Shown here: positions 1 to 38,207 of the stretch, piece after piece
How the letters are laid out: each line of letters starts with the position of its first letter
Numbering within the stretch: the stretch's first letter is position 1
Source of the DNA: a virus
UHGV virus genome: UHGV-0368255
DNA: 38,207 bases
Direction: 5' to 3' (one strand)
Position numbers and translations under genes: made by a program
Notes under the pieces: generated by a model
Seen by the model: the letters and a program-made list of their open reading frames with translations, nothing else
What the model was told of the DNA's origin: nothing
The model's database searches: none

Positions 1-45
1 AGAAAAAAATTGTAAGTTCATTGGCATAAATAAACGTTTTTTCAT
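1..45 (-). CDS. 5' end of scaffold protein gene (MKKRLFMPMNLQFFS); continues in frame into 38207..37650 if the sequence is circular
   Basis: ATG at 45..43 preceded by GGAGG (52..56 on the + strand). Its 15 codons end exactly at position 1. The ORF leaving the 3' end of the window is in the same phase. The N-terminal MNLQFF motif matches that of the major capsid protein. Confidence 0.6.
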   Translation of the reverse strand, partial: MKKRLFMPMNLQFFS

Positions 46-172
46 GATTAATCCTCCACGGTTACGCCGCTACCCGATAAATTTGACCAGTTACGCCGGT
101 CAGCCGAAAAATAGCTTTCTCTTTAACGCCTGTAAGCTGTAAGAAGGCACAATAAAAAGCCGTTAATTTGTA

Positions 173-1099
173 TTAACGACTTGATATTCGTTCTATATAA
201 GGTGCTGTACTGCATCGACAAAATGGATGCATATTAGGAGCATTACTTCCTGGCTGCATATCGGCAACATCAAAAACTTGATTATTTAACGGTATACATA
301 GCTTGCACGCCGTTGGTTCTGCTATATAGATGTACTGGGTAATGCTTGCATCTCTATAACTTCGTTCTTGAATCCCTACCTGAACTCTAGTCGTTTCAGT
401 CACCATCAAACGTTGAGTGTTGAACTTAGTGTTTTCTCGTCCTTCAGCTGTTAAATATTCTGCCAATTTAGATGCAAGTTGCTTGGGATTTTTCCCCATC
501 GTTATACTTCTGACTAACAACCTATCTAATTCTGATTTCAATTCAGATTGATACATCCATAAGCGATCACTAAAAGACACGTCATCACTCAAAAAGGAGC
601 TGTTTATTACTAGTTCTATCAGCTTTGCATATCCACTTGAAGCAATAGTTATTTCTAAAATACCGGCTTGTCTCTTCAATTCAGCTAAACCAGCTTTTGT
701 TAATTCATTCGAAAAGTATTTATCCAATTCATTAAACAGTGAAATCAATTCAAGCCCGATATTAGCTTTTAAGAGCTCTAATCTATTTACACGCATCGTA
801 AGATTGTATAGCTTTAATTCTTGGTTTGCTGTAGGAGAAAAATCTTTCTCTTTGACATACTTCTTTGCTTTGCGAGCGAATGCTTTGACATCCATTTCAC
901 TAGCACGCTTCATCGCTTCGCTACGTGTGATTTTCTGACCATTGGAGAAACTGTCCCACTGCGCGTCTATTTCTTTTTGTATCGCATCTTGTGCGTATTG
1001 CATGCGACTTTTAATTTCTGCCATGCGCTTTTTATCATCTTTAATTTGTTGCTTTTGCCATTCTTTTTCCCGTTTGATCCAATATTCTTGGGAGTTCAT
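173..1099 (-). CDS. minor capsid / head morphogenesis protein (SPP1 gp7-like, Phage_Mu_F family)
   Basis: 308 aa ORF. C-terminal CxxC...HPxCRC motif typical of the gp7/Mu F family. Lies immediately after the portal gene. Confidence 0.75.
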   Translation of the reverse strand: MNSQEYWIKREKEWQKQQIKDDKKRMAEIKSRMQYAQDAIQKEIDAQWDSFSNGQKITRSEAMKRASEMDVKAFARKAKKYVKEKDFSPTANQELKLYNLTMRVNRLELLKANIGLELISLFNELDKYFSNELTKAGLAELKRQAGILEITIASSGYAKLIELVINSSFLSDDVSFSDRLWMYQSELKSELDRLLVRSITMGKNPKQLASKLAEYLTAEGRENTKFNTQRLMVTETTRVQVGIQERSYRDASITQYIYIAEPTACKLCIPLNNQVFDVADMQPGSNAPNMHPFCRCSTAPYIERISSR

Positions 1100-1103
1100 T
1101 TAA

Positions 1104-2603
1104 TCACTCCCCTGTTTCATCTTTTTTGTTGTTAATTACTTTTTCAACATCTGAATCAAAAATGCCAATCTGCTTTTGCGTTTCTTTATTTACTCGTTTC
1201 AACTCTGCCTGTACATCTGGAACAAAAGAAGCGAGTCCTAAGATCGTCTCTTGACTGAGTTCAGCTCCAGCATCAACCAAAGATTTCAACTCTTCCAGAA
1301 TGGCTTTAGGTAGATTAGGCGTAAATATTACACGTAAGCCTTTCAAATCGGAGTTATCCATTTCAGAAATACTTGATTTTAGGCTAAATAAAAGACGATA
1401 ACGCCGCATAAGACCTTTTTTGAATAGCCTTTGCTTTGTTGCCGTCATTTGTTCAAATCCAAATAATTTATATTTCATTGCTTCTCCTGATTGCACTCCG
1501 GAAAAATTGTCATCAGTAAGATCAGGAACCATTGAGATTTCGTGGATATCCTTGCGCACTCTGTCTTTGTATGCTTCTACACCGTTCACATCATATTGTT
1601 TGTAAATATATCCTGCAGTCACACTTGTTTTATTACCATTCACATCAGTTCCAGATTCAAGCAAAAGCATATTCGCTTCTTTCTGCTTGATGGCGTCCTC
1701 TGTGGATAGTCCTGCTGCTTCAATATCACCACTAATAACTAGAAGAGCATCGTTTAGATCAGTCATATAGTTGGCGGTATCAGACTGCCCTGCATCGTAT
1801 AGATCAATCAAAGATAGTACATCTTCATACAAGCCCATCCGAAAACGATTAGGAGAATACTCTGTAATAGGTACCTCTTTATATTCATGCGGTTCATCTT
1901 GAGGATTCTTTAACTCAATTGCTGTTAGTGTCGTCTCATCATAAGTGATACTTTTTTCTTTTGTGTATACGATTGGTTGAATGTACTGTTTATCAGCATC
2001 CTTGTTGAATCTTGTCTTAGGATACCGTACAGCCAAAATAGGCTCTCGCTTTACTGTAGTATCATATACAACAAACGTTTCAAATACATTAGCCAAATCA
2101 ACATAATCTGTATCATCTGAATCTCGATAGATAATCTCATAGGCTCTCCCATACTTATCCATATCAAGCCAGAGTTCAGCATTTAACCCATCTATGTCAT
2201 TATTAGTATTAAACTCTTCGATTTCTTTTTGTTGATTTGTGTCCTCGATTTGCACTTTTATAGGATTGCCTGTGTTGTACCCAACATCAAACGTACAAAG
2301 AACTTTTCCAAAGTTATGTGCTGATCGATGATCCGCTTTTTCCTTTTCTCTACGTCTACGGTTATCCATGATATTTGTATTTCTAGCTTTGTAATAATCA
2401 TCTAATACACTTAGCCTTTTTACCTGATATTCATGATGATGTTTTATCATTGCTGCTAAAGTATCTAAATCGTTAAGTAAATCTTCTGCTGAGCTAAACC
2501 TATAGTGAAGATTGGAATCTACGCTAAACTTTACATAATTTGTGTTCACGTCGTTAGAATAATGTATATCAGATCCATGTTCAAACTCGTTTACCTTATT
2601 CAT
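1104..2603 (-). CDS. portal protein (SPP1 gp6-like)
   Basis: 499 aa ORF between the terminase large subunit and the minor capsid protein. Size and position are typical of a siphovirus portal. Confidence 0.75.
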   Translation of the reverse strand: MNKVNEFEHGSDIHYSNDVNTNYVKFSVDSNLHYRFSSAEDLLNDLDTLAAMIKHHHEYQVKRLSVLDDYYKARNTNIMDNRRRREKEKADHRSAHNFGKVLCTFDVGYNTGNPIKVQIEDTNQQKEIEEFNTNNDIDGLNAELWLDMDKYGRAYEIIYRDSDDTDYVDLANVFETFVVYDTTVKREPILAVRYPKTRFNKDADKQYIQPIVYTKEKSITYDETTLTAIELKNPQDEPHEYKEVPITEYSPNRFRMGLYEDVLSLIDLYDAGQSDTANYMTDLNDALLVISGDIEAAGLSTEDAIKQKEANMLLLESGTDVNGNKTSVTAGYIYKQYDVNGVEAYKDRVRKDIHEISMVPDLTDDNFSGVQSGEAMKYKLFGFEQMTATKQRLFKKGLMRRYRLLFSLKSSISEMDNSDLKGLRVIFTPNLPKAILEELKSLVDAGAELSQETILGLASFVPDVQAELKRVNKETQKQIGIFDSDVEKVINNKKDETGE

Positions 2604-2615
2604 TTCTCACACTCC

Positions 2616-3860
2616 TTAAAATATGCGCTTAACACGTTTAATCTTTTCGTTGACATTAACTTTTGGTTTCTTAAGAAGCTCATGAGTATATATCGCATAT
2701 CGAACGGAGTCTAGCACATCATCATATTCTTTTATTGGCTCGCCTTTTTTCTTGTCCCAAATGTATTGATAAATTTCATCCCGAAATTTCATCACTCTAT
2801 CTTGACAGATAAACAATTTATCTTGTTTAAATCTCTTGGCGACTTCCTCAACTCCAGATAACCGTGCTTTATGAGCATTTTTAGCATTAATCTTTTCTCT
2901 TACAAATCTAGCCACATGCTCCGGTCTCGCAGAGTCACAATAAAAAGGCACTCGTAAGCCGTAACGCTCTTGAATGCCTTTTGCTACATCTACCCAATAA
3001 TCAATCTCTTCAAATTGAGTAGCATGTTCTTCGATTAAATAAACTGTTCCGTCATCCGTTTCACCTATAACTACGATTGAACCCCAGTGTTCATATCCCC
3101 AGTCAACACCACAATAAAAGTTGCTCAAAGGTGGTAAGTCTTTTGACTGGATGTAGTGCTTGCTAGCATCAAAATCACGATAAACGACACCTTCTGCAGA
3201 AACCCATAAACCTTTGATATCACGATCATAAAACATGCCGCTTGGTGTTGATTCTTTAATATTATTTCTATAGCGTTCAGATAAAAAAGTATTATCATCC
3301 AATTCAAAGTGGAACGATTGAATGTTTTTACTTGAATTGTCGATATACTCTTTCTTCAGCCAGTGTTCCGGGTTGTCAGGGTTTGTGTCAGCTAGGATTC
3401 TCGCTCCTGTTCCTGAACAACGTGAAACGATTTCAGCAAATACTTCTTGTCTAGCTAGTGATGCCTCATTGATATAAGCGCCATATGCTGTCATACCACG
3501 AATTGCACCAACACCGCCAATGTTTCCTGTATAAGCTTGTACGACCTTAACGCCAAATAACTTAAAGTTTCCATGTTTATCGAATTTAGGTTCTATGCTG
3601 TACATGTTGTATAGTTCCTGTAAGATGTTCTTTTGGATTGTTGCACTTGAAACTCCTGCTAGGATATACATTGGTTCCTTAATGTCTTCTTCATCGGCAA
3701 TCTTTCGCACACGTCGCAATTCAAACAAGAACAAATCATTGTTTATTTTTGTTTTCCCAGAACGTTTTGCTCCATGTAATAAAGTAATAAACCAATCATT
3801 CTTAATGGTTTTATTTAACACGTCGATTTGCTTTGGGTTATAAATATCAACTAGTCCCAT
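2616..3860 (-). CDS. terL: terminase large subunit (PBSX/Terminase_6-like)
   Basis: 414 aa. N-terminal Walker A-like LLHGAKRSGKT. C-terminal nuclease-like region with conserved D/E residues. Sits between terS and portal. Confidence 0.85.
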   Translation of the reverse strand: MGLVDIYNPKQIDVLNKTIKNDWFITLLHGAKRSGKTKINNDLFLFELRRVRKIADEEDIKEPMYILAGVSSATIQKNILQELYNMYSIEPKFDKHGNFKLFGVKVVQAYTGNIGGVGAIRGMTAYGAYINEASLARQEVFAEIVSRCSGTGARILADTNPDNPEHWLKKEYIDNSSKNIQSFHFELDDNTFLSERYRNNIKESTPSGMFYDRDIKGLWVSAEGVVYRDFDASKHYIQSKDLPPLSNFYCGVDWGYEHWGSIVVIGETDDGTVYLIEEHATQFEEIDYWVDVAKGIQERYGLRVPFYCDSARPEHVARFVREKINAKNAHKARLSGVEEVAKRFKQDKLFICQDRVMKFRDEIYQYIWDKKKGEPIKEYDDVLDSVRYAIYTHELLKKPKVNVNEKIKRVKRIF

Positions 3861-4413
3861 CTAATTCACCACTAATCTTTTCTAACAACTCATCAAGTTT
3901 TTCTTCGGTAGAACGCTCTGAGTTTATCTGTAATTGTTCTAATTTTGCTTGCATTAATTTTATTTCTGTTTGAGCTTTTTCTAATTGCGTTTGTGATAAC
4001 AGCGATTTATACTTCAAATACAAATCCAAGGCTTTCAATTTGCTTTCTAAATCTGGTGTATATTCATATTGCATATGTTTAATAACCTTGTTTTTCTCCA
4101 AGCGGTCTATTTGCTTGCTCACGCTTATTTGTACTTCTCCTTGCCAAATATCTATCAATTCATTTAAAGCGTCCTCAGCACTTAATTTGCGCTTCTTTTC
4201 GATAGGATTTAGCCGTTCATTAATATACTGTATTATGTTAGGTTTAGTTAGGTTTTCCTTACCTATTACTCTTGCTGATCGTTTGCTATAACCTGCTTTA
4301 ATGGCGGCTTGAGTAGCATTACCACCATTTTTTATATATTCATCCGCAAAAGCTTTTTGTTTTGGTGTCAAATTTACCACATTCAAGCCACCACCTTTCA
4401 ATTTTATTAACAA
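3847..4413 (-). CDS. terS: terminase small subunit (Terminase_2-like)
   Basis: N-terminal HTH-like NGGNATQAAIKAGYSKRSARV motif and a coiled-coil C-terminus. The true start may be the internal GTG near 4380, which follows AGGTGGTGG. Confidence 0.7.
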   Translation of the reverse strand: MLIKLKGGGLNVVNLTPKQKAFADEYIKNGGNATQAAIKAGYSKRSARVIGKENLTKPNIIQYINERLNPIEKKRKLSAEDALNELIDIWQGEVQISVSKQIDRLEKNKVIKHMQYEYTPDLESKLKALDLYLKYKSLLSQTQLEKAQTEIKLMQAKLEQLQINSERSTEEKLDELLEKISGELDGTS

Positions 4414-4631
4414 TATCTCTCAATATTTGTCTGTATGTTCTGCTCACTAAAATATCCATGGCCACAGTAACGAAGATTGTACTTATCGATCTCTTTCGGT
4501 GTAGCTTCTCTGGTCATTTCAATGATGGAGTACTTCTTTTTGATTTGGACTGATTGGACAACTCTAATTGGATCATCTGCGTTTGGTTGCGGATATTTAT
4601 TTGATAATGATACATACCAGTAGTTCCTCAT
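4407..4631 (-). CDS. hypothetical protein upstream of terS
   Basis: 74 aa ORF. Its ATG overlaps the upstream stop codon (TAATG). Its stop overlaps the terS start. Confidence 0.5.
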   Translation of the reverse strand: MRNYWYVSLSNKYPQPNADDPIRVVQSVQIKKKYSIIEMTREATPKEIDKYNLRYCGHGYFSEQNIQTNIERYC

Positions 4632-4804
4632 TAGCCATTCTTCTCTTCAATAGCATTTAGATCATTGTAAATAGCCTTTGCTGTCTCTAATCCGACCCGC
4701 AGTCTTCGTTGAATGACTCCAACAGTTAGCTCCATATCAACTTCTTCATAGTCCTTCTTTAATCGCTTCATTTCCTCGAAATCTTTAGCGGTATATTGTT
4801 TCAT
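4631..4804 (-). CDS. small FtsK-gamma-like winged-helix DNA-binding protein (57 aa; absent from the ORF track because it is under 60 aa)
   Basis: Translation: MKQYTAKDFEEMKRLKKDYEEVDMELTVGVIQRRLRVGLETAKAIYNDLNAIEEKNG. The QRRLRVG...A...L motif resembles the FtsK gamma domain. RBS AAAGGAG lies 8 nt upstream. Confidence 0.45.
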   Translation of the reverse strand: MKQYTAKDFEEMKRLKKDYEEVDMELTVGVIQRRLRVGLETAKAIYNDLNAIEEKNG

Positions 4805-4818
4805 ATAATTATTCTCCT

Positions 4819-4855
4819 TTTAAATAAAATAAAAAGACCACTCAACGAGTGATCT
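4819..4855 (-). terminator. intrinsic terminator (9-bp stem with one G.U pair, then a U-tract) immediately upstream of the first late gene
   Basis: Minus-strand RNA AGAUCACUC-guug-GAGUGGUCU followed by UUUUUAUUUUAUUU. Confidence 0.6.
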
Positions 4856-5181
4856 AATATGTAATAGCAACCTACACGCAGACAAGTCTGATACTTCCTG
4901 CACCTAACCACTGCCACATCCCTCGGTTGCTAGCGGTTTTACTGACAGGCAGTTATGGATTACCGTAAACCAAAGTCACTGGCAAGGAGACAAACCTTGC
5001 ATGATAACTACCCTAATTTGAACTTACGTTCCGCCCTTAACTGGTTTCTTTTGGAAGTCAAGTGCGTTTACCTATTCCACCACAGTAATCAAAAAACAAC
5101 TTGTGAAAACGATTACTTGTTGTATAATAAATATTATCAACGATAGAGAGCGTTGAAATTAATCCTTAGGAGTGTTTTTAC

Positions 5182-5700
5182 ATGAACAAACATGAAATAC
5201 AAGCATTTGAACATGCAGTTTTTACTTTCAATAGACTCGCTAAACGAGCAAACGAAGACTTTATTCCGTTTGAAATTATTTGGGATACAAGATTTGGCCC
5301 CGCAACAGCTACTAACGTTCTATACAAGACCAGCTCTAATCCAATTATAAATGAATATTTCTTCCACAATGAGTATTTCCATGATGAAGAATCAAATAAA
5401 GCTGCATATATAGATGAGTTATATGCATATGTAGATCATGCTGTATCTCAATACTTCAGCGACCTAGTTAGCGGTGGCTATTCACCTAAATTGAATATGG
5501 CAGAACGCCCACACGTTCTAATGGATAAGTTACTGGAACTATCTAAATTTGATGAAGCAATTAGTTTAAGAATGCCTAATTACTTAACCACTTGGGATTT
5601 TAAAACCTTAGACGAATCTATTAAATTGCCTTTCATTAATGATGAAACCCTGATATTACGTCCTCTATGTTTAATTAAAGAACAGACAACAACTTCATAA
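5182..5700 (+). CDS. hypothetical protein, lone plus-strand gene between ArpU and the late operon
   Basis: 172 aa. AGGAG RBS 9 nt upstream. Own promoter TTGTGA-16-TATAAT (5101..5128). Own terminator follows. Confidence 0.6.
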   Translation: MNKHEIQAFEHAVFTFNRLAKRANEDFIPFEIIWDTRFGPATATNVLYKTSSNPIINEYFFHNEYFHDEESNKAAYIDELYAYVDHAVSQYFSDLVSGGYSPKLNMAERPHVLMDKLLELSKFDEAISLRMPNYLTTWDFKTLDESIKLPFINDETLILRPLCLIKEQTTTS

Positions 5701-5846
5701 GAAGAAATGAACTATTTTTGATTTGGTTTATTTGTAGCTGTTGCCTGTTTATTAACAATTTTAAAATAAACAGCGATCGTATAGAGAAAAAATATGTGAG
5801 TAGTTTTTCCGATTGCTCTCTATTCAAAGAAGAAGTTAGCAACGAT

Positions 5847-5878
5847 AAGGGAGGTTTCCTCCCTTACATTTTATTTTG
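5847..5878 (+). terminator. intrinsic terminator for the 5182..5700 gene
   Basis: AAGGGAGG-ttt-CCTCCCTT hairpin followed by acATTTTATTTT. Confidence 0.6.
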
Positions 5879-5968
5879 TCTCAGACCTATCACTAATCTT
5901 TCGACACTACCATAATATCACTGGTAAATAGCTAAAAACCGCCATCATTCCGCCAAAAAACCGCCAAA

Positions 5969-6469
5969 TTATTTATAAGCAATTATTCTTCCATGTTTAT
6001 ACGCTTCTGCAAACTCTATTAGAGCTTCCGACTTCATCCGTTGTATACTTCTTTCTGAATAACCCACTTCACGGCTAATTCTGTAGTTTGAGAAGCTGTC
6101 TGGCACACAGAAGCTGTAGTAGAGTATCTGACGACTAATCAGACTAAGAGCCATTAAAGCCGCTAGAATCGCATCTCTCTCTGCTTCTATATCCATCATC
6201 TGAATGATCGCGTCTTCTGCCTTGTTTCCATATTTCGGAGCCTTCGGCATATCGGTTATGATAGGAGACTTAATATCTATCAAAGAGCGACCTGCCATCC
6301 GCTCCAAACGCCGAAAGTTTTTCAGCACATCTCTCGCATTACATCTTGTCTGTTTGAAATCTACCTCTCGTAACAATTGCATCAAGTCAAACCGCTCCTT
6401 TATGTGATATAATAAACTTGTCGGATTTATTACATCAGTCGGAGCGATCCGGCTTTTTTTATTTGTCAT
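5969..6469 (-). CDS. arpU: ArpU-family late transcriptional regulator
   Basis: 166 aa. Last gene of the early region, upstream of the packaging module. C-terminal sigma-region-4-like HTH typical of ArpU/RinA-type late activators. Confidence 0.7.
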   Translation of the reverse strand: MTNKKSRIAPTDVINPTSLLYHIKERFDLMQLLREVDFKQTRCNARDVLKNFRRLERMAGRSLIDIKSPIITDMPKAPKYGNKAEDAIIQMMDIEAERDAILAALMALSLISRQILYYSFCVPDSFSNYRISREVGYSERSIQRMKSEALIEFAEAYKHGRIIAYK

Positions 6470-6755
6470 TGATTAGTTCCATATCCACCAATCTCACCAC
6501 TGCTAAATTCTCTTTGCTTTTCGCTATCCATTTATCGCATTCCATCGTGTTTTCAATGCGAATGATTGCAGAATGATTATAGACATGCTCTACATATCCT
6601 CTGAACGGATAAACGAACTCTTCTGCTTCACATCGAACCATGTCGCCTACTTCGACTTTTGCTTTCTTTTTCTTCTTAGGATTCTTTGTCGGCATATCTA
6701 GCATCAAACCGCCAATACCATGGCTACTAGCGTAAAATCCGTCTTTTAGTTTCAT
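6459..6755 (-). CDS. hypothetical protein with a DUF2187 (YkvS-like) core
   Basis: VGDMV...FRGYVEHVYNHSAIIRI resembles the small beta-barrel YkvS family. Confidence 0.4.
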   Translation of the reverse strand: MKLKDGFYASSHGIGGLMLDMPTKNPKKKKKAKVEVGDMVRCEAEEFVYPFRGYVEHVYNHSAIIRIENTMECDKWIAKSKENLAVVRLVDMELINDK

Positions 6756-6973
6756 TCTTTTTCCTCCAATCGAATTGACAATGTTTTCGCAGATGGTGAT
6801 TCTGCTTTTTTTAACTGCACTATATCTTTATTTGCTGATCTTTCATCAAAATACTCCTGAGCTCTCCTCTTGTTTTTTGTAAAAACTGGCTTGCTATCAT
6901 TCCAGTGATGGAAATAAACTTTCTTAAACGAACCATCTTTGTAATCGAACAGATAAAATGCTATTTTGAACAT
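6752..6973 (-). CDS. hypothetical protein
   Basis: 73 aa ORF overlapping its neighbours by 4 nt. Confidence 0.4.
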   Translation of the reverse strand: MFKIAFYLFDYKDGSFKKVYFHHWNDSKPVFTKNKRRAQEYFDERSANKDIVQLKKAESPSAKTLSIRLEEKE

Positions 6974-7285
6974 TTATTCCGCTTCCTCCAAATCACTCGA
7001 CTTCACGAACACACCATCTACCATCTTCCCTGTGCGTCCTTTGATTTCGTTGTACGCCATTTCTAAACACTCTTGTACGTTTGTCCCTTTTTGCATGGAA
7101 AGGATAATCAGCGTGACGATAACGTCTCCTACGCTATCTTTAAATAGCTCATCATTACTTCTTGCCATTGCTGAAGCGATTTCTCCGAATTCCTCAGCTA
7201 CTTTCAAAAATTGTGCTTTTGGATCTGCCTGGTTCAATCCCTTATCTTTTGCCCACTGCTCTACTTTTGTGATTAGTTCGTCCAT
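6974..7285 (-). CDS. MazG-like nucleoside triphosphate pyrophosphohydrolase
   Basis: EEFGEIASA...DELFKDSVGDVIVTLIIL is the all-alpha NTP-PPase (MazG) signature with the E-E-x-G-E metal-binding motif. Confidence 0.7.
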   Translation of the reverse strand: MDELITKVEQWAKDKGLNQADPKAQFLKVAEEFGEIASAMARSNDELFKDSVGDVIVTLIILSMQKGTNVQECLEMAYNEIKGRTGKMVDGVFVKSSDLEEAE

Positions 7286-7584
7286 TTTTTCTCCTCCATA
7301 TACCTAAACTGTCGTCCTTTTGAATCAATATCCATATTCTTCGCTCTATCCCAGATAATGTTTTTGCTCAGCCCAGTAATTTCAGATAACTGTTCAGCAG
7401 TACCTGTTACTAGAATTCGATCACCATGCCAGATTGCAATTTTTCTCGGCGTTTTCCGTTTGGGTTTTTCAGTCCACATTGATTTACCGAGCTTTTGGAC
7501 TTCTGCAACTATTTCTTTGTCTTCTTGCCAATTCTCAGAATGTGTCAGTTCGATGATTCGTTTCATTGCTGCTTTCTTATCCAT
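7273..7584 (-). CDS. hypothetical protein with a predicted HTH
   Basis: TGTAEQLSEITGLSKNIIWDRAK is HTH-like. Confidence 0.4.
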   Translation of the reverse strand: MDKKAAMKRIIELTHSENWQEDKEIVAEVQKLGKSMWTEKPKRKTPRKIAIWHGDRILVTGTAEQLSEITGLSKNIIWDRAKNMDIDSKGRQFRYMEEKKWTN

Positions 7585-7741
7585 CCTGACGTTCTCCTTT
7601 CAATAATTTGAGCACTTGATCAAGTGCGCTCTCACGTCCGCCATGAAACGTGTTGAGCCACTTGTCTTCGTACGACACACTTTGTCTTAAAGCTTCTTGA
7701 TGCATTAATTCAATCTGTGCTGTAAATGTCTTTATGTCCAT
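7577..7741 (-). CDS. hypothetical protein (start moved to the internal ATG with an AGGTG RBS)
   Basis: The track ORF 7577..7801 overlaps its upstream neighbour by 56 nt. The internal ATG at 7741 has an RBS and removes the overlap. Confidence 0.35.
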   Translation of the reverse strand: MDIKTFTAQIELMHQEALRQSVSYEDKWLNTFHGGRESALDQVLKLLKGERQDG

Positions 7742-7745
7742 CTGA

Positions 7746-8015
7746 TTACACCTGCTCGAGTTCATTAAGATGTTTTTGCAAGCCTTTAACACAATCAACA
7801 AATAGTAATTTGGTATATGCTAAATTTCTTAATTGTGTTCCATCGATATAAAGTGCGAAATAGTATCTGAGCTCACTCCAACTCGAACGATCATTCTTAA
7901 TTCCTTCAATTCCAGCTTCTTCGAGTTGATCATATACGTCTCTCAGAATTTCTATTTCCTCACCAGTTTTATACTTTGCTATTTCATTAATTAGTTCTAG
8001 ATAATCGATCTTCAA
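7746..8015 (-). CDS. hypothetical protein
   Basis: 89 aa ORF. Confidence 0.4.
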   Translation of the reverse strand: MKIDYLELINEIAKYKTGEEIEILRDVYDQLEEAGIEGIKNDRSSWSELRYYFALYIDGTQLRNLAYTKLLFVDCVKGLQKHLNELEQV

Positions 8016-8026
8016 TTTTCCACCTC

Positions 8027-8773
8027 TTAGAATGGTGCTTTTGATTGTCTATTAGCTCGTTCTAGCGCTTTTTTCTTAAGATAGGCTTCTTGGTCGATTG
8101 CCCATTCAGGAAGCTTCTCTCGTCTTCCTGTGCGCTTGTGTCCACTGCTTGCGTTCTTAGATTCACTTTTTTCTTTTCTTGCCCAGCTTCGAATAGTTGC
8201 TAAATAGTTTTTATAGGTCTTACCTGATGATTCACAATACTCAGATAGCCGTTCTATTCGCTCTTGGTAGTCATTAGGGAATTCTGTTTTGAGTTTCTCC
8301 ATCTGCTCATCTGACAAAAGAACATTTTTATACTCTCCGTATTTATGACGGATGGGCTTAGCCTTCGATTTTTTCGAAGGCGGTAACTCTCTTATATATT
8401 CTTTTGTATTATTAAATGTATTATTAATAGATGTATTATTATCTTGATAGATTTCTTGGTGACCCCTCACCAAATTTTCTTGGTGACCCCCACCAAGAAT
8501 TCTTATATACCTAGCCTCGATTTCTTTACTACCCTCTTTGTACTTAACTTCTCTATAGATATAGCCCTTTTCTTCAAGTGACTTTAGCCAATTCTGAATG
8601 GTTGGTTTGCTTACTTTATATTGATTGGCAAAGTACTCATTGCTAGCCCAGCAATAACCTTTCTCATTACATAGAGCTGTGATTTCTCCATAAAGAAGTT
8701 TTGCACTAGGTATCAAAGAATCGTCATATCTAACATTTGCAGGTATGATGGCGTAATAACTTCTGTGATCCAC
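8027..8773 (-). CDS. replisome organizer / replication initiator (N-terminal winged-HTH, C-terminal DnaD-like domain)
   Basis: N-terminal LLYGEITALCNEKGYCWASNEYFANQYKVSKPTIQNWLKSLEEKGYI. C-terminal YKNYLATIRSWARK resembles the DnaD domain. Contains an internal iteron cluster. Confidence 0.65.
   Translation of the reverse strand: MDHRSYYAIIPANVRYDDSLIPSAKLLYGEITALCNEKGYCWASNEYFANQYKVSKPTIQNWLKSLEEKGYIYREVKYKEGSKEIEARYIRILGGGHQENLVRGHQEIYQDNNTSINNTFNNTKEYIRELPPSKKSKAKPIRHKYGEYKNVLLSDEQMEKLKTEFPNDYQERIERLSEYCESSGKTYKNYLATIRSWARKEKSESKNASSGHKRTGRREKLPEWAIDQEAYLKKKALERANRQSKAPF
8410..8500. repeat. putative origin of replication inside the replisome organizer gene: AT-rich direct repeats (ATGTATTATTA x2) plus two tandem palindromic iterons TTTCTTGGTGACCCC(T)CACCAA
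   Basis: 8452..8473 and 8476..8497 are near-identical 22-mers. Each contains an inverted repeat TTGGTGA-CCCC-TCACCAA. An AT-rich repeat lies 8416..8440. Confidence 0.55.
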
Positions 8774-8776
8774 TTT

Positions 8777-9463
8777 TTATCCTCCAATTCTTAATTTCTT
8801 GATTGTCTCCTGATTTAACTTGATCCCTTTGATTTGATACTTATTTTTGAAATTGATCACACCTATTTTGTGTTTCTCTGTGTGATGAATCCTGCAGAGT
8901 GCTGCAAATGTGTACTCTGAATGATCAACTTCTTTGCGCTTTCGTCTTCCTAGCGCTTTGTCAAAGTGATCGATGTCAGCTCCTGTTTTGCCACAGATGC
9001 AGCAGACTCTTTTTGTGATGCATTTGTAGAAGTAATATTCTTGATTCGCTGGTAAAATCTCATAGCCTTCTTTGAAAGGAATATGATGTTCAAAGATGAA
9101 ATCTAAGATGATATTTGCTAAGACGTTAGCATCACTCACGGTTGTATTCGATTCGTCTTTGAGGCTTATTTTGCGCCCTGTGACGCCTTCAAAACGGAAG
9201 TAGAAGAATTCCTTCCAGAAGTCCGTTGGCATCCCTGTATCGATGAAAATATCGCCTATGAGCGCATAGATGAAGTTTCGTTGCTGTGCGGTGAACCGAC
9301 GTGGATCAATAAAACGAATTTCAATGATTCGATCGCCATCATAGCCGTCATACATCGTTTTCAGCCGTTCGATATTTACTTCTTCGTTGATTGTTGCACC
9401 AATGTCGTTACCTTTAAATTTCTTTAGTACCGCCGAGTATGAATCTATTAGTGGTTTAAACAC
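8777..9463 (-). CDS. phage protein with a C-terminal HNH-like zinc-finger nuclease motif
   Basis: CCICGK...DIDHFD...HSEYTFAALCRIHHTEKH (CxxC ... H ... CxxHH) is HNH-type. Confidence 0.45.
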   Translation of the reverse strand: MFKPLIDSYSAVLKKFKGNDIGATINEEVNIERLKTMYDGYDGDRIIEIRFIDPRRFTAQQRNFIYALIGDIFIDTGMPTDFWKEFFYFRFEGVTGRKISLKDESNTTVSDANVLANIILDFIFEHHIPFKEGYEILPANQEYYFYKCITKRVCCICGKTGADIDHFDKALGRRKRKEVDHSEYTFAALCRIHHTEKHKIGVINFKNKYQIKGIKLNQETIKKLRIGG

Positions 9464-9468
9464 TCATA

Positions 9469-10203
9469 TCACTTCTCTTTTGTTTCTTCTCTGTACTGAT
9501 CTTCAAGCCAATTAACGCCTCGTTTTAGAATGCCCAAGTCTCTCTTGGTCCATTTACTGTCATCAGCGGTTATAGAAGCCGCATCAGTCAATGCAACAAT
9601 TGCTTCATCAATTGATTTTTCGTACTTGTTAGCAACCAGTTGTAAAGCATCCAAGAATAGCTTTTTGCTTCTTTGAGTAGCTGGTTCAAGCATCGAGACG
9701 TCTTCTGGCATATCTTCACCAGCAAATATATATAGCCCTAGCCCAAACATTGCTAGATTTTTTACAAGACAGCGCATGATCGTTTTGTTGATATCAAACA
9801 TAGTTGCTGCTTCAACTCGCTTTTCGATTTTTCCAACAATCTCTTTTTTCTTCGTTTCGTTATTCCACTGATAATCATTGACTTCGTAGGTATATGGCTC
9901 ATCTTTCATTGCCTTGTTTGCACCATCCATGACTGGTAACCACATGTCACGCTTTACTCCGTTGACTGTGATACTGGTAAAAACCATATAGCCTGTTTTT
10001 TCATCAAAGAGGTATGGACGATGCGTTTCTGGATCACGATAGATTTCGTAGTCTACTTCTTCGCAGATTTTGCTGACTTCTGCCCATGCCCATGCCCAGG
10101 ACAGATAAGTTAGTTTGTTTCTTTTTTCAACAACATCATTGACGGTTATCTTGTACAAACTATTGAATAATTTGTTATCGTTGCGTTTCGTTCCTTCACT
10201 CAT
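9469..10203 (-). CDS. DUF1071-like protein, putative single-strand annealing protein (Rad52/Sak-like)
   Basis: LTYLSWAWAWAEV and a hydrophobic LAMFGLGLYIFAGEDMP segment. Its position between the Cro/Ant genes and the replication initiator matches recombinase modules. Start moved to the ATG at 10203, which has a GGAGG RBS. Confidence 0.4.
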   Translation of the reverse strand: MSEGTKRNDNKLFNSLYKITVNDVVEKRNKLTYLSWAWAWAEVSKICEEVDYEIYRDPETHRPYLFDEKTGYMVFTSITVNGVKRDMWLPVMDGANKAMKDEPYTYEVNDYQWNNETKKKEIVGKIEKRVEAATMFDINKTIMRCLVKNLAMFGLGLYIFAGEDMPEDVSMLEPATQRSKKLFLDALQLVANKYEKSIDEAIVALTDAASITADDSKWTKRDLGILKRGVNWLEDQYREETKEK

Positions 10204-10537
10204 CAAATTCTGCCTCCATTTCAGCAATGTATTTCTTACCTGATCCGTAATAAGAGATATCAATCAAGTTATCTCTGTCGTACTCTTCTAGCGCGTCAAT
10301 CAAGCCATCTTCGATGACATAGATGTATTCAGGTTTGTTTGAATGTTTTGATAGATGGATAAGATAGACATGATCCCAAATACTCACAAAATTGCCCAAA
10401 TCGTCTTGATCACATGCTAGTTGTTCATCCGTCAAAAGATTACGTCTGATTTTTCGATTGCTTGTTTCCTTGATATTCGATTTGCCCCAACTAGGATCAG
10501 TCAAATATTGATCTAGAGTGGAAAGTTCTTTTTCCAT
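10196..10537 (-). CDS. hypothetical protein
   Basis: 113 aa ORF. Confidence 0.4.
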   Translation of the reverse strand: MEKELSTLDQYLTDPSWGKSNIKETSNRKIRRNLLTDEQLACDQDDLGNFVSIWDHVYLIHLSKHSNKPEYIYVIEDGLIDALEEYDRDNLIDISYYGSGKKYIAEMEAEFDE

Positions 10538-10592
10538 GTGGTAACATCTCCTTAGATGTATTTTCTTTGTGACTCTATGCTTGCCGGCGGAG

Positions 10593-10721
10593 TCACTTTT
10601 TTATTTGTTGCCATGCTTTTTGCTTTTCGATATGCTGCTTGCTTAAAATAATAGGACGGTTATTGGTCCACCAATTATCAGCAATCACTTTACCGATTTT
10701 TAGCGCTTCTTCTCGTGCCAT
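10593..10721 (-). CDS. small hypothetical protein (42 aa; MAREEALKIGKVIADNWWTNNRPIILSKQHIEKQKAWQQIKK)
   Basis: GAAAGGAG RBS. Not in the track because it is under 60 aa. Confidence 0.3.
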   Translation of the reverse strand: MAREEALKIGKVIADNWWTNNRPIILSKQHIEKQKAWQQIKK

Positions 10722-10863
10722 AGTTGCTCCTTTCTTTTGAATCAAGCAGATTGATTAAAACCATCAATGCTGCGAACAAACTTCCCCCGATAATACTTTG
10801 GTGTGCTACTATCACTAATAGCCCTAGGATGAATCCTATAAAAAGTGTGTCTGTCTTCTTCAT
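10690..10863 (-). CDS. small hydrophobic protein (57 aa, one TM helix)
   Basis: MKKTDTLFIGFILGLLVIVAHQSIIGGSLFAALMVLINLL... ATG overlaps the upstream stop codon (ATGA). GGGAG RBS. Confidence 0.3.
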   Translation of the reverse strand: MKKTDTLFIGFILGLLVIVAHQSIIGGSLFAALMVLINLLDSKERSNYGTRRSAKNR

Positions 10864-11048
10864 AATCTAATCTCCCTATTTTTTATTTCTAGCATTCTCA
10901 AATCCTCAAGTTCAGAAGCGATTAGTTCAGCTTGTCTATCTGATAGCTCATCGGCTTTTCTAAGCGCTTCACGATCATCTTGTAATTGTTTCCTGCGTTG
11001 TTTAATCAAACGGAGAATTTGATGTTCTTGTTGCAATGTGTAGGACAT
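10860..11048 (-). CDS. hypothetical coiled-coil protein
   Basis: 62 aa, charged and helical. Confidence 0.4.
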   Translation of the reverse strand: MSYTLQQEHQILRLIKQRRKQLQDDREALRKADELSDRQAELIASELEDLRMLEIKNREIRL

Positions 11049-11068
11049 AAAATCATTCTCCTTTGCCT

Positions 11069-11353
11069 TTAGAACTCAAAGTTTTCTTTCAAAAATCTTT
11101 GGAGCTCCGATCGTTCAATTCTGATGTCTAACTTACTCCACTGCTGTGTTTTTAAGCCTAGGTTTATCCAATGTGTTAATTTGTCATCACCAATGCCTAA
11201 AACTTTTTTTACCTCTGATTTGTTTGGATATGGAGGAAGCTCCACTGATTTGTTCATAAGGCGCAATCGTTCGTCCAACGAATTAAGCACAGCATTCGTA
11301 ATCTGTGTAGTTAATTCTGAAACTACTAAATTATCTGGAATTGTTATTTGCAT
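11069..11353 (-). CDS. hypothetical early protein
   Basis: 94 aa. Confidence 0.4.
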   Translation of the reverse strand: MQITIPDNLVVSELTTQITNAVLNSLDERLRLMNKSVELPPYPNKSEVKKVLGIGDDKLTHWINLGLKTQQWSKLDIRIERSELQRFLKENFEF

Positions 11354-11543
11354 AATTTTTCTCCTTTTCTAATTCTGCTAGCACTGCCTCAATTGGCTTG
11401 ATTTGTTTATCTGGCTTTCTACGTCCATTCATAATATCCGACATGTATGCTGTTGAAATACCAAGCTTTTCAGCTAACCAAGCTTGACTCTTGTCATGCG
11501 TAGCTAGCGCCACACGCACTTTTAAAATGAAGTCCTGCGACAT
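11331..11543 (-). CDS. XRE-family HTH regulator (Cro-like)
   Basis: QAWLAEKLGISTAYMSDIMNGRRKP is a canonical HTH_3. First minus-strand regulator of the early operon. Confidence 0.65.
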   Translation of the reverse strand: MSQDFILKVRVALATHDKSQAWLAEKLGISTAYMSDIMNGRRKPDKQIKPIEAVLAELEKEKNYANNNSR

Positions 11544-11545
11544 AA

Positions 11546-12319
11546 CTATCTCTCCTCTAATAGATCAATTTCTGGAAGATATCCTTCTTTTTTTAGTAAT
11601 TCGTAGATAAATAGACGTCCTTTTTGAGTCCATTTAGTATTCATCACAACTTTTGTTCCGCCATCAGATTTCGGAATCTCAGTTGTATGAGATTTTGTAT
11701 ATCCTTGTCTCATATGTTTCTTGCATAATACCCATTGGTTGCCTACTTTTTTCTGAATACCTAGTTTATGAAGTAGTTTGTTCATCTGTTGCGGAGACAT
11801 CCCATAATCTGCTGCAATCTGACTAATTGTTACTGAATCTGTAGAAGATAAGATACTATCCAAATACGAAATTTTGGGTTCGTATTCTGCAATTTTTTGT
11901 TCTGCGATTAGTCTTCCAGTACGTTCTTCTTTCAACTTAGTTGCTAATTGGATGATTGTATCTGGATTAAGCAAGGCTTCTTCTACTTTTTCTGGAGTTA
12001 GATAACCTCCATGTTTTCTAATTGCTGGCAACACTTCGCTTGTTACCCAACGTTTGAATTTTTTAGCATTAGTTAACTTGGATTTGAGTATTAAGCTATA
12101 AAGACCCGATTCGTTAATCAAAACAACTGCTGTTCCATTGACGGTGAACGAATCGTTCTGCGTCTTATCCTCCAAGTCCACATGATCTCGAATAGCTTTT
12201 TGCGGATTCGAATATCCTAGAATGTCTGCTATGTCTTTTCCTACAAAAAATGGTTCATCATCGATTGTCATTGTTCGTACTTCATGTTGTTCAAAGTTAA
12301 AAATTTGCGGTGTGTTCAT
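11546..12319 (-). CDS. ant: phage antirepressor (Bro-N / KilAC-type)
   Basis: N-terminal Bro-N-like FNFEQHEVRTMTIDDEPFFVGKDIADILGY. C-terminal KilA/ORF6C-like region. Confidence 0.7.
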   Translation of the reverse strand: MNTPQIFNFEQHEVRTMTIDDEPFFVGKDIADILGYSNPQKAIRDHVDLEDKTQNDSFTVNGTAVVLINESGLYSLILKSKLTNAKKFKRWVTSEVLPAIRKHGGYLTPEKVEEALLNPDTIIQLATKLKEERTGRLIAEQKIAEYEPKISYLDSILSSTDSVTISQIAADYGMSPQQMNKLLHKLGIQKKVGNQWVLCKKHMRQGYTKSHTTEIPKSDGGTKVVMNTKWTQKGRLFIYELLKKEGYLPEIDLLEER

Positions 12320-12375
12320 TTTTGCTCATTCCTTTCTTTGATATAATTTTGAATAGAAAGCGAGGTGAAAATAGT

Positions 12376-12597
12376 ATGGAAGAATTTAATATGGATGTCG
12401 ACGCCTTATTCAAACAAACCGTATTCAAGACTGTTAATAAAGAATTCAAAATAGATTTCCAAAATGACGAATCTTTTCCAACAGAAATTGAATTATTCGA
12501 AGAACTTTCTCAGAGCGTTTCTGAGTCTTTTTCTCGTCAGTTGCAAAAGAATTTTTTTGATGCTCTTGTGGATGAATTTCATCAACAACAGCACTAA
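12376..12597 (+). CDS. small, highly acidic protein (73 aa, net charge about -10)
   Basis: GAGGTGA RBS. Own extended -10 promoter (TGATATAAT, 12339..12347). Own terminator. Confidence 0.5.
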   Translation: MEEFNMDVDALFKQTVFKTVNKEFKIDFQNDESFPTEIELFEELSQSVSESFSRQLQKNFFDALVDEFHQQQH

Positions 12598-12627
12598 ACT
12601 TTTGGTCTTTAAAATTTAAAGTTATTA

Positions 12628-12660
12628 AAGCTCCTTTTGCGGAAGGAGTTTTTTTATTTT
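12628..12660 (+). terminator. intrinsic terminator (CTCCTT-ttgcgg-AAGGAG then T8)
   Basis: Hairpin 12631..12648 followed by a T-run 12649..12660. Confidence 0.6.
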
Positions 12661-12772
12661 GTTTCATGATGTTTCCTCCTATTGAATACAAACAATAAAT
12701 CTAGTCAATTTGTTGAATACGTTAGGGATAACGGAATACCATTAGACCCAACTTCGATTTCAAAAGCTGTAA

Positions 12773-12961
12773 TTAATTTTCTGTACTTTGTTTTTCGTAA
12801 GAAGCCGCAACAAAACTTAAGTTGACTATCACTTGTTCAGGTGATAGTTCTTCTATTTTTACAGAATCTTCAATTACAAACTCCAACTTAAATCCATCAA
12901 TGTAAACAGCCTTTTCTGTTTCAACGACTTTATGACTTGGTTTTGGATACTCAAGAGACAT
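12773..12961 (-). CDS. hypothetical acidic protein
   Basis: 62 aa. Shares its 30-nt upstream leader with ant. Confidence 0.4.
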   Translation of the reverse strand: MSLEYPKPSHKVVETEKAVYIDGFKLEFVIEDSVKIEELSPEQVIVNLSFVAASYEKQSTEN

Positions 12962-13037
12962 TTGCTCATCCCTTTCTTTGGTATAATTTTCTTATCAGTA
13001 AGTGGTCTACTGAAATAATGAATAAGGTGGTGAAAAA

Positions 13038-13454
13038 ATGAAATTTGATTCAACCATGACTTTTGCACTAATAATTTCTATCACTTCTTTGGTTTCTCCG
13101 ATTATCGTAGCGGTGATCAATAATAAGCACTTAACGAAAATCAAAGAAATGGAAATCAATCAAGAAAATTTTAAAAACATAAGTCTCCATAAACGAGAAC
13201 TGTTCGAAAGGTTTCTTTATCTAATTGGAGAATTTTCTTATGAAAATACACAAACAGAAATACCAGAGTTATTGACTAGCTATTACTTGATCCTGCCCTA
13301 TATCCCAAAAGAAAAAACTGTTTATTTCAGGACATTTGCTAATCAAATTGCTAAACAAGATTTTGAAACTGATCATTCAGTATTCGCAAACTTACTACAC
13401 GATGAAATTATCCCAACTATTAAAACTGAACTTGATAAAGTGCAAATAAAGTAA
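13038..13454 (+). CDS. N-terminally membrane-anchored protein, candidate superinfection-exclusion protein
   Basis: 138 aa. TM helix FALIISITSLVSPIIVAVI. AAGGTGGTGA RBS. Second copy of the extended -10 promoter (TGGTATAAT, 12980..12988). Confidence 0.5.
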   Translation: MKFDSTMTFALIISITSLVSPIIVAVINNKHLTKIKEMEINQENFKNISLHKRELFERFLYLIGEFSYENTQTEIPELLTSYYLILPYIPKEKTVYFRTFANQIAKQDFETDHSVFANLLHDEIIPTIKTELDKVQIK

Positions 13455-13592
13455 AAATAATTGCTACAAATACCATGTATATCACGTAGTTTTTAACACT
13501 ATCTTTTGTAATTCGTTTCATGATATAAGCAAAACATGGCAATAGTAACCAGATCACAAAAATATACATGAAGCTTGATATTAATTTGGACA
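13420..13592 (-). CDS. small membrane protein (57 aa, two predicted TM helices)
   Basis: AAGGAG RBS 7 nt upstream of the ATG at 13592. First ORF downstream of the leftward early promoter. Confidence 0.4.
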
Positions 13593-13799
13593 TATCTTCA
13601 CTCCTTTCTTGTAACGATTTAAAAATAATCAAAACTCTGCTATTACATTCGTTTCAGATCCTAACGCCAAACTAATTTTTCAATAATTTGATCGCTTACC
13701 TGTTGCTCCTTGCTACTACCAATAGCCTGGAGCAATTTTTTACTTCTTCTGGCGTTGCTTCTATTGTGATTTCATATGTTTACCTCCTCAATTTTTTGT

Positions 13800-14060
13800 A
13801 AGCTAATAAAATTAGCTAATTTTATTGACACTTTCTACAAAGTTTTGTAGAATAAGTGCAGAGTTAAATAAGCGCAGAATTACCCTATAAATTAAAATTC
13901 TAAGTTTCCCGACCTCGAATTTGTTTATTTTATTAGGTGTCTTTCTTATTGCTTGTTAGCTTATTAAATTAGCTTACGAACATATATTATTATAAAGTTT
14001 TGTAGATGTCAACAGTTATCTACAAAGTTTTTTAGATGTGTTTTAGGCATGATTGGAGAA
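13800..14060. promoter_or_regulatory. genetic switch region: divergent promoters plus two families of operator palindromes
   Basis: Rightward TTGACA(13825..13830)-17-TAGAAT(13848..13853). Leftward TTGACA (complement of 14007..14012). Family A operators: CTACAAAGTTTTGTAG (13835..13850) and the AAAGTTTTGTAGAT / ATCTACAAAGTTTT pair (13995..14031). Family B: AGCTAAT-AAA-ATTAGCTAAT (13801..13820) and TTAGCTTATTAAATTAGCTTAC (13956..13977). Confidence 0.6.
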
Positions 14061-14068
14061 TCGTTATT

Positions 14069-14416
14069 ATGACAACATTTGAGAGAGTAAAAATGTTAGC
14101 AGATAAACACAAAATATCTATTGTCGAATTGGAGGAAAAACTTAATTTCAGTAAAAATTCACTTTATGCGTGGAAGAAAAGTAAGCCATCCATTGATAAA
14201 CTAAATGCAGTTGCTGACTATTTTAATGTCTCAACTGATTATTTGTTAGGTCGTACAGATGATCCTAACGCAGGAGTTGCACCAGAGGAAAGAAAACTAA
14301 CCGTGGAAGAAGCTTTAGCATCTGTTATGAGCAGCGACGGAAAACCACTCACCGATAATGATAGGGAAATACTATCAGCTATGATTGAAGCATATTTAGA
14401 GAAAAAAGATAATTAA
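14069..14416 (+). CDS. XRE-family HTH repressor (ImmR/CI-like)
   Basis: HTH at the N-terminus (ERVKMLADKHKISIVELEEKLNFSKNSLYAWKK). Followed directly by an ImmA-type protease. GGAG RBS before the ATG at 14069. Confidence 0.75.
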   Translation: MTTFERVKMLADKHKISIVELEEKLNFSKNSLYAWKKSKPSIDKLNAVADYFNVSTDYLLGRTDDPNAGVAPEERKLTVEEALASVMSSDGKPLTDNDREILSAMIEAYLEKKDN

Positions 14417-14424
14417 ATAAGTAG

Positions 14425-14847
14425 GTGAGTCATTTGGACAGTCAAATTGAAATGATAATTAATGAACTCGGCGTTAAGGTAGAAGAGCGTGAAAACCTTG
14501 ATGCCGATGGCCATTATGTTGCTTATATGAATACCATAGTAATAAAAGCTAATTTATCTAAGTATAGAAGACAAAGAACCTTATTACATGAATTAGGACA
14601 CGCTTCTAAACATCATGATAATTATTTTTTATATAACTTAGCATTCTCTCTCCATTCAAAAATGGAATATGAGGCTGATCGCTTCATGATTGAAAAATTA
14701 TTAGATAGATATATTGCAAAGTCTGAATTAGAACCACACAATATCAATTACATGAAATTTATAGAAGATAATAATTTAAGCGTTCGCTTCGAACCACTTG
14801 TGAAAGAATTATTAAAAGCTCGCATCTATTGTTATGCAGCTCTCTAA
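14425..14847 (+). CDS. ImmA/IrrE-family zinc metalloprotease (anti-repressor protease)
   Basis: HELGH motif. Typical genetic pairing with the XRE repressor. Confidence 0.75.
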   Translation: MSHLDSQIEMIINELGVKVEERENLDADGHYVAYMNTIVIKANLSKYRRQRTLLHELGHASKHHDNYFLYNLAFSLHSKMEYEADRFMIEKLLDRYIAKSELEPHNINYMKFIEDNNLSVRFEPLVKELLKARIYCYAAL

Positions 14848-14899
14848 AATTTTTTAAGCAAAAAAGAACATATGTTCAAAAATAGAAAGGTGAACAAAA

Positions 14900-15211
14900 A
14901 TGATATATACAGAATTCAAAGAATGGTTAGAAAAAAACACAACCGGATACGAAACATTTATCATCAAAGCTACTAATTATCAAATTGAAAAAAACAAAAA
15001 TAGACCCCCAAAAAAACGCTGGGATGATAAGAAAATAGATAAAGCTGTATTAGAAATGTGGAAACAAGTCGTGACTAACTTGTATCAAACAATTCGTAAA
15101 GAAAAAGGAGTTCCATTAATTAACGGGAAGGAAATATGGCTTGAATTTATAGAGGAACAAGGACTGATCGAATTTTTCAATGATAGCATGGCAGAATTAG
15201 AATTTGAATAG
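14900..15211 (+). CDS. hypothetical protein
   Basis: 103 aa ORF between immA and int. Confidence 0.45.
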   Translation: MIYTEFKEWLEKNTTGYETFIIKATNYQIEKNKNRPPKKRWDDKKIDKAVLEMWKQVVTNLYQTIRKEKGVPLINGKEIWLEFIEEQGLIEFFNDSMAELEFE

Positions 15212-15222
15212 GGGTAATATTG

Positions 15223-16371
15223 ATGGCAATGATAAAACAATATAAAAAGAAAAATGGCGAAAAAGCATGGTACTTTAAAACTTATCTCGGTATTGATCCG
15301 CTAACAGGAAAGAAAAAATATACTACTAAAAGAGGATTTAGAACACAAAAAGAAGCAAAAACAGCACTTTCTAGGTTAGAACTAGAATTACAAAAAACAG
15401 GAATGCCCACAAGTACAAATACTACTTTCAAAGAAGCAGCAGAATTATGGCTAGAAAGCTATAAAAAAACTGTAAAAGAAAGTTCATATTCAAGGACTAA
15501 AATAATCTTTAACAAACATATATATCCCAAATTTGGAAATATTAAGCTTTCTAAAATTAATACGGCATATTGTCAAAAGGTAGTAAATGATTGGAGTGAA
15601 AAAGGAACTTCAAAGCAGTACCCTCTTTTCATAAACTATATGAACAAAGTTTTTAAGTATGCTATAAATATTGGTTTAACATCTGATAATCCAACATTAA
15701 ATTTACTTATTCCAAAGCCACAAATTAAAACAGAAAAGAAATTAAAATTATATACAAAAGAACAGTTGGAATTATTTCTAAATGAAGTATCTCAAGAACA
15801 GAATCCATATTTTAAAAACAGAGACTATACGCTCTTTAGACTATTAGCATTCAGCGGATGTAGAATCGGCGAAATATTAGCACTCACTTGGGACAATATT
15901 AATTTTAAAACAAATGAAATGGCCATTAAAAAAACTGTAGCTCGTTCAGATAAATATTATATATCTGAAACTCCTAAAACAAAAAAATCAAATCGAATAA
16001 TTTATTTAGATGAAAAAACTATAAAGCAACTAAAATTTTGGAAGCTCGAACAAAGAAAGTACTTATTTCAATTAGGATTTACTAAAGCTAATTATTTGTT
16101 TACCAATGACGAAAATAATTTCACAATTAATCAGTCAGTGGCAGAAAGATACAATATATATCGTGAGCGTGCCGGCTTACCTTATATCGGTCTGCATGGT
16201 TTTAGACATACACATGCATCAATGCTATATGAGGCAGGCGCAGATCACAAAGAAGTCCAAGAAAGAATGGGCCACGCAAATATAAAAACTACTATGGACA
16301 CATATACACACATTACTAACAGCAAAAAAGAAGAAACAACACAAAAACTAACAAATTATATTAACTTCTAA
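15223..16371 (+). CDS. int: tyrosine site-specific integrase
   Basis: C-terminal catalytic residues R...HGFRHTHAS...Y. N-terminal arm-binding (AP2-like) region. The track start at 15220 is a TTG. The ATG at 15223 follows AGGGG. Confidence 0.85.
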   Translation: MAMIKQYKKKNGEKAWYFKTYLGIDPLTGKKKYTTKRGFRTQKEAKTALSRLELELQKTGMPTSTNTTFKEAAELWLESYKKTVKESSYSRTKIIFNKHIYPKFGNIKLSKINTAYCQKVVNDWSEKGTSKQYPLFINYMNKVFKYAINIGLTSDNPTLNLLIPKPQIKTEKKLKLYTKEQLELFLNEVSQEQNPYFKNRDYTLFRLLAFSGCRIGEILALTWDNINFKTNEMAIKKTVARSDKYYISETPKTKKSNRIIYLDEKTIKQLKFWKLEQRKYLFQLGFTKANYLFTNDENNFTINQSVAERYNIYRERAGLPYIGLHGFRHTHASMLYEAGADHKEVQERMGHANIKTTMDTYTHITNSKKEETTQKLTNYINF

Positions 16372-16372
16372 G

Positions 16373-16623
16373 AAAGTATGGTCAAAAGTATGGTCAAAAA
16401 AATCCCTTACTTAGCAAAAAAAGCTCCATCCCTTGCCACACAAGAGATAGAGCAGTTTATTTATTAAGCTTCTTGAGCTACTGGATAAACAGACACTTCA
16501 AATATACCTTTTTCTGGTATATTCTGAACAATGCTGGCAGCTTGAGATCACTAGATTTCTAATATTATCTATAATGTGCAATTTCCTATTATTTCTCAAA
16601 AGTATGGTCAAAGTATGGTCATT
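16373..16623. repeat. two identical tandem pairs of the decamer AGTATGGTCA flanking a ~200-bp non-coding core immediately downstream of int
   Basis: AAGTATGGTCAAAAGTATGGTCA (16373..16396) and AAGTATGGTCAAAGTATGGTCA (16600..16623), same orientation. Confidence 0.5.
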
Positions 16624-16709
16624 TTTTATGTCAAATTTTCATAACTTCTTTTATATAATATTTTCCTCTGATATGATAAGAATGTGAATATTATATAGAA
16701 GGAAGGTTC

Positions 16710-17354
16710 ATGTATATGGGGTTATTCGGTAACAAAGAAAAAAAACTAGCTAAGAAAAAAGAAAAAGAAATAAAGAAGGCTGAACAAGCAAAAATTTTTA
16801 ACTATTTTAAAGATAATAGTAACTTGATCATTGAAGATTTCTACTTTGATGATATCCATAAAAAAGCTTTTATAAAGAAGTCTATATTAAAAAATAGAGA
16901 GCAGTGTGTATTCAACTATAATGACTTAATCAGTTATACACCGATTTTTGAAGGATCAAAAATAAAAAAACATCATGGAATAACTAGAGCAGTTGTTGGT
17001 GGTGTACTAGCAGGTCCTATTGGAGCTTTAGTTGGCGCCGGTACTGGTGGCAAAGAATTTGAATCTGTAAAACAATTAGGTGTTATGGTTCATCTTGCTG
17101 ATAACTCATCAGTTAAATATTTAATCATTAACAGCGAAACTAAACTAGATTCTATTGTAGGAAGAGCCTCTATGGATATATATAATAAACTTGTTGCGAA
17201 ATTAGAATGGATAGTAAAAGAAAAAGAAGGAGTTCCGACTAACACCTCAGAAAGTCAAGCAGATGAAATAAGAAAATATAAAGAACTATTGGATGATGGA
17301 ATCATTACAGAAGAAGAATTTAATAAAAAGAAACAAGAATTATTAGAAATATAA
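16710..17354 (+). CDS. SHOCT-domain protein with a central glycine-zipper segment
   Basis: GGVLAGPIGALVGAGTGG (GxxxG x3). C-terminal EIRKYKELLDDGIITEEEFNKKKQELL is a SHOCT motif. Lysine-rich N-terminus. Confidence 0.55.
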   Translation: MYMGLFGNKEKKLAKKKEKEIKKAEQAKIFNYFKDNSNLIIEDFYFDDIHKKAFIKKSILKNREQCVFNYNDLISYTPIFEGSKIKKHHGITRAVVGGVLAGPIGALVGAGTGGKEFESVKQLGVMVHLADNSSVKYLIINSETKLDSIVGRASMDIYNKLVAKLEWIVKEKEGVPTNTSESQADEIRKYKELLDDGIITEEEFNKKKQELLEI

Positions 17355-17446
17355 TATCAATCAAAAAGATGAGCATTTAATTTAGCTCATCTTTTTCTAT
17401 TTACAATGCAAACATTTGTTCGTATACTCTTTTTGAGGTGAACATT

Positions 17447-17749
17447 ATGTTGATGGAAGGAAAAACACAATTATGGTTTAAATTTGACCCTTCGAATAGA
17501 TTTATCAAAGATTTTTATAAAGTATGGGATTCAGAAGTTTTCTTTTTAGCAATCGAAGATAGCTTATTAATTAATCTCTACTATTCTAATAAGAACTACT
17601 TTAAAATCCCTGCTGCAAAAACTAGAATGAAGAAAGACGTATACTTTTTGTTTGATGTGGTGACTGACGTGCCAGACGCACGAAGCGATCATCGGCGTTA
17701 TGACTATATAAAGTATACTTTCGTTGATCCAGAAAGGTATAAAGATTAA
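17447..17749 (+). CDS. hypothetical protein, second gene of the cassette downstream of int
   Basis: GAGGTGA RBS before the ATG at 17447. Followed by the GGCTACC-taaaaa-GGTAGCC hairpin (17756..17775). Confidence 0.45.
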   Translation: MLMEGKTQLWFKFDPSNRFIKDFYKVWDSEVFFLAIEDSLLINLYYSNKNYFKIPAAKTRMKKDVYFLFDVVTDVPDARSDHRRYDYIKYTFVDPERYKD

Positions 17750-17979
17750 AGTAGGCTACCTAAAAAGGTAGCCCGGAACGGATTTTATCACCATACTTAT
17801 GAAAGGAGATATTTTTAAGTTAGTATTAAGATTGTGTAATATGATGATATCTATATTTTATAGTATCAGTGCTATAAAATCAAAAATAAGTCACTAATTA
17901 ACTATCACTCCAATTATAAGTCTTTTTCCCATTATTTTTTACAGTTATATGGTATGCTTTTTAATGGCTTCAAATATAA

Positions 17980-18043
17980 AAGAGTTTAAAGCGTAACACA
18001 CTTATTGGGGAGTGGTTTTTGGGGAACGCTTTAAACTCTTCTT
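17980..18043. repeat. 15-bp perfect inverted repeat (AAGAGTTTAAAGCGT / ACGCTTTAAACTCTT) with a 34-nt loop containing TTGGGGA x2
   Basis: Read directly from the sequence. Lies in the 825-bp non-coding attP region. Confidence 0.5.
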
Positions 18044-18162
18044 TATTATTATCTCACAATATAACCCAAATGTCTTTCTATTTAAAAATCAAAGTAAAAC
18101 TTTTCAAATATACAGAAGTATAACTATGTGAAACATCCTTTCATTAATCCATAAAAGGATAC

Positions 18163-18188
18163 ATAAAAAAGCCACTCATTTGAGTGGC
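18163..18188 (-). terminator. intrinsic terminator on the minus strand downstream of the tRNA fragment
   Basis: GCCACTCA-tt-TGAGTGGC hairpin with an A6 run on the + strand, which is U6 after the hairpin on the minus strand. Confidence 0.55.
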
Positions 18189-18264
18189 AATGAAGAAAAG
18201 CTTTAGCTTGTATAATACTCTTCAGAAAATTCTAACACAGAACGATTCAAATGGCTACATTAAT

Positions 18265-18324
18265 GTACCCTGTAGGACTCGAACCTACGACCGGACGGTT
18301 ATGAGCCGTCTGCTCTGACCAACT
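18265..18324 (-). tRNA. truncated tRNA: the D-loop-to-3'-end portion (~60 nt) of a CAU-anticodon tRNA (Met/Ile2-type), with no 5' acceptor or D-stem; probable attP core
   Basis: Minus-strand sequence AGTTGGTCAGAGCA-GACGG-CTCATAA-CCGTC-CGGTC-GTAGG-TTCGAGT-CCTAC-AGGGTAC-A shows the anticodon stem-loop, T-arm with GTTCGAGTC, and a 3' acceptor strand. The 5' acceptor strand and D-stem are missing. Confidence 0.6.
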
Positions 18325-18378
18325 GTTAATCAGTGTTCCAAAGGGAGTGATTATACTCTGCTATTTTCAAACTTTCTT

Positions 18379-18557
18379 AAATCGTCTATGATAATCTCAG
18401 TTTATGGTGGCAAAATGGTGGCAAGAAAAAAAGTGAGCATGCTCGTTATTTACGGAATCGCAGCACCGCTCGGTCATTTATTCGGAAACAAGCTACTCTT
18501 GAAGATTTGGAAGAATTAGAACAATTGATTGAAGAACGTAAAAAATCCCTCGGCTAG
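18379..18557 (+). pseudogene. start-less 3' remnant of an ORF (...HARYLRNRSTARSFIRKQATLEDLEELEQLIEERKKSLG*)
   Basis: Open frame of about 58 codons with no ATG, GTG or TTG start. It ends at a terminator hairpin. Confidence 0.3.
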
Positions 18558-18576
18558 AAGAAACGAGGGATTTTTT
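18541..18576. terminator. bidirectional intrinsic terminator (AAATCCCTCG...CGAGGGATTT flanked by A- and T-runs)
   Basis: Perfect 10-bp stem. T-run after it on the + strand and A-run before it. Lies 3' of the minus-strand defence operon. Confidence 0.6.
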
Positions 18577-19168
18577 ACATAGTTCTATGTTCTTGTGCGT
18601 ATTTAATCAAATATTCAATCATCTCGTCCATATTGGTATGCTTACAACATCTACAATCCTCTAAAAATTGTTTAATTGCATCAATATCTTGCTCCCCTCT
18701 ATTTTTTGGAAAAACTTCTAGATACTTTGCTACTTTTTTATTTGACTTAGTTTCATAAGGATATTTCATTTTCTGTAAGACGTTCTCTAAGTTATTCTCA
18801 TTATATATAGGAATAATCTCCTTTTTTAACCAATGAGAAGAAAAAGCTTGTCTATTTTTGTATTCCATAATAACTTTATTTGTAGCATCATCCAAGTCCA
18901 TTATTGGAAAAATTTTTAAATTCTGCGGATATTTTTTTTTCATTTCTATAGTATCATAGTAATTTTGAAAACCAGTATAATTTTTTAATTTTGCATTGTT
19001 TAAAAATCTTTCCAGTGATTTTCCAACTTGAATACTATTACTTCCATTCTTTTCTGACTCAATAATTATTGGAATCTTTAGGGAGCTCTTTAAATAATCA
19101 GCAATCATTTTTTCACTTTTCCCATGGCAAATAATAATAGCAGGAGGTCTTAATATATTATTCTTCAT
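18575..19168 (-). CDS. small partner protein of the ATPase (197 aa) with an E...DxD arrangement reminiscent of TOPRIM/RloB/DUF4276-type nuclease partners
   Basis: IIICHGKSE near the N-terminus and IFPIMDLDD at about residue 90. C-terminal CRCC..H cluster. The start overlaps the ATPase stop by 11 nt, so the genes are translationally coupled. Confidence 0.5.
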   Translation of the reverse strand: MKNNILRPPAIIICHGKSEKMIADYLKSSLKIPIIIESEKNGSNSIQVGKSLERFLNNAKLKNYTGFQNYYDTIEMKKKYPQNLKIFPIMDLDDATNKVIMEYKNRQAFSSHWLKKEIIPIYNENNLENVLQKMKYPYETKSNKKVAKYLEVFPKNRGEQDIDAIKQFLEDCRCCKHTNMDEMIEYLIKYAQEHRTM

Positions 19169-20510
19169 AATTTAATTCCTCGGCCATATCTTCAAAGTCT
19201 AAATCTCGTGGGTATGGAGTACCTCCAAAAGCACCATTTAAATACATTTTTGCTGGATTATTATTTGAGTCTATTTTGTATTTATCAAGTGAATCAATTG
19301 TTTTATTGCCTAATGCATCAGACTTTATGATATACATAGATTTTTTTGGCAGTTGTTCCATTAAATATGTGTCATGAGTAGTAAAAATAATTTGTCCATT
19401 AATAGACTCTATAATATTTTGTACAAGATTGTTCACCAGCAAATCATGAATACCCTCATCTATTTCATCAATAATAACCGTCTTGCCCATTGCAGCATCT
19501 ATTATTAAAGGAAGAAGATTCAGCAGTTTTTTAGTTCCTTTAGATTCTAGTTCAAATGGTATTTCAATAATTTTTGAGTCTATTGTCTTATAGCACATAA
19601 GTTCATAACTTATAGAATCGTCTTTTTCTGCTATTATATATTTCATATCTTTTATATCTGAATACAAAGATACAAAGTATTTACTAACTAATTTTTCTGT
19701 TTCCAAAATTTTATTTTTTTCTTCTTTAGCAATATGTCCTTTAATTAAATCTTCAAGTATTTTGTTTTGTTTGTAGGCCTCACTATAAAACATATCATTA
19801 TCAGAAACTGATAATGTGCCAAAATAATTTAATATTAACATTAGATTGTCAGAAAGATTATTAACAATAAAATTTTCATTAAGTTGTTTAGTATAATTTG
19901 CAATGATAGCTAAGAAAGAATGTTTCCCCCAAAGCTTTTCTATTTGCTCTAAAAAAGCATTGTTCAAATTGGAATTTTTAAACACACTCGGACTGAGATT
20001 GATATTAATTTTATTTTCAAATTTGTTTACTTTAAAAAATTGGCGTTTTCGTTTATCTACTAAATAGCTTAAACGTTCCATTACTAGCTCACTTTTATCG
20101 TTAAATTCTAAATCATAAACTCCTGAGTGTCCATTTAGAATAAATTCATATGATAAACTCATATTTTTTTCTTTTGAATTAATTGTTTTGCAATTTTTTA
20201 CTATATTTGTTAAAGAAGAATATTTATTTCCAAAAAATATTGTATCTATGTGATATTTATTAAGAGCAAATTCCTTTTCCTCGTTAAGCTCCATCATATT
20301 TCGTACTTCATTGTACTTATCCAACTTATTTAATGTATCAGTTGATAATACAAGGATTGAAAATAGATGGATAATATTGCTTTTTCCGGAACCATTTTCT
20401 CCGTAAATACTAATTACATTTTTAGCCACTTTTTTTTGTTTATTTTTATTAAAATCAATAGATAATTTAGGGAAATTCTTATAATTCTGCACTTTCACTT
20501 TACTAAACAT
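19158..20510 (-). CDS. ABC-type (AAA_15/AAA_21, SMC/RecF-like) ATPase, upstream gene of a two-gene candidate abortive-infection/defence cassette
   Basis: Walker A GENGSGKSN near the N-terminus. Walker B VIIDEIDEGIHD and H-loop FTTHD near the C-terminus. AAGGAGGG RBS before the ATG at 20510 (the track extends to 20546). Own TTGACA-16-TATTTA promoter. Confidence 0.65.
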   Translation of the reverse strand: MFSKVKVQNYKNFPKLSIDFNKNKQKKVAKNVISIYGENGSGKSNIIHLFSILVLSTDTLNKLDKYNEVRNMMELNEEKEFALNKYHIDTIFFGNKYSSLTNIVKNCKTINSKEKNMSLSYEFILNGHSGVYDLEFNDKSELVMERLSYLVDKRKRQFFKVNKFENKININLSPSVFKNSNLNNAFLEQIEKLWGKHSFLAIIANYTKQLNENFIVNNLSDNLMLILNYFGTLSVSDNDMFYSEAYKQNKILEDLIKGHIAKEEKNKILETEKLVSKYFVSLYSDIKDMKYIIAEKDDSISYELMCYKTIDSKIIEIPFELESKGTKKLLNLLPLIIDAAMGKTVIIDEIDEGIHDLLVNNLVQNIIESINGQIIFTTHDTYLMEQLPKKSMYIIKSDALGNKTIDSLDKYKIDSNNNPAKMYLNGAFGGTPYPRDLDFEDMAEELNYEE

Positions 20511-20721
20511 TTTAATTCCCTCCTTTAAGTATAATTTATCATACATTATGTCTTAATTAAATAGAATAAGCTTATTATTTGTCAATTTATTTTTATGTAC
20601 TGCCCCTCTGAATGTTCTGAGAGATTTTTTTATCGTTTTGGAATGTATATGCACCACCATATATGAAATTTTTAAGACTCCTTCTAGTTATTATGATAAT
20701 ATTTTACTTGGAGGTGAAATT

Positions 20722-21300
20722 ATGAAAGTAACAGGAGATGGATTATTAGGGTTGCTAGGATCCATCGTTGGAGTAATTGGTGCATACATCTTGGCTGTTT
20801 GGCAAAATAAAAGTGAGGCTAGAAATAAAATGATACTGGAACTGAATACAATCGAAGAAAGAGCTAATACAGTATTAAATTATACCTATGCAACCAACGA
20901 AAATTTAAACGTTGAATTATTTCCAATGCAAATAGAATTGACGCATCCTATGTTTGATTCTGTGGAGAAGATGAAGCGTATTTATCCTTTATTGAATCAA
21001 AAGATTTTACGCCTGATTGAGAGGCTCAATGTTCAAGTTCAGCAGTTTGAAATGACTTTAAACGGAGTGGTATTAGACCATCACAATAATCTTTTACCTC
21101 CTTCATATCACAACGATGATCCAAAATCTTATGTGTTAGTTCAAAGTTATATTTTTGGTAATCAACAAAAAGTAGTAGATGAATATAATGAACTAATAAA
21201 GAGGGTAAAACAAATAAAAAGATCCATTAACATTCCACTATACTTATTTTTTATTAGCAAATTTTCTTGGTACAAAGAGCCTCCTACTTTACATCTTTAA
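20722..21300 (+). CDS. membrane-anchored hypothetical protein, divergent from the ATPase operon
   Basis: GGAGGTGA RBS before the ATG at 20722. N-terminal TM helix LLGLLGSIVGVIGAYILAVW. Confidence 0.5.
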   Translation: MKVTGDGLLGLLGSIVGVIGAYILAVWQNKSEARNKMILELNTIEERANTVLNYTYATNENLNVELFPMQIELTHPMFDSVEKMKRIYPLLNQKILRLIERLNVQVQQFEMTLNGVVLDHHNNLLPPSYHNDDPKSYVLVQSYIFGNQQKVVDEYNELIKRVKQIKRSINIPLYLFFISKFSWYKEPPTLHL

Positions 21301-21338
21301 AAAAAAAGCCCATTTTTCAGATTATATGGGCTTTTTTA
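21300..21338. terminator. bidirectional terminator between the convergent membrane-protein gene and the endolysin
   Basis: A7-GCCCATAT...ATATGGGC-T6. Confidence 0.6.
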
Positions 21339-21360
21339 TATTTAAATACAATCCTAGTTT

Positions 21361-22335
21361 TTATAATATTAAATAAATATCAGAAATCCGCACATCGTTC
21401 ACTGAGCCTTCACCGTTTGACTGATTACATCGGCGCAAAATAATATCAATCTTCTTCCCTTTCATCCAACTAGAATCAAAAGTAACATCAAAACCTAGCG
21501 CATCGCCACCTTGATATCCGTATGCCTTTTTGACGTCTGGACGAGCAATCCCTTGAGATTGGATACGTGTTAATTCTTTAGGTGTCCCGTGTTCCATTAC
21601 CAGTACGTAAGCATAAGTTCCAATTGCACCTTGTGGTTTATCAGGAACCAACCAACCAGCTACACGAACTGTTTTATCTGTTACCTCTTTGAAAATATCT
21701 AGCTTGCCATAAGCATTTCCCTGATGCGTTGGCGTACTTGCTGATACTTTATCATCATGATTCTGATCTTCTGTACTGCCATCAGGTTTCAATGCGGGAT
21801 TATCATAGTATTTCTTGATTTGTGAAATAAAGTAATCTTGCATTTGAACAGTGATTGCTGCAGGAACTGCTAACGTAGAATCATAGCCACAATGTTCCAT
21901 CAGTGAACGCTTAGGACATTCAGTTGCTGAAAATTGATGATGGCATTTGACTGTGTTTCGGTTAACTGGCAATCCGTAAAAACGAAGATCCTCCGCTGCT
22001 TGCCAGAAAGCATTTTGTTCCGCTTGTAGGAAAACTGCTTTTGGTGTTTCCCGATTTCCACGCACTTCATATCCGATATAGCTATTATTACCATCAGAGT
22101 TAGCGACATGCCAAGCACGATTGTAAGTATCTTCTGTCCGAATAATCGTGTTTTCATCACAGTAATAATGAGCAAATCCTGCTTCTAACTGTTTATCGGT
22201 CATTCCTGCCAACCGATTCATTTCTTGTTCTGCAGTCGTGTTTGTCCAAGTATTATGGATGACTACACCCTTCACATCTCCTACACGTCTACCTGCTACA
22301 CCACGACATACTGAATTATTGATAATATTGACCAT
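21361..22335 (-). CDS. endolysin: N-acetylmuramoyl-L-alanine amidase (Amidase_2/PGRP) with a C-terminal cell-wall-binding region
   Basis: Lies after the holin. GGAGG RBS. N-terminal VIHNTW...HYY...zinc-amidase-like motifs. Confidence 0.7.
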   Translation of the reverse strand: MVNIINNSVCRGVAGRRVGDVKGVVIHNTWTNTTAEQEMNRLAGMTDKQLEAGFAHYYCDENTIIRTEDTYNRAWHVANSDGNNSYIGYEVRGNRETPKAVFLQAEQNAFWQAAEDLRFYGLPVNRNTVKCHHQFSATECPKRSLMEHCGYDSTLAVPAAITVQMQDYFISQIKKYYDNPALKPDGSTEDQNHDDKVSASTPTHQGNAYGKLDIFKEVTDKTVRVAGWLVPDKPQGAIGTYAYVLVMEHGTPKELTRIQSQGIARPDVKKAYGYQGGDALGFDVTFDSSWMKGKKIDIILRRCNQSNGEGSVNDVRISDIYLIL

Positions 22336-22748
22336 TATTGTTTTCCTCCTAAAGTATTATTTTTGTCTTTTCCTTGTTCTTCAGATGAATCTTTTAATTT
22401 GCTGAATCGATCTTTCACAAAATCTGGAATCGGGATTCCTAGCTGACCTAAATTCTCGATCACCGAGATTCCATAAACAGCAATGTATGAAAGCACAAAA
22501 GCTGTTGCGACTCCTTCAAAGTTCATGATTTTAAGATAGGGATACGCAATCAGCACAAGCGCCACGACCAGCAAATGCTTTACTACCCCCATTAGTCCCT
22601 TAGTACTATTTGTTTCTTTTCCAGCAAGTCCTTTACAAACTCCTGTAATGATATCTGCAATGACAATCCAAACAAAAATTTGAATATAAACATTGCTTAC
22701 TAGATTTTTAAACTCTGATAACAAAACTAAATTATCAATGATCACCAT
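22335..22748 (-). CDS. holin
   Basis: Three or four predicted TM helices and a charged C-terminus. Lies immediately upstream of the endolysin. The ATG at 22748 follows GAAGGGTGG. The track start at 22763 is a GTG. Confidence 0.65.
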   Translation of the reverse strand: MVIIDNLVLLSEFKNLVSNVYIQIFVWIVIADIITGVCKGLAGKETNSTKGLMGVVKHLLVVALVLIAYPYLKIMNFEGVATAFVLSYIAVYGISVIENLGQLGIPIPDFVKDRFSKLKDSSEEQGKDKNNTLGGKQ

Positions 22749-22780
22749 GTTTCCACCCTTCACTTTCTATTTTTGGCCAT

Positions 22781-22808
22781 ACAAAAAGCGCACTCGTTTG
22801 AGTACGCC
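22781..22808 (-). terminator. intrinsic terminator between the tail genes and the lysis cassette
   Basis: GCGUACUC-aaac-GAGUGCGC followed by UUUUU on the minus strand. Confidence 0.5.
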
Positions 22809-22809
22809 T

Positions 22810-22938
22810 CTATTCTTCGCTATTAATAATCTCATCCGCTTCTTCTTCCGTAATACATAATGGAACAAATTCACGAACCTGTCCTTCTGTAAAACAGCCC
22901 CAGTCAAACATCATTTTCACATCGCTAAAACTAAACAT
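22810..22938 (-). CDS. XkdX-like small protein (42 aa; MFSFSDVKMMFDWGCFTEGQVREFVPLCITEEEADEIINSEE)
   Basis: GGAGGTGAG RBS. Typical position between the tail fibre gene and the holin. Under 60 aa, so absent from the track. Confidence 0.5.
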   Translation of the reverse strand: MFSFSDVKMMFDWGCFTEGQVREFVPLCITEEEADEIINSEE

Positions 22939-22939
22939 A

Positions 22940-23395
22940 CTACTCACCTCCTTCTGATTCTGGATTTAATTGCGCTTTAATTTCTGCAATATCCTTGCTG
23001 TTTTGAAGCGAAGCAAGCATTGTCTTTGAATTGATTTGTGCTAAACTATCAGCTTTTTCTTTCAATGCAGTATTTTCCTGTTTAATTGCTACATCGTTTA
23101 GCATGAGTTTGGCATTTAGCTGTTTTAGGTTGTCGTTTTCATGTTCCAGAGCCTCATACATCGCTTTGAGATTGTTTAAATCGTTGTGATCTAGTGCGTT
23201 CGCTAACACAATCCATTGGTTCAGTTTAGGATCAAACATCTGATCAGCGATTGTTAACGGTTCGCCATCAGCACGTACCCCTTCAAGTGGTGGCTGATCT
23301 GTGTAAGGAACGGATACAAGCATGTCGTCCAATACTTTTCCTGCATACTCTCCGCCAGTACGTCCGTATTTCCAAATGTTTTTCATTCGTTTCAC
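22940..23395 (-). CDS. tail-fibre-associated hypothetical protein with a coiled coil
   Basis: 151 aa. C-terminal heptad repeats. Confidence 0.4.
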   Translation of the reverse strand: MKRMKNIWKYGRTGGEYAGKVLDDMLVSVPYTDQPPLEGVRADGEPLTIADQMFDPKLNQWIVLANALDHNDLNNLKAMYEALEHENDNLKQLNAKLMLNDVAIKQENTALKEKADSLAQINSKTMLASLQNSKDIAEIKAQLNPESEGGE

Positions 23396-23397
23396 TC

Positions 23398-25578
23398 CTA
23401 GTCTATATAGTATTGAATTGGCGCTAAAAACAAGTTGACTGTTCCCCTAAATGAAGGTAGACCGCAAACGCCGTTCGGTCGGATATAAGCCATCCCGCCA
23501 TTGTCTAAAGTATTGCTACTTTGTGGTGGTAACAAGAATTGATACTCATAATTATCAGTTGGATTACTTGGTCTAAATCCTTCTGGAATCGTACAAAAAT
23601 CTTGTGTACTTAGCGTGCTACCTTTTAATGATCCACGGAACATTACTAGTTTTCCAATTCTCCTGATTTGTCCCTGTTTGTTCCAGGAGTGGCCGTTGAT
23701 CGCTGTTAGATTTACCCATCCAGTATCTTCTGGAACTGTAGCAACTTCTTTACCTGCAATCTGTAACCCATCCTCAAAGTTTTTTAAACCTTCAACTGAC
23801 TGTGGTTCGGTCAAACTAACCGTATTATTCAAGCTTTTTTCAGTATATTCAGGTGTGATATCCCAACTGTAATCATTCGGATTGTTGCTGTCTTTCAATC
23901 CTTCACCGAAGTATTTAAACTGACTAATATTAGGGGTTCTGGTGTCTCCTTTTTCAATCTTGAGCCAGTCTATTTTTACAGTACCTTTTGTTTCACTTGG
24001 AAACTGATATACAGCTAGAGTTCGTAGTGCGCCTGCGTCTATGCTAGCCTGTGTTACTGTGAACTCTCCTTGCCATGTATCTGTTAATCCTTCAACTGGA
24101 TACAAATCAGCAGCTTTAATTGTACCGCCGTTTAGATATGCTATAAATCGCTGAGTTGCTGGCTTGGTTGCTTTCATAGTTAACACATATTTCTGGTTAA
24201 CTTTGTAGTCTTCTACATTGGCTTTTGAATAAACAGAGTATTCAGTTGTAGTAATAGGAAACTGAACATCTTTGTTTGCGATATTCTCACCCAAAGGCGC
24301 TTTACCTAGCCAGTAAGGGTCATCTAGTAAGTTAGGTTGATATGGGGTGGCTGTAGAGCCACGTTCAACTTTAATATTTTCGATTAAAACCGTTCCGACA
24401 AATGGGTCTGTTGATGTTGTATTAATTGTGAAGTACATTCTATCGAACTTTGATGGATCTGTTGCAGTGCTAGAATTGGCTGTTATAGATATCCTAGTCT
24501 TCTGACCAACAATAGCTTCTTTACCTGTTAATGGTAATATAATTGTTCCGTTAGGACTTTTCCTATAACCTAACCTTAAATTTTCTAGTTTACCTGTGTA
24601 TCCCTCAGAAACGGTAACATCTGCACTTAATGTATATTGAGTATTTGGTAATAAAGCTGGAATATTTTTCATAGATTCTAAAAAAGCAGCCCCATCAGTT
24701 TTAGTGAAAGTTACTTTTAAGGCATTCCCAGCATCTTCCACAGTAACACCAGACTGCGTATAAAAATTACTAGCTTTTAACGGTATTATTAAATTCGGAT
24801 TCCCAGAATAATCATAGTCCCCGAAGTCGATGCTGTTACTGTACATCTTTTTCAGCTTGCCGAGGTCGCCGATTTGCTGATTGGTTTGATTCATCTTGTC
24901 TTCAACTGCTTTAAGATTGTTTTGTGCCGATGTAACGTTTTGAGAAACGGTATCAATCTTAGTTTGAGTAGCTTGTAGTTGCTCTGTTACCTCGTCAACA
25001 GTTTGATCAATTGCTTGTGTGGCTCCCTGTACAAATTCATTTATTTGTTGGTTTGCCTTTTCAATCGTAGAATCCACATTTGTTAATGCTGCGTTAACAG
25101 CATCTGTCGCCTCTTGTTTGACCCCATCAAGTAGTTGTTGAAAGTCCTTAAAATAATATTCTCCATTCAATTGAACATCGCCATCAATGATAGATTTCTC
25201 AATATTAAAAGTAAACGCCAAATTGTCCGTATGACTACCATCTGGAAAATCAATATAAACATTGGCATCAACTTTACCCTCGTAAGAAAGTAACATGTCA
25301 GGAATCCGGTATTTTACAATCCCTTGCATGTAGCTTTCAGTAATGATCTGATTATCAAAAATTGGGAACTCCTTTTTCTCTTTCCCTTGATAGATGTACA
25401 TAAAAAGACGAACAGTCGCATCGATTAAATCGGTCGGACTTCCGTCTTGATTTTCAATATTAAATTGTAAAACACCAGCATTTTTATCATAAGATTTAAA
25501 AGTAAAGCCTGTAATCTTGGTGGCACGACTAACTGGTTCTGTAGGTACGGTGATCTCACCAACTTTTCTGTCTGCCAA
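23398..25578 (-). CDS. tail fibre / receptor-binding protein (BppU-like N-terminus, central coiled coil, C-terminal beta-rich head)
   Basis: 726 aa. Long Q/N/T-rich coiled-coil segment at residues 150-240. Lies downstream of the baseplate genes. Confidence 0.55.
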   Translation of the reverse strand: MADRKVGEITVPTEPVSRATKITGFTFKSYDKNAGVLQFNIENQDGSPTDLIDATVRLFMYIYQGKEKKEFPIFDNQIITESYMQGIVKYRIPDMLLSYEGKVDANVYIDFPDGSHTDNLAFTFNIEKSIIDGDVQLNGEYYFKDFQQLLDGVKQEATDAVNAALTNVDSTIEKANQQINEFVQGATQAIDQTVDEVTEQLQATQTKIDTVSQNVTSAQNNLKAVEDKMNQTNQQIGDLGKLKKMYSNSIDFGDYDYSGNPNLIIPLKASNFYTQSGVTVEDAGNALKVTFTKTDGAAFLESMKNIPALLPNTQYTLSADVTVSEGYTGKLENLRLGYRKSPNGTIILPLTGKEAIVGQKTRISITANSSTATDPSKFDRMYFTINTTSTDPFVGTVLIENIKVERGSTATPYQPNLLDDPYWLGKAPLGENIANKDVQFPITTTEYSVYSKANVEDYKVNQKYVLTMKATKPATQRFIAYLNGGTIKAADLYPVEGLTDTWQGEFTVTQASIDAGALRTLAVYQFPSETKGTVKIDWLKIEKGDTRTPNISQFKYFGEGLKDSNNPNDYSWDITPEYTEKSLNNTVSLTEPQSVEGLKNFEDGLQIAGKEVATVPEDTGWVNLTAINGHSWNKQGQIRRIGKLVMFRGSLKGSTLSTQDFCTIPEGFRPSNPTDNYEYQFLLPPQSSNTLDNGGMAYIRPNGVCGLPSFRGTVNLFLAPIQYYID

Positions 25579-25593
25579 ATCAATCCCTCCTTC

Positions 25594-26352
25594 CTACTTA
25601 ACGCCTTCTATCTTGATGATTTGAATTTCTGCGTTTGTATTTTTGTGGTAATTCATATTTTCAGTGATTGCTACTTGGGCCGAACGCGCAATTTTATACC
25701 GTGTATCTGTCACACGTTCTAATTTCAATTCGTACATTTCCATTCCGCCGGCATCGTCGTATAGGTTCGTGAACATAACGACTGGACTGGTCACGTTGTC
25801 CGCCTCATATACTTGTCCGCCCCATCCGGCAATGTGGATGCGGATAGAGGTATAATGTTTCATACTGTCTGTTAAGTCGATTGTCGTACCTTTACCCGAT
25901 TTCTCGCCTTCAAACAGTGTGAATGTGGTGACTAGCTTGCGAAAGCCCGGACTGTTATATCCGTTGTCTTTGCCGTGCGTACGCGCGATGTAGATGTTAC
26001 CGCCGTAACCGTCAGATATCCAAATCAGCTTACGTTCGTTGTGTTCTTGCATGACGCCTAGTAACATGATTGAGCCATCGCCAAACATCGTGATTTGTCC
26101 GTTTTTGTACCATTGATTAGTGGTAGCGTAAAAGCCTGGTGGTACATCGTACACATTGGTGTATGTCCACCCTAGCTCGTTATCTTTCAAAGCAATGCCA
26201 CGCGCATTCATCGCAATCTCTGGCGTACAAAACCCAGCGTTTAAAGGTGTAGCATCGACATGCGCTTGTTGCGGCGTACCATCGAAATGAATTGCTAATT
26301 GTTGTAAAATCCACTTGACAGATTTTTGCAATTTTTTAATTTCTTTTTCCAC
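25594..26352 (-). CDS. hypothetical tail/baseplate protein
   Basis: 252 aa ORF between two tail genes. Confidence 0.4.
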   Translation of the reverse strand: MEKEIKKLQKSVKWILQQLAIHFDGTPQQAHVDATPLNAGFCTPEIAMNARGIALKDNELGWTYTNVYDVPPGFYATTNQWYKNGQITMFGDGSIMLLGVMQEHNERKLIWISDGYGGNIYIARTHGKDNGYNSPGFRKLVTTFTLFEGEKSGKGTTIDLTDSMKHYTSIRIHIAGWGGQVYEADNVTSPVVMFTNLYDDAGGMEMYELKLERVTDTRYKIARSAQVAITENMNYHKNTNAEIQIIKIEGVK

Positions 26353-26364
26353 TGATGAAACCTC

Positions 26365-28110
26365 CTAATACGTGAAATTGCGATTAGTGTAGTGGCCCAC
26401 ACCTTGTACTTTAATCGTACGTTTTGCCGTATCAATTTGTACGTTTGCGAACCCTGCTTCATTCGCTGTGTTGTATTCCTCTTCGGAAGGAAAAGCTTTT
26501 GTTCCTACAATGATTGGCGTTGTACCTAGATATTTCACTGTTTCATAGTGCCAATGCCCCGCAAAGATTGCCGCAACTGTTCCGCGTCCTTTTGTTGCGA
26601 AGTTGTAAGTCTTTTGTCCCATAGGACTCGGGTTGTAACCGTTCATTGTATTGTAATCAATAGTTACGCTTGCTCCTTGTTTGAAGCCGTCTAGTAAGGT
26701 TCCTAGTTTCGTCACGTTTGCTACGTCGTTTTCTCTTTCCATAGGTACATGTCCTACAATTACAACGTGATAGCTTCTATCAAGTTGTTCTAACCATTGT
26801 CCAAAGGCATGCAATTGGTTTTGCCCTAGTTTTCCATGAGGAAACTCAGCACCGTTGTAATATCCAGAAAACTCGATGAATTTTCCTTGTGAGTTCGTAT
26901 GATCTTCGAAGTCATCGGTATCGATACGGTAAATCGCAACTTTTTTGTTAGGGAACAAATTAGGGCCGTAACGGCTATCATATGCTACGGCAATATCCGA
27001 TCCTGTCAACGAATCGAGCCGTGAACGTCCGTCGTTTGCGTATGGGATTTTACCTGTTTCGTGGTTACCACGGCAAAGAATGATCGGAACTTCTGCTCCT
27101 GCTGTCGCTACGCTAGCAAAGCGTTTCAACACGTGTAAGTTCTTCGCGCGTCTTTCTTGTTCGGTATAAGGATAAATACCCGACGCTGTTCCTCCACTGT
27201 ATCCATCGATATTATCCCCGCCGTATACCATCGCGTCCGTAAAGGTTTCTAGCGTTCTAAATTGCCCGACGATATTCCAGCGGCGTTCCATCTTGTCTTT
27301 TTGGTCAAAGTGATCGGCAAATTGTTGGTGTGAATCGACGTGCGTGTCCGTGATAAACCCCATGTTGAACTTAGTTTTGTCCGCTTGTGCGATCACTGTA
27401 TCTAAGTTAGTAGGACGAACCCAGTTATACGATCCTCTGTCGTAGAAAAGTTTGTCTCTTTTGATTGGCACTTGTTCTGCACCTTTAGGAACATTGAATG
27501 TTTTATTTTGAATATCATCTAAGCGAGCGGCTAAACTGTCATAATCTCCTTTTGCTTCATTCAAAATGTCAATGATCGTACCACCTGGATCGATATTTTC
27601 CAGTATTTCACGATTATCTTCTAACCACTGCTCCCAGTCATTTTTGCCCTGATCCATGTAATCTTTGAATTTTCTTAGCAAATCCTCAAAGGTCCACACA
27701 TAGCCAGAATCACGTAACTGGCTTCTAGATATTCCAGAAATGACTCGATAGGTAAAATCCTGTGTGCTAAATTGTTCACTCCAAGTTCCATCACCATTAA
27801 GTGATCGGAAACTGAAATGTGCGGTGTTTTCACCACCCCATTGCCAGTCAGGCTCACTTAAGGTGTAAACAAGCCTTGCTTGTGCTGGACTGTATTCTTG
27901 TACTTTTTGTTCAACAGGTTGGTTTTCGCCAAATTTTGTTATATTAATAAAAAATGGCACTAGGCCATCGAATGTTTTTAGTTTGCCATGTTCCACCACT
28001 TCAACAACGAACTTTTGCGTTAAAACATCCCCTTGCCGAATTCGAACCAAATTTATTCCGTTATTTGGTTCGGTGGTGGATAGGACCATTTTATGTTGCG
28101 TTTCTGCCAC
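26365..28110 (-). CDS. tail/baseplate protein containing a calcineurin-like metallophosphoesterase domain
   Basis: Motifs GDNIDGY, CRGNHETG, VIVGHVPM and GHWHYE give the GDxxD/GNHE/GH/GHxH metallophosphatase signature. Probable GTG start at 28110 with a GGAGGG RBS. The track ATG at 28185 overlaps the upstream gene by 62 nt. Confidence 0.55.
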   Translation of the reverse strand: MAETQHKMVLSTTEPNNGINLVRIRQGDVLTQKFVVEVVEHGKLKTFDGLVPFFINITKFGENQPVEQKVQEYSPAQARLVYTLSEPDWQWGGENTAHFSFRSLNGDGTWSEQFSTQDFTYRVISGISRSQLRDSGYVWTFEDLLRKFKDYMDQGKNDWEQWLEDNREILENIDPGGTIIDILNEAKGDYDSLAARLDDIQNKTFNVPKGAEQVPIKRDKLFYDRGSYNWVRPTNLDTVIAQADKTKFNMGFITDTHVDSHQQFADHFDQKDKMERRWNIVGQFRTLETFTDAMVYGGDNIDGYSGGTASGIYPYTEQERRAKNLHVLKRFASVATAGAEVPIILCRGNHETGKIPYANDGRSRLDSLTGSDIAVAYDSRYGPNLFPNKKVAIYRIDTDDFEDHTNSQGKFIEFSGYYNGAEFPHGKLGQNQLHAFGQWLEQLDRSYHVVIVGHVPMERENDVANVTKLGTLLDGFKQGASVTIDYNTMNGYNPSPMGQKTYNFATKGRGTVAAIFAGHWHYETVKYLGTTPIIVGTKAFPSEEEYNTANEAGFANVQIDTAKRTIKVQGVGHYTNRNFTY

Positions 28111-28123
28111 GACTATCCCTCCT

Positions 28124-30970
28124 TTAGAAATTGATATAGTCTCTTGCATTATGGAAATGGCCAGAAGAAGATGGATAAAATTCATCCATAAATTGGAAAT
28201 GAAGATGTTCTCCAGTTGATGGTCCCGTTGTCCCCATCAGTCCAATTTGCTGACCAGCAGTTACTTTTTGACCTTTTGAGACATCCACACGGCTTTGATG
28301 TGCATAACCTGTATACATTCCATCAGCATGTTTGATTACTGTCCAGTTTCCATACCAGTCATAATAGTTCGCATCTCCTGCAACGATCACTTCGCCATCT
28401 GCTGAAGCAAATATAGGTGTATTAGGGTTTCCATTTACAAGGTCAATACCGTTATGAAACTCTTGTGCTCCTGTGATTGGAGAAGTGCGCCAGCCAAATT
28501 CGCTCGTCACTGTGATTGGATCTGCAATTGGTTTTATATATCCTTTTGATGCAGGAATTTCCAAATCTTTAAATTTGTCATACCATTCTTGTGCCCATGT
28601 CGTCCGTTCTGGATGTGGATCACGTGGACGTTCAAAGTTAGCCACGAATGCTTGTGCTGCTATGTTGATATCGGTCAGATTCATGAATTGTGTCCATGTA
28701 TAAGGATAAGCGCTAGTTGCGATCCATTGACCATTTGGTGCATGCCACATCAACAATTTGAACTGCGCCGTGATCGTGTCTGGATCATCACTGATGCCAG
28801 CCTTTGTCATTAAATTGGTCATGTAGACACGTCCGCTAGTTGCGCCAGAAGAATCGGTCCATTGCCATACACCATAACCGAACCCAGGTGCGCCATTACC
28901 CTCATCGGCGGTTGGATTAGCATCTGATTCTCCTTGAGCATTTCCAAGTAAGGCTGCAGCAGCTTGTTTAGTAAAGCCTGCACCTATAGCCATTGCCCAA
29001 ATCTGCCAATAACGTTTATCCCGATCAGTAGTCACTTCTGGTGGATATTGTCCATTCCAACCGTTATCGTTTCCTCCGGTATTGTCTCCTCCATTATTGC
29101 CACCACCGTTTGTATCGATTTTAACGCCATTCACATATAATTCTTTGACATCTAGACGGCCATCCATGGTTATATTCCCTTTTGAAAATTTACCATCACC
29201 GTAAAGATTATATTTACGCTTATCAGCAGTAACATCTGCTGGAATTTGAAAAACAGGATTTCCTCGATCGCCGCCGTCCCCAGCGTTAATGGAAAAAATA
29301 TAGTTTGGTTCTTTCCATACAGCAAACCCATTTATTTTTCCGCCTCCATAAGTCGCTACGATGGATCCAAGCGATTCTCCGTGAACATCGTCAAGCCCAG
29401 TTGAAATGACCTTTTTTTCAAAAGAAAGTTGTCCTCCTTCTGCCACTAATTGGAAATCTTTATCATCCAATGTCTTTAAAGCTACCCCTTGCACGAGAAT
29501 ACCTGAAAGAATTCCTGCTTTAATAAAATTAGCATTGAAAGTTCCATCCAACGTCCACGCAGTCGTACTATCGCCATTGTGTACATCTTGGATTGTTTTC
29601 CATTCACCTTTCTTACACTGTTTGAAAGATATTCCTGAGTTATTTTGGACCATAAAAAAGCGTGATCCAGGAATGTTAGGTCCATCCATATAAACAGTTT
29701 CATAGATTTCTCTACTATCACTAACACCAGCTTCAATTCCATTTACCCAATAAATAGAACCGCCATTATCTCCTGCGCCTCGCATAATGTCATCTTGATA
29801 TTTTCCAATCTCTGTTGATTCGTAAAATGTCATTTTGCTAGATTCTAAACTATTAATATTATTGACAATAGAAGCCGTTTGTTTTCTAACATCTTGTGTT
29901 AAATTATCCCCTAGTTCGATATTCGTTTGACCGGTAAGCCGATTGAATGTAGTTTTATAAATACGAGTTTTATAGTGATAACCTTTATCGTATCTGTGAA
30001 TAGTCACTGTATTTCCTATCACATCTCCTCCAGTGACTTCAGCTTTGAATTGTACTAACGGTCTAGCAGAATCGATTAAGGTTGAATAAGTATTTTTAAG
30101 TAATTCTGTTGGATCATCTATATCATCAAACACTACTACGGTTTCTCGTTTTCTCATTGATCCATCTTTTTGTGGTATCCCATACTTTTGAGTTGCTTCC
30201 GGATCTTCAAGCCAATTTTGGCCTTTAGGCTTATCTAAAGGATCACCATTCGACTTTTTCCATTCAACATCAGTGAATTCAATTCTTCTACCGTATCCGT
30301 CACCAACCTCTTCGCCTCGCCCACGACCTATCATTGAAGTTGAGATTGAGCTTCTATCTATCTCTCTTACAACTGTTAATGCTTTACTACCATATACAAA
30401 ACGTGTATTCGATTCTTCACCAATTTGTTCATATACTTCGATCCATTTATCCTTTATTCCATCAGAATTCAAAGAACACCTAAAGACAAATTCCATGCCT
30501 AAGGTTTGCAATTCTTTCAACGCTTCTTTTACAGAGACATAGTAAAAAGTTGCAGTTACTGTTGGTAACATTGCTTCTACGTGACCAACGCGCCAATTTC
30601 CTTCAGTAAATTCAATCAATCGATCAAGAACGTTTTTTAAGGGCTGCCCACTCGGCCTAATATCTTTGATGATGTAAGCATCTAATTCATTTGTCGCAAA
30701 TCCTAACCCTGTAAACTCTAATGTTTCAGATGGGTCGCTAACTTTAGTAATTCGATACAACGAAAAAGACGACTCGTTTTCACGAATCGCCATATATCTT
30801 GCATCCTCTATTTCTTTATCATATTTTGTCGTAACGTAAAGAGTATCTTTCATTAGATCACTCTTATCAGAACTAATTTCTTTTTCTTGGGAGACTTCAA
30901 TTAAACTTCTTTTATTTTTTCTTTTAATAAGTTTTTGCAAGTGATCAAAGAAATAAACTGTCTCACTCAA
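28124..30970 (-). CDS. tail-associated lysin (Tal): tail endopeptidase N-domain, central region, phage-tail-lysozyme-like domain and C-terminal M23 peptidase
   Basis: 948 aa. GNAQGESD...GYGVWQWT is lysozyme-like. HNGIDL...GYAH...GEHLHFQF are M23 motifs. Confidence 0.7.
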   Translation of the reverse strand: MSETVYFFDHLQKLIKRKNKRSLIEVSQEKEISSDKSDLMKDTLYVTTKYDKEIEDARYMAIRENESSFSLYRITKVSDPSETLEFTGLGFATNELDAYIIKDIRPSGQPLKNVLDRLIEFTEGNWRVGHVEAMLPTVTATFYYVSVKEALKELQTLGMEFVFRCSLNSDGIKDKWIEVYEQIGEESNTRFVYGSKALTVVREIDRSSISTSMIGRGRGEEVGDGYGRRIEFTDVEWKKSNGDPLDKPKGQNWLEDPEATQKYGIPQKDGSMRKRETVVVFDDIDDPTELLKNTYSTLIDSARPLVQFKAEVTGGDVIGNTVTIHRYDKGYHYKTRIYKTTFNRLTGQTNIELGDNLTQDVRKQTASIVNNINSLESSKMTFYESTEIGKYQDDIMRGAGDNGGSIYWVNGIEAGVSDSREIYETVYMDGPNIPGSRFFMVQNNSGISFKQCKKGEWKTIQDVHNGDSTTAWTLDGTFNANFIKAGILSGILVQGVALKTLDDKDFQLVAEGGQLSFEKKVISTGLDDVHGESLGSIVATYGGGKINGFAVWKEPNYIFSINAGDGGDRGNPVFQIPADVTADKRKYNLYGDGKFSKGNITMDGRLDVKELYVNGVKIDTNGGGNNGGDNTGGNDNGWNGQYPPEVTTDRDKRYWQIWAMAIGAGFTKQAAAALLGNAQGESDANPTADEGNGAPGFGYGVWQWTDSSGATSGRVYMTNLMTKAGISDDPDTITAQFKLLMWHAPNGQWIATSAYPYTWTQFMNLTDINIAAQAFVANFERPRDPHPERTTWAQEWYDKFKDLEIPASKGYIKPIADPITVTSEFGWRTSPITGAQEFHNGIDLVNGNPNTPIFASADGEVIVAGDANYYDWYGNWTVIKHADGMYTGYAHQSRVDVSKGQKVTAGQQIGLMGTTGPSTGEHLHFQFMDEFYPSSSGHFHNARDYINF

Positions 30971-31755
30971 ATTGTCGCCCCCCTATAGAATATTTTAAGG
31001 TTTCCATTATTGCTAGTTATCTTCTGACCTTGCTTGAGATAAAAGTTCTCAAAATCACTTTCTAAATCAATAATAGAAGTACAATCTTCTCCGTTTACAG
31101 TTACTTGCTCATCGGAGAAATCAAAAATCAACACGTCTCCTGTTTTTATTGCCGCGTCAGTAATCGTGATATTTTGTTCTCCGTTTGTAATTTTGATTGA
31201 ATTATTCATGGATAAAGTGACTTCAATTTTTCTTGGTGTTATAGGAAACTGTATCGGATTTCCAATATAGCCATCACTAACACATTCTTTTGTATACTTT
31301 AGTGGGTCCGCACAGAATACATTAAAACTTGAAATAATAGAGTTGGAGTCTCCTGGAACAGTATCAGTTGATGTATAGCGACCGTAGTAATAAAAATCTA
31401 ATTCATCATGAAACCTAATTTCCACGTCTTCATTCCGGTATAAATAATTCAACAGCTCTTTGAATTTAAACTGTAATTTTTCTGGATCTCTGTCTTCCAA
31501 CTTGTATGTTATTTTTAGTGTTCTTGGAGGTATTTTCTGATTTGTAATGATTGAACCAATTTGTATATCTTGCTGTTCAACTTCTACAGAAAGCATTTCT
31601 CTACCTTCAACCGTGAGTGTTTGATACCCCTCAATCAAATCTTCTAAATACATTCCATCGTACATCATGGCAGACGTTGGAAGGAATCGTTTAGAACTAT
31701 TGAGATTAATAGTTGTATCTTTGAATGAGTACATTTTATTTTCTCGCTGATCCAA
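30967..31755 (-). CDS. distal tail protein (Dit)
   Basis: 262 aa gene between the tape measure and Tal. Confidence 0.6.
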   Translation of the reverse strand: MDQRENKMYSFKDTTINLNSSKRFLPTSAMMYDGMYLEDLIEGYQTLTVEGREMLSVEVEQQDIQIGSIITNQKIPPRTLKITYKLEDRDPEKLQFKFKELLNYLYRNEDVEIRFHDELDFYYYGRYTSTDTVPGDSNSIISSFNVFCADPLKYTKECVSDGYIGNPIQFPITPRKIEVTLSMNNSIKITNGEQNITITDAAIKTGDVLIFDFSDEQVTVNGEDCTSIIDLESDFENFYLKQGQKITSNNGNLKIFYRGATI

Positions 31756-31766
31756 AATATTCCCTC

Positions 31767-33791
31767 CTAAAATTCTAGATTAATGTCTGCACCTTCGCCC
31801 ATAGCTTGTGAAATATCGTCCACAAACAATCTAAACGATTGTCTTCCAAGATTGAATTTAAATACAGCTGGTTTAGTAGAGCCACCCATATTTACTTTAT
31901 GTTCAACTTCTGCACCAATGTTTTTATTTGCATTTTTCAGATTTGTAGCTATATCTACATCAGGATTTGCATTGAAAAGTTCCGCGATAAAGTCCGCCAT
32001 ACCTCCAACAGTATTCTGTACATCATTGAATCCTCCCATCAGACCTTTATGCAGACCATTCATAATAGCCTGACCAGCTGGAATCAATAGCTTTCTATCG
32101 TATTGGATAGGTCCTTTGTGTTCACGAATCCAATCACCAATACCTCCAACAAAATCTTGCACAGATTTCCATGCATTTTGTAACCCTTCTAGAAAACTAT
32201 CCATGATGGCTTTTCCGGCTGCTAATAAGTCGATATTTTTCAAGTTATCAAACCAGCCAGTTACTCTATCCACCGTATCACTAACAGCATTTACTAAATT
32301 ATCCCATGCCTCTTGAGCACCATTTACTAAGTTGTTAAAAGTATTAATAGTCCCTTGCTTTAGATTTTCCCATCCTTGAATTATATTATCTTTCGCCCCT
32401 GTAATTAAGTTGATAATCCACGACTTAAAGGAGTCCCAAATATTTTTTGCACCTTGAATCGTATTGTTGAACAAGTTGATTGTTCCTTGTTTTAAGTTGT
32501 TCCAGGCTTGTTTTACGTTATTAGAAATGCTATTCGATGTCTCCGATAACCAAGACGTAAACTTGTCCCAAACATTTCTTACCCATTCAACAGACGTGCT
32601 TACAATATTTTTAATTGAATCCCACAAATTAATCCAAAAATTACGAAATCCTTCACTTGTATTCCACAAGTAAATAAATGCACCCACTAACAAAATGATA
32701 CCAGTTATTATCAATCCTATTGGATTAGCAGTCATAACAGCGTTCATCAATTGTTGTGCGGTTGTATATATTTTTACAGCTTTAGTTGCTATCCCCATAA
32801 CAGTTTGATAAGTTACAACTGCTGCGACTATTGCTGTAATCATCGGTAAGAAAGGTTCGATAATTTGATAAAGAGTAGATAAAAAACTAATAACAGATGG
32901 TAAAACAGTAATGATTGTATTGAAAATGTTCGTAATTAGACCTTGTAATTTGCTCAAATTTTCAGCAATCGAACCAAGACCAGCATTTTGCATTCCTTCA
33001 TCAATAGCTTTAAAGATATTTGCCAAACCTTTAACAACTGCTGTTTTTATATTTTGAAATGAGGTTTTAATTCCGGCTGAGTTTTTCTTAGCTAGATCAG
33101 CAAAACCGCCAACGCCATCGTTTAACTCAATTAATCGATTGTTAAAATCGTCAAAAGTGATTTTACCACTCTGTAATGCAGAATAAAGATCAGTGACAGA
33201 GTTAACACCTTGATCTTTGAATGACTTTGCTACTTTATCCATTGCAATCGGCATAGTTTCTTGTAATGTTCGCCATGACTGCATATCGACTGTACCTTTT
33301 GCTAACATTTGTTGATATTGTTGCATTCCTCGGCTTGCATCAGCTGTAGAAGCACCTGATGCTAAAAAAGCATTGTTTAAGGCTAGGGCTGTGTCTGTTC
33401 CTTTATTTAAGCTACCCGTTGAGATAGCTAATTGCTGTGTATTTGAAACAATTTCATCTAATGAAGTTGGCAACCCATCTATACCCTTAGTCAATTTTTG
33501 CATTGATCCATCAACTTCTTGCGTGGAATATCCTAGTGCCTTCATCACCGTAGGATATTTATTAAGCGTATCAAAACGATTAACCGCACCACCGACTGAT
33601 TGTGTCACTGTTTGAACGGCTGCATCCAACACTTTGAAAATGCCCATACCCTTTGCAATATCCGTAATAGAAGTACCAAACTTTTTTGTATTGTCTTGCA
33701 AACCATCCGTTTCATTTTGAGCACTTTTCATTGTAGATGAAAAATTCTTATCAACTGCTGTAAGGATCGCTTGCACAGAATAGCTTTCCAT
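31767..33791 (-). CDS. tail tape measure protein
   Basis: 674 aa. Alpha-helical with internal hydrophobic segments. Lies after the G/GT chaperones. Confidence 0.8.
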   Translation of the reverse strand: MESYSVQAILTAVDKNFSSTMKSAQNETDGLQDNTKKFGTSITDIAKGMGIFKVLDAAVQTVTQSVGGAVNRFDTLNKYPTVMKALGYSTQEVDGSMQKLTKGIDGLPTSLDEIVSNTQQLAISTGSLNKGTDTALALNNAFLASGASTADASRGMQQYQQMLAKGTVDMQSWRTLQETMPIAMDKVAKSFKDQGVNSVTDLYSALQSGKITFDDFNNRLIELNDGVGGFADLAKKNSAGIKTSFQNIKTAVVKGLANIFKAIDEGMQNAGLGSIAENLSKLQGLITNIFNTIITVLPSVISFLSTLYQIIEPFLPMITAIVAAVVTYQTVMGIATKAVKIYTTAQQLMNAVMTANPIGLIITGIILLVGAFIYLWNTSEGFRNFWINLWDSIKNIVSTSVEWVRNVWDKFTSWLSETSNSISNNVKQAWNNLKQGTINLFNNTIQGAKNIWDSFKSWIINLITGAKDNIIQGWENLKQGTINTFNNLVNGAQEAWDNLVNAVSDTVDRVTGWFDNLKNIDLLAAGKAIMDSFLEGLQNAWKSVQDFVGGIGDWIREHKGPIQYDRKLLIPAGQAIMNGLHKGLMGGFNDVQNTVGGMADFIAELFNANPDVDIATNLKNANKNIGAEVEHKVNMGGSTKPAVFKFNLGRQSFRLFVDDISQAMGEGADINLEF

Positions 33792-33806
33792 ACCCTACCT
33801 CCTTTC

Positions 33807-34205
33807 TTATTTATTTGCTTTTTTAATCAGATTGACCAGTTCGCTGTCTATTACCTCTTTTACTCCGATAATTTCTTGCTCTTTTTGTTTATAATCAAAG
33901 AAAGATTTGAAGGTTTGATAAATCGGAACTTGTTTTTTACCTTTTTTCTCTTGTGCTTGAACTTCGTAATTTTTCCAAGCGGCAAGATGAATCAAATATT
34001 CTTTGTCTAACATTTTTAACTGATGAGCTTTTTGTCTTAGTCTGTATTCGCTTATTGTTAAGCGATCCATTTGATTAAAATCATTTATTCCCAAATAACG
34101 TAGACAATTCAATTGAAACTCTTCATAAATTTCATCAAAATCTATCTTTTTTGTAATTCTTCTAGAAGTTGGTTTGTCTTCAATTTTGTAAATTCCGACT
34201 TTTTT
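33807..34205 (-). CDS. tail assembly chaperone GT-type frameshift extension (-1 frame relative to 34142..34486)
   Basis: Frame open from 34220 to 33807 with no ATG start (the track begins at a TTG). It is entered from the upstream ORF at the A_AAA_AAG heptamer (34199..34205). Confidence 0.6.
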   Translation of the reverse strand, partial: KKVGIYKIEDKPTSRRITKKIDFDEIYEEFQLNCLRYLGINDFNQMDRLTISEYRLRQKAHQLKMLDKEYLIHLAAWKNYEVQAQEKKGKKQVPIYQTFKSFFDYKQKEQEIIGVKEVIDSELVNLIKKANK

Positions 34206-34486
34206 AACTCTTCTAAAACATCATCAAACAACTGCTCGCTACCATTTTCTTCAATGTAATCTGCAATTGCGATCTCACTTACTTTCGGTGTTTCTGTTGA
34301 ATTAGCAACTTTCAACATCTCTACAAGAGTTTCTACATCTTTATTAAGAAAATTTGATAATATTGTTTCCATTCCCATTTTCATCGTTAACCCTTGTTCA
34401 GTCACAGAATATCGACGATTCATCTCTTTAATGAATCCATAACCAAAAATAAAATCATATTCTTTTTCCTTTATAACTAGCCTCAT
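34142..34486 (-). CDS. tail assembly chaperone (G-like)
   Basis: 114 aa acidic protein between the major tail and tape measure genes. Contains the slippery site near its 3' end. Confidence 0.65.
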   Translation of the reverse strand: MRLVIKEKEYDFIFGYGFIKEMNRRYSVTEQGLTMKMGMETILSNFLNKDVETLVEMLKVANSTETPKVSEIAIADYIEENGSEQLFDDVLEELKKSEFTKLKTNQLLEELQKR

Positions 34487-34531
34487 TGCTTTTCATCCTC
34501 CTTAAAATAAAAAGAGAGCATCTAAGCTCTC

Positions 34532-35083
34532 CTATGATCCTGTCGAAGTTGCTTTCACGGTATCTTTGAATGTATATTGAACGACAGCAGCTTGATCTTC
34601 TGTCAAGGTTGCATAACCATCTTGACCAACACCATTTACTGCAAATGATAAACTTAATTCAACGTTATCCTCTGCAGCAGCCGATGGAGTAAATTCAGAC
34701 ACATATGCTTGGTAATAAGTAGCTTTGTACTTATTTGCATTATCATCTGTTCCCTGTTCTGCTTTGTTGATTTCCCAAATTTCAATGATATCGCCATTTA
34801 ATAAGGCTTGTTTCATTTCATCTACATGGGAATCTCCTTTAGCAACTATTGAAGTAGCCGAAAAATCATATTCAACTGGGCTTAAACTTTGAACGTTTCC
34901 GTCTTTTGTCACTGTAGAGTCTGAATCTCTTGATAATCCATTTTCATGTTCTGTTTGAAATGCCATTTTCCAAGCAGCTTCCTGAGTTTCTTTTTTCAAT
35001 AAGCGATAAAGCAAAATGACATCAATACCTTTTAATGCTTCCATGTTCTTCCTCCTATCTAATTCTAAATTCAAGTGTGACAA
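34532..35083 (-). CDS. major tail protein
   Basis: 183 aa. Its position upstream of the chaperones and high predicted expression are typical. Confidence 0.65.
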
Positions 35084-35450
35084 CCGCTCGTTTTAGGGGC
35101 GTATTGGTTGTTGTGTCGTCCATCACTTGAATTCCACTTGCTTGATAATTTAAAGCCCAATAATAGCCTTCTGTGGCTTCTATCAATCTAGCTTCATTAA
35201 AAAGAGCAGATGCCATATTTGACACCTGCTTTCGTTTCTTCTGTAATCCCCAAACGGATAAAACCACAATCACAGACCCTTTAATGTCAGTTTTATTTAC
35301 TTCATGGATGGTCTGAGTGTTCTCAAATTCCACAAAGGGATAACCAACATCCTCTAAAGTTTTGTAATCGTATGTTTTATATCCAAGTTTGTTTTGGGAT
35401 ATTTTAAAAAGTTCATCAAAAATCGACTGATCTCTTGTCTTAATCATCAT
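35055..35450 (-). CDS. tail completion / tail terminator-like protein
   Basis: 131 aa gene between the gp10-like gene and the major tail gene. Confidence 0.45.
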
Positions 35451-35806
35451 TTCACCAAGGCTTTCATTTCAGCCATAAATTTGACTTTTTGATAATTAAA
35501 AGCTGGTCTAACATAAGGCTGGGCCGACATAAAGCGAGTTCCATATTCTACATAAGGAGCATAGTCTGCTGTCGGTCCTACAATACCAGTTAAACCAGCT
35601 TCTAAAAGATTCATGTTTATTGATCTTCGTAAGTAACCTGTATCCACTGGCGCACCTTTTTGCATTCGTTCAGTCATTTCAGCAGTATTACTTTTCACGA
35701 CTTTTTGAACGTCATTAAGCGTTGCTGCTTTTTTCAGATGTCGCATCAGCTGATCGATTCCTTTATATTCAAGTTGTGCCTTCATCAAGAACCACCTCTT
35801 GCACAA
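35447..35806 (-). CDS. HK97 gp10-family head-tail protein
   Basis: DTGYLRRS...YAPYVEYGT motif. Confidence 0.6.
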
Positions 35807-36095
35807 TTAAACTATTTCTATGTGCTGGATTTCTAGCTGTTTTTTGTTGCCAAGTCTTTCCTTCAATCTCGATATAGTCAAATGTAGGGATAGAAAAAAG
35901 AGGCTGCGTCCTAATGACCTTCGCCCCTTCTTCCACACTACCAAAAATAGTCACACTTCTATCAGTGCCAATATCTGTCACGTTTGCCTCTGTTCTTGTT
36001 CTTTCTGGTTTTCCTTCAACCCACTCACCGAGATCTGGATCATATTTAGAGTCAGATGAACGTTTAACAAATATAATTTCATCTGTAAATCTCAT
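35769..36095 (-). CDS. head closure / head-tail adaptor protein
   Basis: 108 aa gene in the connector cluster. Confidence 0.5.
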   Translation of the reverse strand: MRFTDEIIFVKRSSDSKYDPDLGEWVEGKPERTRTEANVTDIGTDRSVTIFGSVEEGAKVIRTQPLFSIPTFDYIEIEGKTWQQKTARNPAHRNSLIVQEVVLDEGTT

Positions 36096-36421
36096 ATAAA
36101 TTTAAACCTCCCTCGATTTGGCTTGTACAACTCTTCCTGATCTTTACGCTTAAATTCGTCAATCTCATTTTGATACTCTGAAAAATCCGAATCAGGAAAA
36201 GCCATAGATAAACCTTCTTGAGAATATGACTGCATACCTTCTTGACCAATTCTATTGAATCTTTTCAACGATACTTCATATACAACTGTTTCAAATTCTT
36301 TAGGAACTTCTTGCGTATTTAACAAGGTTTTCATACGCTCATTCGTTCTTCGCTCAATAACTTCAAGCTTTTCATCTAGTGTTCCTTTAAGAAGTTTTTT
36401 AATATCCTCTGCAATCGTCAT
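36092..36421 (-). CDS. gp6-like head-tail connector protein
   Basis: 109 aa. First gene after the capsid gene. Confidence 0.5.
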   Translation of the reverse strand: MTIAEDIKKLLKGTLDEKLEVIERRTNERMKTLLNTQEVPKEFETVVYEVSLKRFNRIGQEGMQSYSQEGLSMAFPDSDFSEYQNEIDEFKRKDQEELYKPNRGRFKFI

Positions 36422-36432
36422 ATTTTTACTTC

Positions 36433-36726
36433 CTAACTAGCAGGTTGACCTGTCACATTGATTGAAGTAGTGAATTCTCCAGAAGTAAATGTGAATGTTG
36501 CTGATCCTTCTGCTGCAATCGTTCCATCAAAACCACCATTTTCATTTTTGGTCACTGTTGCGATAGCTCCATCACTTGAAGTTGCTGTAGTAGCTGCAAC
36601 AACAGTAGCTGCATCGCTAGCATCTGCAGGCATAGCTGAAATAGTAAATGTTTTAGTATCGCCTACTTTACCGGTCCATGTCTTTTGATTTGGCACAATA
36701 CCGGTAGCAGGCGTTACGCTTTTGGG
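36433..36726 (-). CDS. Ig-like (Big_2-type) domain appended to the major capsid protein by a -1 programmed frameshift
   Basis: The frame is open from 36744. There is no RBS, and the only in-frame start is a GTG. The slippery heptamer C_CCA_AAA (36720..36726) lies in the last codons of the capsid gene. The extension is T/S/A-rich and beta-rich, as in Ig-like decoration domains. Confidence 0.55.
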   Translation of the reverse strand, partial: PKSVTPATGIVPNQKTWTGKVGDTKTFTISAMPADASDAATVVAATTATSSDGAIATVTKNENGGFDGTIAAEGSATFTFTSGEFTTSINVTGQPAS

Positions 36727-37637
36727 GAAATCTTCCCAAATGCTTCATCTTTTACAATCATAAATCCAACATCCATTGTTGCACGCAAAGCAATCAGTTC
36801 TTGCTCAAACAAGTTAACTGGGGTTCCATCTTCATTAGTTAAAGTAGACAATTGGGCTTCTTCAGAAATCTTAAATGAAATATTATATGGGATTCCATAA
36901 AACATGTAATTAAAGTCTCCAGCGTAAAGAGTTCCTTTATCTAAAGACTTAAGGTCTACTACTGGTAATCCGTCAATTGTATTAGCAGAGCGATCATAAA
37001 TAAACTCAACATTTGACCCGACTGTTTGAGCTGCAGAACGTAATTCTGTACGATTTTTTCGGTTTGAAATAAACGCATTAGGTTCAAATTCATTTTCTGC
37101 TAATTTGTCTTCTAAGGCTAGGATATTATCATAAGTCAATCCGCCTTCAACCACATTCCCCGCACTAATAACTGATCCGTCTAGTGACTGAGGAAATGGG
37201 TTTTCTTTATTTAATAAGGCAGCTGCATCAAATTTTTTATAGAAAGCTTCAGCAATTTTTGGCTGCATCTCCTCAAAGAAATCTGATAATTTATAATTTA
37301 AATATTCACGAGAAACCGGAAGAATGACACCGAGTTTTTTTGCAGTCATCGTAGCTTGCATCCATTTAGGTTTAGACGTTTTAATTTTTTCACCTTCACC
37401 CACCCAGTATGCGCCTGGTCCTTCAGCAAAGTATTCAAATTTCTTTTCTTTGTCAGTCATTTCTTCGTATTTTGCTAACTGCATGATCTTAGAGTTTTCC
37501 ATAACTTCACTCAAAATGAGCGTATTATATTTATCAGGAATTTTTCCCTCTTTCGTTTCATATACCATAACATTATCTGGATCCCATGTTTGAGCAAACA
37601 TTTGCAAGTTCATAGGTAAAAGTTGTTTCTTTTTCAT
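36714..37637 (-). CDS. major capsid protein
   Basis: 307 aa. Follows the scaffold gene. N-terminal MKKKQLLPMNLQMFA pro-sequence. Confidence 0.8.
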   Translation of the reverse strand: MKKKQLLPMNLQMFAQTWDPDNVMVYETKEGKIPDKYNTLILSEVMENSKIMQLAKYEEMTDKEKKFEYFAEGPGAYWVGEGEKIKTSKPKWMQATMTAKKLGVILPVSREYLNYKLSDFFEEMQPKIAEAFYKKFDAAALLNKENPFPQSLDGSVISAGNVVEGGLTYDNILALEDKLAENEFEPNAFISNRKNRTELRSAAQTVGSNVEFIYDRSANTIDGLPVVDLKSLDKGTLYAGDFNYMFYGIPYNISFKISEEAQLSTLTNEDGTPVNLFEQELIALRATMDVGFMIVKDEAFGKISPKA

Positions 37638-37649
37638 TAAGTTTTCCTC

Positions 37650-38207
37650 CTATTTGATAATTCGATTTTTAGCAGCTAGTTTAGCTACGGTTTCTTTAGT
37701 ATTTTTCGATGCTGTAAATTGCCCACCTTCATTTGGTGGTGTTTGTCTTGCGTTTTCTTTCTTAATCAAAGAGGCAAAGTTAGCGATGACTGCTACAGCT
37801 TGTTTTGTGGCATCTGCATCATCAGAAACAATCAGCCCAAGTAAATCATCATCGTGTGGTAAATTTGCATCTGTCAGCATTTTAGAAGCTTCTTTCGTCA
37901 TTTCAGATAGTGCCTGTCCACGCTTTAATTCAGCGATTTCAGCTTCTTTTTGTTTCAACTCATGCTGTAGTTTTTCTTCCGCATTCATTTTTGCCAGCTT
38001 TTTAGCTTCTTCTTTTTTTGCTTCTAGTTCTTTTTCCCACGCTGCTTTTGCTTTGTTTGTCTCAGCAGCAATCATTTTCGCTACTTCATCACGAGAAAAT
38101 GTTTTGCCAGTATTGTTTTCTTCTTTTGCTGTGGGCGGTGTCTCTTGTGAGCCAGCTGGTAGGTTTCCTTTTTGTCCCTCATCACCAGATCCATCATCTC
38201 CTGGTTC
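37650..38207 (-). CDS. scaffold protein (partial in the window; the upstream part runs off the 3' end with no start, and the first 15 codons are at 45..1)
   Basis: Coiled-coil K/E/A-rich protein directly upstream of the major capsid gene. The frame stays open through 38207. Confidence 0.7.
   Translation of the reverse strand, partial: EPGDDGSGDEGQKGNLPAGSQETPPTAKEENNTGKTFSRDEVAKMIAAETNKAKAAWEKELEAKKEEAKKLAKMNAEEKLQHELKQKEAEIAELKRGQALSEMTKEASKMLTDANLPHDDDLLGLIVSDDADATKQAVAVIANFASLIKKENARQTPPNEGGQFTASKNTKETVAKLAAKNRIIK

Follow-up and report, generated by a model that had tools for sequence, protein, structure and literature searches.

The window, a 38,207-nucleotide stretch of viral DNA (UHGV virus genome UHGV-0368255), belongs to an Enterococcus prophage that carries a two-gene module on its minus strand, near the attachment site. 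The module consists of an ABC-type ATPase gene and a gene for a small nuclease-like partner. Both open reading frames described in the initial annotation, for the ATPase and the 197-aa partner, were found. The relevant features are as follows.

15220-16371: integrase
18536-18580: bidirectional intrinsic terminator overlapping the partner stop codon (-25.9 kcal/mol, z = -8.0)
18575-19168, minus strand: partner gene (197 aa), RloB/AbiLii-related and Toprim-like, with the signature HGxSE...MDxDD...NLE; predicted nuclease effector
19158-20510, minus strand: ABC-type (AAA_21) ATPase gene (450 aa), AbiLi-like; predicted to act as sensor and to restrain the effector
20519-20525, minus strand: Shine-Dalgarno sequence AAGGAGG
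20556-20585, minus strand: promoter-like region, with a -35 element TTGACA (20580-20585) and an imperfect -10 element inside TATTTAAT (20556-20563)
21302-21337: bidirectional terminator at the boundary between the endolysin and a divergent 192-aa ORF (-15.1 kcal/mol, z = -2.5)
21361-22335: amidase endolysin
22335-22763: holin

Read from its first ATG, the ATPase frame spans 19158-20546 on the minus strand and encodes 462 aa. The ATG at 20510, giving the 450-aa form, is the better start because AAGGAGG lies 8 nt ahead of it, because homologue alignments begin at that methionine, and because gene callers choose it in E. faecium prophages. A GAGGA sequence is present upstream of the partner ATG, and the 11-nt overlap claimed between the two genes is indeed there (ATGAAGAATAA).

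The cassette lies between terminators, in a variable slot that runs from the endolysin to the prophage end, and in integrated E. faecium prophages it is the second-to-last phage unit ahead of host DNA. A tRNA-Met remnant considered as attP was ruled out, as the phage/host junction of the integrated prophages lies beyond the DUF5960 gene. The proposal that the cassette occupies an accessory (moron) position is borne out by a related phage, which holds different genes in that cargo slot, namely SecB-chaperone toxin-antitoxin (TA)-like cargo. The cassette is wholly absent from the closest relative phage. The divergent 192-aa ORF accompanies it in E. faecium only.

The bidirectional terminator proposed at the cassette end agrees with the fold energy and flanking tracts of the hairpin at 18536-18580. 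None of 200 shuffled sequences folds equally well, and an A-tract precedes the stem and a U-tract follows it, so that it can terminate transcription in both directions. The terminator at 21302-21337, whose GC-containing stem of 12 bp has A6 on one side and U9 on the other, shields the cassette from late transcription. Because the late/lysis operon ends there and a divergent gene separates it from the cassette, we infer that the cassette needs an independent promoter. Of the sigma-A-like promoter assigned to it earlier, the TTGACA hexamer is present, but the -10 element is weak and imperfect, readable as TATTTA with a 16-nt spacer or as TTTAAT with 18 nt. A consensus promoter scan did not list this site, since TATTTA matches at just three of six positions and TTTAAT is without the A that the scan demands at position 2. 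The AT-rich stretch shows no excess of promoter-like sites (31 observed, 23.7 +/- 5.4 expected), which makes the promoter plausible rather than demonstrated.

The assignment of the larger protein is firm. It matches Pfam AAA_21 (PF13304) at 6.8e-19 and 69.5 bits, against a gathering cut-off of 27, and phrog_5836 in PHROGs at 6.6e-48. Among the PADLOC models AbiLi fits best (PDLC02335, 1.9e-45; PDLC02336, 1.2e-12), above AriA, mad3, PtuA and HEC-01A. The full ABC ATPase signature that had been claimed is in place: Walker A (G37-E-N-G-S-G-K43-S-N), the signature motif (E322-S-K-G-T326), Walker B (V-I-I-D348-E349), the D-loop in IDEGIHD and the H-loop (T-T-H379-D), with all catalytic motifs invariant in an alignment of 37 homologues. 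A PDB search with the single ATPase sequence gave nothing useful. With a profile, the closest solved relatives were retron Ec83/PtuA proteins (4.5e-10 and 2.5e-7), and AriA was found at 6e-4.

The partner is harder to place. Direct HMM scans against Pfam, NCBIfam, PHROGs and PADLOC returned only noise, and scans of three close homologues did no better, in keeping with the initial annotation, which saw no clear match to a named family, and direct tests for RloB, AbiLii, DUF4435, DUF4276 and Toprim all failed. The AbiLii and PF13707 HMMs gave no hit at E <= 1 with the window partner or six other partners; a true RloB neighbour scores 1.1e-28. None of 110 family members matched PF13707, 17 of them matched PADLOC AbiLii weakly (best 5.8e-5), and no family member matched PF14491 or PADLOC AriB. 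A PDB sequence search with the partner profile was equally unproductive. The family itself is large: an exhaustive profile search yielded at least 353 cluster representatives at 50% identity, a size greatly understated by a word-index search, which gave just four relatives.

Profile-profile comparison, on the other hand, supports the suggested likeness to Toprim partners of the RloB/AbiLii type. hhalign aligned the partner family with the RloB/PF13707 alignment at 88.1% probability (E 3e-6, 160 columns), whereas reversed, shuffled and unrelated controls stayed at or below 0.4%. The alignment pairs H15 with the glutamate of the RloB CEG motif, E19 with that of TE, D91 and D93 with the RloB D..D residues, and E128 with the glutamate of NPCFE. 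Profile-to-sequence scores against RloB do not exceed 15 bits. Judged by profile-profile comparison, the partner family is a remote homologue of RloB/AbiLii, linked at the superfamily level only.

Conservation within the family is strongest in two motifs, IIICHGKSE (H15, E19) and MDLDD (D91, D93, D94), which are 72 residues apart in the window partner. The N-terminal glutamate and the DLDD noted earlier are therefore both present, but E19 is the second acidic residue and the canonical position is taken by H15. [quoted passage not shown] 1998, summarised in PMC6755086), and the partner family lacks it: at this position, aligned to the invariant E30 of RloB, 108 of 110 members have histidine and none has glutamate. 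[quoted passage not shown]

An AlphaFold2 model of the partner (pLDDT 95.4, pTM 0.91) has a beta-alpha-beta-alpha-beta-alpha-beta core. Its nearest structural neighbours are the OLD/AriB/GajA Toprim nucleases, and the best Foldseek matches are to the OLD C-terminal region. An earlier model built from four sequences (pLDDT 72) gave the same top structural matches, more weakly. The acidic residues E19, D91, D93 and E128 are retained, and the spacing of H15/E19, D91/D93 and E128 mirrors the residue sets of AriB (E26/D30, D88/E90, E122; PMC11464382) and Bp OLD (E400/E404, D455/D457, E508; PMC6755086). The AriB mutation E26A, equivalent to the histidine position of the partner, abolishes PARIS defence (PMC11464382). 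With the canonical glutamate missing and AriB E26A inactive, the chemistry of the partner may differ from that of Toprim enzymes, or the partner may be no nuclease at all.

Among the closest known systems are AbiL of Lactococcus lactis and Campylobacter RloAB, which have the same gene order of an ATPase followed by a small partner. For AbiL the likeness was drawn from PADLOC and Pfam models and descriptions: the ATPase matches the AbiLi component, the AbiLii/RloB component is not detected by HMM, and the cassette also resides on a mobile element. The profile alignment with RloB/PF13707 runs end to end with matching acidic motifs, but the invariant RloB motifs CEG..TE and SNPCFELW are replaced by HGxSE and PIYNxxNLE in the partner family. 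The ATPase shares only about 26% identity with an ATPase linked to RloB. Lactococcal AbiLii, like the partner model, superposes best on the OLD C-terminal region (6NJV; PMC13064643).

Other systems were compared as well. Membership of PARIS was rejected on the AriB partner test: the partner family has no HMM match to the AriB effector (DUF4435, PF14491). The partner also falls some 100 residues short of the length of AriB (35 kDa), and AriB E26, essential in that protein, is a histidine here. MADS was also rejected, as the ATPase scores 31 bits with the NCBIfam MAD3 equivalog model, below the cut-off of 420. In the OLD family (P2 Old, class 1 Ts OLD, class 2 Bp and Xcc OLD) and in GajA, the ATPase and Toprim parts are fused and the canonical glutamate is present, whereas here they are split and the partner has histidine; Gabija further includes the helicase GajB, of which the cassette holds no counterpart. 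By profile, the ATPase has its closest solved relatives in the PtuA-type ATPases of Septu and retrons Ec83 and Ec78 (4.5e-10 to 1e-6), but the partners of these are HNH nucleases (PtuB) and not Toprim-like. Going by its description, the Streptococcus agalactiae 2603V/R pair AAA(D29):TOPRIM_OLD(D60) (WP_000491711.1 / WP_000010056.1), also a two-gene pair from Lactobacillales, is probably related. In the NetFlax analysis, D60 forms a cluster separate from the RloB cluster D44, and the S. agalactiae D60 toxin is neutralised by its ATPase in E. coli; phage defence was not reported for this pair (PMC10440598).

The two genes travel together. In all 21 loci examined, from Streptococcus to a Methanomassiliicoccales archaeon, the ATPase gene lies immediately upstream of the partner gene and the two are separate genes, usually joined by overlaps or short gaps. 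A third conserved gene was sought across the loci and none was found, so a third component was rejected; conservation is limited to the ATPase and partner genes. Prophages, plasmids and islands carry the unit across taxa. Copies in Lactobacillus sakei and Oenococcus prophages adjoin the terminase, others are on conjugative E. faecalis plasmids, and others again are beside an integrase, a YoeB/Phd TA pair or type I restriction-modification (R-M) genes, one locus adjoining a type I S-subunit gene. Five of seven IMG/VR contigs carry the module no more than about 1.5 kb from the contig end. Among 50,697 phage records a single one has a homologue of the partner, and a megablast search with the cassette matched none of the phage records. 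A genome-collection scan with the single partner protein found nothing; the scan succeeded when based on an 11-sequence alignment, the 110-sequence alignment being too diverse for search patterns.

The cassette is a divergent relative of AbiL/PARIS that has gone unannotated until now, and its partner has histidine in place of the key catalytic glutamate. It is probably a self-contained two-gene anti-phage module, carried by the prophage and belonging to the split class of ABC ATPase plus Toprim nuclease. Complex formation, trigger, substrate and defence phenotype are what we infer from related systems. AriA sequesters AriB, a tRNase, and releases it upon trigger binding (PMC11464382); P2 Old is also a tRNase (bioRxiv 10.64898/2026.07.10.737580), and in E. 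coli, AAA-ATPase/TOPRIM_OLD pairs of Clostridium and Streptococcus origin act as antitoxin and toxin (PMC10440598). By analogy, the operon would be transcribed from its own promoter in the lysogen, with translational coupling keeping the levels of the 450-aa ATPase and its 197-aa partner matched. An ATPase oligomer would bind the partner and hold it inactive. The ATPase would sense, in an ATP-dependent manner, some signal of superinfection such as a phage protein or a DNA structure, and the partner would then be released or activated. The partner would act as a metal-dependent nuclease, with H15, E19, D91, D93 and E128 as the predicted active site, and would cut a nucleic acid needed by the infected cell. 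Going by its relatives, tRNA anticodon stem-loops are the most likely target, with DNA as the alternative. Cleavage would halt phage growth at the expense of the infected cell.

An addiction module, with the partner as toxin and the ATPase as antitoxin, would mainly stabilise the prophage or plasmid by post-segregational killing instead of providing defence. NetFlax validated AAA(D29)/TOPRIM_OLD as antitoxin and toxin in E. coli and, for one system paired with an AAA protein, saw no defence (PMC10440598), and the module's presence on conjugative plasmids and beside the YoeB/Phd pair, together with the TA-like cargo in the same slot of the related phage, points the same way. We nevertheless consider this reading unlikely. 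TA activity and abortive infection are not exclusive, PARIS being both (PMC11464382), and an ATPase of 450 aa whose catalytic motifs are invariant would be a costly antitoxin if sensing were unneeded. Furthermore, phage moron slots and proximity to R-M genes fit defence.

The ATPase and partner could also form an OLD/Gabija-like complex that binds the ends of invading DNA or replication intermediates and nicks or degrades them, or that aids R-M as proposed for RloAB, which would be direct rather than abortive interference. Class 1 and 2 OLD proteins and GajA, structural neighbours of the partner, cut DNA in vitro (PMC6755086), RloB genes occur in type I R-M operons (PMC10440598), and the S-subunit gene beside one family locus fits the same picture. 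Yet both OLD-type effectors of the split or stand-alone kind that have been studied in vivo, AriB and P2 Old, are tRNases, the window holds no R-M genes near the cassette, and a GajB-like helicase partner is not conserved, which leaves a DNA-directed complex doubtful. A housekeeping role for the phage's own cycle, as an SbcC/Rad50-like recombination or repair ATPase or a partitioning ATPase, is highly improbable and was rejected: the weak N-terminal matches to SMC_N, Rad50 and RecF are confined to the P-loop region and score under the curated cut-offs, a long coiled-coil insertion is lacking, as is a Mre11/SbcD-type or centromere-binding partner, and the module is missing from the sister phage, rare among phage records and also found outside phages.

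Split ABC-ATPase/Toprim systems are an active research topic, and to our knowledge PARIS is the only one among PARIS, AbiL and RloAB with a worked-out mechanism. The initial annotation considered the pair possibly undescribed. This may be only partly true, since the probably related Streptococcus toxin/ATPase-antitoxin pair has already been characterised (PMC10440598).

The partner family is invisible to standard annotation libraries, although these do label its ATPase AbiLi, and defence-system censuses would therefore score such loci as orphan ATPases. Tentatively, the HGxSE family may form a distinct, unnamed ABC-ATPase/Toprim immunity branch, mainly of gut and oral Firmicutes and their phages, missed by PADLOC, Pfam and PHROGs, in which an invariant histidine fills the role of the universal Toprim glutamate. 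If so, the HGxSE pair would be a separately evolving defence system, and, compared with AriB, Old and RloB, the substitution could alter which metal is preferred or how catalysis proceeds, and possibly the substrate. In E. faecium, a target of phage therapy, a prophage-borne exclusion module could account for strain-specific phage resistance. Finally, a family-wide change from glutamate to histidine at the residue that defines Toprim, set beside the loss of function in AriB E26A, provides a natural test of what the Toprim active site tolerates.

The cassette that the initial annotation had proposed as a defence system comprises an ABC ATPase gene and a partner gene. The functional start of the ATPase is almost certainly the ATG at 20510, giving a protein of 450 aa, because AAGGAGG lies 8 nt ahead of it, homologues align from the same Met and gene callers choose it in E. 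faecium prophages. The annotated 11-nt overlap between the two genes is present (ATGAAGAATAA), with GAGGA preceding the partner start. The features of the cassette and its surroundings are as follows.

Features of the cassette and the neighbouring phage genes
15220-16371, integrase
18536-18580, terminator hairpin 3' of the partner gene, with an A-tract before and a U-tract after it (-25.9 kcal/mol, z = -8.0)
18575-19168, minus strand, partner ORF of 197 aa
19158-20546, minus strand, ATPase ORF of 462 aa counted from the first ATG
20638-21300, plus strand, divergent ORF, likely start ATG 20722, 192-220 aa, one predicted membrane helix
21302-21337, second bidirectional terminator, AAAAAAGCCCAU...AUGGGCUUUUUUUUU, in the gap that separates the endolysin stop from the end of the convergent 192-aa ORF
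21361-22335, amidase (endolysin)
22335-22763, holin

The hairpin at 18536-18580 bears out the terminator that had been placed after the partner gene. The terminator at 21302-21337 closes the holin/endolysin operon and a divergent ORF lies upstream; a promoter of its own is therefore required for the cassette, as had been suggested. A perfect TTGACA (-35) occurs at 20580-20585, but the -10 element is imperfect, reading TATTTA with a 16-nt spacer or TTTAAT with an 18-nt one, and a consensus promoter scan (31 sites versus 23.7 +/- 5.4 in shuffles) did not separate this AT-rich region from shuffled sequence, so a promoter at this site is plausible but unproven. The divergent ORF, for which a family search returned no match, accompanies the cassette in E. 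faecium prophages and elsewhere is not conserved with it. It may be a separate moron, e.g., a superinfection-exclusion gene.

The Walker A (G37..K43), Walker B (D348-E349) and H-loop (H379) motifs recognized in the initial annotation are invariant in 37 ATPase homologues, as are the signature (E322-S-x-G-T326) and the D-loop. The protein scored 69.5 bits against Pfam AAA_21 (cut-off 27), and among the PADLOC models AbiLi (1.9e-45) ranked ahead of AriA, mad3, HEC-01A and PtuA. In PHROGs it matched phrog_5836, of unknown function. A PDB search with the family profile retrieved retron Ec83/PtuA ATPases (4.5e-10, 2.5e-7) and AriA (6e-4). These motifs and matches predict a catalytically competent ABC ATPase belonging to the defence-associated AAA_21 group. 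Identity as a Rad50/SbcC protein with a long coiled coil was rejected, the profile matching SMC/Rad50 heads in the P-loop region only.

The partner had been described as lacking a clear named family, and direct searches of Pfam, PADLOC, NCBIfam and PHROGs indeed returned nothing. A word-index search found only four relatives; a profile built from these and run against 1.84 billion representatives yielded 353 relatives at E <= 1e-3 (241 at E <= 1e-10), nearly all 185-210 aa long. The signature of 110 aligned members consists of H15 (108/110), G16 (110), S18, E19 (109), G42, S45-I-Q47, M90-D91 (109)-x-D93 (103)-D94, P120-I-Y-N123 and N126-L-E/D128 (110), followed by K145, Y149, F153 and T178-N179 (110). 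No Pfam family was matched consistently by these 110 sequences. The PADLOC AbiLii model was touched by 17 of them, with a best E of 5.8e-5, compared with 1.1e-28 for a genuine RloB encoded beside an AbiLi-like ATPase on a Clostridium plasmid. When homologues of this RloB were used as the RloB/PF13707 alignment, hhalign joined the two families end to end over 160 columns (88% probability, E 3e-6), versus 0.4% or less for reversed, shuffled and unrelated controls; profile-to-sequence scores were 15 bits or below. The tie to RloB is thus read from the profiles as a superfamily link, not as family membership.

The AlphaFold2 model of the partner, based on the 110-sequence alignment (pLDDT 95.4, pTM 0.91), places a helical C-terminal part after a beta-alpha-beta-alpha-beta-alpha-beta core. 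Foldseek ranked the Xanthomonas OLD C-terminal region first, with a weak match (E 0.014, TM 0.33). Lactococcal AbiLii has been superposed on the same PDB entry, 6NJV (PMC13064643), and PH0156 is the HHpred match of lactococcal AriB/DUF4435 (PMC11381338). Alignment to RloB and residue spacing gave the following correspondence.

Putative active-site residues of the partner and their equivalents
H15: AriB E26, Bp OLD E400
E19: AriB D30, Bp OLD E404
D91: AriB D88, Bp OLD D455
D93: AriB E90, Bp OLD D457
E128: AriB E122, Bp OLD E508

Acidic residues remain at four of the five positions, and by homology the five residues would cluster in space. The N-terminal glutamate and DxD motif noted initially are conserved as E19 and D91/D93, but E19 is the second acidic residue, since H15 occupies the position of the Toprim-defining "invariant glutamate", where the family has His throughout (108/110). 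At the equivalent position, AriB E26A inactivates PARIS. The partner thereby departs from the Toprim domain in one of its three defining motifs.

The two genes behave as a unit. The partner is directly preceded, on the same strand, by an ATPase homologue (30-47% identity) in all 21 loci with upstream DNA. These loci belong to Streptococcus, Enterococcus, Latilactobacillus, Oenococcus phage phi9805, Clostridia, Erysipelotrichaceae, Veillonellaceae and a Methanomassiliicoccales MAG. When the ORFs on both sides of the module were clustered, no third gene proved to be conserved. The surroundings are mobile or defence-like: the module adjoins terminase in L. sakei and Oenococcus prophages and a recombinase on conjugative E. 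faecalis plasmids, and other loci have an integrase, a YoeB/Phd pair or a type I S subunit as neighbour. Five of seven copies on IMG/VR contigs lie ~1.5 kb or less from a contig end. Curated sets contain few members of the partner family (1 phage in 50,697 records, 2 plasmids in 72,556). The two-gene module in the gut archaeon (L024, the Methanomassiliicoccales MAG) suggests inter-domain transfer. A Streptococcus MAG (L013) carries a decayed copy with the ATPase broken into two fragments, and in phi9805 (L009) the partner is annotated at only 149 aa, the match stopping at query residue 150. A second ATPase homologue or fragment near the module at L018 and L025 suggests duplication or tandem systems.

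The partner is best called a putative RloB-superfamily, His-variant Toprim protein that co-diverged with its own AbiLi-like ATPase clade. Under current models the cassette is not a demonstrable AbiL, because the AbiLii/RloB component test failed, and it differs from PARIS because DUF4435 is absent. MADS and a fused OLD/GajA protein were rejected. Although systems of this class are well known, this family has no annotation and its active-site substitution is unusual. The NetFlax S. agalactiae pair D60:D29 may belong to the same family, in which case both toxicity and its neutralisation would already be on record and novelty would be lower still.

AriB is sequestered by AriA hexamers until a trigger binds; its release is ATP-dependent, and AriB then cuts tRNA-Lys (PMC11464382; PMC12409363). 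P2 Old is a tRNase activated when its inhibitory oligomer is lost (bioRxiv 10.64898/2026.07.10.737580), and AAA/TOPRIM_OLD pairs act as antitoxin/toxin pairs (PMC10440598). By analogy with these systems, the cassette is probably a defence or toxin-ATPase module of the AbiL/RloAB/PARIS class and would work alike. The ATPase would keep the partner inactive in a complex and free it on sensing a superinfecting phage as trigger; the partner would then cleave its substrate, with tRNA as the tentatively favoured target over DNA, and infection would abort.

The window represents a temperate Enterococcus phage or prophage that also has repressor and ImmA-like genes, with Enterococcus phage vB_ElaS_B1578 among its relatives. 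Integrated E. faecium prophages have the order tail, holin, amidase, (192-230-aa ORF, opposite strand), ATPase, partner, DUF5960 gene, host DNA. The cassette thus lies ~1 kb from the prophage end, in agreement with its earlier placement between the lysis genes and attP. In these prophages (L026-L029) the DUF5960 gene (17438-17749) is the final phage gene, the host DNA beyond differs from strain to strain and the SHOCT-domain gene (16710-17354) does not lie next to it, for which reason attP is probably located between about 17354 and 17438.

In B1578 the same slot holds an intact tRNA-Met and then a SecB-like chaperone with a hypothetical gene on either side. The window retains a degraded tRNA-Met at 18266-18336(-), where ARAGORN called no tRNA and the Rfam tRNA score (27.8 bits) is just below the gathering score of 29. 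Because homology to B1578 stops within this remnant (~18325) and B1578 has an intact tRNA-Met with different cargo, the exchange of cargo appears to have taken place by recombination inside the tRNA gene. The cassette DNA matched none of 50,697 phage records, and its GC content is 27-28% versus 36-43% in structural genes. Together with the prophage-end position, the other cargo in B1578 and the homology break, this identifies a swappable accessory slot. The backbone (13768-25000) is also ~95% identical to PQ554527.1, "Acinetobacter phage D2SVT", with coverage equal to that of B1578; this record looks like a wrong host assignment, or a contaminant.

Follow-up and report, generated by a model that had tools for sequence, protein, structure and literature searches.

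The phage analysed here very probably makes two forms of its major capsid protein, the longer of which would carry a C-terminal Ig-like domain added by a –1 ribosomal slip at the heptamer C_CCA_AAA near the end of the capsid gene. We refer to the whole stretch of DNA that was analysed, the 38,207-nt virus genome UHGV-0368255, as the window. The relevant features all lie on its minus strand:

37637..36714 (–), major capsid protein gene, zero frame; HK97-fold family, Pfam PF05065 (Phage_capsid)
36747..36745 (–), TGA closing the –1 frame upstream, read from the sequence
36726..36720 (–), slippery heptamer C_CCA_AAA (X_XXY_YYZ), 9 nt before the capsid stop
36719..36714 (–), 6-nt spacer GCG TAA, with the zero-frame stop inside it (36716..36714)
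36720..36433 (–), –1 frame extension of 95 codons, SVTPATGIVPNQK...GQPAS, and its stop (36435..36433); predicted Ig-like domain (Big_2-type fold)
36717..36656 (–), predicted stimulatory stem-loop; main stem 36713..36700 (CGCCUGCUACCGGU) with 36675..36660 (ACCGGUAAAGUAGGCG), 2-nt bulge
36696..36433 (–), downstream ORF of 87 codons with a GTG start, –1 frame relative to the capsid
36696..36694 (–), GTG without Shine-Dalgarno sequence, start of a separate 87-aa CDS in GenBank relatives

The capsid gene and its probable slip site

The zero-frame product of the capsid gene is a protein of 307 aa (34.8 kDa) whose ATG is preceded by a strong AGGAGG. It matches PF05065 with E=5.8e-35 (121.5 bits, against the Pfam cutoff of 24.2) and PHROG 10, major head protein, with E=3e-58. 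The closest solved homologue is the capsid of Staphylococcus phage 80alpha (PDB 6b0x), which aligns over residues 2–305 with E=3e-101. With a profile score above the curated cutoff and a solved capsid as homologue, the protein belongs to the HK97-fold capsids. The 80alpha chain in 6b0x is 324 aa long and has no Ig-like extension; no frameshift is known for the 80alpha capsid.

The 3′ end of the gene reads GGG AAG ATT TCC CCA AAA GCG TAA. This agrees with a preliminary description of the locus, which had placed CCCAAAA at 36726..36720 in the capsid frame; its layout of the –1 frame, open for 16 codons upstream of the GTG and overlapping nine capsid codons, was also reproduced. Translation through a –1 slip gives ...GKISPK-SVTPATGIVPNQK..., as had been proposed, and the predicted junction-spanning stretch of the long form is AFGKISPKSVTPATGIVPNQKTWTGKVG. 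The TGA at 36747..36745 confines any possible shift to 36744..36717. The zero and –1 frames overlap by 28 nt (9 codons), the –1 frame comprising 103 codons in total, and C_CCA_AAA is the only canonical heptamer within the overlap.

In-frame X_XXY_YYZ heptamers (Y = A/T) occur at 0.0062 per codon within the window, so one would fall into a 9-codon overlap by chance about 5% of the time. On a single sequence the heptamer is only weakly significant, and it is the comparative data that make the case strong. The heptamer is kept in class A relatives whose capsids are down to 78% identical; the codon before it differs among them (TCC, AGC, CGC), always ending in C. Phages of the phiFL4A type have another canonical heptamer, A_AAA_AAA, at the equivalent position and share the spacer, the stem arm and the Ig domain. 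The spacer, GCGTAR, is unchanged in every context that carries the cassette. Elsewhere in the window no second cassette was found, the five other copies of CCCAAAA standing without a GCGTAR context. A sequencing error that splits one gene in two was rejected as an explanation because the same frame arrangement recurs in more than 50 independent assemblies. The claim that the site is unannotated holds for the two ~99% identical GenBank records, PQ283533 and PQ554527.

The –1 frame extension

No initiation signal of the downstream ORF is conserved. As had been claimed, no Shine-Dalgarno-like motif was found before the GTG, whereas 27 of the 35 long minus-strand ORFs have such a core of 4 nt or more, in most cases AGGAGG. 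The GTG itself is lost in some diverged relatives: four of them (L038, L052, L075 and L078) have GTT instead. The whole –1 ORF of L075, 99 codons long, contains no ATG, GTG or TTG; the sole start codon of L078 is a TTG at +81, and others first offer a start at +38. The preliminary description was right about the GTG start and wrong in stating that the 87-codon ORF has no ATG, since there is an internal one (Met in ...ISAMPAD...); this ATG is specific to the window, and relatives have GTG (Val) in its place. A conserved start and ribosome-binding site of its own, as a free-standing head decoration gene would have, were not found for the ORF, and the GTG at 36696..36694 is probably a mere internal Val codon.

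The –1 ORF is under purifying selection, with dN/dS of 0.10–0.29 against seven relatives. Upstream of the GTG, substitutions at –1 codon positions 1, 2 and 3 number 3, 0 and 5, respectively, and the seven codons before it are conserved as protein, SV[T/A]P[A/T]TGI, varying mainly at third positions. The peptide SVTPATGIVPNQK is encoded upstream of the GTG and is therefore obtainable through recoding only.

An AlphaFold model of the extension (pLDDT 82.7, pTM 0.70) is all-beta, and Foldseek relates it with probability 1.00 and TM scores of 0.63–0.76 to the C-terminal domain of lambda gpV (2l04), a Big_2-CBM56 structure (7r3t), LigA (8gyr) and SbsC (4uid). By sequence, the extension matches PHROG 215, 'structural protein with Ig domain', with E=2e-15. 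No Pfam family matched the window's extension at E<=1, so it is not filed as a member of Pfam Big_2 (PF02368), and a PDB sequence search with it returned noise only. The fold was decided by AlphaFold and Foldseek instead, and on the model we are confident in assigning the extension to the Ig-like beta-sandwich class. The label 'Ig-like' given to it earlier thus draws support from PHROG 215 and the structure model and none from Pfam. A tail role, suggested by the label 'tail tube protein' in phage AE4_2, was rejected, since the corresponding locus of phiFL4A has the domain immediately behind its major head gene.

A predicted hairpin downstream of the heptamer

The preliminary description had suggested looking for a stimulatory structure, and one is predicted at the right spacing. 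The hairpin begins 6 nt past the heptamer (from nt 7, with outer pairs from nt 3), within the range of about 5–9 nt downstream, and has a minimum free energy of –26.4 kcal/mol (z=–4.23; none of 200 dinucleotide shuffles was equally stable). RNAalifold retains the stem across the 13 variants of class A that were aligned; they show one compensatory pair and some G.U<->A.U exchanges, and the other pairs are invariant. The stem region is also under coding constraint, and we do not claim the modest covariation within this homologous set as proof. Support for the hairpin comes instead, as far as prediction goes, from non-homologous contexts: in L106 (z=–3.6), L092 (z=–4.7) and L170 (z=–3.4), where the downstream domains are unrelated, stems are again built on the CGCCU arm. 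In A2 itself (see below) and in L122 the downstream structure is no better than shuffles, indicating that the contribution of the hairpin is not uniform across contexts. An Rfam search of 36300..37000 gave one sub-threshold snoRNA match, which we put down to chance.

Proposed frameshifting and its alternatives

In the mechanism that we propose, ribosomes on the capsid mRNA would reach TCC CCA AAA with tRNA-Pro in the P site and tRNA-Lys in the A site, where the stable hairpin 6 nt downstream would resist unwinding. For a fraction of them, the two tRNAs would shift back by one base and pair anew with CCC AAA; these ribosomes would bypass the TAA and read on for 95 codons. The product would be a capsid protein of 401 aa (44.0 kDa) with a C-terminal Ig-like domain, beside the 307-aa form. 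The two presumably assemble together into the head, and the domain would then be shown on the head exterior by a set fraction of subunits, where it may serve surface adhesion or stabilisation. The true virion component is probably the 44-kDa capsid–Ig fusion. Among capsids 63–73% identical to the window's, dozens are in-frame fusions of 398–405 aa in which a beta-sandwich domain is joined on at this junction, which lends Rosetta-stone support to the fusion of capsid and domain. A literature search found no publications on this phage or its near-identical relatives. The frameshift reading first put forward in the preliminary description is supported by the sole heptamer, the unconserved GTG, selection in the –1 frame, the predicted hairpin, the Ig-like fold and the identity with the A2 site.

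We consider it improbable that the Ig-like ORF is a separate gene whose translation starts at its GTG (36696), through either weak direct initiation or termination–reinitiation, yielding a free 8.7-kDa decoration protein. Both deposited GenBank records do label the ORF a CDS, and the GTG, present in the window and its ~99% identical relatives, stands 7 codons (18 nt) after the capsid stop, a gap short enough in principle to permit reinitiation. Yet the GTG has no Shine-Dalgarno sequence, although strong ones precede most genes of this genome, gives way to GTT in the four relatives named above (one of them with no canonical start at all), and follows seven codons that are conserved at the protein level, with variation mainly in third positions. 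A separate gene is further at odds with the homologous extension of A2, which arises by frameshifting, and with those relatives that have such domains fused in frame. Two other routes to the same fusion, transcriptional slippage dropping one A in the A4 run and a P-site-only slip near the stop, seem to us distinctly unlikely. Runs of four A are far shorter than the lengths known to support productive transcriptional slippage (reviewed in PMC5009743), although the seven-A run of the phiFL4A-type site comes nearer to lengths permitting polymerase slippage, and class B relatives appear to recode across CCG GCG GGG GAG TAA with no canonical heptamer. Sequence analysis cannot tell the end products of these routes apart; in the window, nevertheless, the heptamer fits X_XXY_YYZ perfectly, stands in the correct frame and is followed at canonical spacing by the predicted hairpin, and the first C of the heptamer, relevant to tandem slippage only, is kept despite amino-acid changes in the preceding codon.

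Hardly credible is a silent relic, an Ig-like module recombined out of frame and left unexpressed: more than 50 independent contigs have kept the ORF intact, with the dN/dS values given above, its model folds confidently, and the slip signal and predicted hairpin are conserved. The idea gains something from class C, some close capsid relatives that have no such ORF, and from the view that Ig-like modules spread by non-homologous recombination and that chance decides whether they land in frame (PMC5009743).

A recurrent joint behind unrelated head genes

The slippery heptamer, GCG, the stop codon and the CGCCU 5′ hairpin arm together form a joint of ~20 nt that recurs beyond the window's capsid family. 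The 18-mer CCCAAAAGCGTARCGCCT, or its A_AAA_AAA variant, terminates at least seven sequence-unrelated head proteins:

80alpha-like capsid (window type); A2-type; Phage_capsid_4-type; phiFL4A-type capsid
two protease–capsid fusions; Phage_scaffold protein; 118-aa protein of unknown family

Downstream, the joint precedes at least three unrelated types of extension (Big_2-like Ig, SbsC-like beta-sandwich and HeH), and in each context the 3′ hairpin arm is predicted to be rebuilt from different coding sequence. Identity at the joint forms an island of ~17–22 nt with unrelated DNA on both flanks. When genome contigs were scanned for the 18-mer, ~20 of 27 matches were due to chance, falling in unrelated phyla with no gene context; the real matches are in Enterococcus and Lacticaseibacillus only. 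On these comparisons we lean, by a narrow preference, towards regarding the ~20-nt joint as a portable, conserved recoding junction of Lactobacillales phages. If so, it would point either to exchange of modules by recombination at this place or to strong convergent selection for one optimal signal. No description of the recurring joint was found in the searchable literature, which does not extend to the original papers on Ig domains and on A2.

Significance

Identity with the published A2 cassette lowers the novelty of the site. The mechanism is known already and the window provides a real, unannotated example of it; the recurring joint is the more novel side result. The extension is listed as a small hypothetical protein or truncated ORF in both near-identical GenBank phages, in phiFL4A-type phages and in many prophages, and even the proven extension of A2 is unannotated in its RefSeq record. 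When carried on the heads of phages, Ig-like domains are candidate adhesins that could attach to carbohydrate or mucus surfaces, which makes the site relevant to how Enterococcus phages behave in the gut, to their therapeutic use and to engineering, where the slip site would be a natural position for sub-stoichiometric capsid display. One short joint behind unrelated head genes may represent a –1 frameshift signal for Firmicutes that is compact and transferable, and its recurrence offers a natural experiment on the way the 3′ hairpin arm is reconstructed in different coding contexts.

Comparison with known systems

The closest parallel is phage A2, whose major head proteins gp5A and gp5B reportedly arise by –1 ribosomal frameshifting (work of García, Rodríguez and Suárez, 2004); the long form is reportedly essential in A2. 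C_CCA_AAA is reported to be the slip site mapped there by experiment, and it is the sole canonical heptamer in the 40-nt overlap of zero and –1 frames in the A2 genome. ORF5 of A2 ends ACC CCA AAA GCG TAA CGCCTG: the junction CCCCAAAAGCGTAACGCCTG is identical to the window's at 20 of 20 nt, the heptamer occupying the same frame and lying equally far from the stop (9 nt before it). The two extensions are homologous (BLASTP, 40% identity over 90 columns, E=1e-17); that of A2, 87 aa long compared with 95 aa in the window, is also Ig-like and likewise begins SVTP. By sequence comparison, then, the window's junction has the recoding cassette of the A2 site that was studied by experiment.

The surroundings differ. 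The capsids of the two phages have no detectable similarity (BLASTP E>1): that of A2 has 400 aa and, according to its mat_peptide annotation, loses its N-terminal part on maturation, whereas the window's has 307 aa and is accompanied by a separate DUF4355 scaffold gene. The hairpin predicted for the window is far more stable than the A2 prediction, and the host genus of A2 is Lactobacillus (Lacticaseibacillus), that of the window's phage Enterococcus. A second –1 frameshift of A2, in the major tail protein, is said to have been described by Rodríguez, García and Suárez in 2005. The site there reads GCC CCA AAA GCG TAG, with the heptamer again 9 nt before the stop and a Big_2-like –1 extension of 81 codons; it differs in lying on a tail gene and in the sequence after the stop (TCGGTG...), where the CGCCU arm is missing. 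No extension like that of the A2 tail gene is present on the tail tube gene of the window.

The A2 capsid frameshift and its Ig-like extension are on record (Atkins et al. 2016, PMC5009743; also PMC7260188), as is capsid recoding in T3 gene 10 (–1), Listeria A118 and A500 (–1) and Listeria PSA (+1) (PMC5009743). As proposed for the window, one gene in these phages gives two capsid proteins with a shared N-terminus and a frameshifted C-terminal extension. Their slip sites and signals differ from the window's, PSA shifts in the +1 direction, and the T7 extension is not Ig-like.

The Ig-like domain of the lambda tail tube protein gpV (2l04) is of the same fold class as the extension (TM 0.68/0.71) and likewise C-terminal on a major structural protein. 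In-frame C-terminal Ig-like domains of this kind were reportedly described on phage structural proteins, lambda gpV among them, by Fraser and colleagues in 2006, and in-frame beta-sandwich fusions also occur within the window's own capsid family. With an in-frame fusion all subunits carry the domain, whereas in the window's case only the frameshifted fraction would.

Organization of the capsid gene end

On its minus strand the window carries a siphovirus-type head module, with the following features:

minus strand, DUF4355 scaffold gene
37637..36714 (-), major capsid gene, 307 aa (Pfam Phage_capsid, E=5.8e-35)
36726..36720 (-), CCCAAAA, read C_CCA_AAA in the capsid frame
36696..36433 (-), 87-codon ORF with a GTG start, in the -1 frame relative to the capsid gene
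minus strand, gp6-like head-tail connector gene, next after the 87-codon ORF

The capsid reading frame closes with ATT TCC CCA AAA GCG TAA. The -1 frame has a TGA at 36747..36745 and is open from 36744, which gives a 28-nt overlap with the capsid gene. A -1 slip on the heptamer would produce ...GKISPK-SVTPATGIVPNQKTW..., a protein of 401 aa (44.0 kDa); the zero-frame product has 307 aa (34.8 kDa). When re-derived, the capsid end, heptamer, -1 frame and overlap were all as given in the preliminary description. This AT-rich window has 0.0062 in-frame X_XXY_YYZ heptamers (Y = A/T) per codon, which makes one in the 9-codon overlap a ~5% chance event; the case for frameshifting depends on other lines of evidence.

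Conservation of the slip signal and predicted downstream hairpin

Among relatives that share the window's cassette (heptamer, GCG, stop and CGCCU hairpin arm; class A), capsid identity to the window's falls to 78%, and the heptamer stands 9 nt before the stop in all. The preceding codon varies (TCC, AGC, CGC) with a constant final C, so that the X_XX part of the heptamer is preserved. For the 80-nt stretch that follows the heptamer, the predicted folding energy is -26.4 kcal/mol (z=-4.23; 0/200 dinucleotide shuffles were as stable). The stimulatory hairpin that had been proposed as a check is indeed predicted here: the main stem, CGCCUGCUACCGGU paired with ACCGGUAAAGUAGGCG, spans 36713..36660 and begins 6 nt past the heptamer, the canonical spacing. 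Across 13 class A variants all 14 consensus pairs are largely kept. Covariation is modest: one pair is compensatory and most other changes exchange G.U and A.U. More telling are the contexts in which the CGCCU arm is reused for a stem although the downstream coding sequence is unrelated (comparison loci L106, L092 and L170). Downstream structure in L122 and in Lactobacillus phage A2 was no better than in shuffles.

Predicted stems following the joint in other contexts
L106, stem GCCUCCAAC/GUUGGAGGC, z=-3.6
L092, stem CGCCUGA/UCAGGCG, z=-4.7
L170, stem on the CGCCU arm, z=-3.4
phage phiFL4A, weaker stem, z=-1.9
L136, weaker stem, z=-1.4

Probable mode of translation of the downstream ORF

Could the 87-codon ORF be a separately initiated 8.7-kDa protein? 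It has a GTG at 36696, yet this reading is contradicted on several counts. As the preliminary description had noticed, no Shine-Dalgarno-like motif precedes that GTG; 27/35 long minus-strand ORFs have an SD core of >=4 nt, usually AGGAGG, among them the capsid gene and the gene that follows. The start codon is not conserved: of 80 relatives taken from IMG/VR, whose capsids are 70-100% identical, only the closest keep the GTG. Three relatives (L038, L052, L078) have GTT at this position and a first canonical start 38 or 81 codons past the capsid stop, and a fourth (L075), also with GTT, has no ATG, GTG or TTG in its entire 99-codon -1 ORF. The coding signal extends upstream of the GTG: from slip site to GTG the protein sequence SV(T/A)P(A/T)TGI is conserved, with 3, 0 and 5 substitutions at -1-frame codon positions 1, 2 and 3. 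The precedent of phage A2 also speaks against separate initiation.

Comparison of the -1 frame with that of seven relatives, some of them behind unrelated capsids, gave dN/dS values of 0.10-0.29. This purifying selection, together with the conserved slip signal, excludes a silent relic. Transcriptional slippage, as another route to the fused product, is unlikely on a run of only four A and would leave the conserved first C of the heptamer without explanation. A sequencing artefact is excluded by >50 independent assemblies. A -1 slip on C_CCA_AAA joining the extension to the capsid is supported by the conserved signal, selection, the predicted hairpin and the A2 cassette, and we regard the frameshift as very probably real and its interpretation as supported. 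In virions the long form would be recognizable by the peptide SVTPATGIVPNQK or by a capsid band at 44 kDa.

The GTG at the track start of the ORF was correctly reported, but the accompanying claim that it has no ATG needs amending. An internal ATG at 36612..36610 (-) encodes the Met of ...ISAMPAD...; it is a single window-specific substitution without a nearby SD (every relative examined has Val (GTG) or some other codon here), and is probably of no consequence.

Predicted fold of the extension

The protein encoded in the -1 ORF is under selection and, by its model, folded. Its PHROG match is to family 215, 'structural protein with Ig domain', at E=2e-15, and its AlphaFold model, built on an alignment of 17 homologues, is confident (pLDDT 82.7, pTM 0.70) and almost all beta. 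Foldseek (probability 1.00, TM 0.63-0.76) retrieved the C-terminal Ig-like domain of the lambda tail-tube protein gpV (2l04), Big_2 domains (7r3t, LigA 8gyr), SbsC domains and phage SU10 virion proteins, and more weakly the N4 capsid (E about 0.01). No Pfam family, Big_2 included, matched the extension. From the Foldseek matches the extension is predicted to have a Big_2-type Ig-like sandwich fold, while its sequence does not place it in Pfam Big_2; the original label 'Ig-like' holds through PHROG and modelled fold, not through a Pfam call.

The capsid C-terminus as a site of added domains

Added domains join the capsid family right after the conserved MIVKDEAF.K motif. In-frame fusions with an SbsC-type beta-sandwich (PF18316) make up dozens of protein clusters (63-73% identical, 398-405 aa); others, of 429-434 aa, carry another ~125-aa beta-rich domain. 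In architecture and size the 401-aa protein predicted from frameshifting is like these natural fusions, and sequence comparison marks this C-terminus as a hotspot for display domains.

Natural in-frame fusions
L079:85-1305
L082:2489-3706
proteins P0053, P0078, P0057, P0069

In some relatives the -1 frame encodes an Ig domain of Pfam family He_PIG (class B); others have no added domain (class C). Class B (L049, L037, L035 and about 30 others; e.g. L049:3391-3500) has capsids 86-98% identical to the window's and a first canonical start about 40 codons into the -1 ORF. No X_XXY_YYZ heptamer occurs in the class B overlap; the shift must lie within CCG GCG GGG GAG TAA (or GTG GGG AAG TAA). A CCCC(G) stands 8 nt further downstream, and its pairing with the G-run places the stop codon inside the loop, a layout that is not that of a classical -1 frameshift.

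In a Lacticaseibacillus suibinensis relative (L136/L186) the capsid is 57% identical to the window's and ends ...SPKA* with an identical cassette. The -1 extension there is a 59-aa Gly/Ser linker plus an HeH/SAP-like motif, not an Ig domain (HeH being a weak Pfam match below cutoff).

Recurrence of the joint

The exact 18-mer CCCAAAAGCGTARCGCCT was found in 89 IMG/VR contigs. In species-representative genomes it has real gene context only in Enterococcus and Lacticaseibacillus; ~20 other matches there, without such context, were discarded as chance. The joint ends at least seven types of protein without sequence relationship to one another.

Proteins ended by the joint
18-mer, window-type capsid
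18-mer, A2-type capsid
18-mer, Phage_capsid_4-type capsid (L115, L116, L146)
18-mer, two protease-capsid fusions (L092, L106)
18-mer, Phage_scaffold protein (L170)
18-mer, 118-aa protein of unknown family (L122)
A_AAA_AAA version, phiFL4A-type capsid

All CCCAAAA cases end ...PKA* and restart with SV(T/A)P, and in comparison with every unrelated context the identity around the joint is confined to an island some 17-22 nt long. The joint is either an exchange point of head-display modules or one optimal signal selected repeatedly. Our literature search, outside which the most relevant papers lay, returned no description of it; we consider the recurring joint a moderately interesting by-product.

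In L170 the cassette follows a 147-aa Phage_scaffold (PF06810) protein ending ...YIPKA* (heptamer about 2199, reverse-complemented locus), with a window-type Ig domain encoded in the -1 frame. Such an extension would not be expected on a protein of the scaffolding type.

A second possible frameshift in the window

An A_AAA_AAG heptamer lies at 34199..34205 (-) in the tail assembly chaperone gene (34486..34142 (-)), in the context GAG TTA AAA AAG TCG, with some 19 codons left to the stop of G. From it the -1 frame continues without a stop into the ORF downstream (...KKVGIYKIEDKPTS...), to about 33777. The region is a classic tail-assembly-chaperone G/GT arrangement; GenBank relatives have two separate CDSs here with a ~80-nt gap and slippage not annotated.

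Comparison with known phages

Some database records of related phages deserve comment. In the A2 RefSeq entry (NC_004112, 5581..5907) the experimentally shown capsid extension is unannotated, leaving a gap between ORF5 and ORF6. PhiFL4A gp40 (NC_013644) is annotated as a 50-aa hypothetical protein, only the last 50 codons of the Ig domain, and in phage AE4_2 the corresponding region is labelled 'tail tube protein'. PQ554527.1, 'Acinetobacter phage D2SVT', shares 98.9% identity with this Enterococcus phage across the query region and has the gene order of vB_ElaS_B1578; contamination or mislabelling seems to have given it a wrong host, Acinetobacter baumannii.

The capsid of E. faecalis phage phiFL4A and its relatives is a different one, with the gene end GTA AAA AAA GCG TAA CGCCTAC. 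Its heptamer, A_AAA_AAA, is another canonical one, but spacer, stem arm and the Ig domain encoded in the -1 frame (68% identity) are those of the window. The A2 capsid gene, ORF5, ends ACC CCA AAA GCG TAA CGCCTG, identical to the window at 20/20 nt in the same frame and, like it, with a single canonical heptamer in the overlap, 9 nt from the stop. On the evidence of the A2 DNA, C_CCA_AAA is probably the mapped A2 slip site. The A2 -1 extension, of 87 aa and beginning SVTP, shares 40% identity with that of the window (E=1e-17), whereas the two capsid proteins have no BLASTP similarity and the DNA flanking the joint is identical only at chance level. A second A2 frameshift has been published for the major tail gene, which ends GCC CCA AAA GCG TAG and is followed by a Big_2-like -1 ORF. 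By the 20/20-nt match, the A2 capsid precedent is the same cassette as the window's. A -1 frameshift that gives the A2 capsid an Ig-like extension has been demonstrated (García et al. 2004, per Atkins et al. 2016, PMC5009743; also PMC7260188). The window very probably holds an unannotated capsid -1 frameshift of this A2 type that adds an Ig-like domain; the mechanism is already known, so its intrinsic surprise is limited.

What the first reader, a model, noticed from the sequence alone, without database searches (positions are those of the whole stretch)
36714..38207. Scaffold and major capsid proteins both carry a ribosomal-protein-L27-like N-terminal pro-sequence (MNLQFF-S / MNLQMF-A), and no prohead protease gene is present
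The capsid starts MKKKQLLPMNLQMFA|QTWDPD. The scaffold starts at 45..1 with MKKRLFMPMNLQFFS|EPGDDG. Firmicutes L27 proteins carry an N-terminal xNLQxFA extension that the host cysteine protease Prp removes. Some staphylococcal phages, 80alpha for example, mimic this motif on their scaffold and capsid proteins and rely on host Prp instead of encoding a prohead protease. This genome has no protease gene between portal and capsid, which fits the same strategy.
Basis: partly seen in the sequence, partly recalled or inferred. Interest (0 to 1): 0.55.

Follow-up and report, generated by a model that had tools for sequence, protein, structure and literature searches.

The report
Enterococcus phage head proteins mimic pre-L27
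The scaffold and capsid proteins of this temperate Enterococcus phage each begin with a 14-residue tag copying the removable N-terminus of the host's ribosomal protein L27. The phage has no head protease, so it most likely borrows the host's L27-processing protease Prp, as Staphylococcus phage 80alpha is known to do.

Summary
The capsid gene (37637..36714, minus strand) starts MKKKQLLPMNLQMF'AQTWDPD. The scaffold gene crosses the circular junction in frame (45..1 plus 38207..37650) and starts MKKRLFMPMNLQFF'SEPGDDG. Both proteins are direct homologues of 80alpha gp47 and gp46 (E 3e-101 and 6e-21), and the motifs align.

I found no head protease and no Prp homologue in the genome. Enterococcus genomes carry the L21-Prp-L27 operon, and their L27 starts ...MNLQ(F/L)F'A.

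- Prp cuts between Phe and Ala. The predicted mature ends are therefore AQTWDPD (not QTWDPD) and SEPGDDG.
- "Relies on" overstates it. In 80alpha cleavage is dispensable, and many relatives of this protease-less head module have no tag at all.

Comparative results:
- Close relatives have capsids that start MAQTW..., directly after the scaffold stop codon, and their scaffolds always keep the tag.
- Among 76 prophage loci the counts were both tagged 27, scaffold only 10, capsid only 2, neither 35.
- Fourteen Lachnospiraceae-type loci with both proteins tagged encode their own Prp-family protease just upstream of the scaffold. None of the other 62 loci does.

Verdict: a new, experimentally untested member of a known kind.

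The parts
1..45 (-). 5' end of the scaffold gene: codons 1-15, MKKRLFMPMNLQFFS. It continues across the circular junction at 38207.
   Evidence: Colinear with the B1578 scaffold.
4..45 (-). Scaffold propeptide, residues 1-14 (MKKRLFMPMNLQFF). The predicted Prp cut is between Phe14 (nt 6..4) and Ser15 (nt 3..1).
   Evidence: The motif aligns with 80alpha gp46 KFNLQFF'A. The F'A/S cleavage rule comes from PMC5744158 and PMC9405229. P6-P1 (MNLQFF) is identical to several Enterococcus pre-L27 sequences.
53..57 (-). Shine-Dalgarno site GGAGG, 7 nt upstream of the scaffold ATG.
   Evidence: Sequence read.
37650..38207 (-). Remainder of the scaffold gene: codons 16-200 plus the stop. DUF4355, homologous to 80alpha gp46, with the conserved C-terminal ...KNRIIK.
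   Evidence: Pfam PF14265, 6e-22. PDB chain 6b0x_a, E 6e-21, aligned to the last residue.
36714..37637 (-). Major capsid protein gene, 307 aa, HK97 fold, homologous to 80alpha gp47.
   Evidence: Pfam PF05065, 5.8e-35. PDB chain 6b0x_A, E 3e-101. 55% identical to the 80alpha capsid protein.
37596..37637 (-). Capsid propeptide, residues 1-14 (MKKKQLLPMNLQMF). The predicted Prp cut is between Phe14 and Ala15 (37595..37593).
   Evidence: Aligns with 80alpha KLNLQHF'A. Natural relatives start MAQTW exactly at this boundary.
37646..37651 (-). Shine-Dalgarno site AGGAGG, 8 nt upstream of the capsid ATG, just after the scaffold stop.
   Evidence: Sequence read.
46..172 (-). 127-nt non-coding spacer between the minor head gene and the scaffold gene. 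Lachnospiraceae-type relatives carry a phage prp gene at this position; here it is empty. A terminator-like hairpin lies at 182..157.
   Evidence: No ORF in any frame. Phage prp lies directly upstream of the scaffold in L014 and related loci. Terminator scan.
173..1099 (-). Minor head protein (Mu F / SPP1 gp7 type), homologous to 80alpha gp44. It is not a protease.
   Evidence: Pfam PF04233, 5e-16. phrog_115, 2e-112. BLASTP against 80alpha gp44: 31% identity, E 2e-37.
1104..2603 (-). SPP1-type portal protein.
   Evidence: Pfam PF05133, 7.9e-98.

Best explanation
This is the head module of a temperate Enterococcus siphophage of the 80alpha type: SPP1-like portal, Mu-F minor head protein, DUF4355 scaffold, HK97-fold capsid protein, and no protease gene.

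Both the scaffold and the capsid protein are made with a 14-residue N-terminal propeptide. Its last six residues (MNLQFF and MNLQMF) copy the removable N-terminal extension of Enterococcus pre-L27 (...MNLQ[FL]F'A). The host cysteine protease Prp is encoded between rplU and rpmA and normally matures L27. It most likely recognises P6-P1 of these tags and cuts after Phe14. That would release capsid protein starting AQTWDPD and scaffold starting SEPGDDG, before or during procapsid assembly. The conserved scaffold C-terminus (...KNRIIK) then binds the capsid protein as in the 80alpha procapsid.

Shown here: the motifs, the homology, the absence of a phage protease, and the presence of Prp and a matching pre-L27 in the host genus.

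Inferred: that cleavage happens and where.

Inferred by analogy with 80alpha and from the comparative pattern: the tag matters mainly on the scaffold, possibly for folding or assembly rather than for cleavage as such, and the capsid copy is dispensable.
For: Homology and motif alignment:
- The capsid protein matches 80alpha gp47 at E 3e-101 and the scaffold matches gp46 at E 6e-21. The tags align with KLNLQHF'A and KFNLQFF'A.
- The minor head protein is a gp44 homologue.

The tags are not chance:
- MNLQxF[AS] occurs twice against 0.0023 expected.
- Both genes have a Shine-Dalgarno site at Met1.
- The tags are conserved in 120 database homologues and 80 IMG/VR loci.

No phage protease:
- None was found by Pfam or PHROGs.
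- No Prp was found by tblastn.
- The unassigned ORFs 18575-19168, 20638-21300, 5182-5700 and 13038-13454 are absent from phage B1578, which has the same tagged scaffold and capsid proteins.

Host prerequisites:
- Enterococcus genomes have L21-Prp(PF04327)-L27.
- That Prp carries the GHA...DIVC[AS] dyad motif. The L004 copy matches solved Prps 2IDL, 4PEO and 7KLD.
- Enterococcus L27 starts ML..MNLQ[FL]F'A (PMC9405229 Table 2).

Chemistry (PMC9405229):
- P1 Phe, P3 Gln and P4 Leu are as Prp requires.
- P1' is small (Ala or Ser); L. rhamnosus L27 has FF'S.
- P2 is tolerant: 80alpha capsid protein has His there and is cleaved.

Comparative evidence:
- 14 of 27 loci with both proteins tagged encode their own PF04327 Prp directly upstream of the scaffold, against 0 of the 49 others (Fisher p = 3e-8).
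- Capsids that start MAQTW four codons after the scaffold stop mark the boundary.
- When only one protein is tagged it is the scaffold in 10 loci and the capsid in 2. Among close relatives the scaffold is tagged in all 79 loci where it could be read, and the capsid tag is missing in 10 of the 80 loci. This matches 80alpha genetics: pre-cleaved capsid protein is viable, pre-cleaved scaffold is not (PMC5744158).
Against: - There are no proteomic or biochemical data for this phage or for any Enterococcus phage. The held literature has none.
- The exact host strain is unknown, so the host evidence is at genus level.
- Each species' Prp is said to be tuned to its own L27 (PMC9405229). The residues after the cut (AQTW, SEPG) differ from L27 (AHKK), and P2 Met in the capsid tag is not seen in the L27 sequences sampled.
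- In 80alpha cleavage is not needed for viability, so 'borrowing a protease for maturation' may overstate the role.
- An unrecognised protease fold among the small unassigned ORFs cannot be formally excluded.
Confidence: 0.8

Rival explanations
1. The tags are real but are not cleaved in Enterococcus. They act only as N-terminal folding, assembly or chaperone-docking peptides, and the likeness to L27 is a relic of an ancestor that had its own Prp.
For: In 80alpha, uncleavable scaffold and capsid proteins give viable phage, and only the presence of the scaffold N-terminus is essential (PMC5744158). Relatives with a phage prp gene exist, so the tag could be inherited from such an ancestor. The capsid tag is lost repeatedly without apparent harm.
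Against: The invariant residues are exactly the ones Prp reads: P4 Leu/Ile, P3 Gln, P1 Phe, and a small P1' (PMC9405229). The scaffold P6-P1 (MNLQFF) is identical to Enterococcus pre-L27, not to the Lachnospiraceae-type xLQLF. This argues for continued selection for recognition by the host enzyme. Natural tag-less capsids begin exactly at the predicted cut.
Confidence: 0.1
2. The tags are cleaved, but by a protease other than host Prp. Candidates are an unrecognised phage-encoded enzyme or another host or mobile-element protease such as the Ntn-hydrolase Rrp.
For: In S. pneumoniae TIGR4 a protease carried on a mobile element (Rrp) can process pre-L27 without Prp (bioRxiv 10.64898/2026.08.10.744006). 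Several small ORFs in the window have no family assignment.
Against: No protease-like domain lies in or near the head module. The unassigned accessory ORFs are missing from phage B1578, which has identical tags. Rrp is described as non-specific and rare. In the homologous 80alpha system the enzyme was shown to be Prp (PMC5744158).
Confidence: 0.06
3. The resemblance to L27 is coincidental or an artefact of start-codon choice, and the true proteins lack the tag.
For: Internal Met codons exist: Met9 in the capsid gene, and Met7 and Met9 in the scaffold gene.
Against: The motif occurs twice against 0.0023 expected. Strong Shine-Dalgarno sites sit before Met1 and none before the internal Met codons. 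Starting at Met9 would still leave MNLQxF. The tags are conserved at protein level across hundreds of homologues and co-occur with phage prp genes.
Confidence: 0.01

Closest known systems
Staphylococcus phage 80alpha gp46 (scaffold) and gp47 (capsid), processed by host Prp (Wall et al. 2015; Kizziah et al. 2017, PMC5744158; PDB 6B0X)
   Same: The scaffold (DUF4355), capsid protein (55% identity), minor head protein (gp44 type) and SPP1-type portal are all homologous. The gene order is the same and there is no phage protease. Both the scaffold and the capsid protein carry an N-terminal tag ending xNLQxF'(A/S) that copies the host pre-L27.
   Different: The host genus is Enterococcus, not Staphylococcus. 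The tag follows the Enterococcus L27 form (Met at P6, MNLQ) rather than the staphylococcal KLNLQ. It has a basic MKK(R/K) leader in place of the acidic ME(E/Q) of 80alpha. The scaffold has Ser at P1' and the capsid tag has Met at P2. Cleavage has been shown for 80alpha and only inferred here.
Pre-L27 (bL27) N-terminal extension of Bacillota and its protease Prp (MEROPS C108, PF04327)
   Same: The same recognition motif and predicted scissile bond (F'A/S). P6-P1 of the scaffold tag is identical to several Enterococcus L27 sequences.
   Different: Only the propeptide is shared. The phage proteins have no Ribosomal_L27 domain, the residues after the cut are unrelated (AQTW and SEPG versus AHKK), and the phage tags are 4-5 residues longer. 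This is mimicry of a substrate, not homology of the proteins.
Lachnospiraceae/Clostridia prophage head modules with a phage-encoded Prp (phrog_4478 'peptidase'; e.g. Dorea sp. 5-2 prophage L014, Dorea phage DO134P1)
   Same: The capsid protein is 68-72% identical to the window's. These modules have a DUF4355 scaffold and a Mu-F minor head protein, and both scaffold and capsid protein carry xLQLF'(A/G) tags.
   Different: They carry a 95-119 aa PF04327 protease gene directly upstream of the scaffold. In L014 its stop overlaps the scaffold ATG. The window has only a 127-nt non-coding spacer at that position and no Prp anywhere.
Tag-less members of the same head module (Streptococcus phage SMP, Listeria phage A118, Staphylococcus phage 3MRA)
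   Same: Homologous capsid proteins (38-51% identity). SMP and A118 show the same scaffold-then-capsid gene order with no protease annotated in the fetched stretch; in 3MRA no scaffold gene is annotated.
   Different: No propeptide on the capsid protein (all three) or on the annotated scaffold (SMP, A118). The capsid protein begins at the position that corresponds to the cut site.
HK97/lambda-type prohead maturation (phage protease S78/U35/ClpP, delta domain)
   Same: HK97-fold capsid protein (PF05065), and removal of an N-terminal segment.
   Different: There is no phage protease and no delta domain. A separate scaffold protein is used, the removed segment is only 14 residues, and the enzyme is a host ribosome-maturation protease.

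Membership tests
80alpha-type head module whose scaffold and capsid are host-Prp substrates | Capsid protein homologous to 80alpha gp47 (HK97 fold, PF05065) | tested here: met
   PDB chain 6b0x_A, E 3e-101, aligned over residues 2-305. PF05065, 5.8e-35.
80alpha-type head module whose scaffold and capsid are host-Prp substrates | Scaffold homologous to 80alpha gp46 (DUF4355), encoded immediately upstream of the capsid gene | tested here: met
   PF14265, 6e-22. PDB chain 6b0x_a, E 6e-21, aligned to the C-terminal residue. The genes are adjacent, 12 nt apart.
80alpha-type head module whose scaffold and capsid are host-Prp substrates | An L27-like tag, (N/D)LQxF followed by a small residue, within the first ~15 residues of both proteins | tested here: met
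   MNLQFF'S and MNLQMF'A at residues 9-15. Two occurrences against 0.0023 expected. They align with the 80alpha motifs.
80alpha-type head module whose scaffold and capsid are host-Prp substrates | No phage-encoded prohead protease | tested here: met
   Pfam and PHROGs on ORFs of 70 aa or more. tblastn with Prp queries found nothing. Limit: an unknown protease fold in an unassigned ORF cannot be excluded.
80alpha-type head module whose scaffold and capsid are host-Prp substrates | Host encodes Prp and a long pre-L27 with the matching motif | tested here: met
   Tested at genus level only. Enterococcus contigs carry L21-Prp(PF04327)-L27. L27 N-termini are ...MNLQ[FL]F'A (PMC9405229 Table 2). The closest phage infects Enterococcus sp. 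VKM B-1578. The window's own host strain is unknown.
80alpha-type head module whose scaffold and capsid are host-Prp substrates | Both proteins are actually cleaved at F'A/S by Prp in infected cells | not testable with these tools
   This needs N-terminal mass spectrometry or Edman sequencing, or an in vitro Prp assay. Indirect support: natural capsids start MAQTW at the predicted boundary.
Head modules with a phage-encoded Prp-family protease (phrog_4478) | A PF04327 gene directly upstream of the scaffold gene | tested here: not met
   The window has a 127-nt non-coding spacer there and no Prp-like sequence anywhere. The gene is present in L014-L022, L025, L036, L056, L059, L068 and L172.
HK97/lambda-type protease-dependent capsid maturation | A protease gene (S78/U35/S14/S49) between the portal and capsid genes, and a delta domain or a scaffold fused to the protease | tested here: not met
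   Between the portal and the capsid gene lie only the Mu-F minor head protein and the DUF4355 scaffold. The PHROG label 'head maturation protease' (phrog_595) on the Mu-F protein covers only its N-terminal 303 of 513 profile positions and is outscored by phrog_115 'minor head protein'.
Ribosomal protein bL27 | Ribosomal_L27 domain (PF01016) after the extension | tested here: not met
   Pfam finds only PF05065 and PF14265 in the two proteins. The likeness is confined to the propeptide.

The most novel reading that the evidence does not exclude
The L27-like tag and a Prp-family protease together form an old prohead protease-substrate pair. It belongs to the DUF4355-scaffold plus PF05065-capsid head module found throughout Bacillota phages.

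Some lineages (Lachnospiraceae prophages) still carry the protease gene next to the scaffold. Others, including this Enterococcus phage and 80alpha, have lost it and outsource the cut to the host's ribosomal Prp, keeping their tags tuned to the host pre-L27. Still others have dropped the tags altogether.

The scaffold copy is always kept while the capsid copy is repeatedly lost. This would mean the tag's real job is on the scaffold: folding or assembly control, or docking of Prp as an assembly factor.

It also raises the possibility that the bacterial L27 extension and Prp system and the phage system share an origin.
Probability: 0.35. Interest if true: 0.65.

Novelty: new member of a known kind. 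Interest (0 to 1): 0.42.

Why it matters
For this phage alone the result is an annotation-level insight. It predicts the mature ends of the two main head proteins and a dependence on a host enzyme that is being pursued as an antibiotic target.

The wider value is comparative. The papers I could read, up to 2026, still describe the L27-like extension as a feature of "some staphylococcal bacteriophages" and call it intriguing and unexplained (bioRxiv 10.1101/2025.08.01.668195; 10.64898/2026.08.10.744006).

This window and its relatives show four things:
- The tag is widespread in Bacillota prophages.
- It is tuned to the host.
- It is kept preferentially on the scaffold.
- In one branch it is paired with a phage-encoded Prp.

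Together these form a natural series that makes the function and origin of the tag testable: phage Prp present; host Prp only; tag on scaffold only; no tag. It also implies that Prp inhibitors could affect the assembly of such phages.

Tried and rejected
- **Mu-F protein (173..1099) as a hidden protease.** phrog_595 is labelled 'head maturation protease'. I rejected this: the match covers only the Mu-F part of a longer profile, the best hit is 'minor head protein', Pfam gives Phage_Mu_F, and the protein is a homologue of 80alpha gp44, which is a minor capsid protein (PMC5744158).
- **M78/ImmA (14425..14847) and the M23 domain of the tail lysin (28124..30970) as head proteases.** Rejected: one is a lysogeny-switch module and the other a cell-wall hydrolase.
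- **Unassigned ORFs as candidate proteases.** 18575-19168, 20638-21300, 5182-5700 and 13038-13454 are absent from phage B1578, which has the same tagged proteins.
- **Phage-encoded Prp in the window.** None found.
- **Capsids starting MAQTW as gene-calling artefacts.** Rejected: the scaffold stop lies 4 codons upstream in frame and an AGGAGG site precedes the ATG.
- **A looser motif pattern.** It gave false positives (LKDL'G in Lactobacillaceae scaffolds). I tightened it to [LIVM]Q.[FH] followed by A, G or S.
- **Two apparent tag-less scaffolds in IMG/VR.** One has Phe at P1' (L118) and the other is a frameshifted contig (L153).
- **Literature.** Wall et al. 2015 is not held. Motif-string and Enterococcus-phage searches found no earlier report outside Staphylococcus. 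A search that included 'C108' was swamped by unrelated papers.
- **Structure prediction.** Not run, because homology to solved 80alpha structures already fixes the folds.
Full report
**What is in the window.** The window is a complete, circularly permuted genome of a temperate siphophage, 38.2 kb long. Its closest deposited relative is Enterococcus phage vB_ElaS_B1578, at 98.5% identity over the head-to-tail region. IMG/VR holds many contigs with a 99-100% identical capsid gene.

On the minus strand the late genes run in this order:
- small terminase, 4413..3847
- large terminase, 3860..2616
- SPP1-type portal, 2603..1104
- Mu-F minor head protein, 1099..173
- scaffold, 45..1 joined to 38207..37650
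- major capsid protein, 37637..36714
- connector and tail genes

The scaffold ORF runs across the window ends in frame. It gives a 200-aa DUF4355 protein that is colinear with the B1578 scaffold (194 of 201 positions identical).

**Check of the observation.** The capsid protein starts MKKKQLLPMNLQMFAQTWDPD. The scaffold starts MKKRLFMPMNLQFFSEPGDDG. Both ATG codons have a Shine-Dalgarno site at the right distance (GGAGG and AGGAGG); the internal Met codons do not.

MNLQxF followed by Ala or Ser is expected 0.0023 times in the six-frame translation. It occurs twice, both times within the first 15 residues of neighbouring head genes. The two other NLQxF matches lie in frames with nearby stop codons.

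**What the two proteins are.** The capsid protein matches the solved 80alpha major head protein (6B0X and related entries) at E 3e-101 over its whole length. The scaffold matches the 80alpha scaffold chain at E 6e-21, through to the last residue. In both alignments the tags sit opposite the 80alpha sequences KLNLQHFA and KFNLQFFA. The Mu-F protein is a homologue of 80alpha gp44 (31% identity, E 2e-37). This is therefore the 80alpha head module in an Enterococcus phage.

**Is there a phage protease?** I ran Pfam on 50 ORFs of 70 aa or more, and PHROGs on the long ORFs without a Pfam hit. Only two peptidase domains turned up: M23 in the tail lysin and M78/ImmA in the lysogeny module.
- One PHROG label on the Mu-F protein reads 'head maturation protease' (phrog_595). 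It is outscored by 'minor head protein' and covers only the Mu-F part of the profile.
- tblastn with Enterococcus Prp proteins (E<=10) and phage Prp proteins (E<=1e-3) finds nothing in the window.
- Four ORFs have no assignment: 18575-19168, 20638-21300, 5182-5700 and 13038-13454. All four are absent from B1578, which has the same tagged proteins, so they cannot be part of head maturation.

**Host side.** Enterococcus contigs carry rplU, a 115-116 aa PF04327 gene, and rpmA in a row. That protein has the His/Cys dyad motif (GHA...DIVC[AS]), and the L004 copy matches the solved Prps 2IDL, 4PEO and 7KLD. Enterococcus L27 proteins begin ML(M/L)(K/Q/S)MNLQ(F/L)F'A(H/T)KKGG. The published E. faecium sequence is MLLSMNLQLF'AHKK (PMC9405229, Table 2). 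The scaffold's P6-P1 (MNLQFF) is identical to several of these.

**Correction of the cut site.** Prp cuts between Phe and Ala. [quoted passage not shown]

The predicted mature ends here are therefore Ala15 for the capsid protein (AQTWDPD) and Ser15 for the scaffold (SEPGDDG), not Gln16 and Glu16. Ser at P1' is normal: the site accepts only small residues, and L. rhamnosus L27 has FF'S (PMC9405229). Met at P2 of the capsid tag is plausible, because the 80alpha capsid protein has His there and is still cleaved.

**Natural experiments in relatives.** Among the 120 closest database homologues, all at least 70% identical:
- about 60 carry (N/D)(L/I/V)QxF' before the conserved mature start;
- about 45 carry variants with K, Q, H or E at P5;
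- 15 begin directly MAQTW.

In two such contigs the scaffold stop lies four codons upstream in frame and an AGGAGG site precedes the ATG, so these are true tag-less capsids. Their scaffolds keep MPLNLQFF'A and KMNLQFF'A.

In 80 IMG/VR loci of close relatives, every scaffold that could be read (79) is tagged and 10 capsids are not. Five contigs pair a scaffold N-terminus identical to the window's with MAQTWNPDNV.

A scan of one genome per species gave 76 usable prophage loci from about 25 genera of Bacilli, Clostridia, Tissierellia and Negativicutes. The counts were both tagged 27, scaffold only 10, capsid only 2, neither 35, and 2 without a readable scaffold.

Across these loci P4 is Leu, or occasionally Ile or Met. 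The pattern used to detect tags fixes P3 as Gln, P1 as Phe or His, and P1' as Ala, Gly or Ser, so those positions were not free to vary; within those limits P1 is Phe in all but one tag and P1' is mostly Ala. P5 to P8 vary. These are the residues Prp is reported to read (PMC9405229).

Streptococcus phage SMP, Listeria phage A118 and Staphylococcus phage 3MRA have homologous capsid proteins with no tag (SMP and A118 also have untagged scaffolds). Their capsid proteins begin at the position of the cut.

**A phage-encoded Prp in sister lineages.** Fourteen of the 27 loci with both proteins tagged encode a 95-119 aa PF04327 protein. All 14 are Lachnospiraceae/Clostridia prophages, with capsids 68-72% identical to the window's. 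The protein scores E about 1e-19 against PF04327 and also matches phrog_4478 'peptidase'. It has the GHA...D(I/V)VCA(G/A) motif and sits directly upstream of the scaffold gene. In Dorea sp. 5-2 its stop overlaps the scaffold ATG, and the gene order is Mu-F, Prp, DUF4355 scaffold, capsid.

None of the other 49 classified loci has such a gene within 3 kb (Fisher p = 3e-8), and neither does the window. This is the strongest sequence-level evidence that the tag is a Prp-family substrate in this head module. It also shows that the Enterococcus lineage, like 80alpha, lacks the enzyme.

In the deposited phage collection the protein is rare (8 of 50,697 records) and is annotated at most as 'peptidase'.

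**How the tag follows the host.**
- Enterococcus phages mostly have Met at P6 (PMNLQ, KMNLQ, PMHLQ), like Enterococcus L27.
- Staphylococcal phages have LK(L/F/A)NLQ, like S. aureus MLKLNLQFF'A.
- Bacillus-group prophages have LKLDLQYF'A or LKLNLQYF'S, against B. subtilis MLRLDLQFF'A (PMC9405229).

Within a prophage, the scaffold and capsid tags agree at the variable positions more often than in shuffled pairs (2.24 against 1.21 of 5 positions; 0 of 20,000 shuffles reached the observed value). This test does not correct for relatedness among prophages, so it is suggestive only. I could not fetch each host's own L27.

**Mechanism.** The best-supported account is substrate mimicry. Host Prp, whose normal job is to mature pre-L27, cuts both head proteins after Phe14.

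By analogy with 80alpha, cleavage precedes or accompanies procapsid assembly. It is not the trigger for expansion and is not essential. The intact scaffold N-terminus, in contrast, is needed to make capsids (PMC5744158). The comparative asymmetry found here agrees with that genetics: the scaffold tag is always kept and the capsid tag is often lost.

The module can work with no proteolysis at all, yet related modules do carry a dedicated Prp.

**Comparison with the literature.** Prp processing of the scaffold and capsid protein is established for 80alpha. The same group notes the motif on the capsid protein of phage 80 and the tail protein of phi13 (PMC5744158). Their 2025-2026 preprints still speak of 'some staphylococcal bacteriophages' (10.1101/2025.08.01.668195; 10.64898/2026.08.10.744006).

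In the held library I found no report for Enterococcus phages, and none of phage-encoded Prp genes next to tagged scaffolds. The original 2015 paper and Wall's thesis could not be read, so earlier mention elsewhere is possible.

**Verdict.** This is a new, experimentally untested member of a known kind, of moderate interest. The interest comes mainly from the comparative series it belongs to.

Noticed in passing
window 18575..20546 (-): An AbiLi-like ATPase (19158..20546; PADLOC AbiLi 1.9e-45, Pfam AAA_21) sits beside an unassigned 197-aa partner ORF (18575..19168), between the lysogeny and lysis modules. Both are absent from the close relative vB_ElaS_B1578. This is probably a prophage-borne abortive-infection cassette.
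   Followed up: partly
PQ554527.1 (hits H2, H4, H64): The record 'Acinetobacter phage D2SVT' (host given as A. baumannii AB5075) has a capsid 99.7% identical to this Enterococcus-type phage and 94-98% DNA identity over large parts. According to the Prp literature, Gram-negative bacteria such as E. coli lack Prp and the long L27 (not checked for A. baumannii). The host label looks doubtful, possibly from contamination or a mix-up.
   Followed up: no
L014-L022, L025, L036, L056, L059, L068, L172 (about 1 kb upstream of the capsid gene): Lachnospiraceae/Clostridia prophages with capsids 68-72% identical to the window's encode their own Prp-family cysteine protease (PF04327, phrog_4478) directly upstream of a tagged scaffold. 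In L014 the prp stop overlaps the scaffold ATG (ATGA).
   Followed up: yes
L057, L058, L066 (prophages in a Bacillus sp. RH52 MAG, Bacillus sp. ISL-45 and 'Chryseobacterium sp. ISL-80'): Both scaffold and capsid carry a different shared N-terminal tag, ...VNIKQF followed by D or E, in place of xLQxF'A. This may be a variant cleavage motif. The same prophage in a 'Chryseobacterium' assembly from the same isolate series suggests contamination.
   Followed up: no
L118 (IMG/VR), scaffold N-terminus: A near-identical scaffold has Phe instead of Ser at P1' (MNLQFF'FEPGD). That position is reported to accept only small residues. It is either a sequencing error or a naturally uncleavable variant.
   Followed up: no
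window 157..182 (-): A terminator-like hairpin with a T-run lies immediately after the Mu-F gene and before the scaffold gene. This suggests the scaffold and capsid genes are expressed at a level different from the portal and minor head genes.
   Followed up: partly
window 33807..34486 (-): A tail assembly chaperone (34142..34486, PF12363) is followed by an ORF (33807..34112) that matches only the C-terminal half of the PHROG chaperone profile. This is the usual arrangement for a programmed frameshift pair.
   Followed up: no
window 26365..28185 (-): A baseplate or tail-fibre protein with a BppU N-terminal domain also carries a calcineurin-like metallophosphoesterase domain (PF00149, 3.3e-08).
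   Followed up: no
P0025-P0120 and L014 3001..4200: Many capsid homologues of the Lachnospiraceae type are about 400 aa long because of a C-terminal Ig-like domain (PF18316, SbsC C-terminal). It is probably a built-in decoration domain and is absent from the window's capsid protein.
   Followed up: no
L012 ('Veillonella sp.' MAG): This MAG contig carries a head module essentially identical to that of Enterococcus phage IME197, with the same scaffold and capsid tags. It is likely a binning artefact.
   Followed up: no
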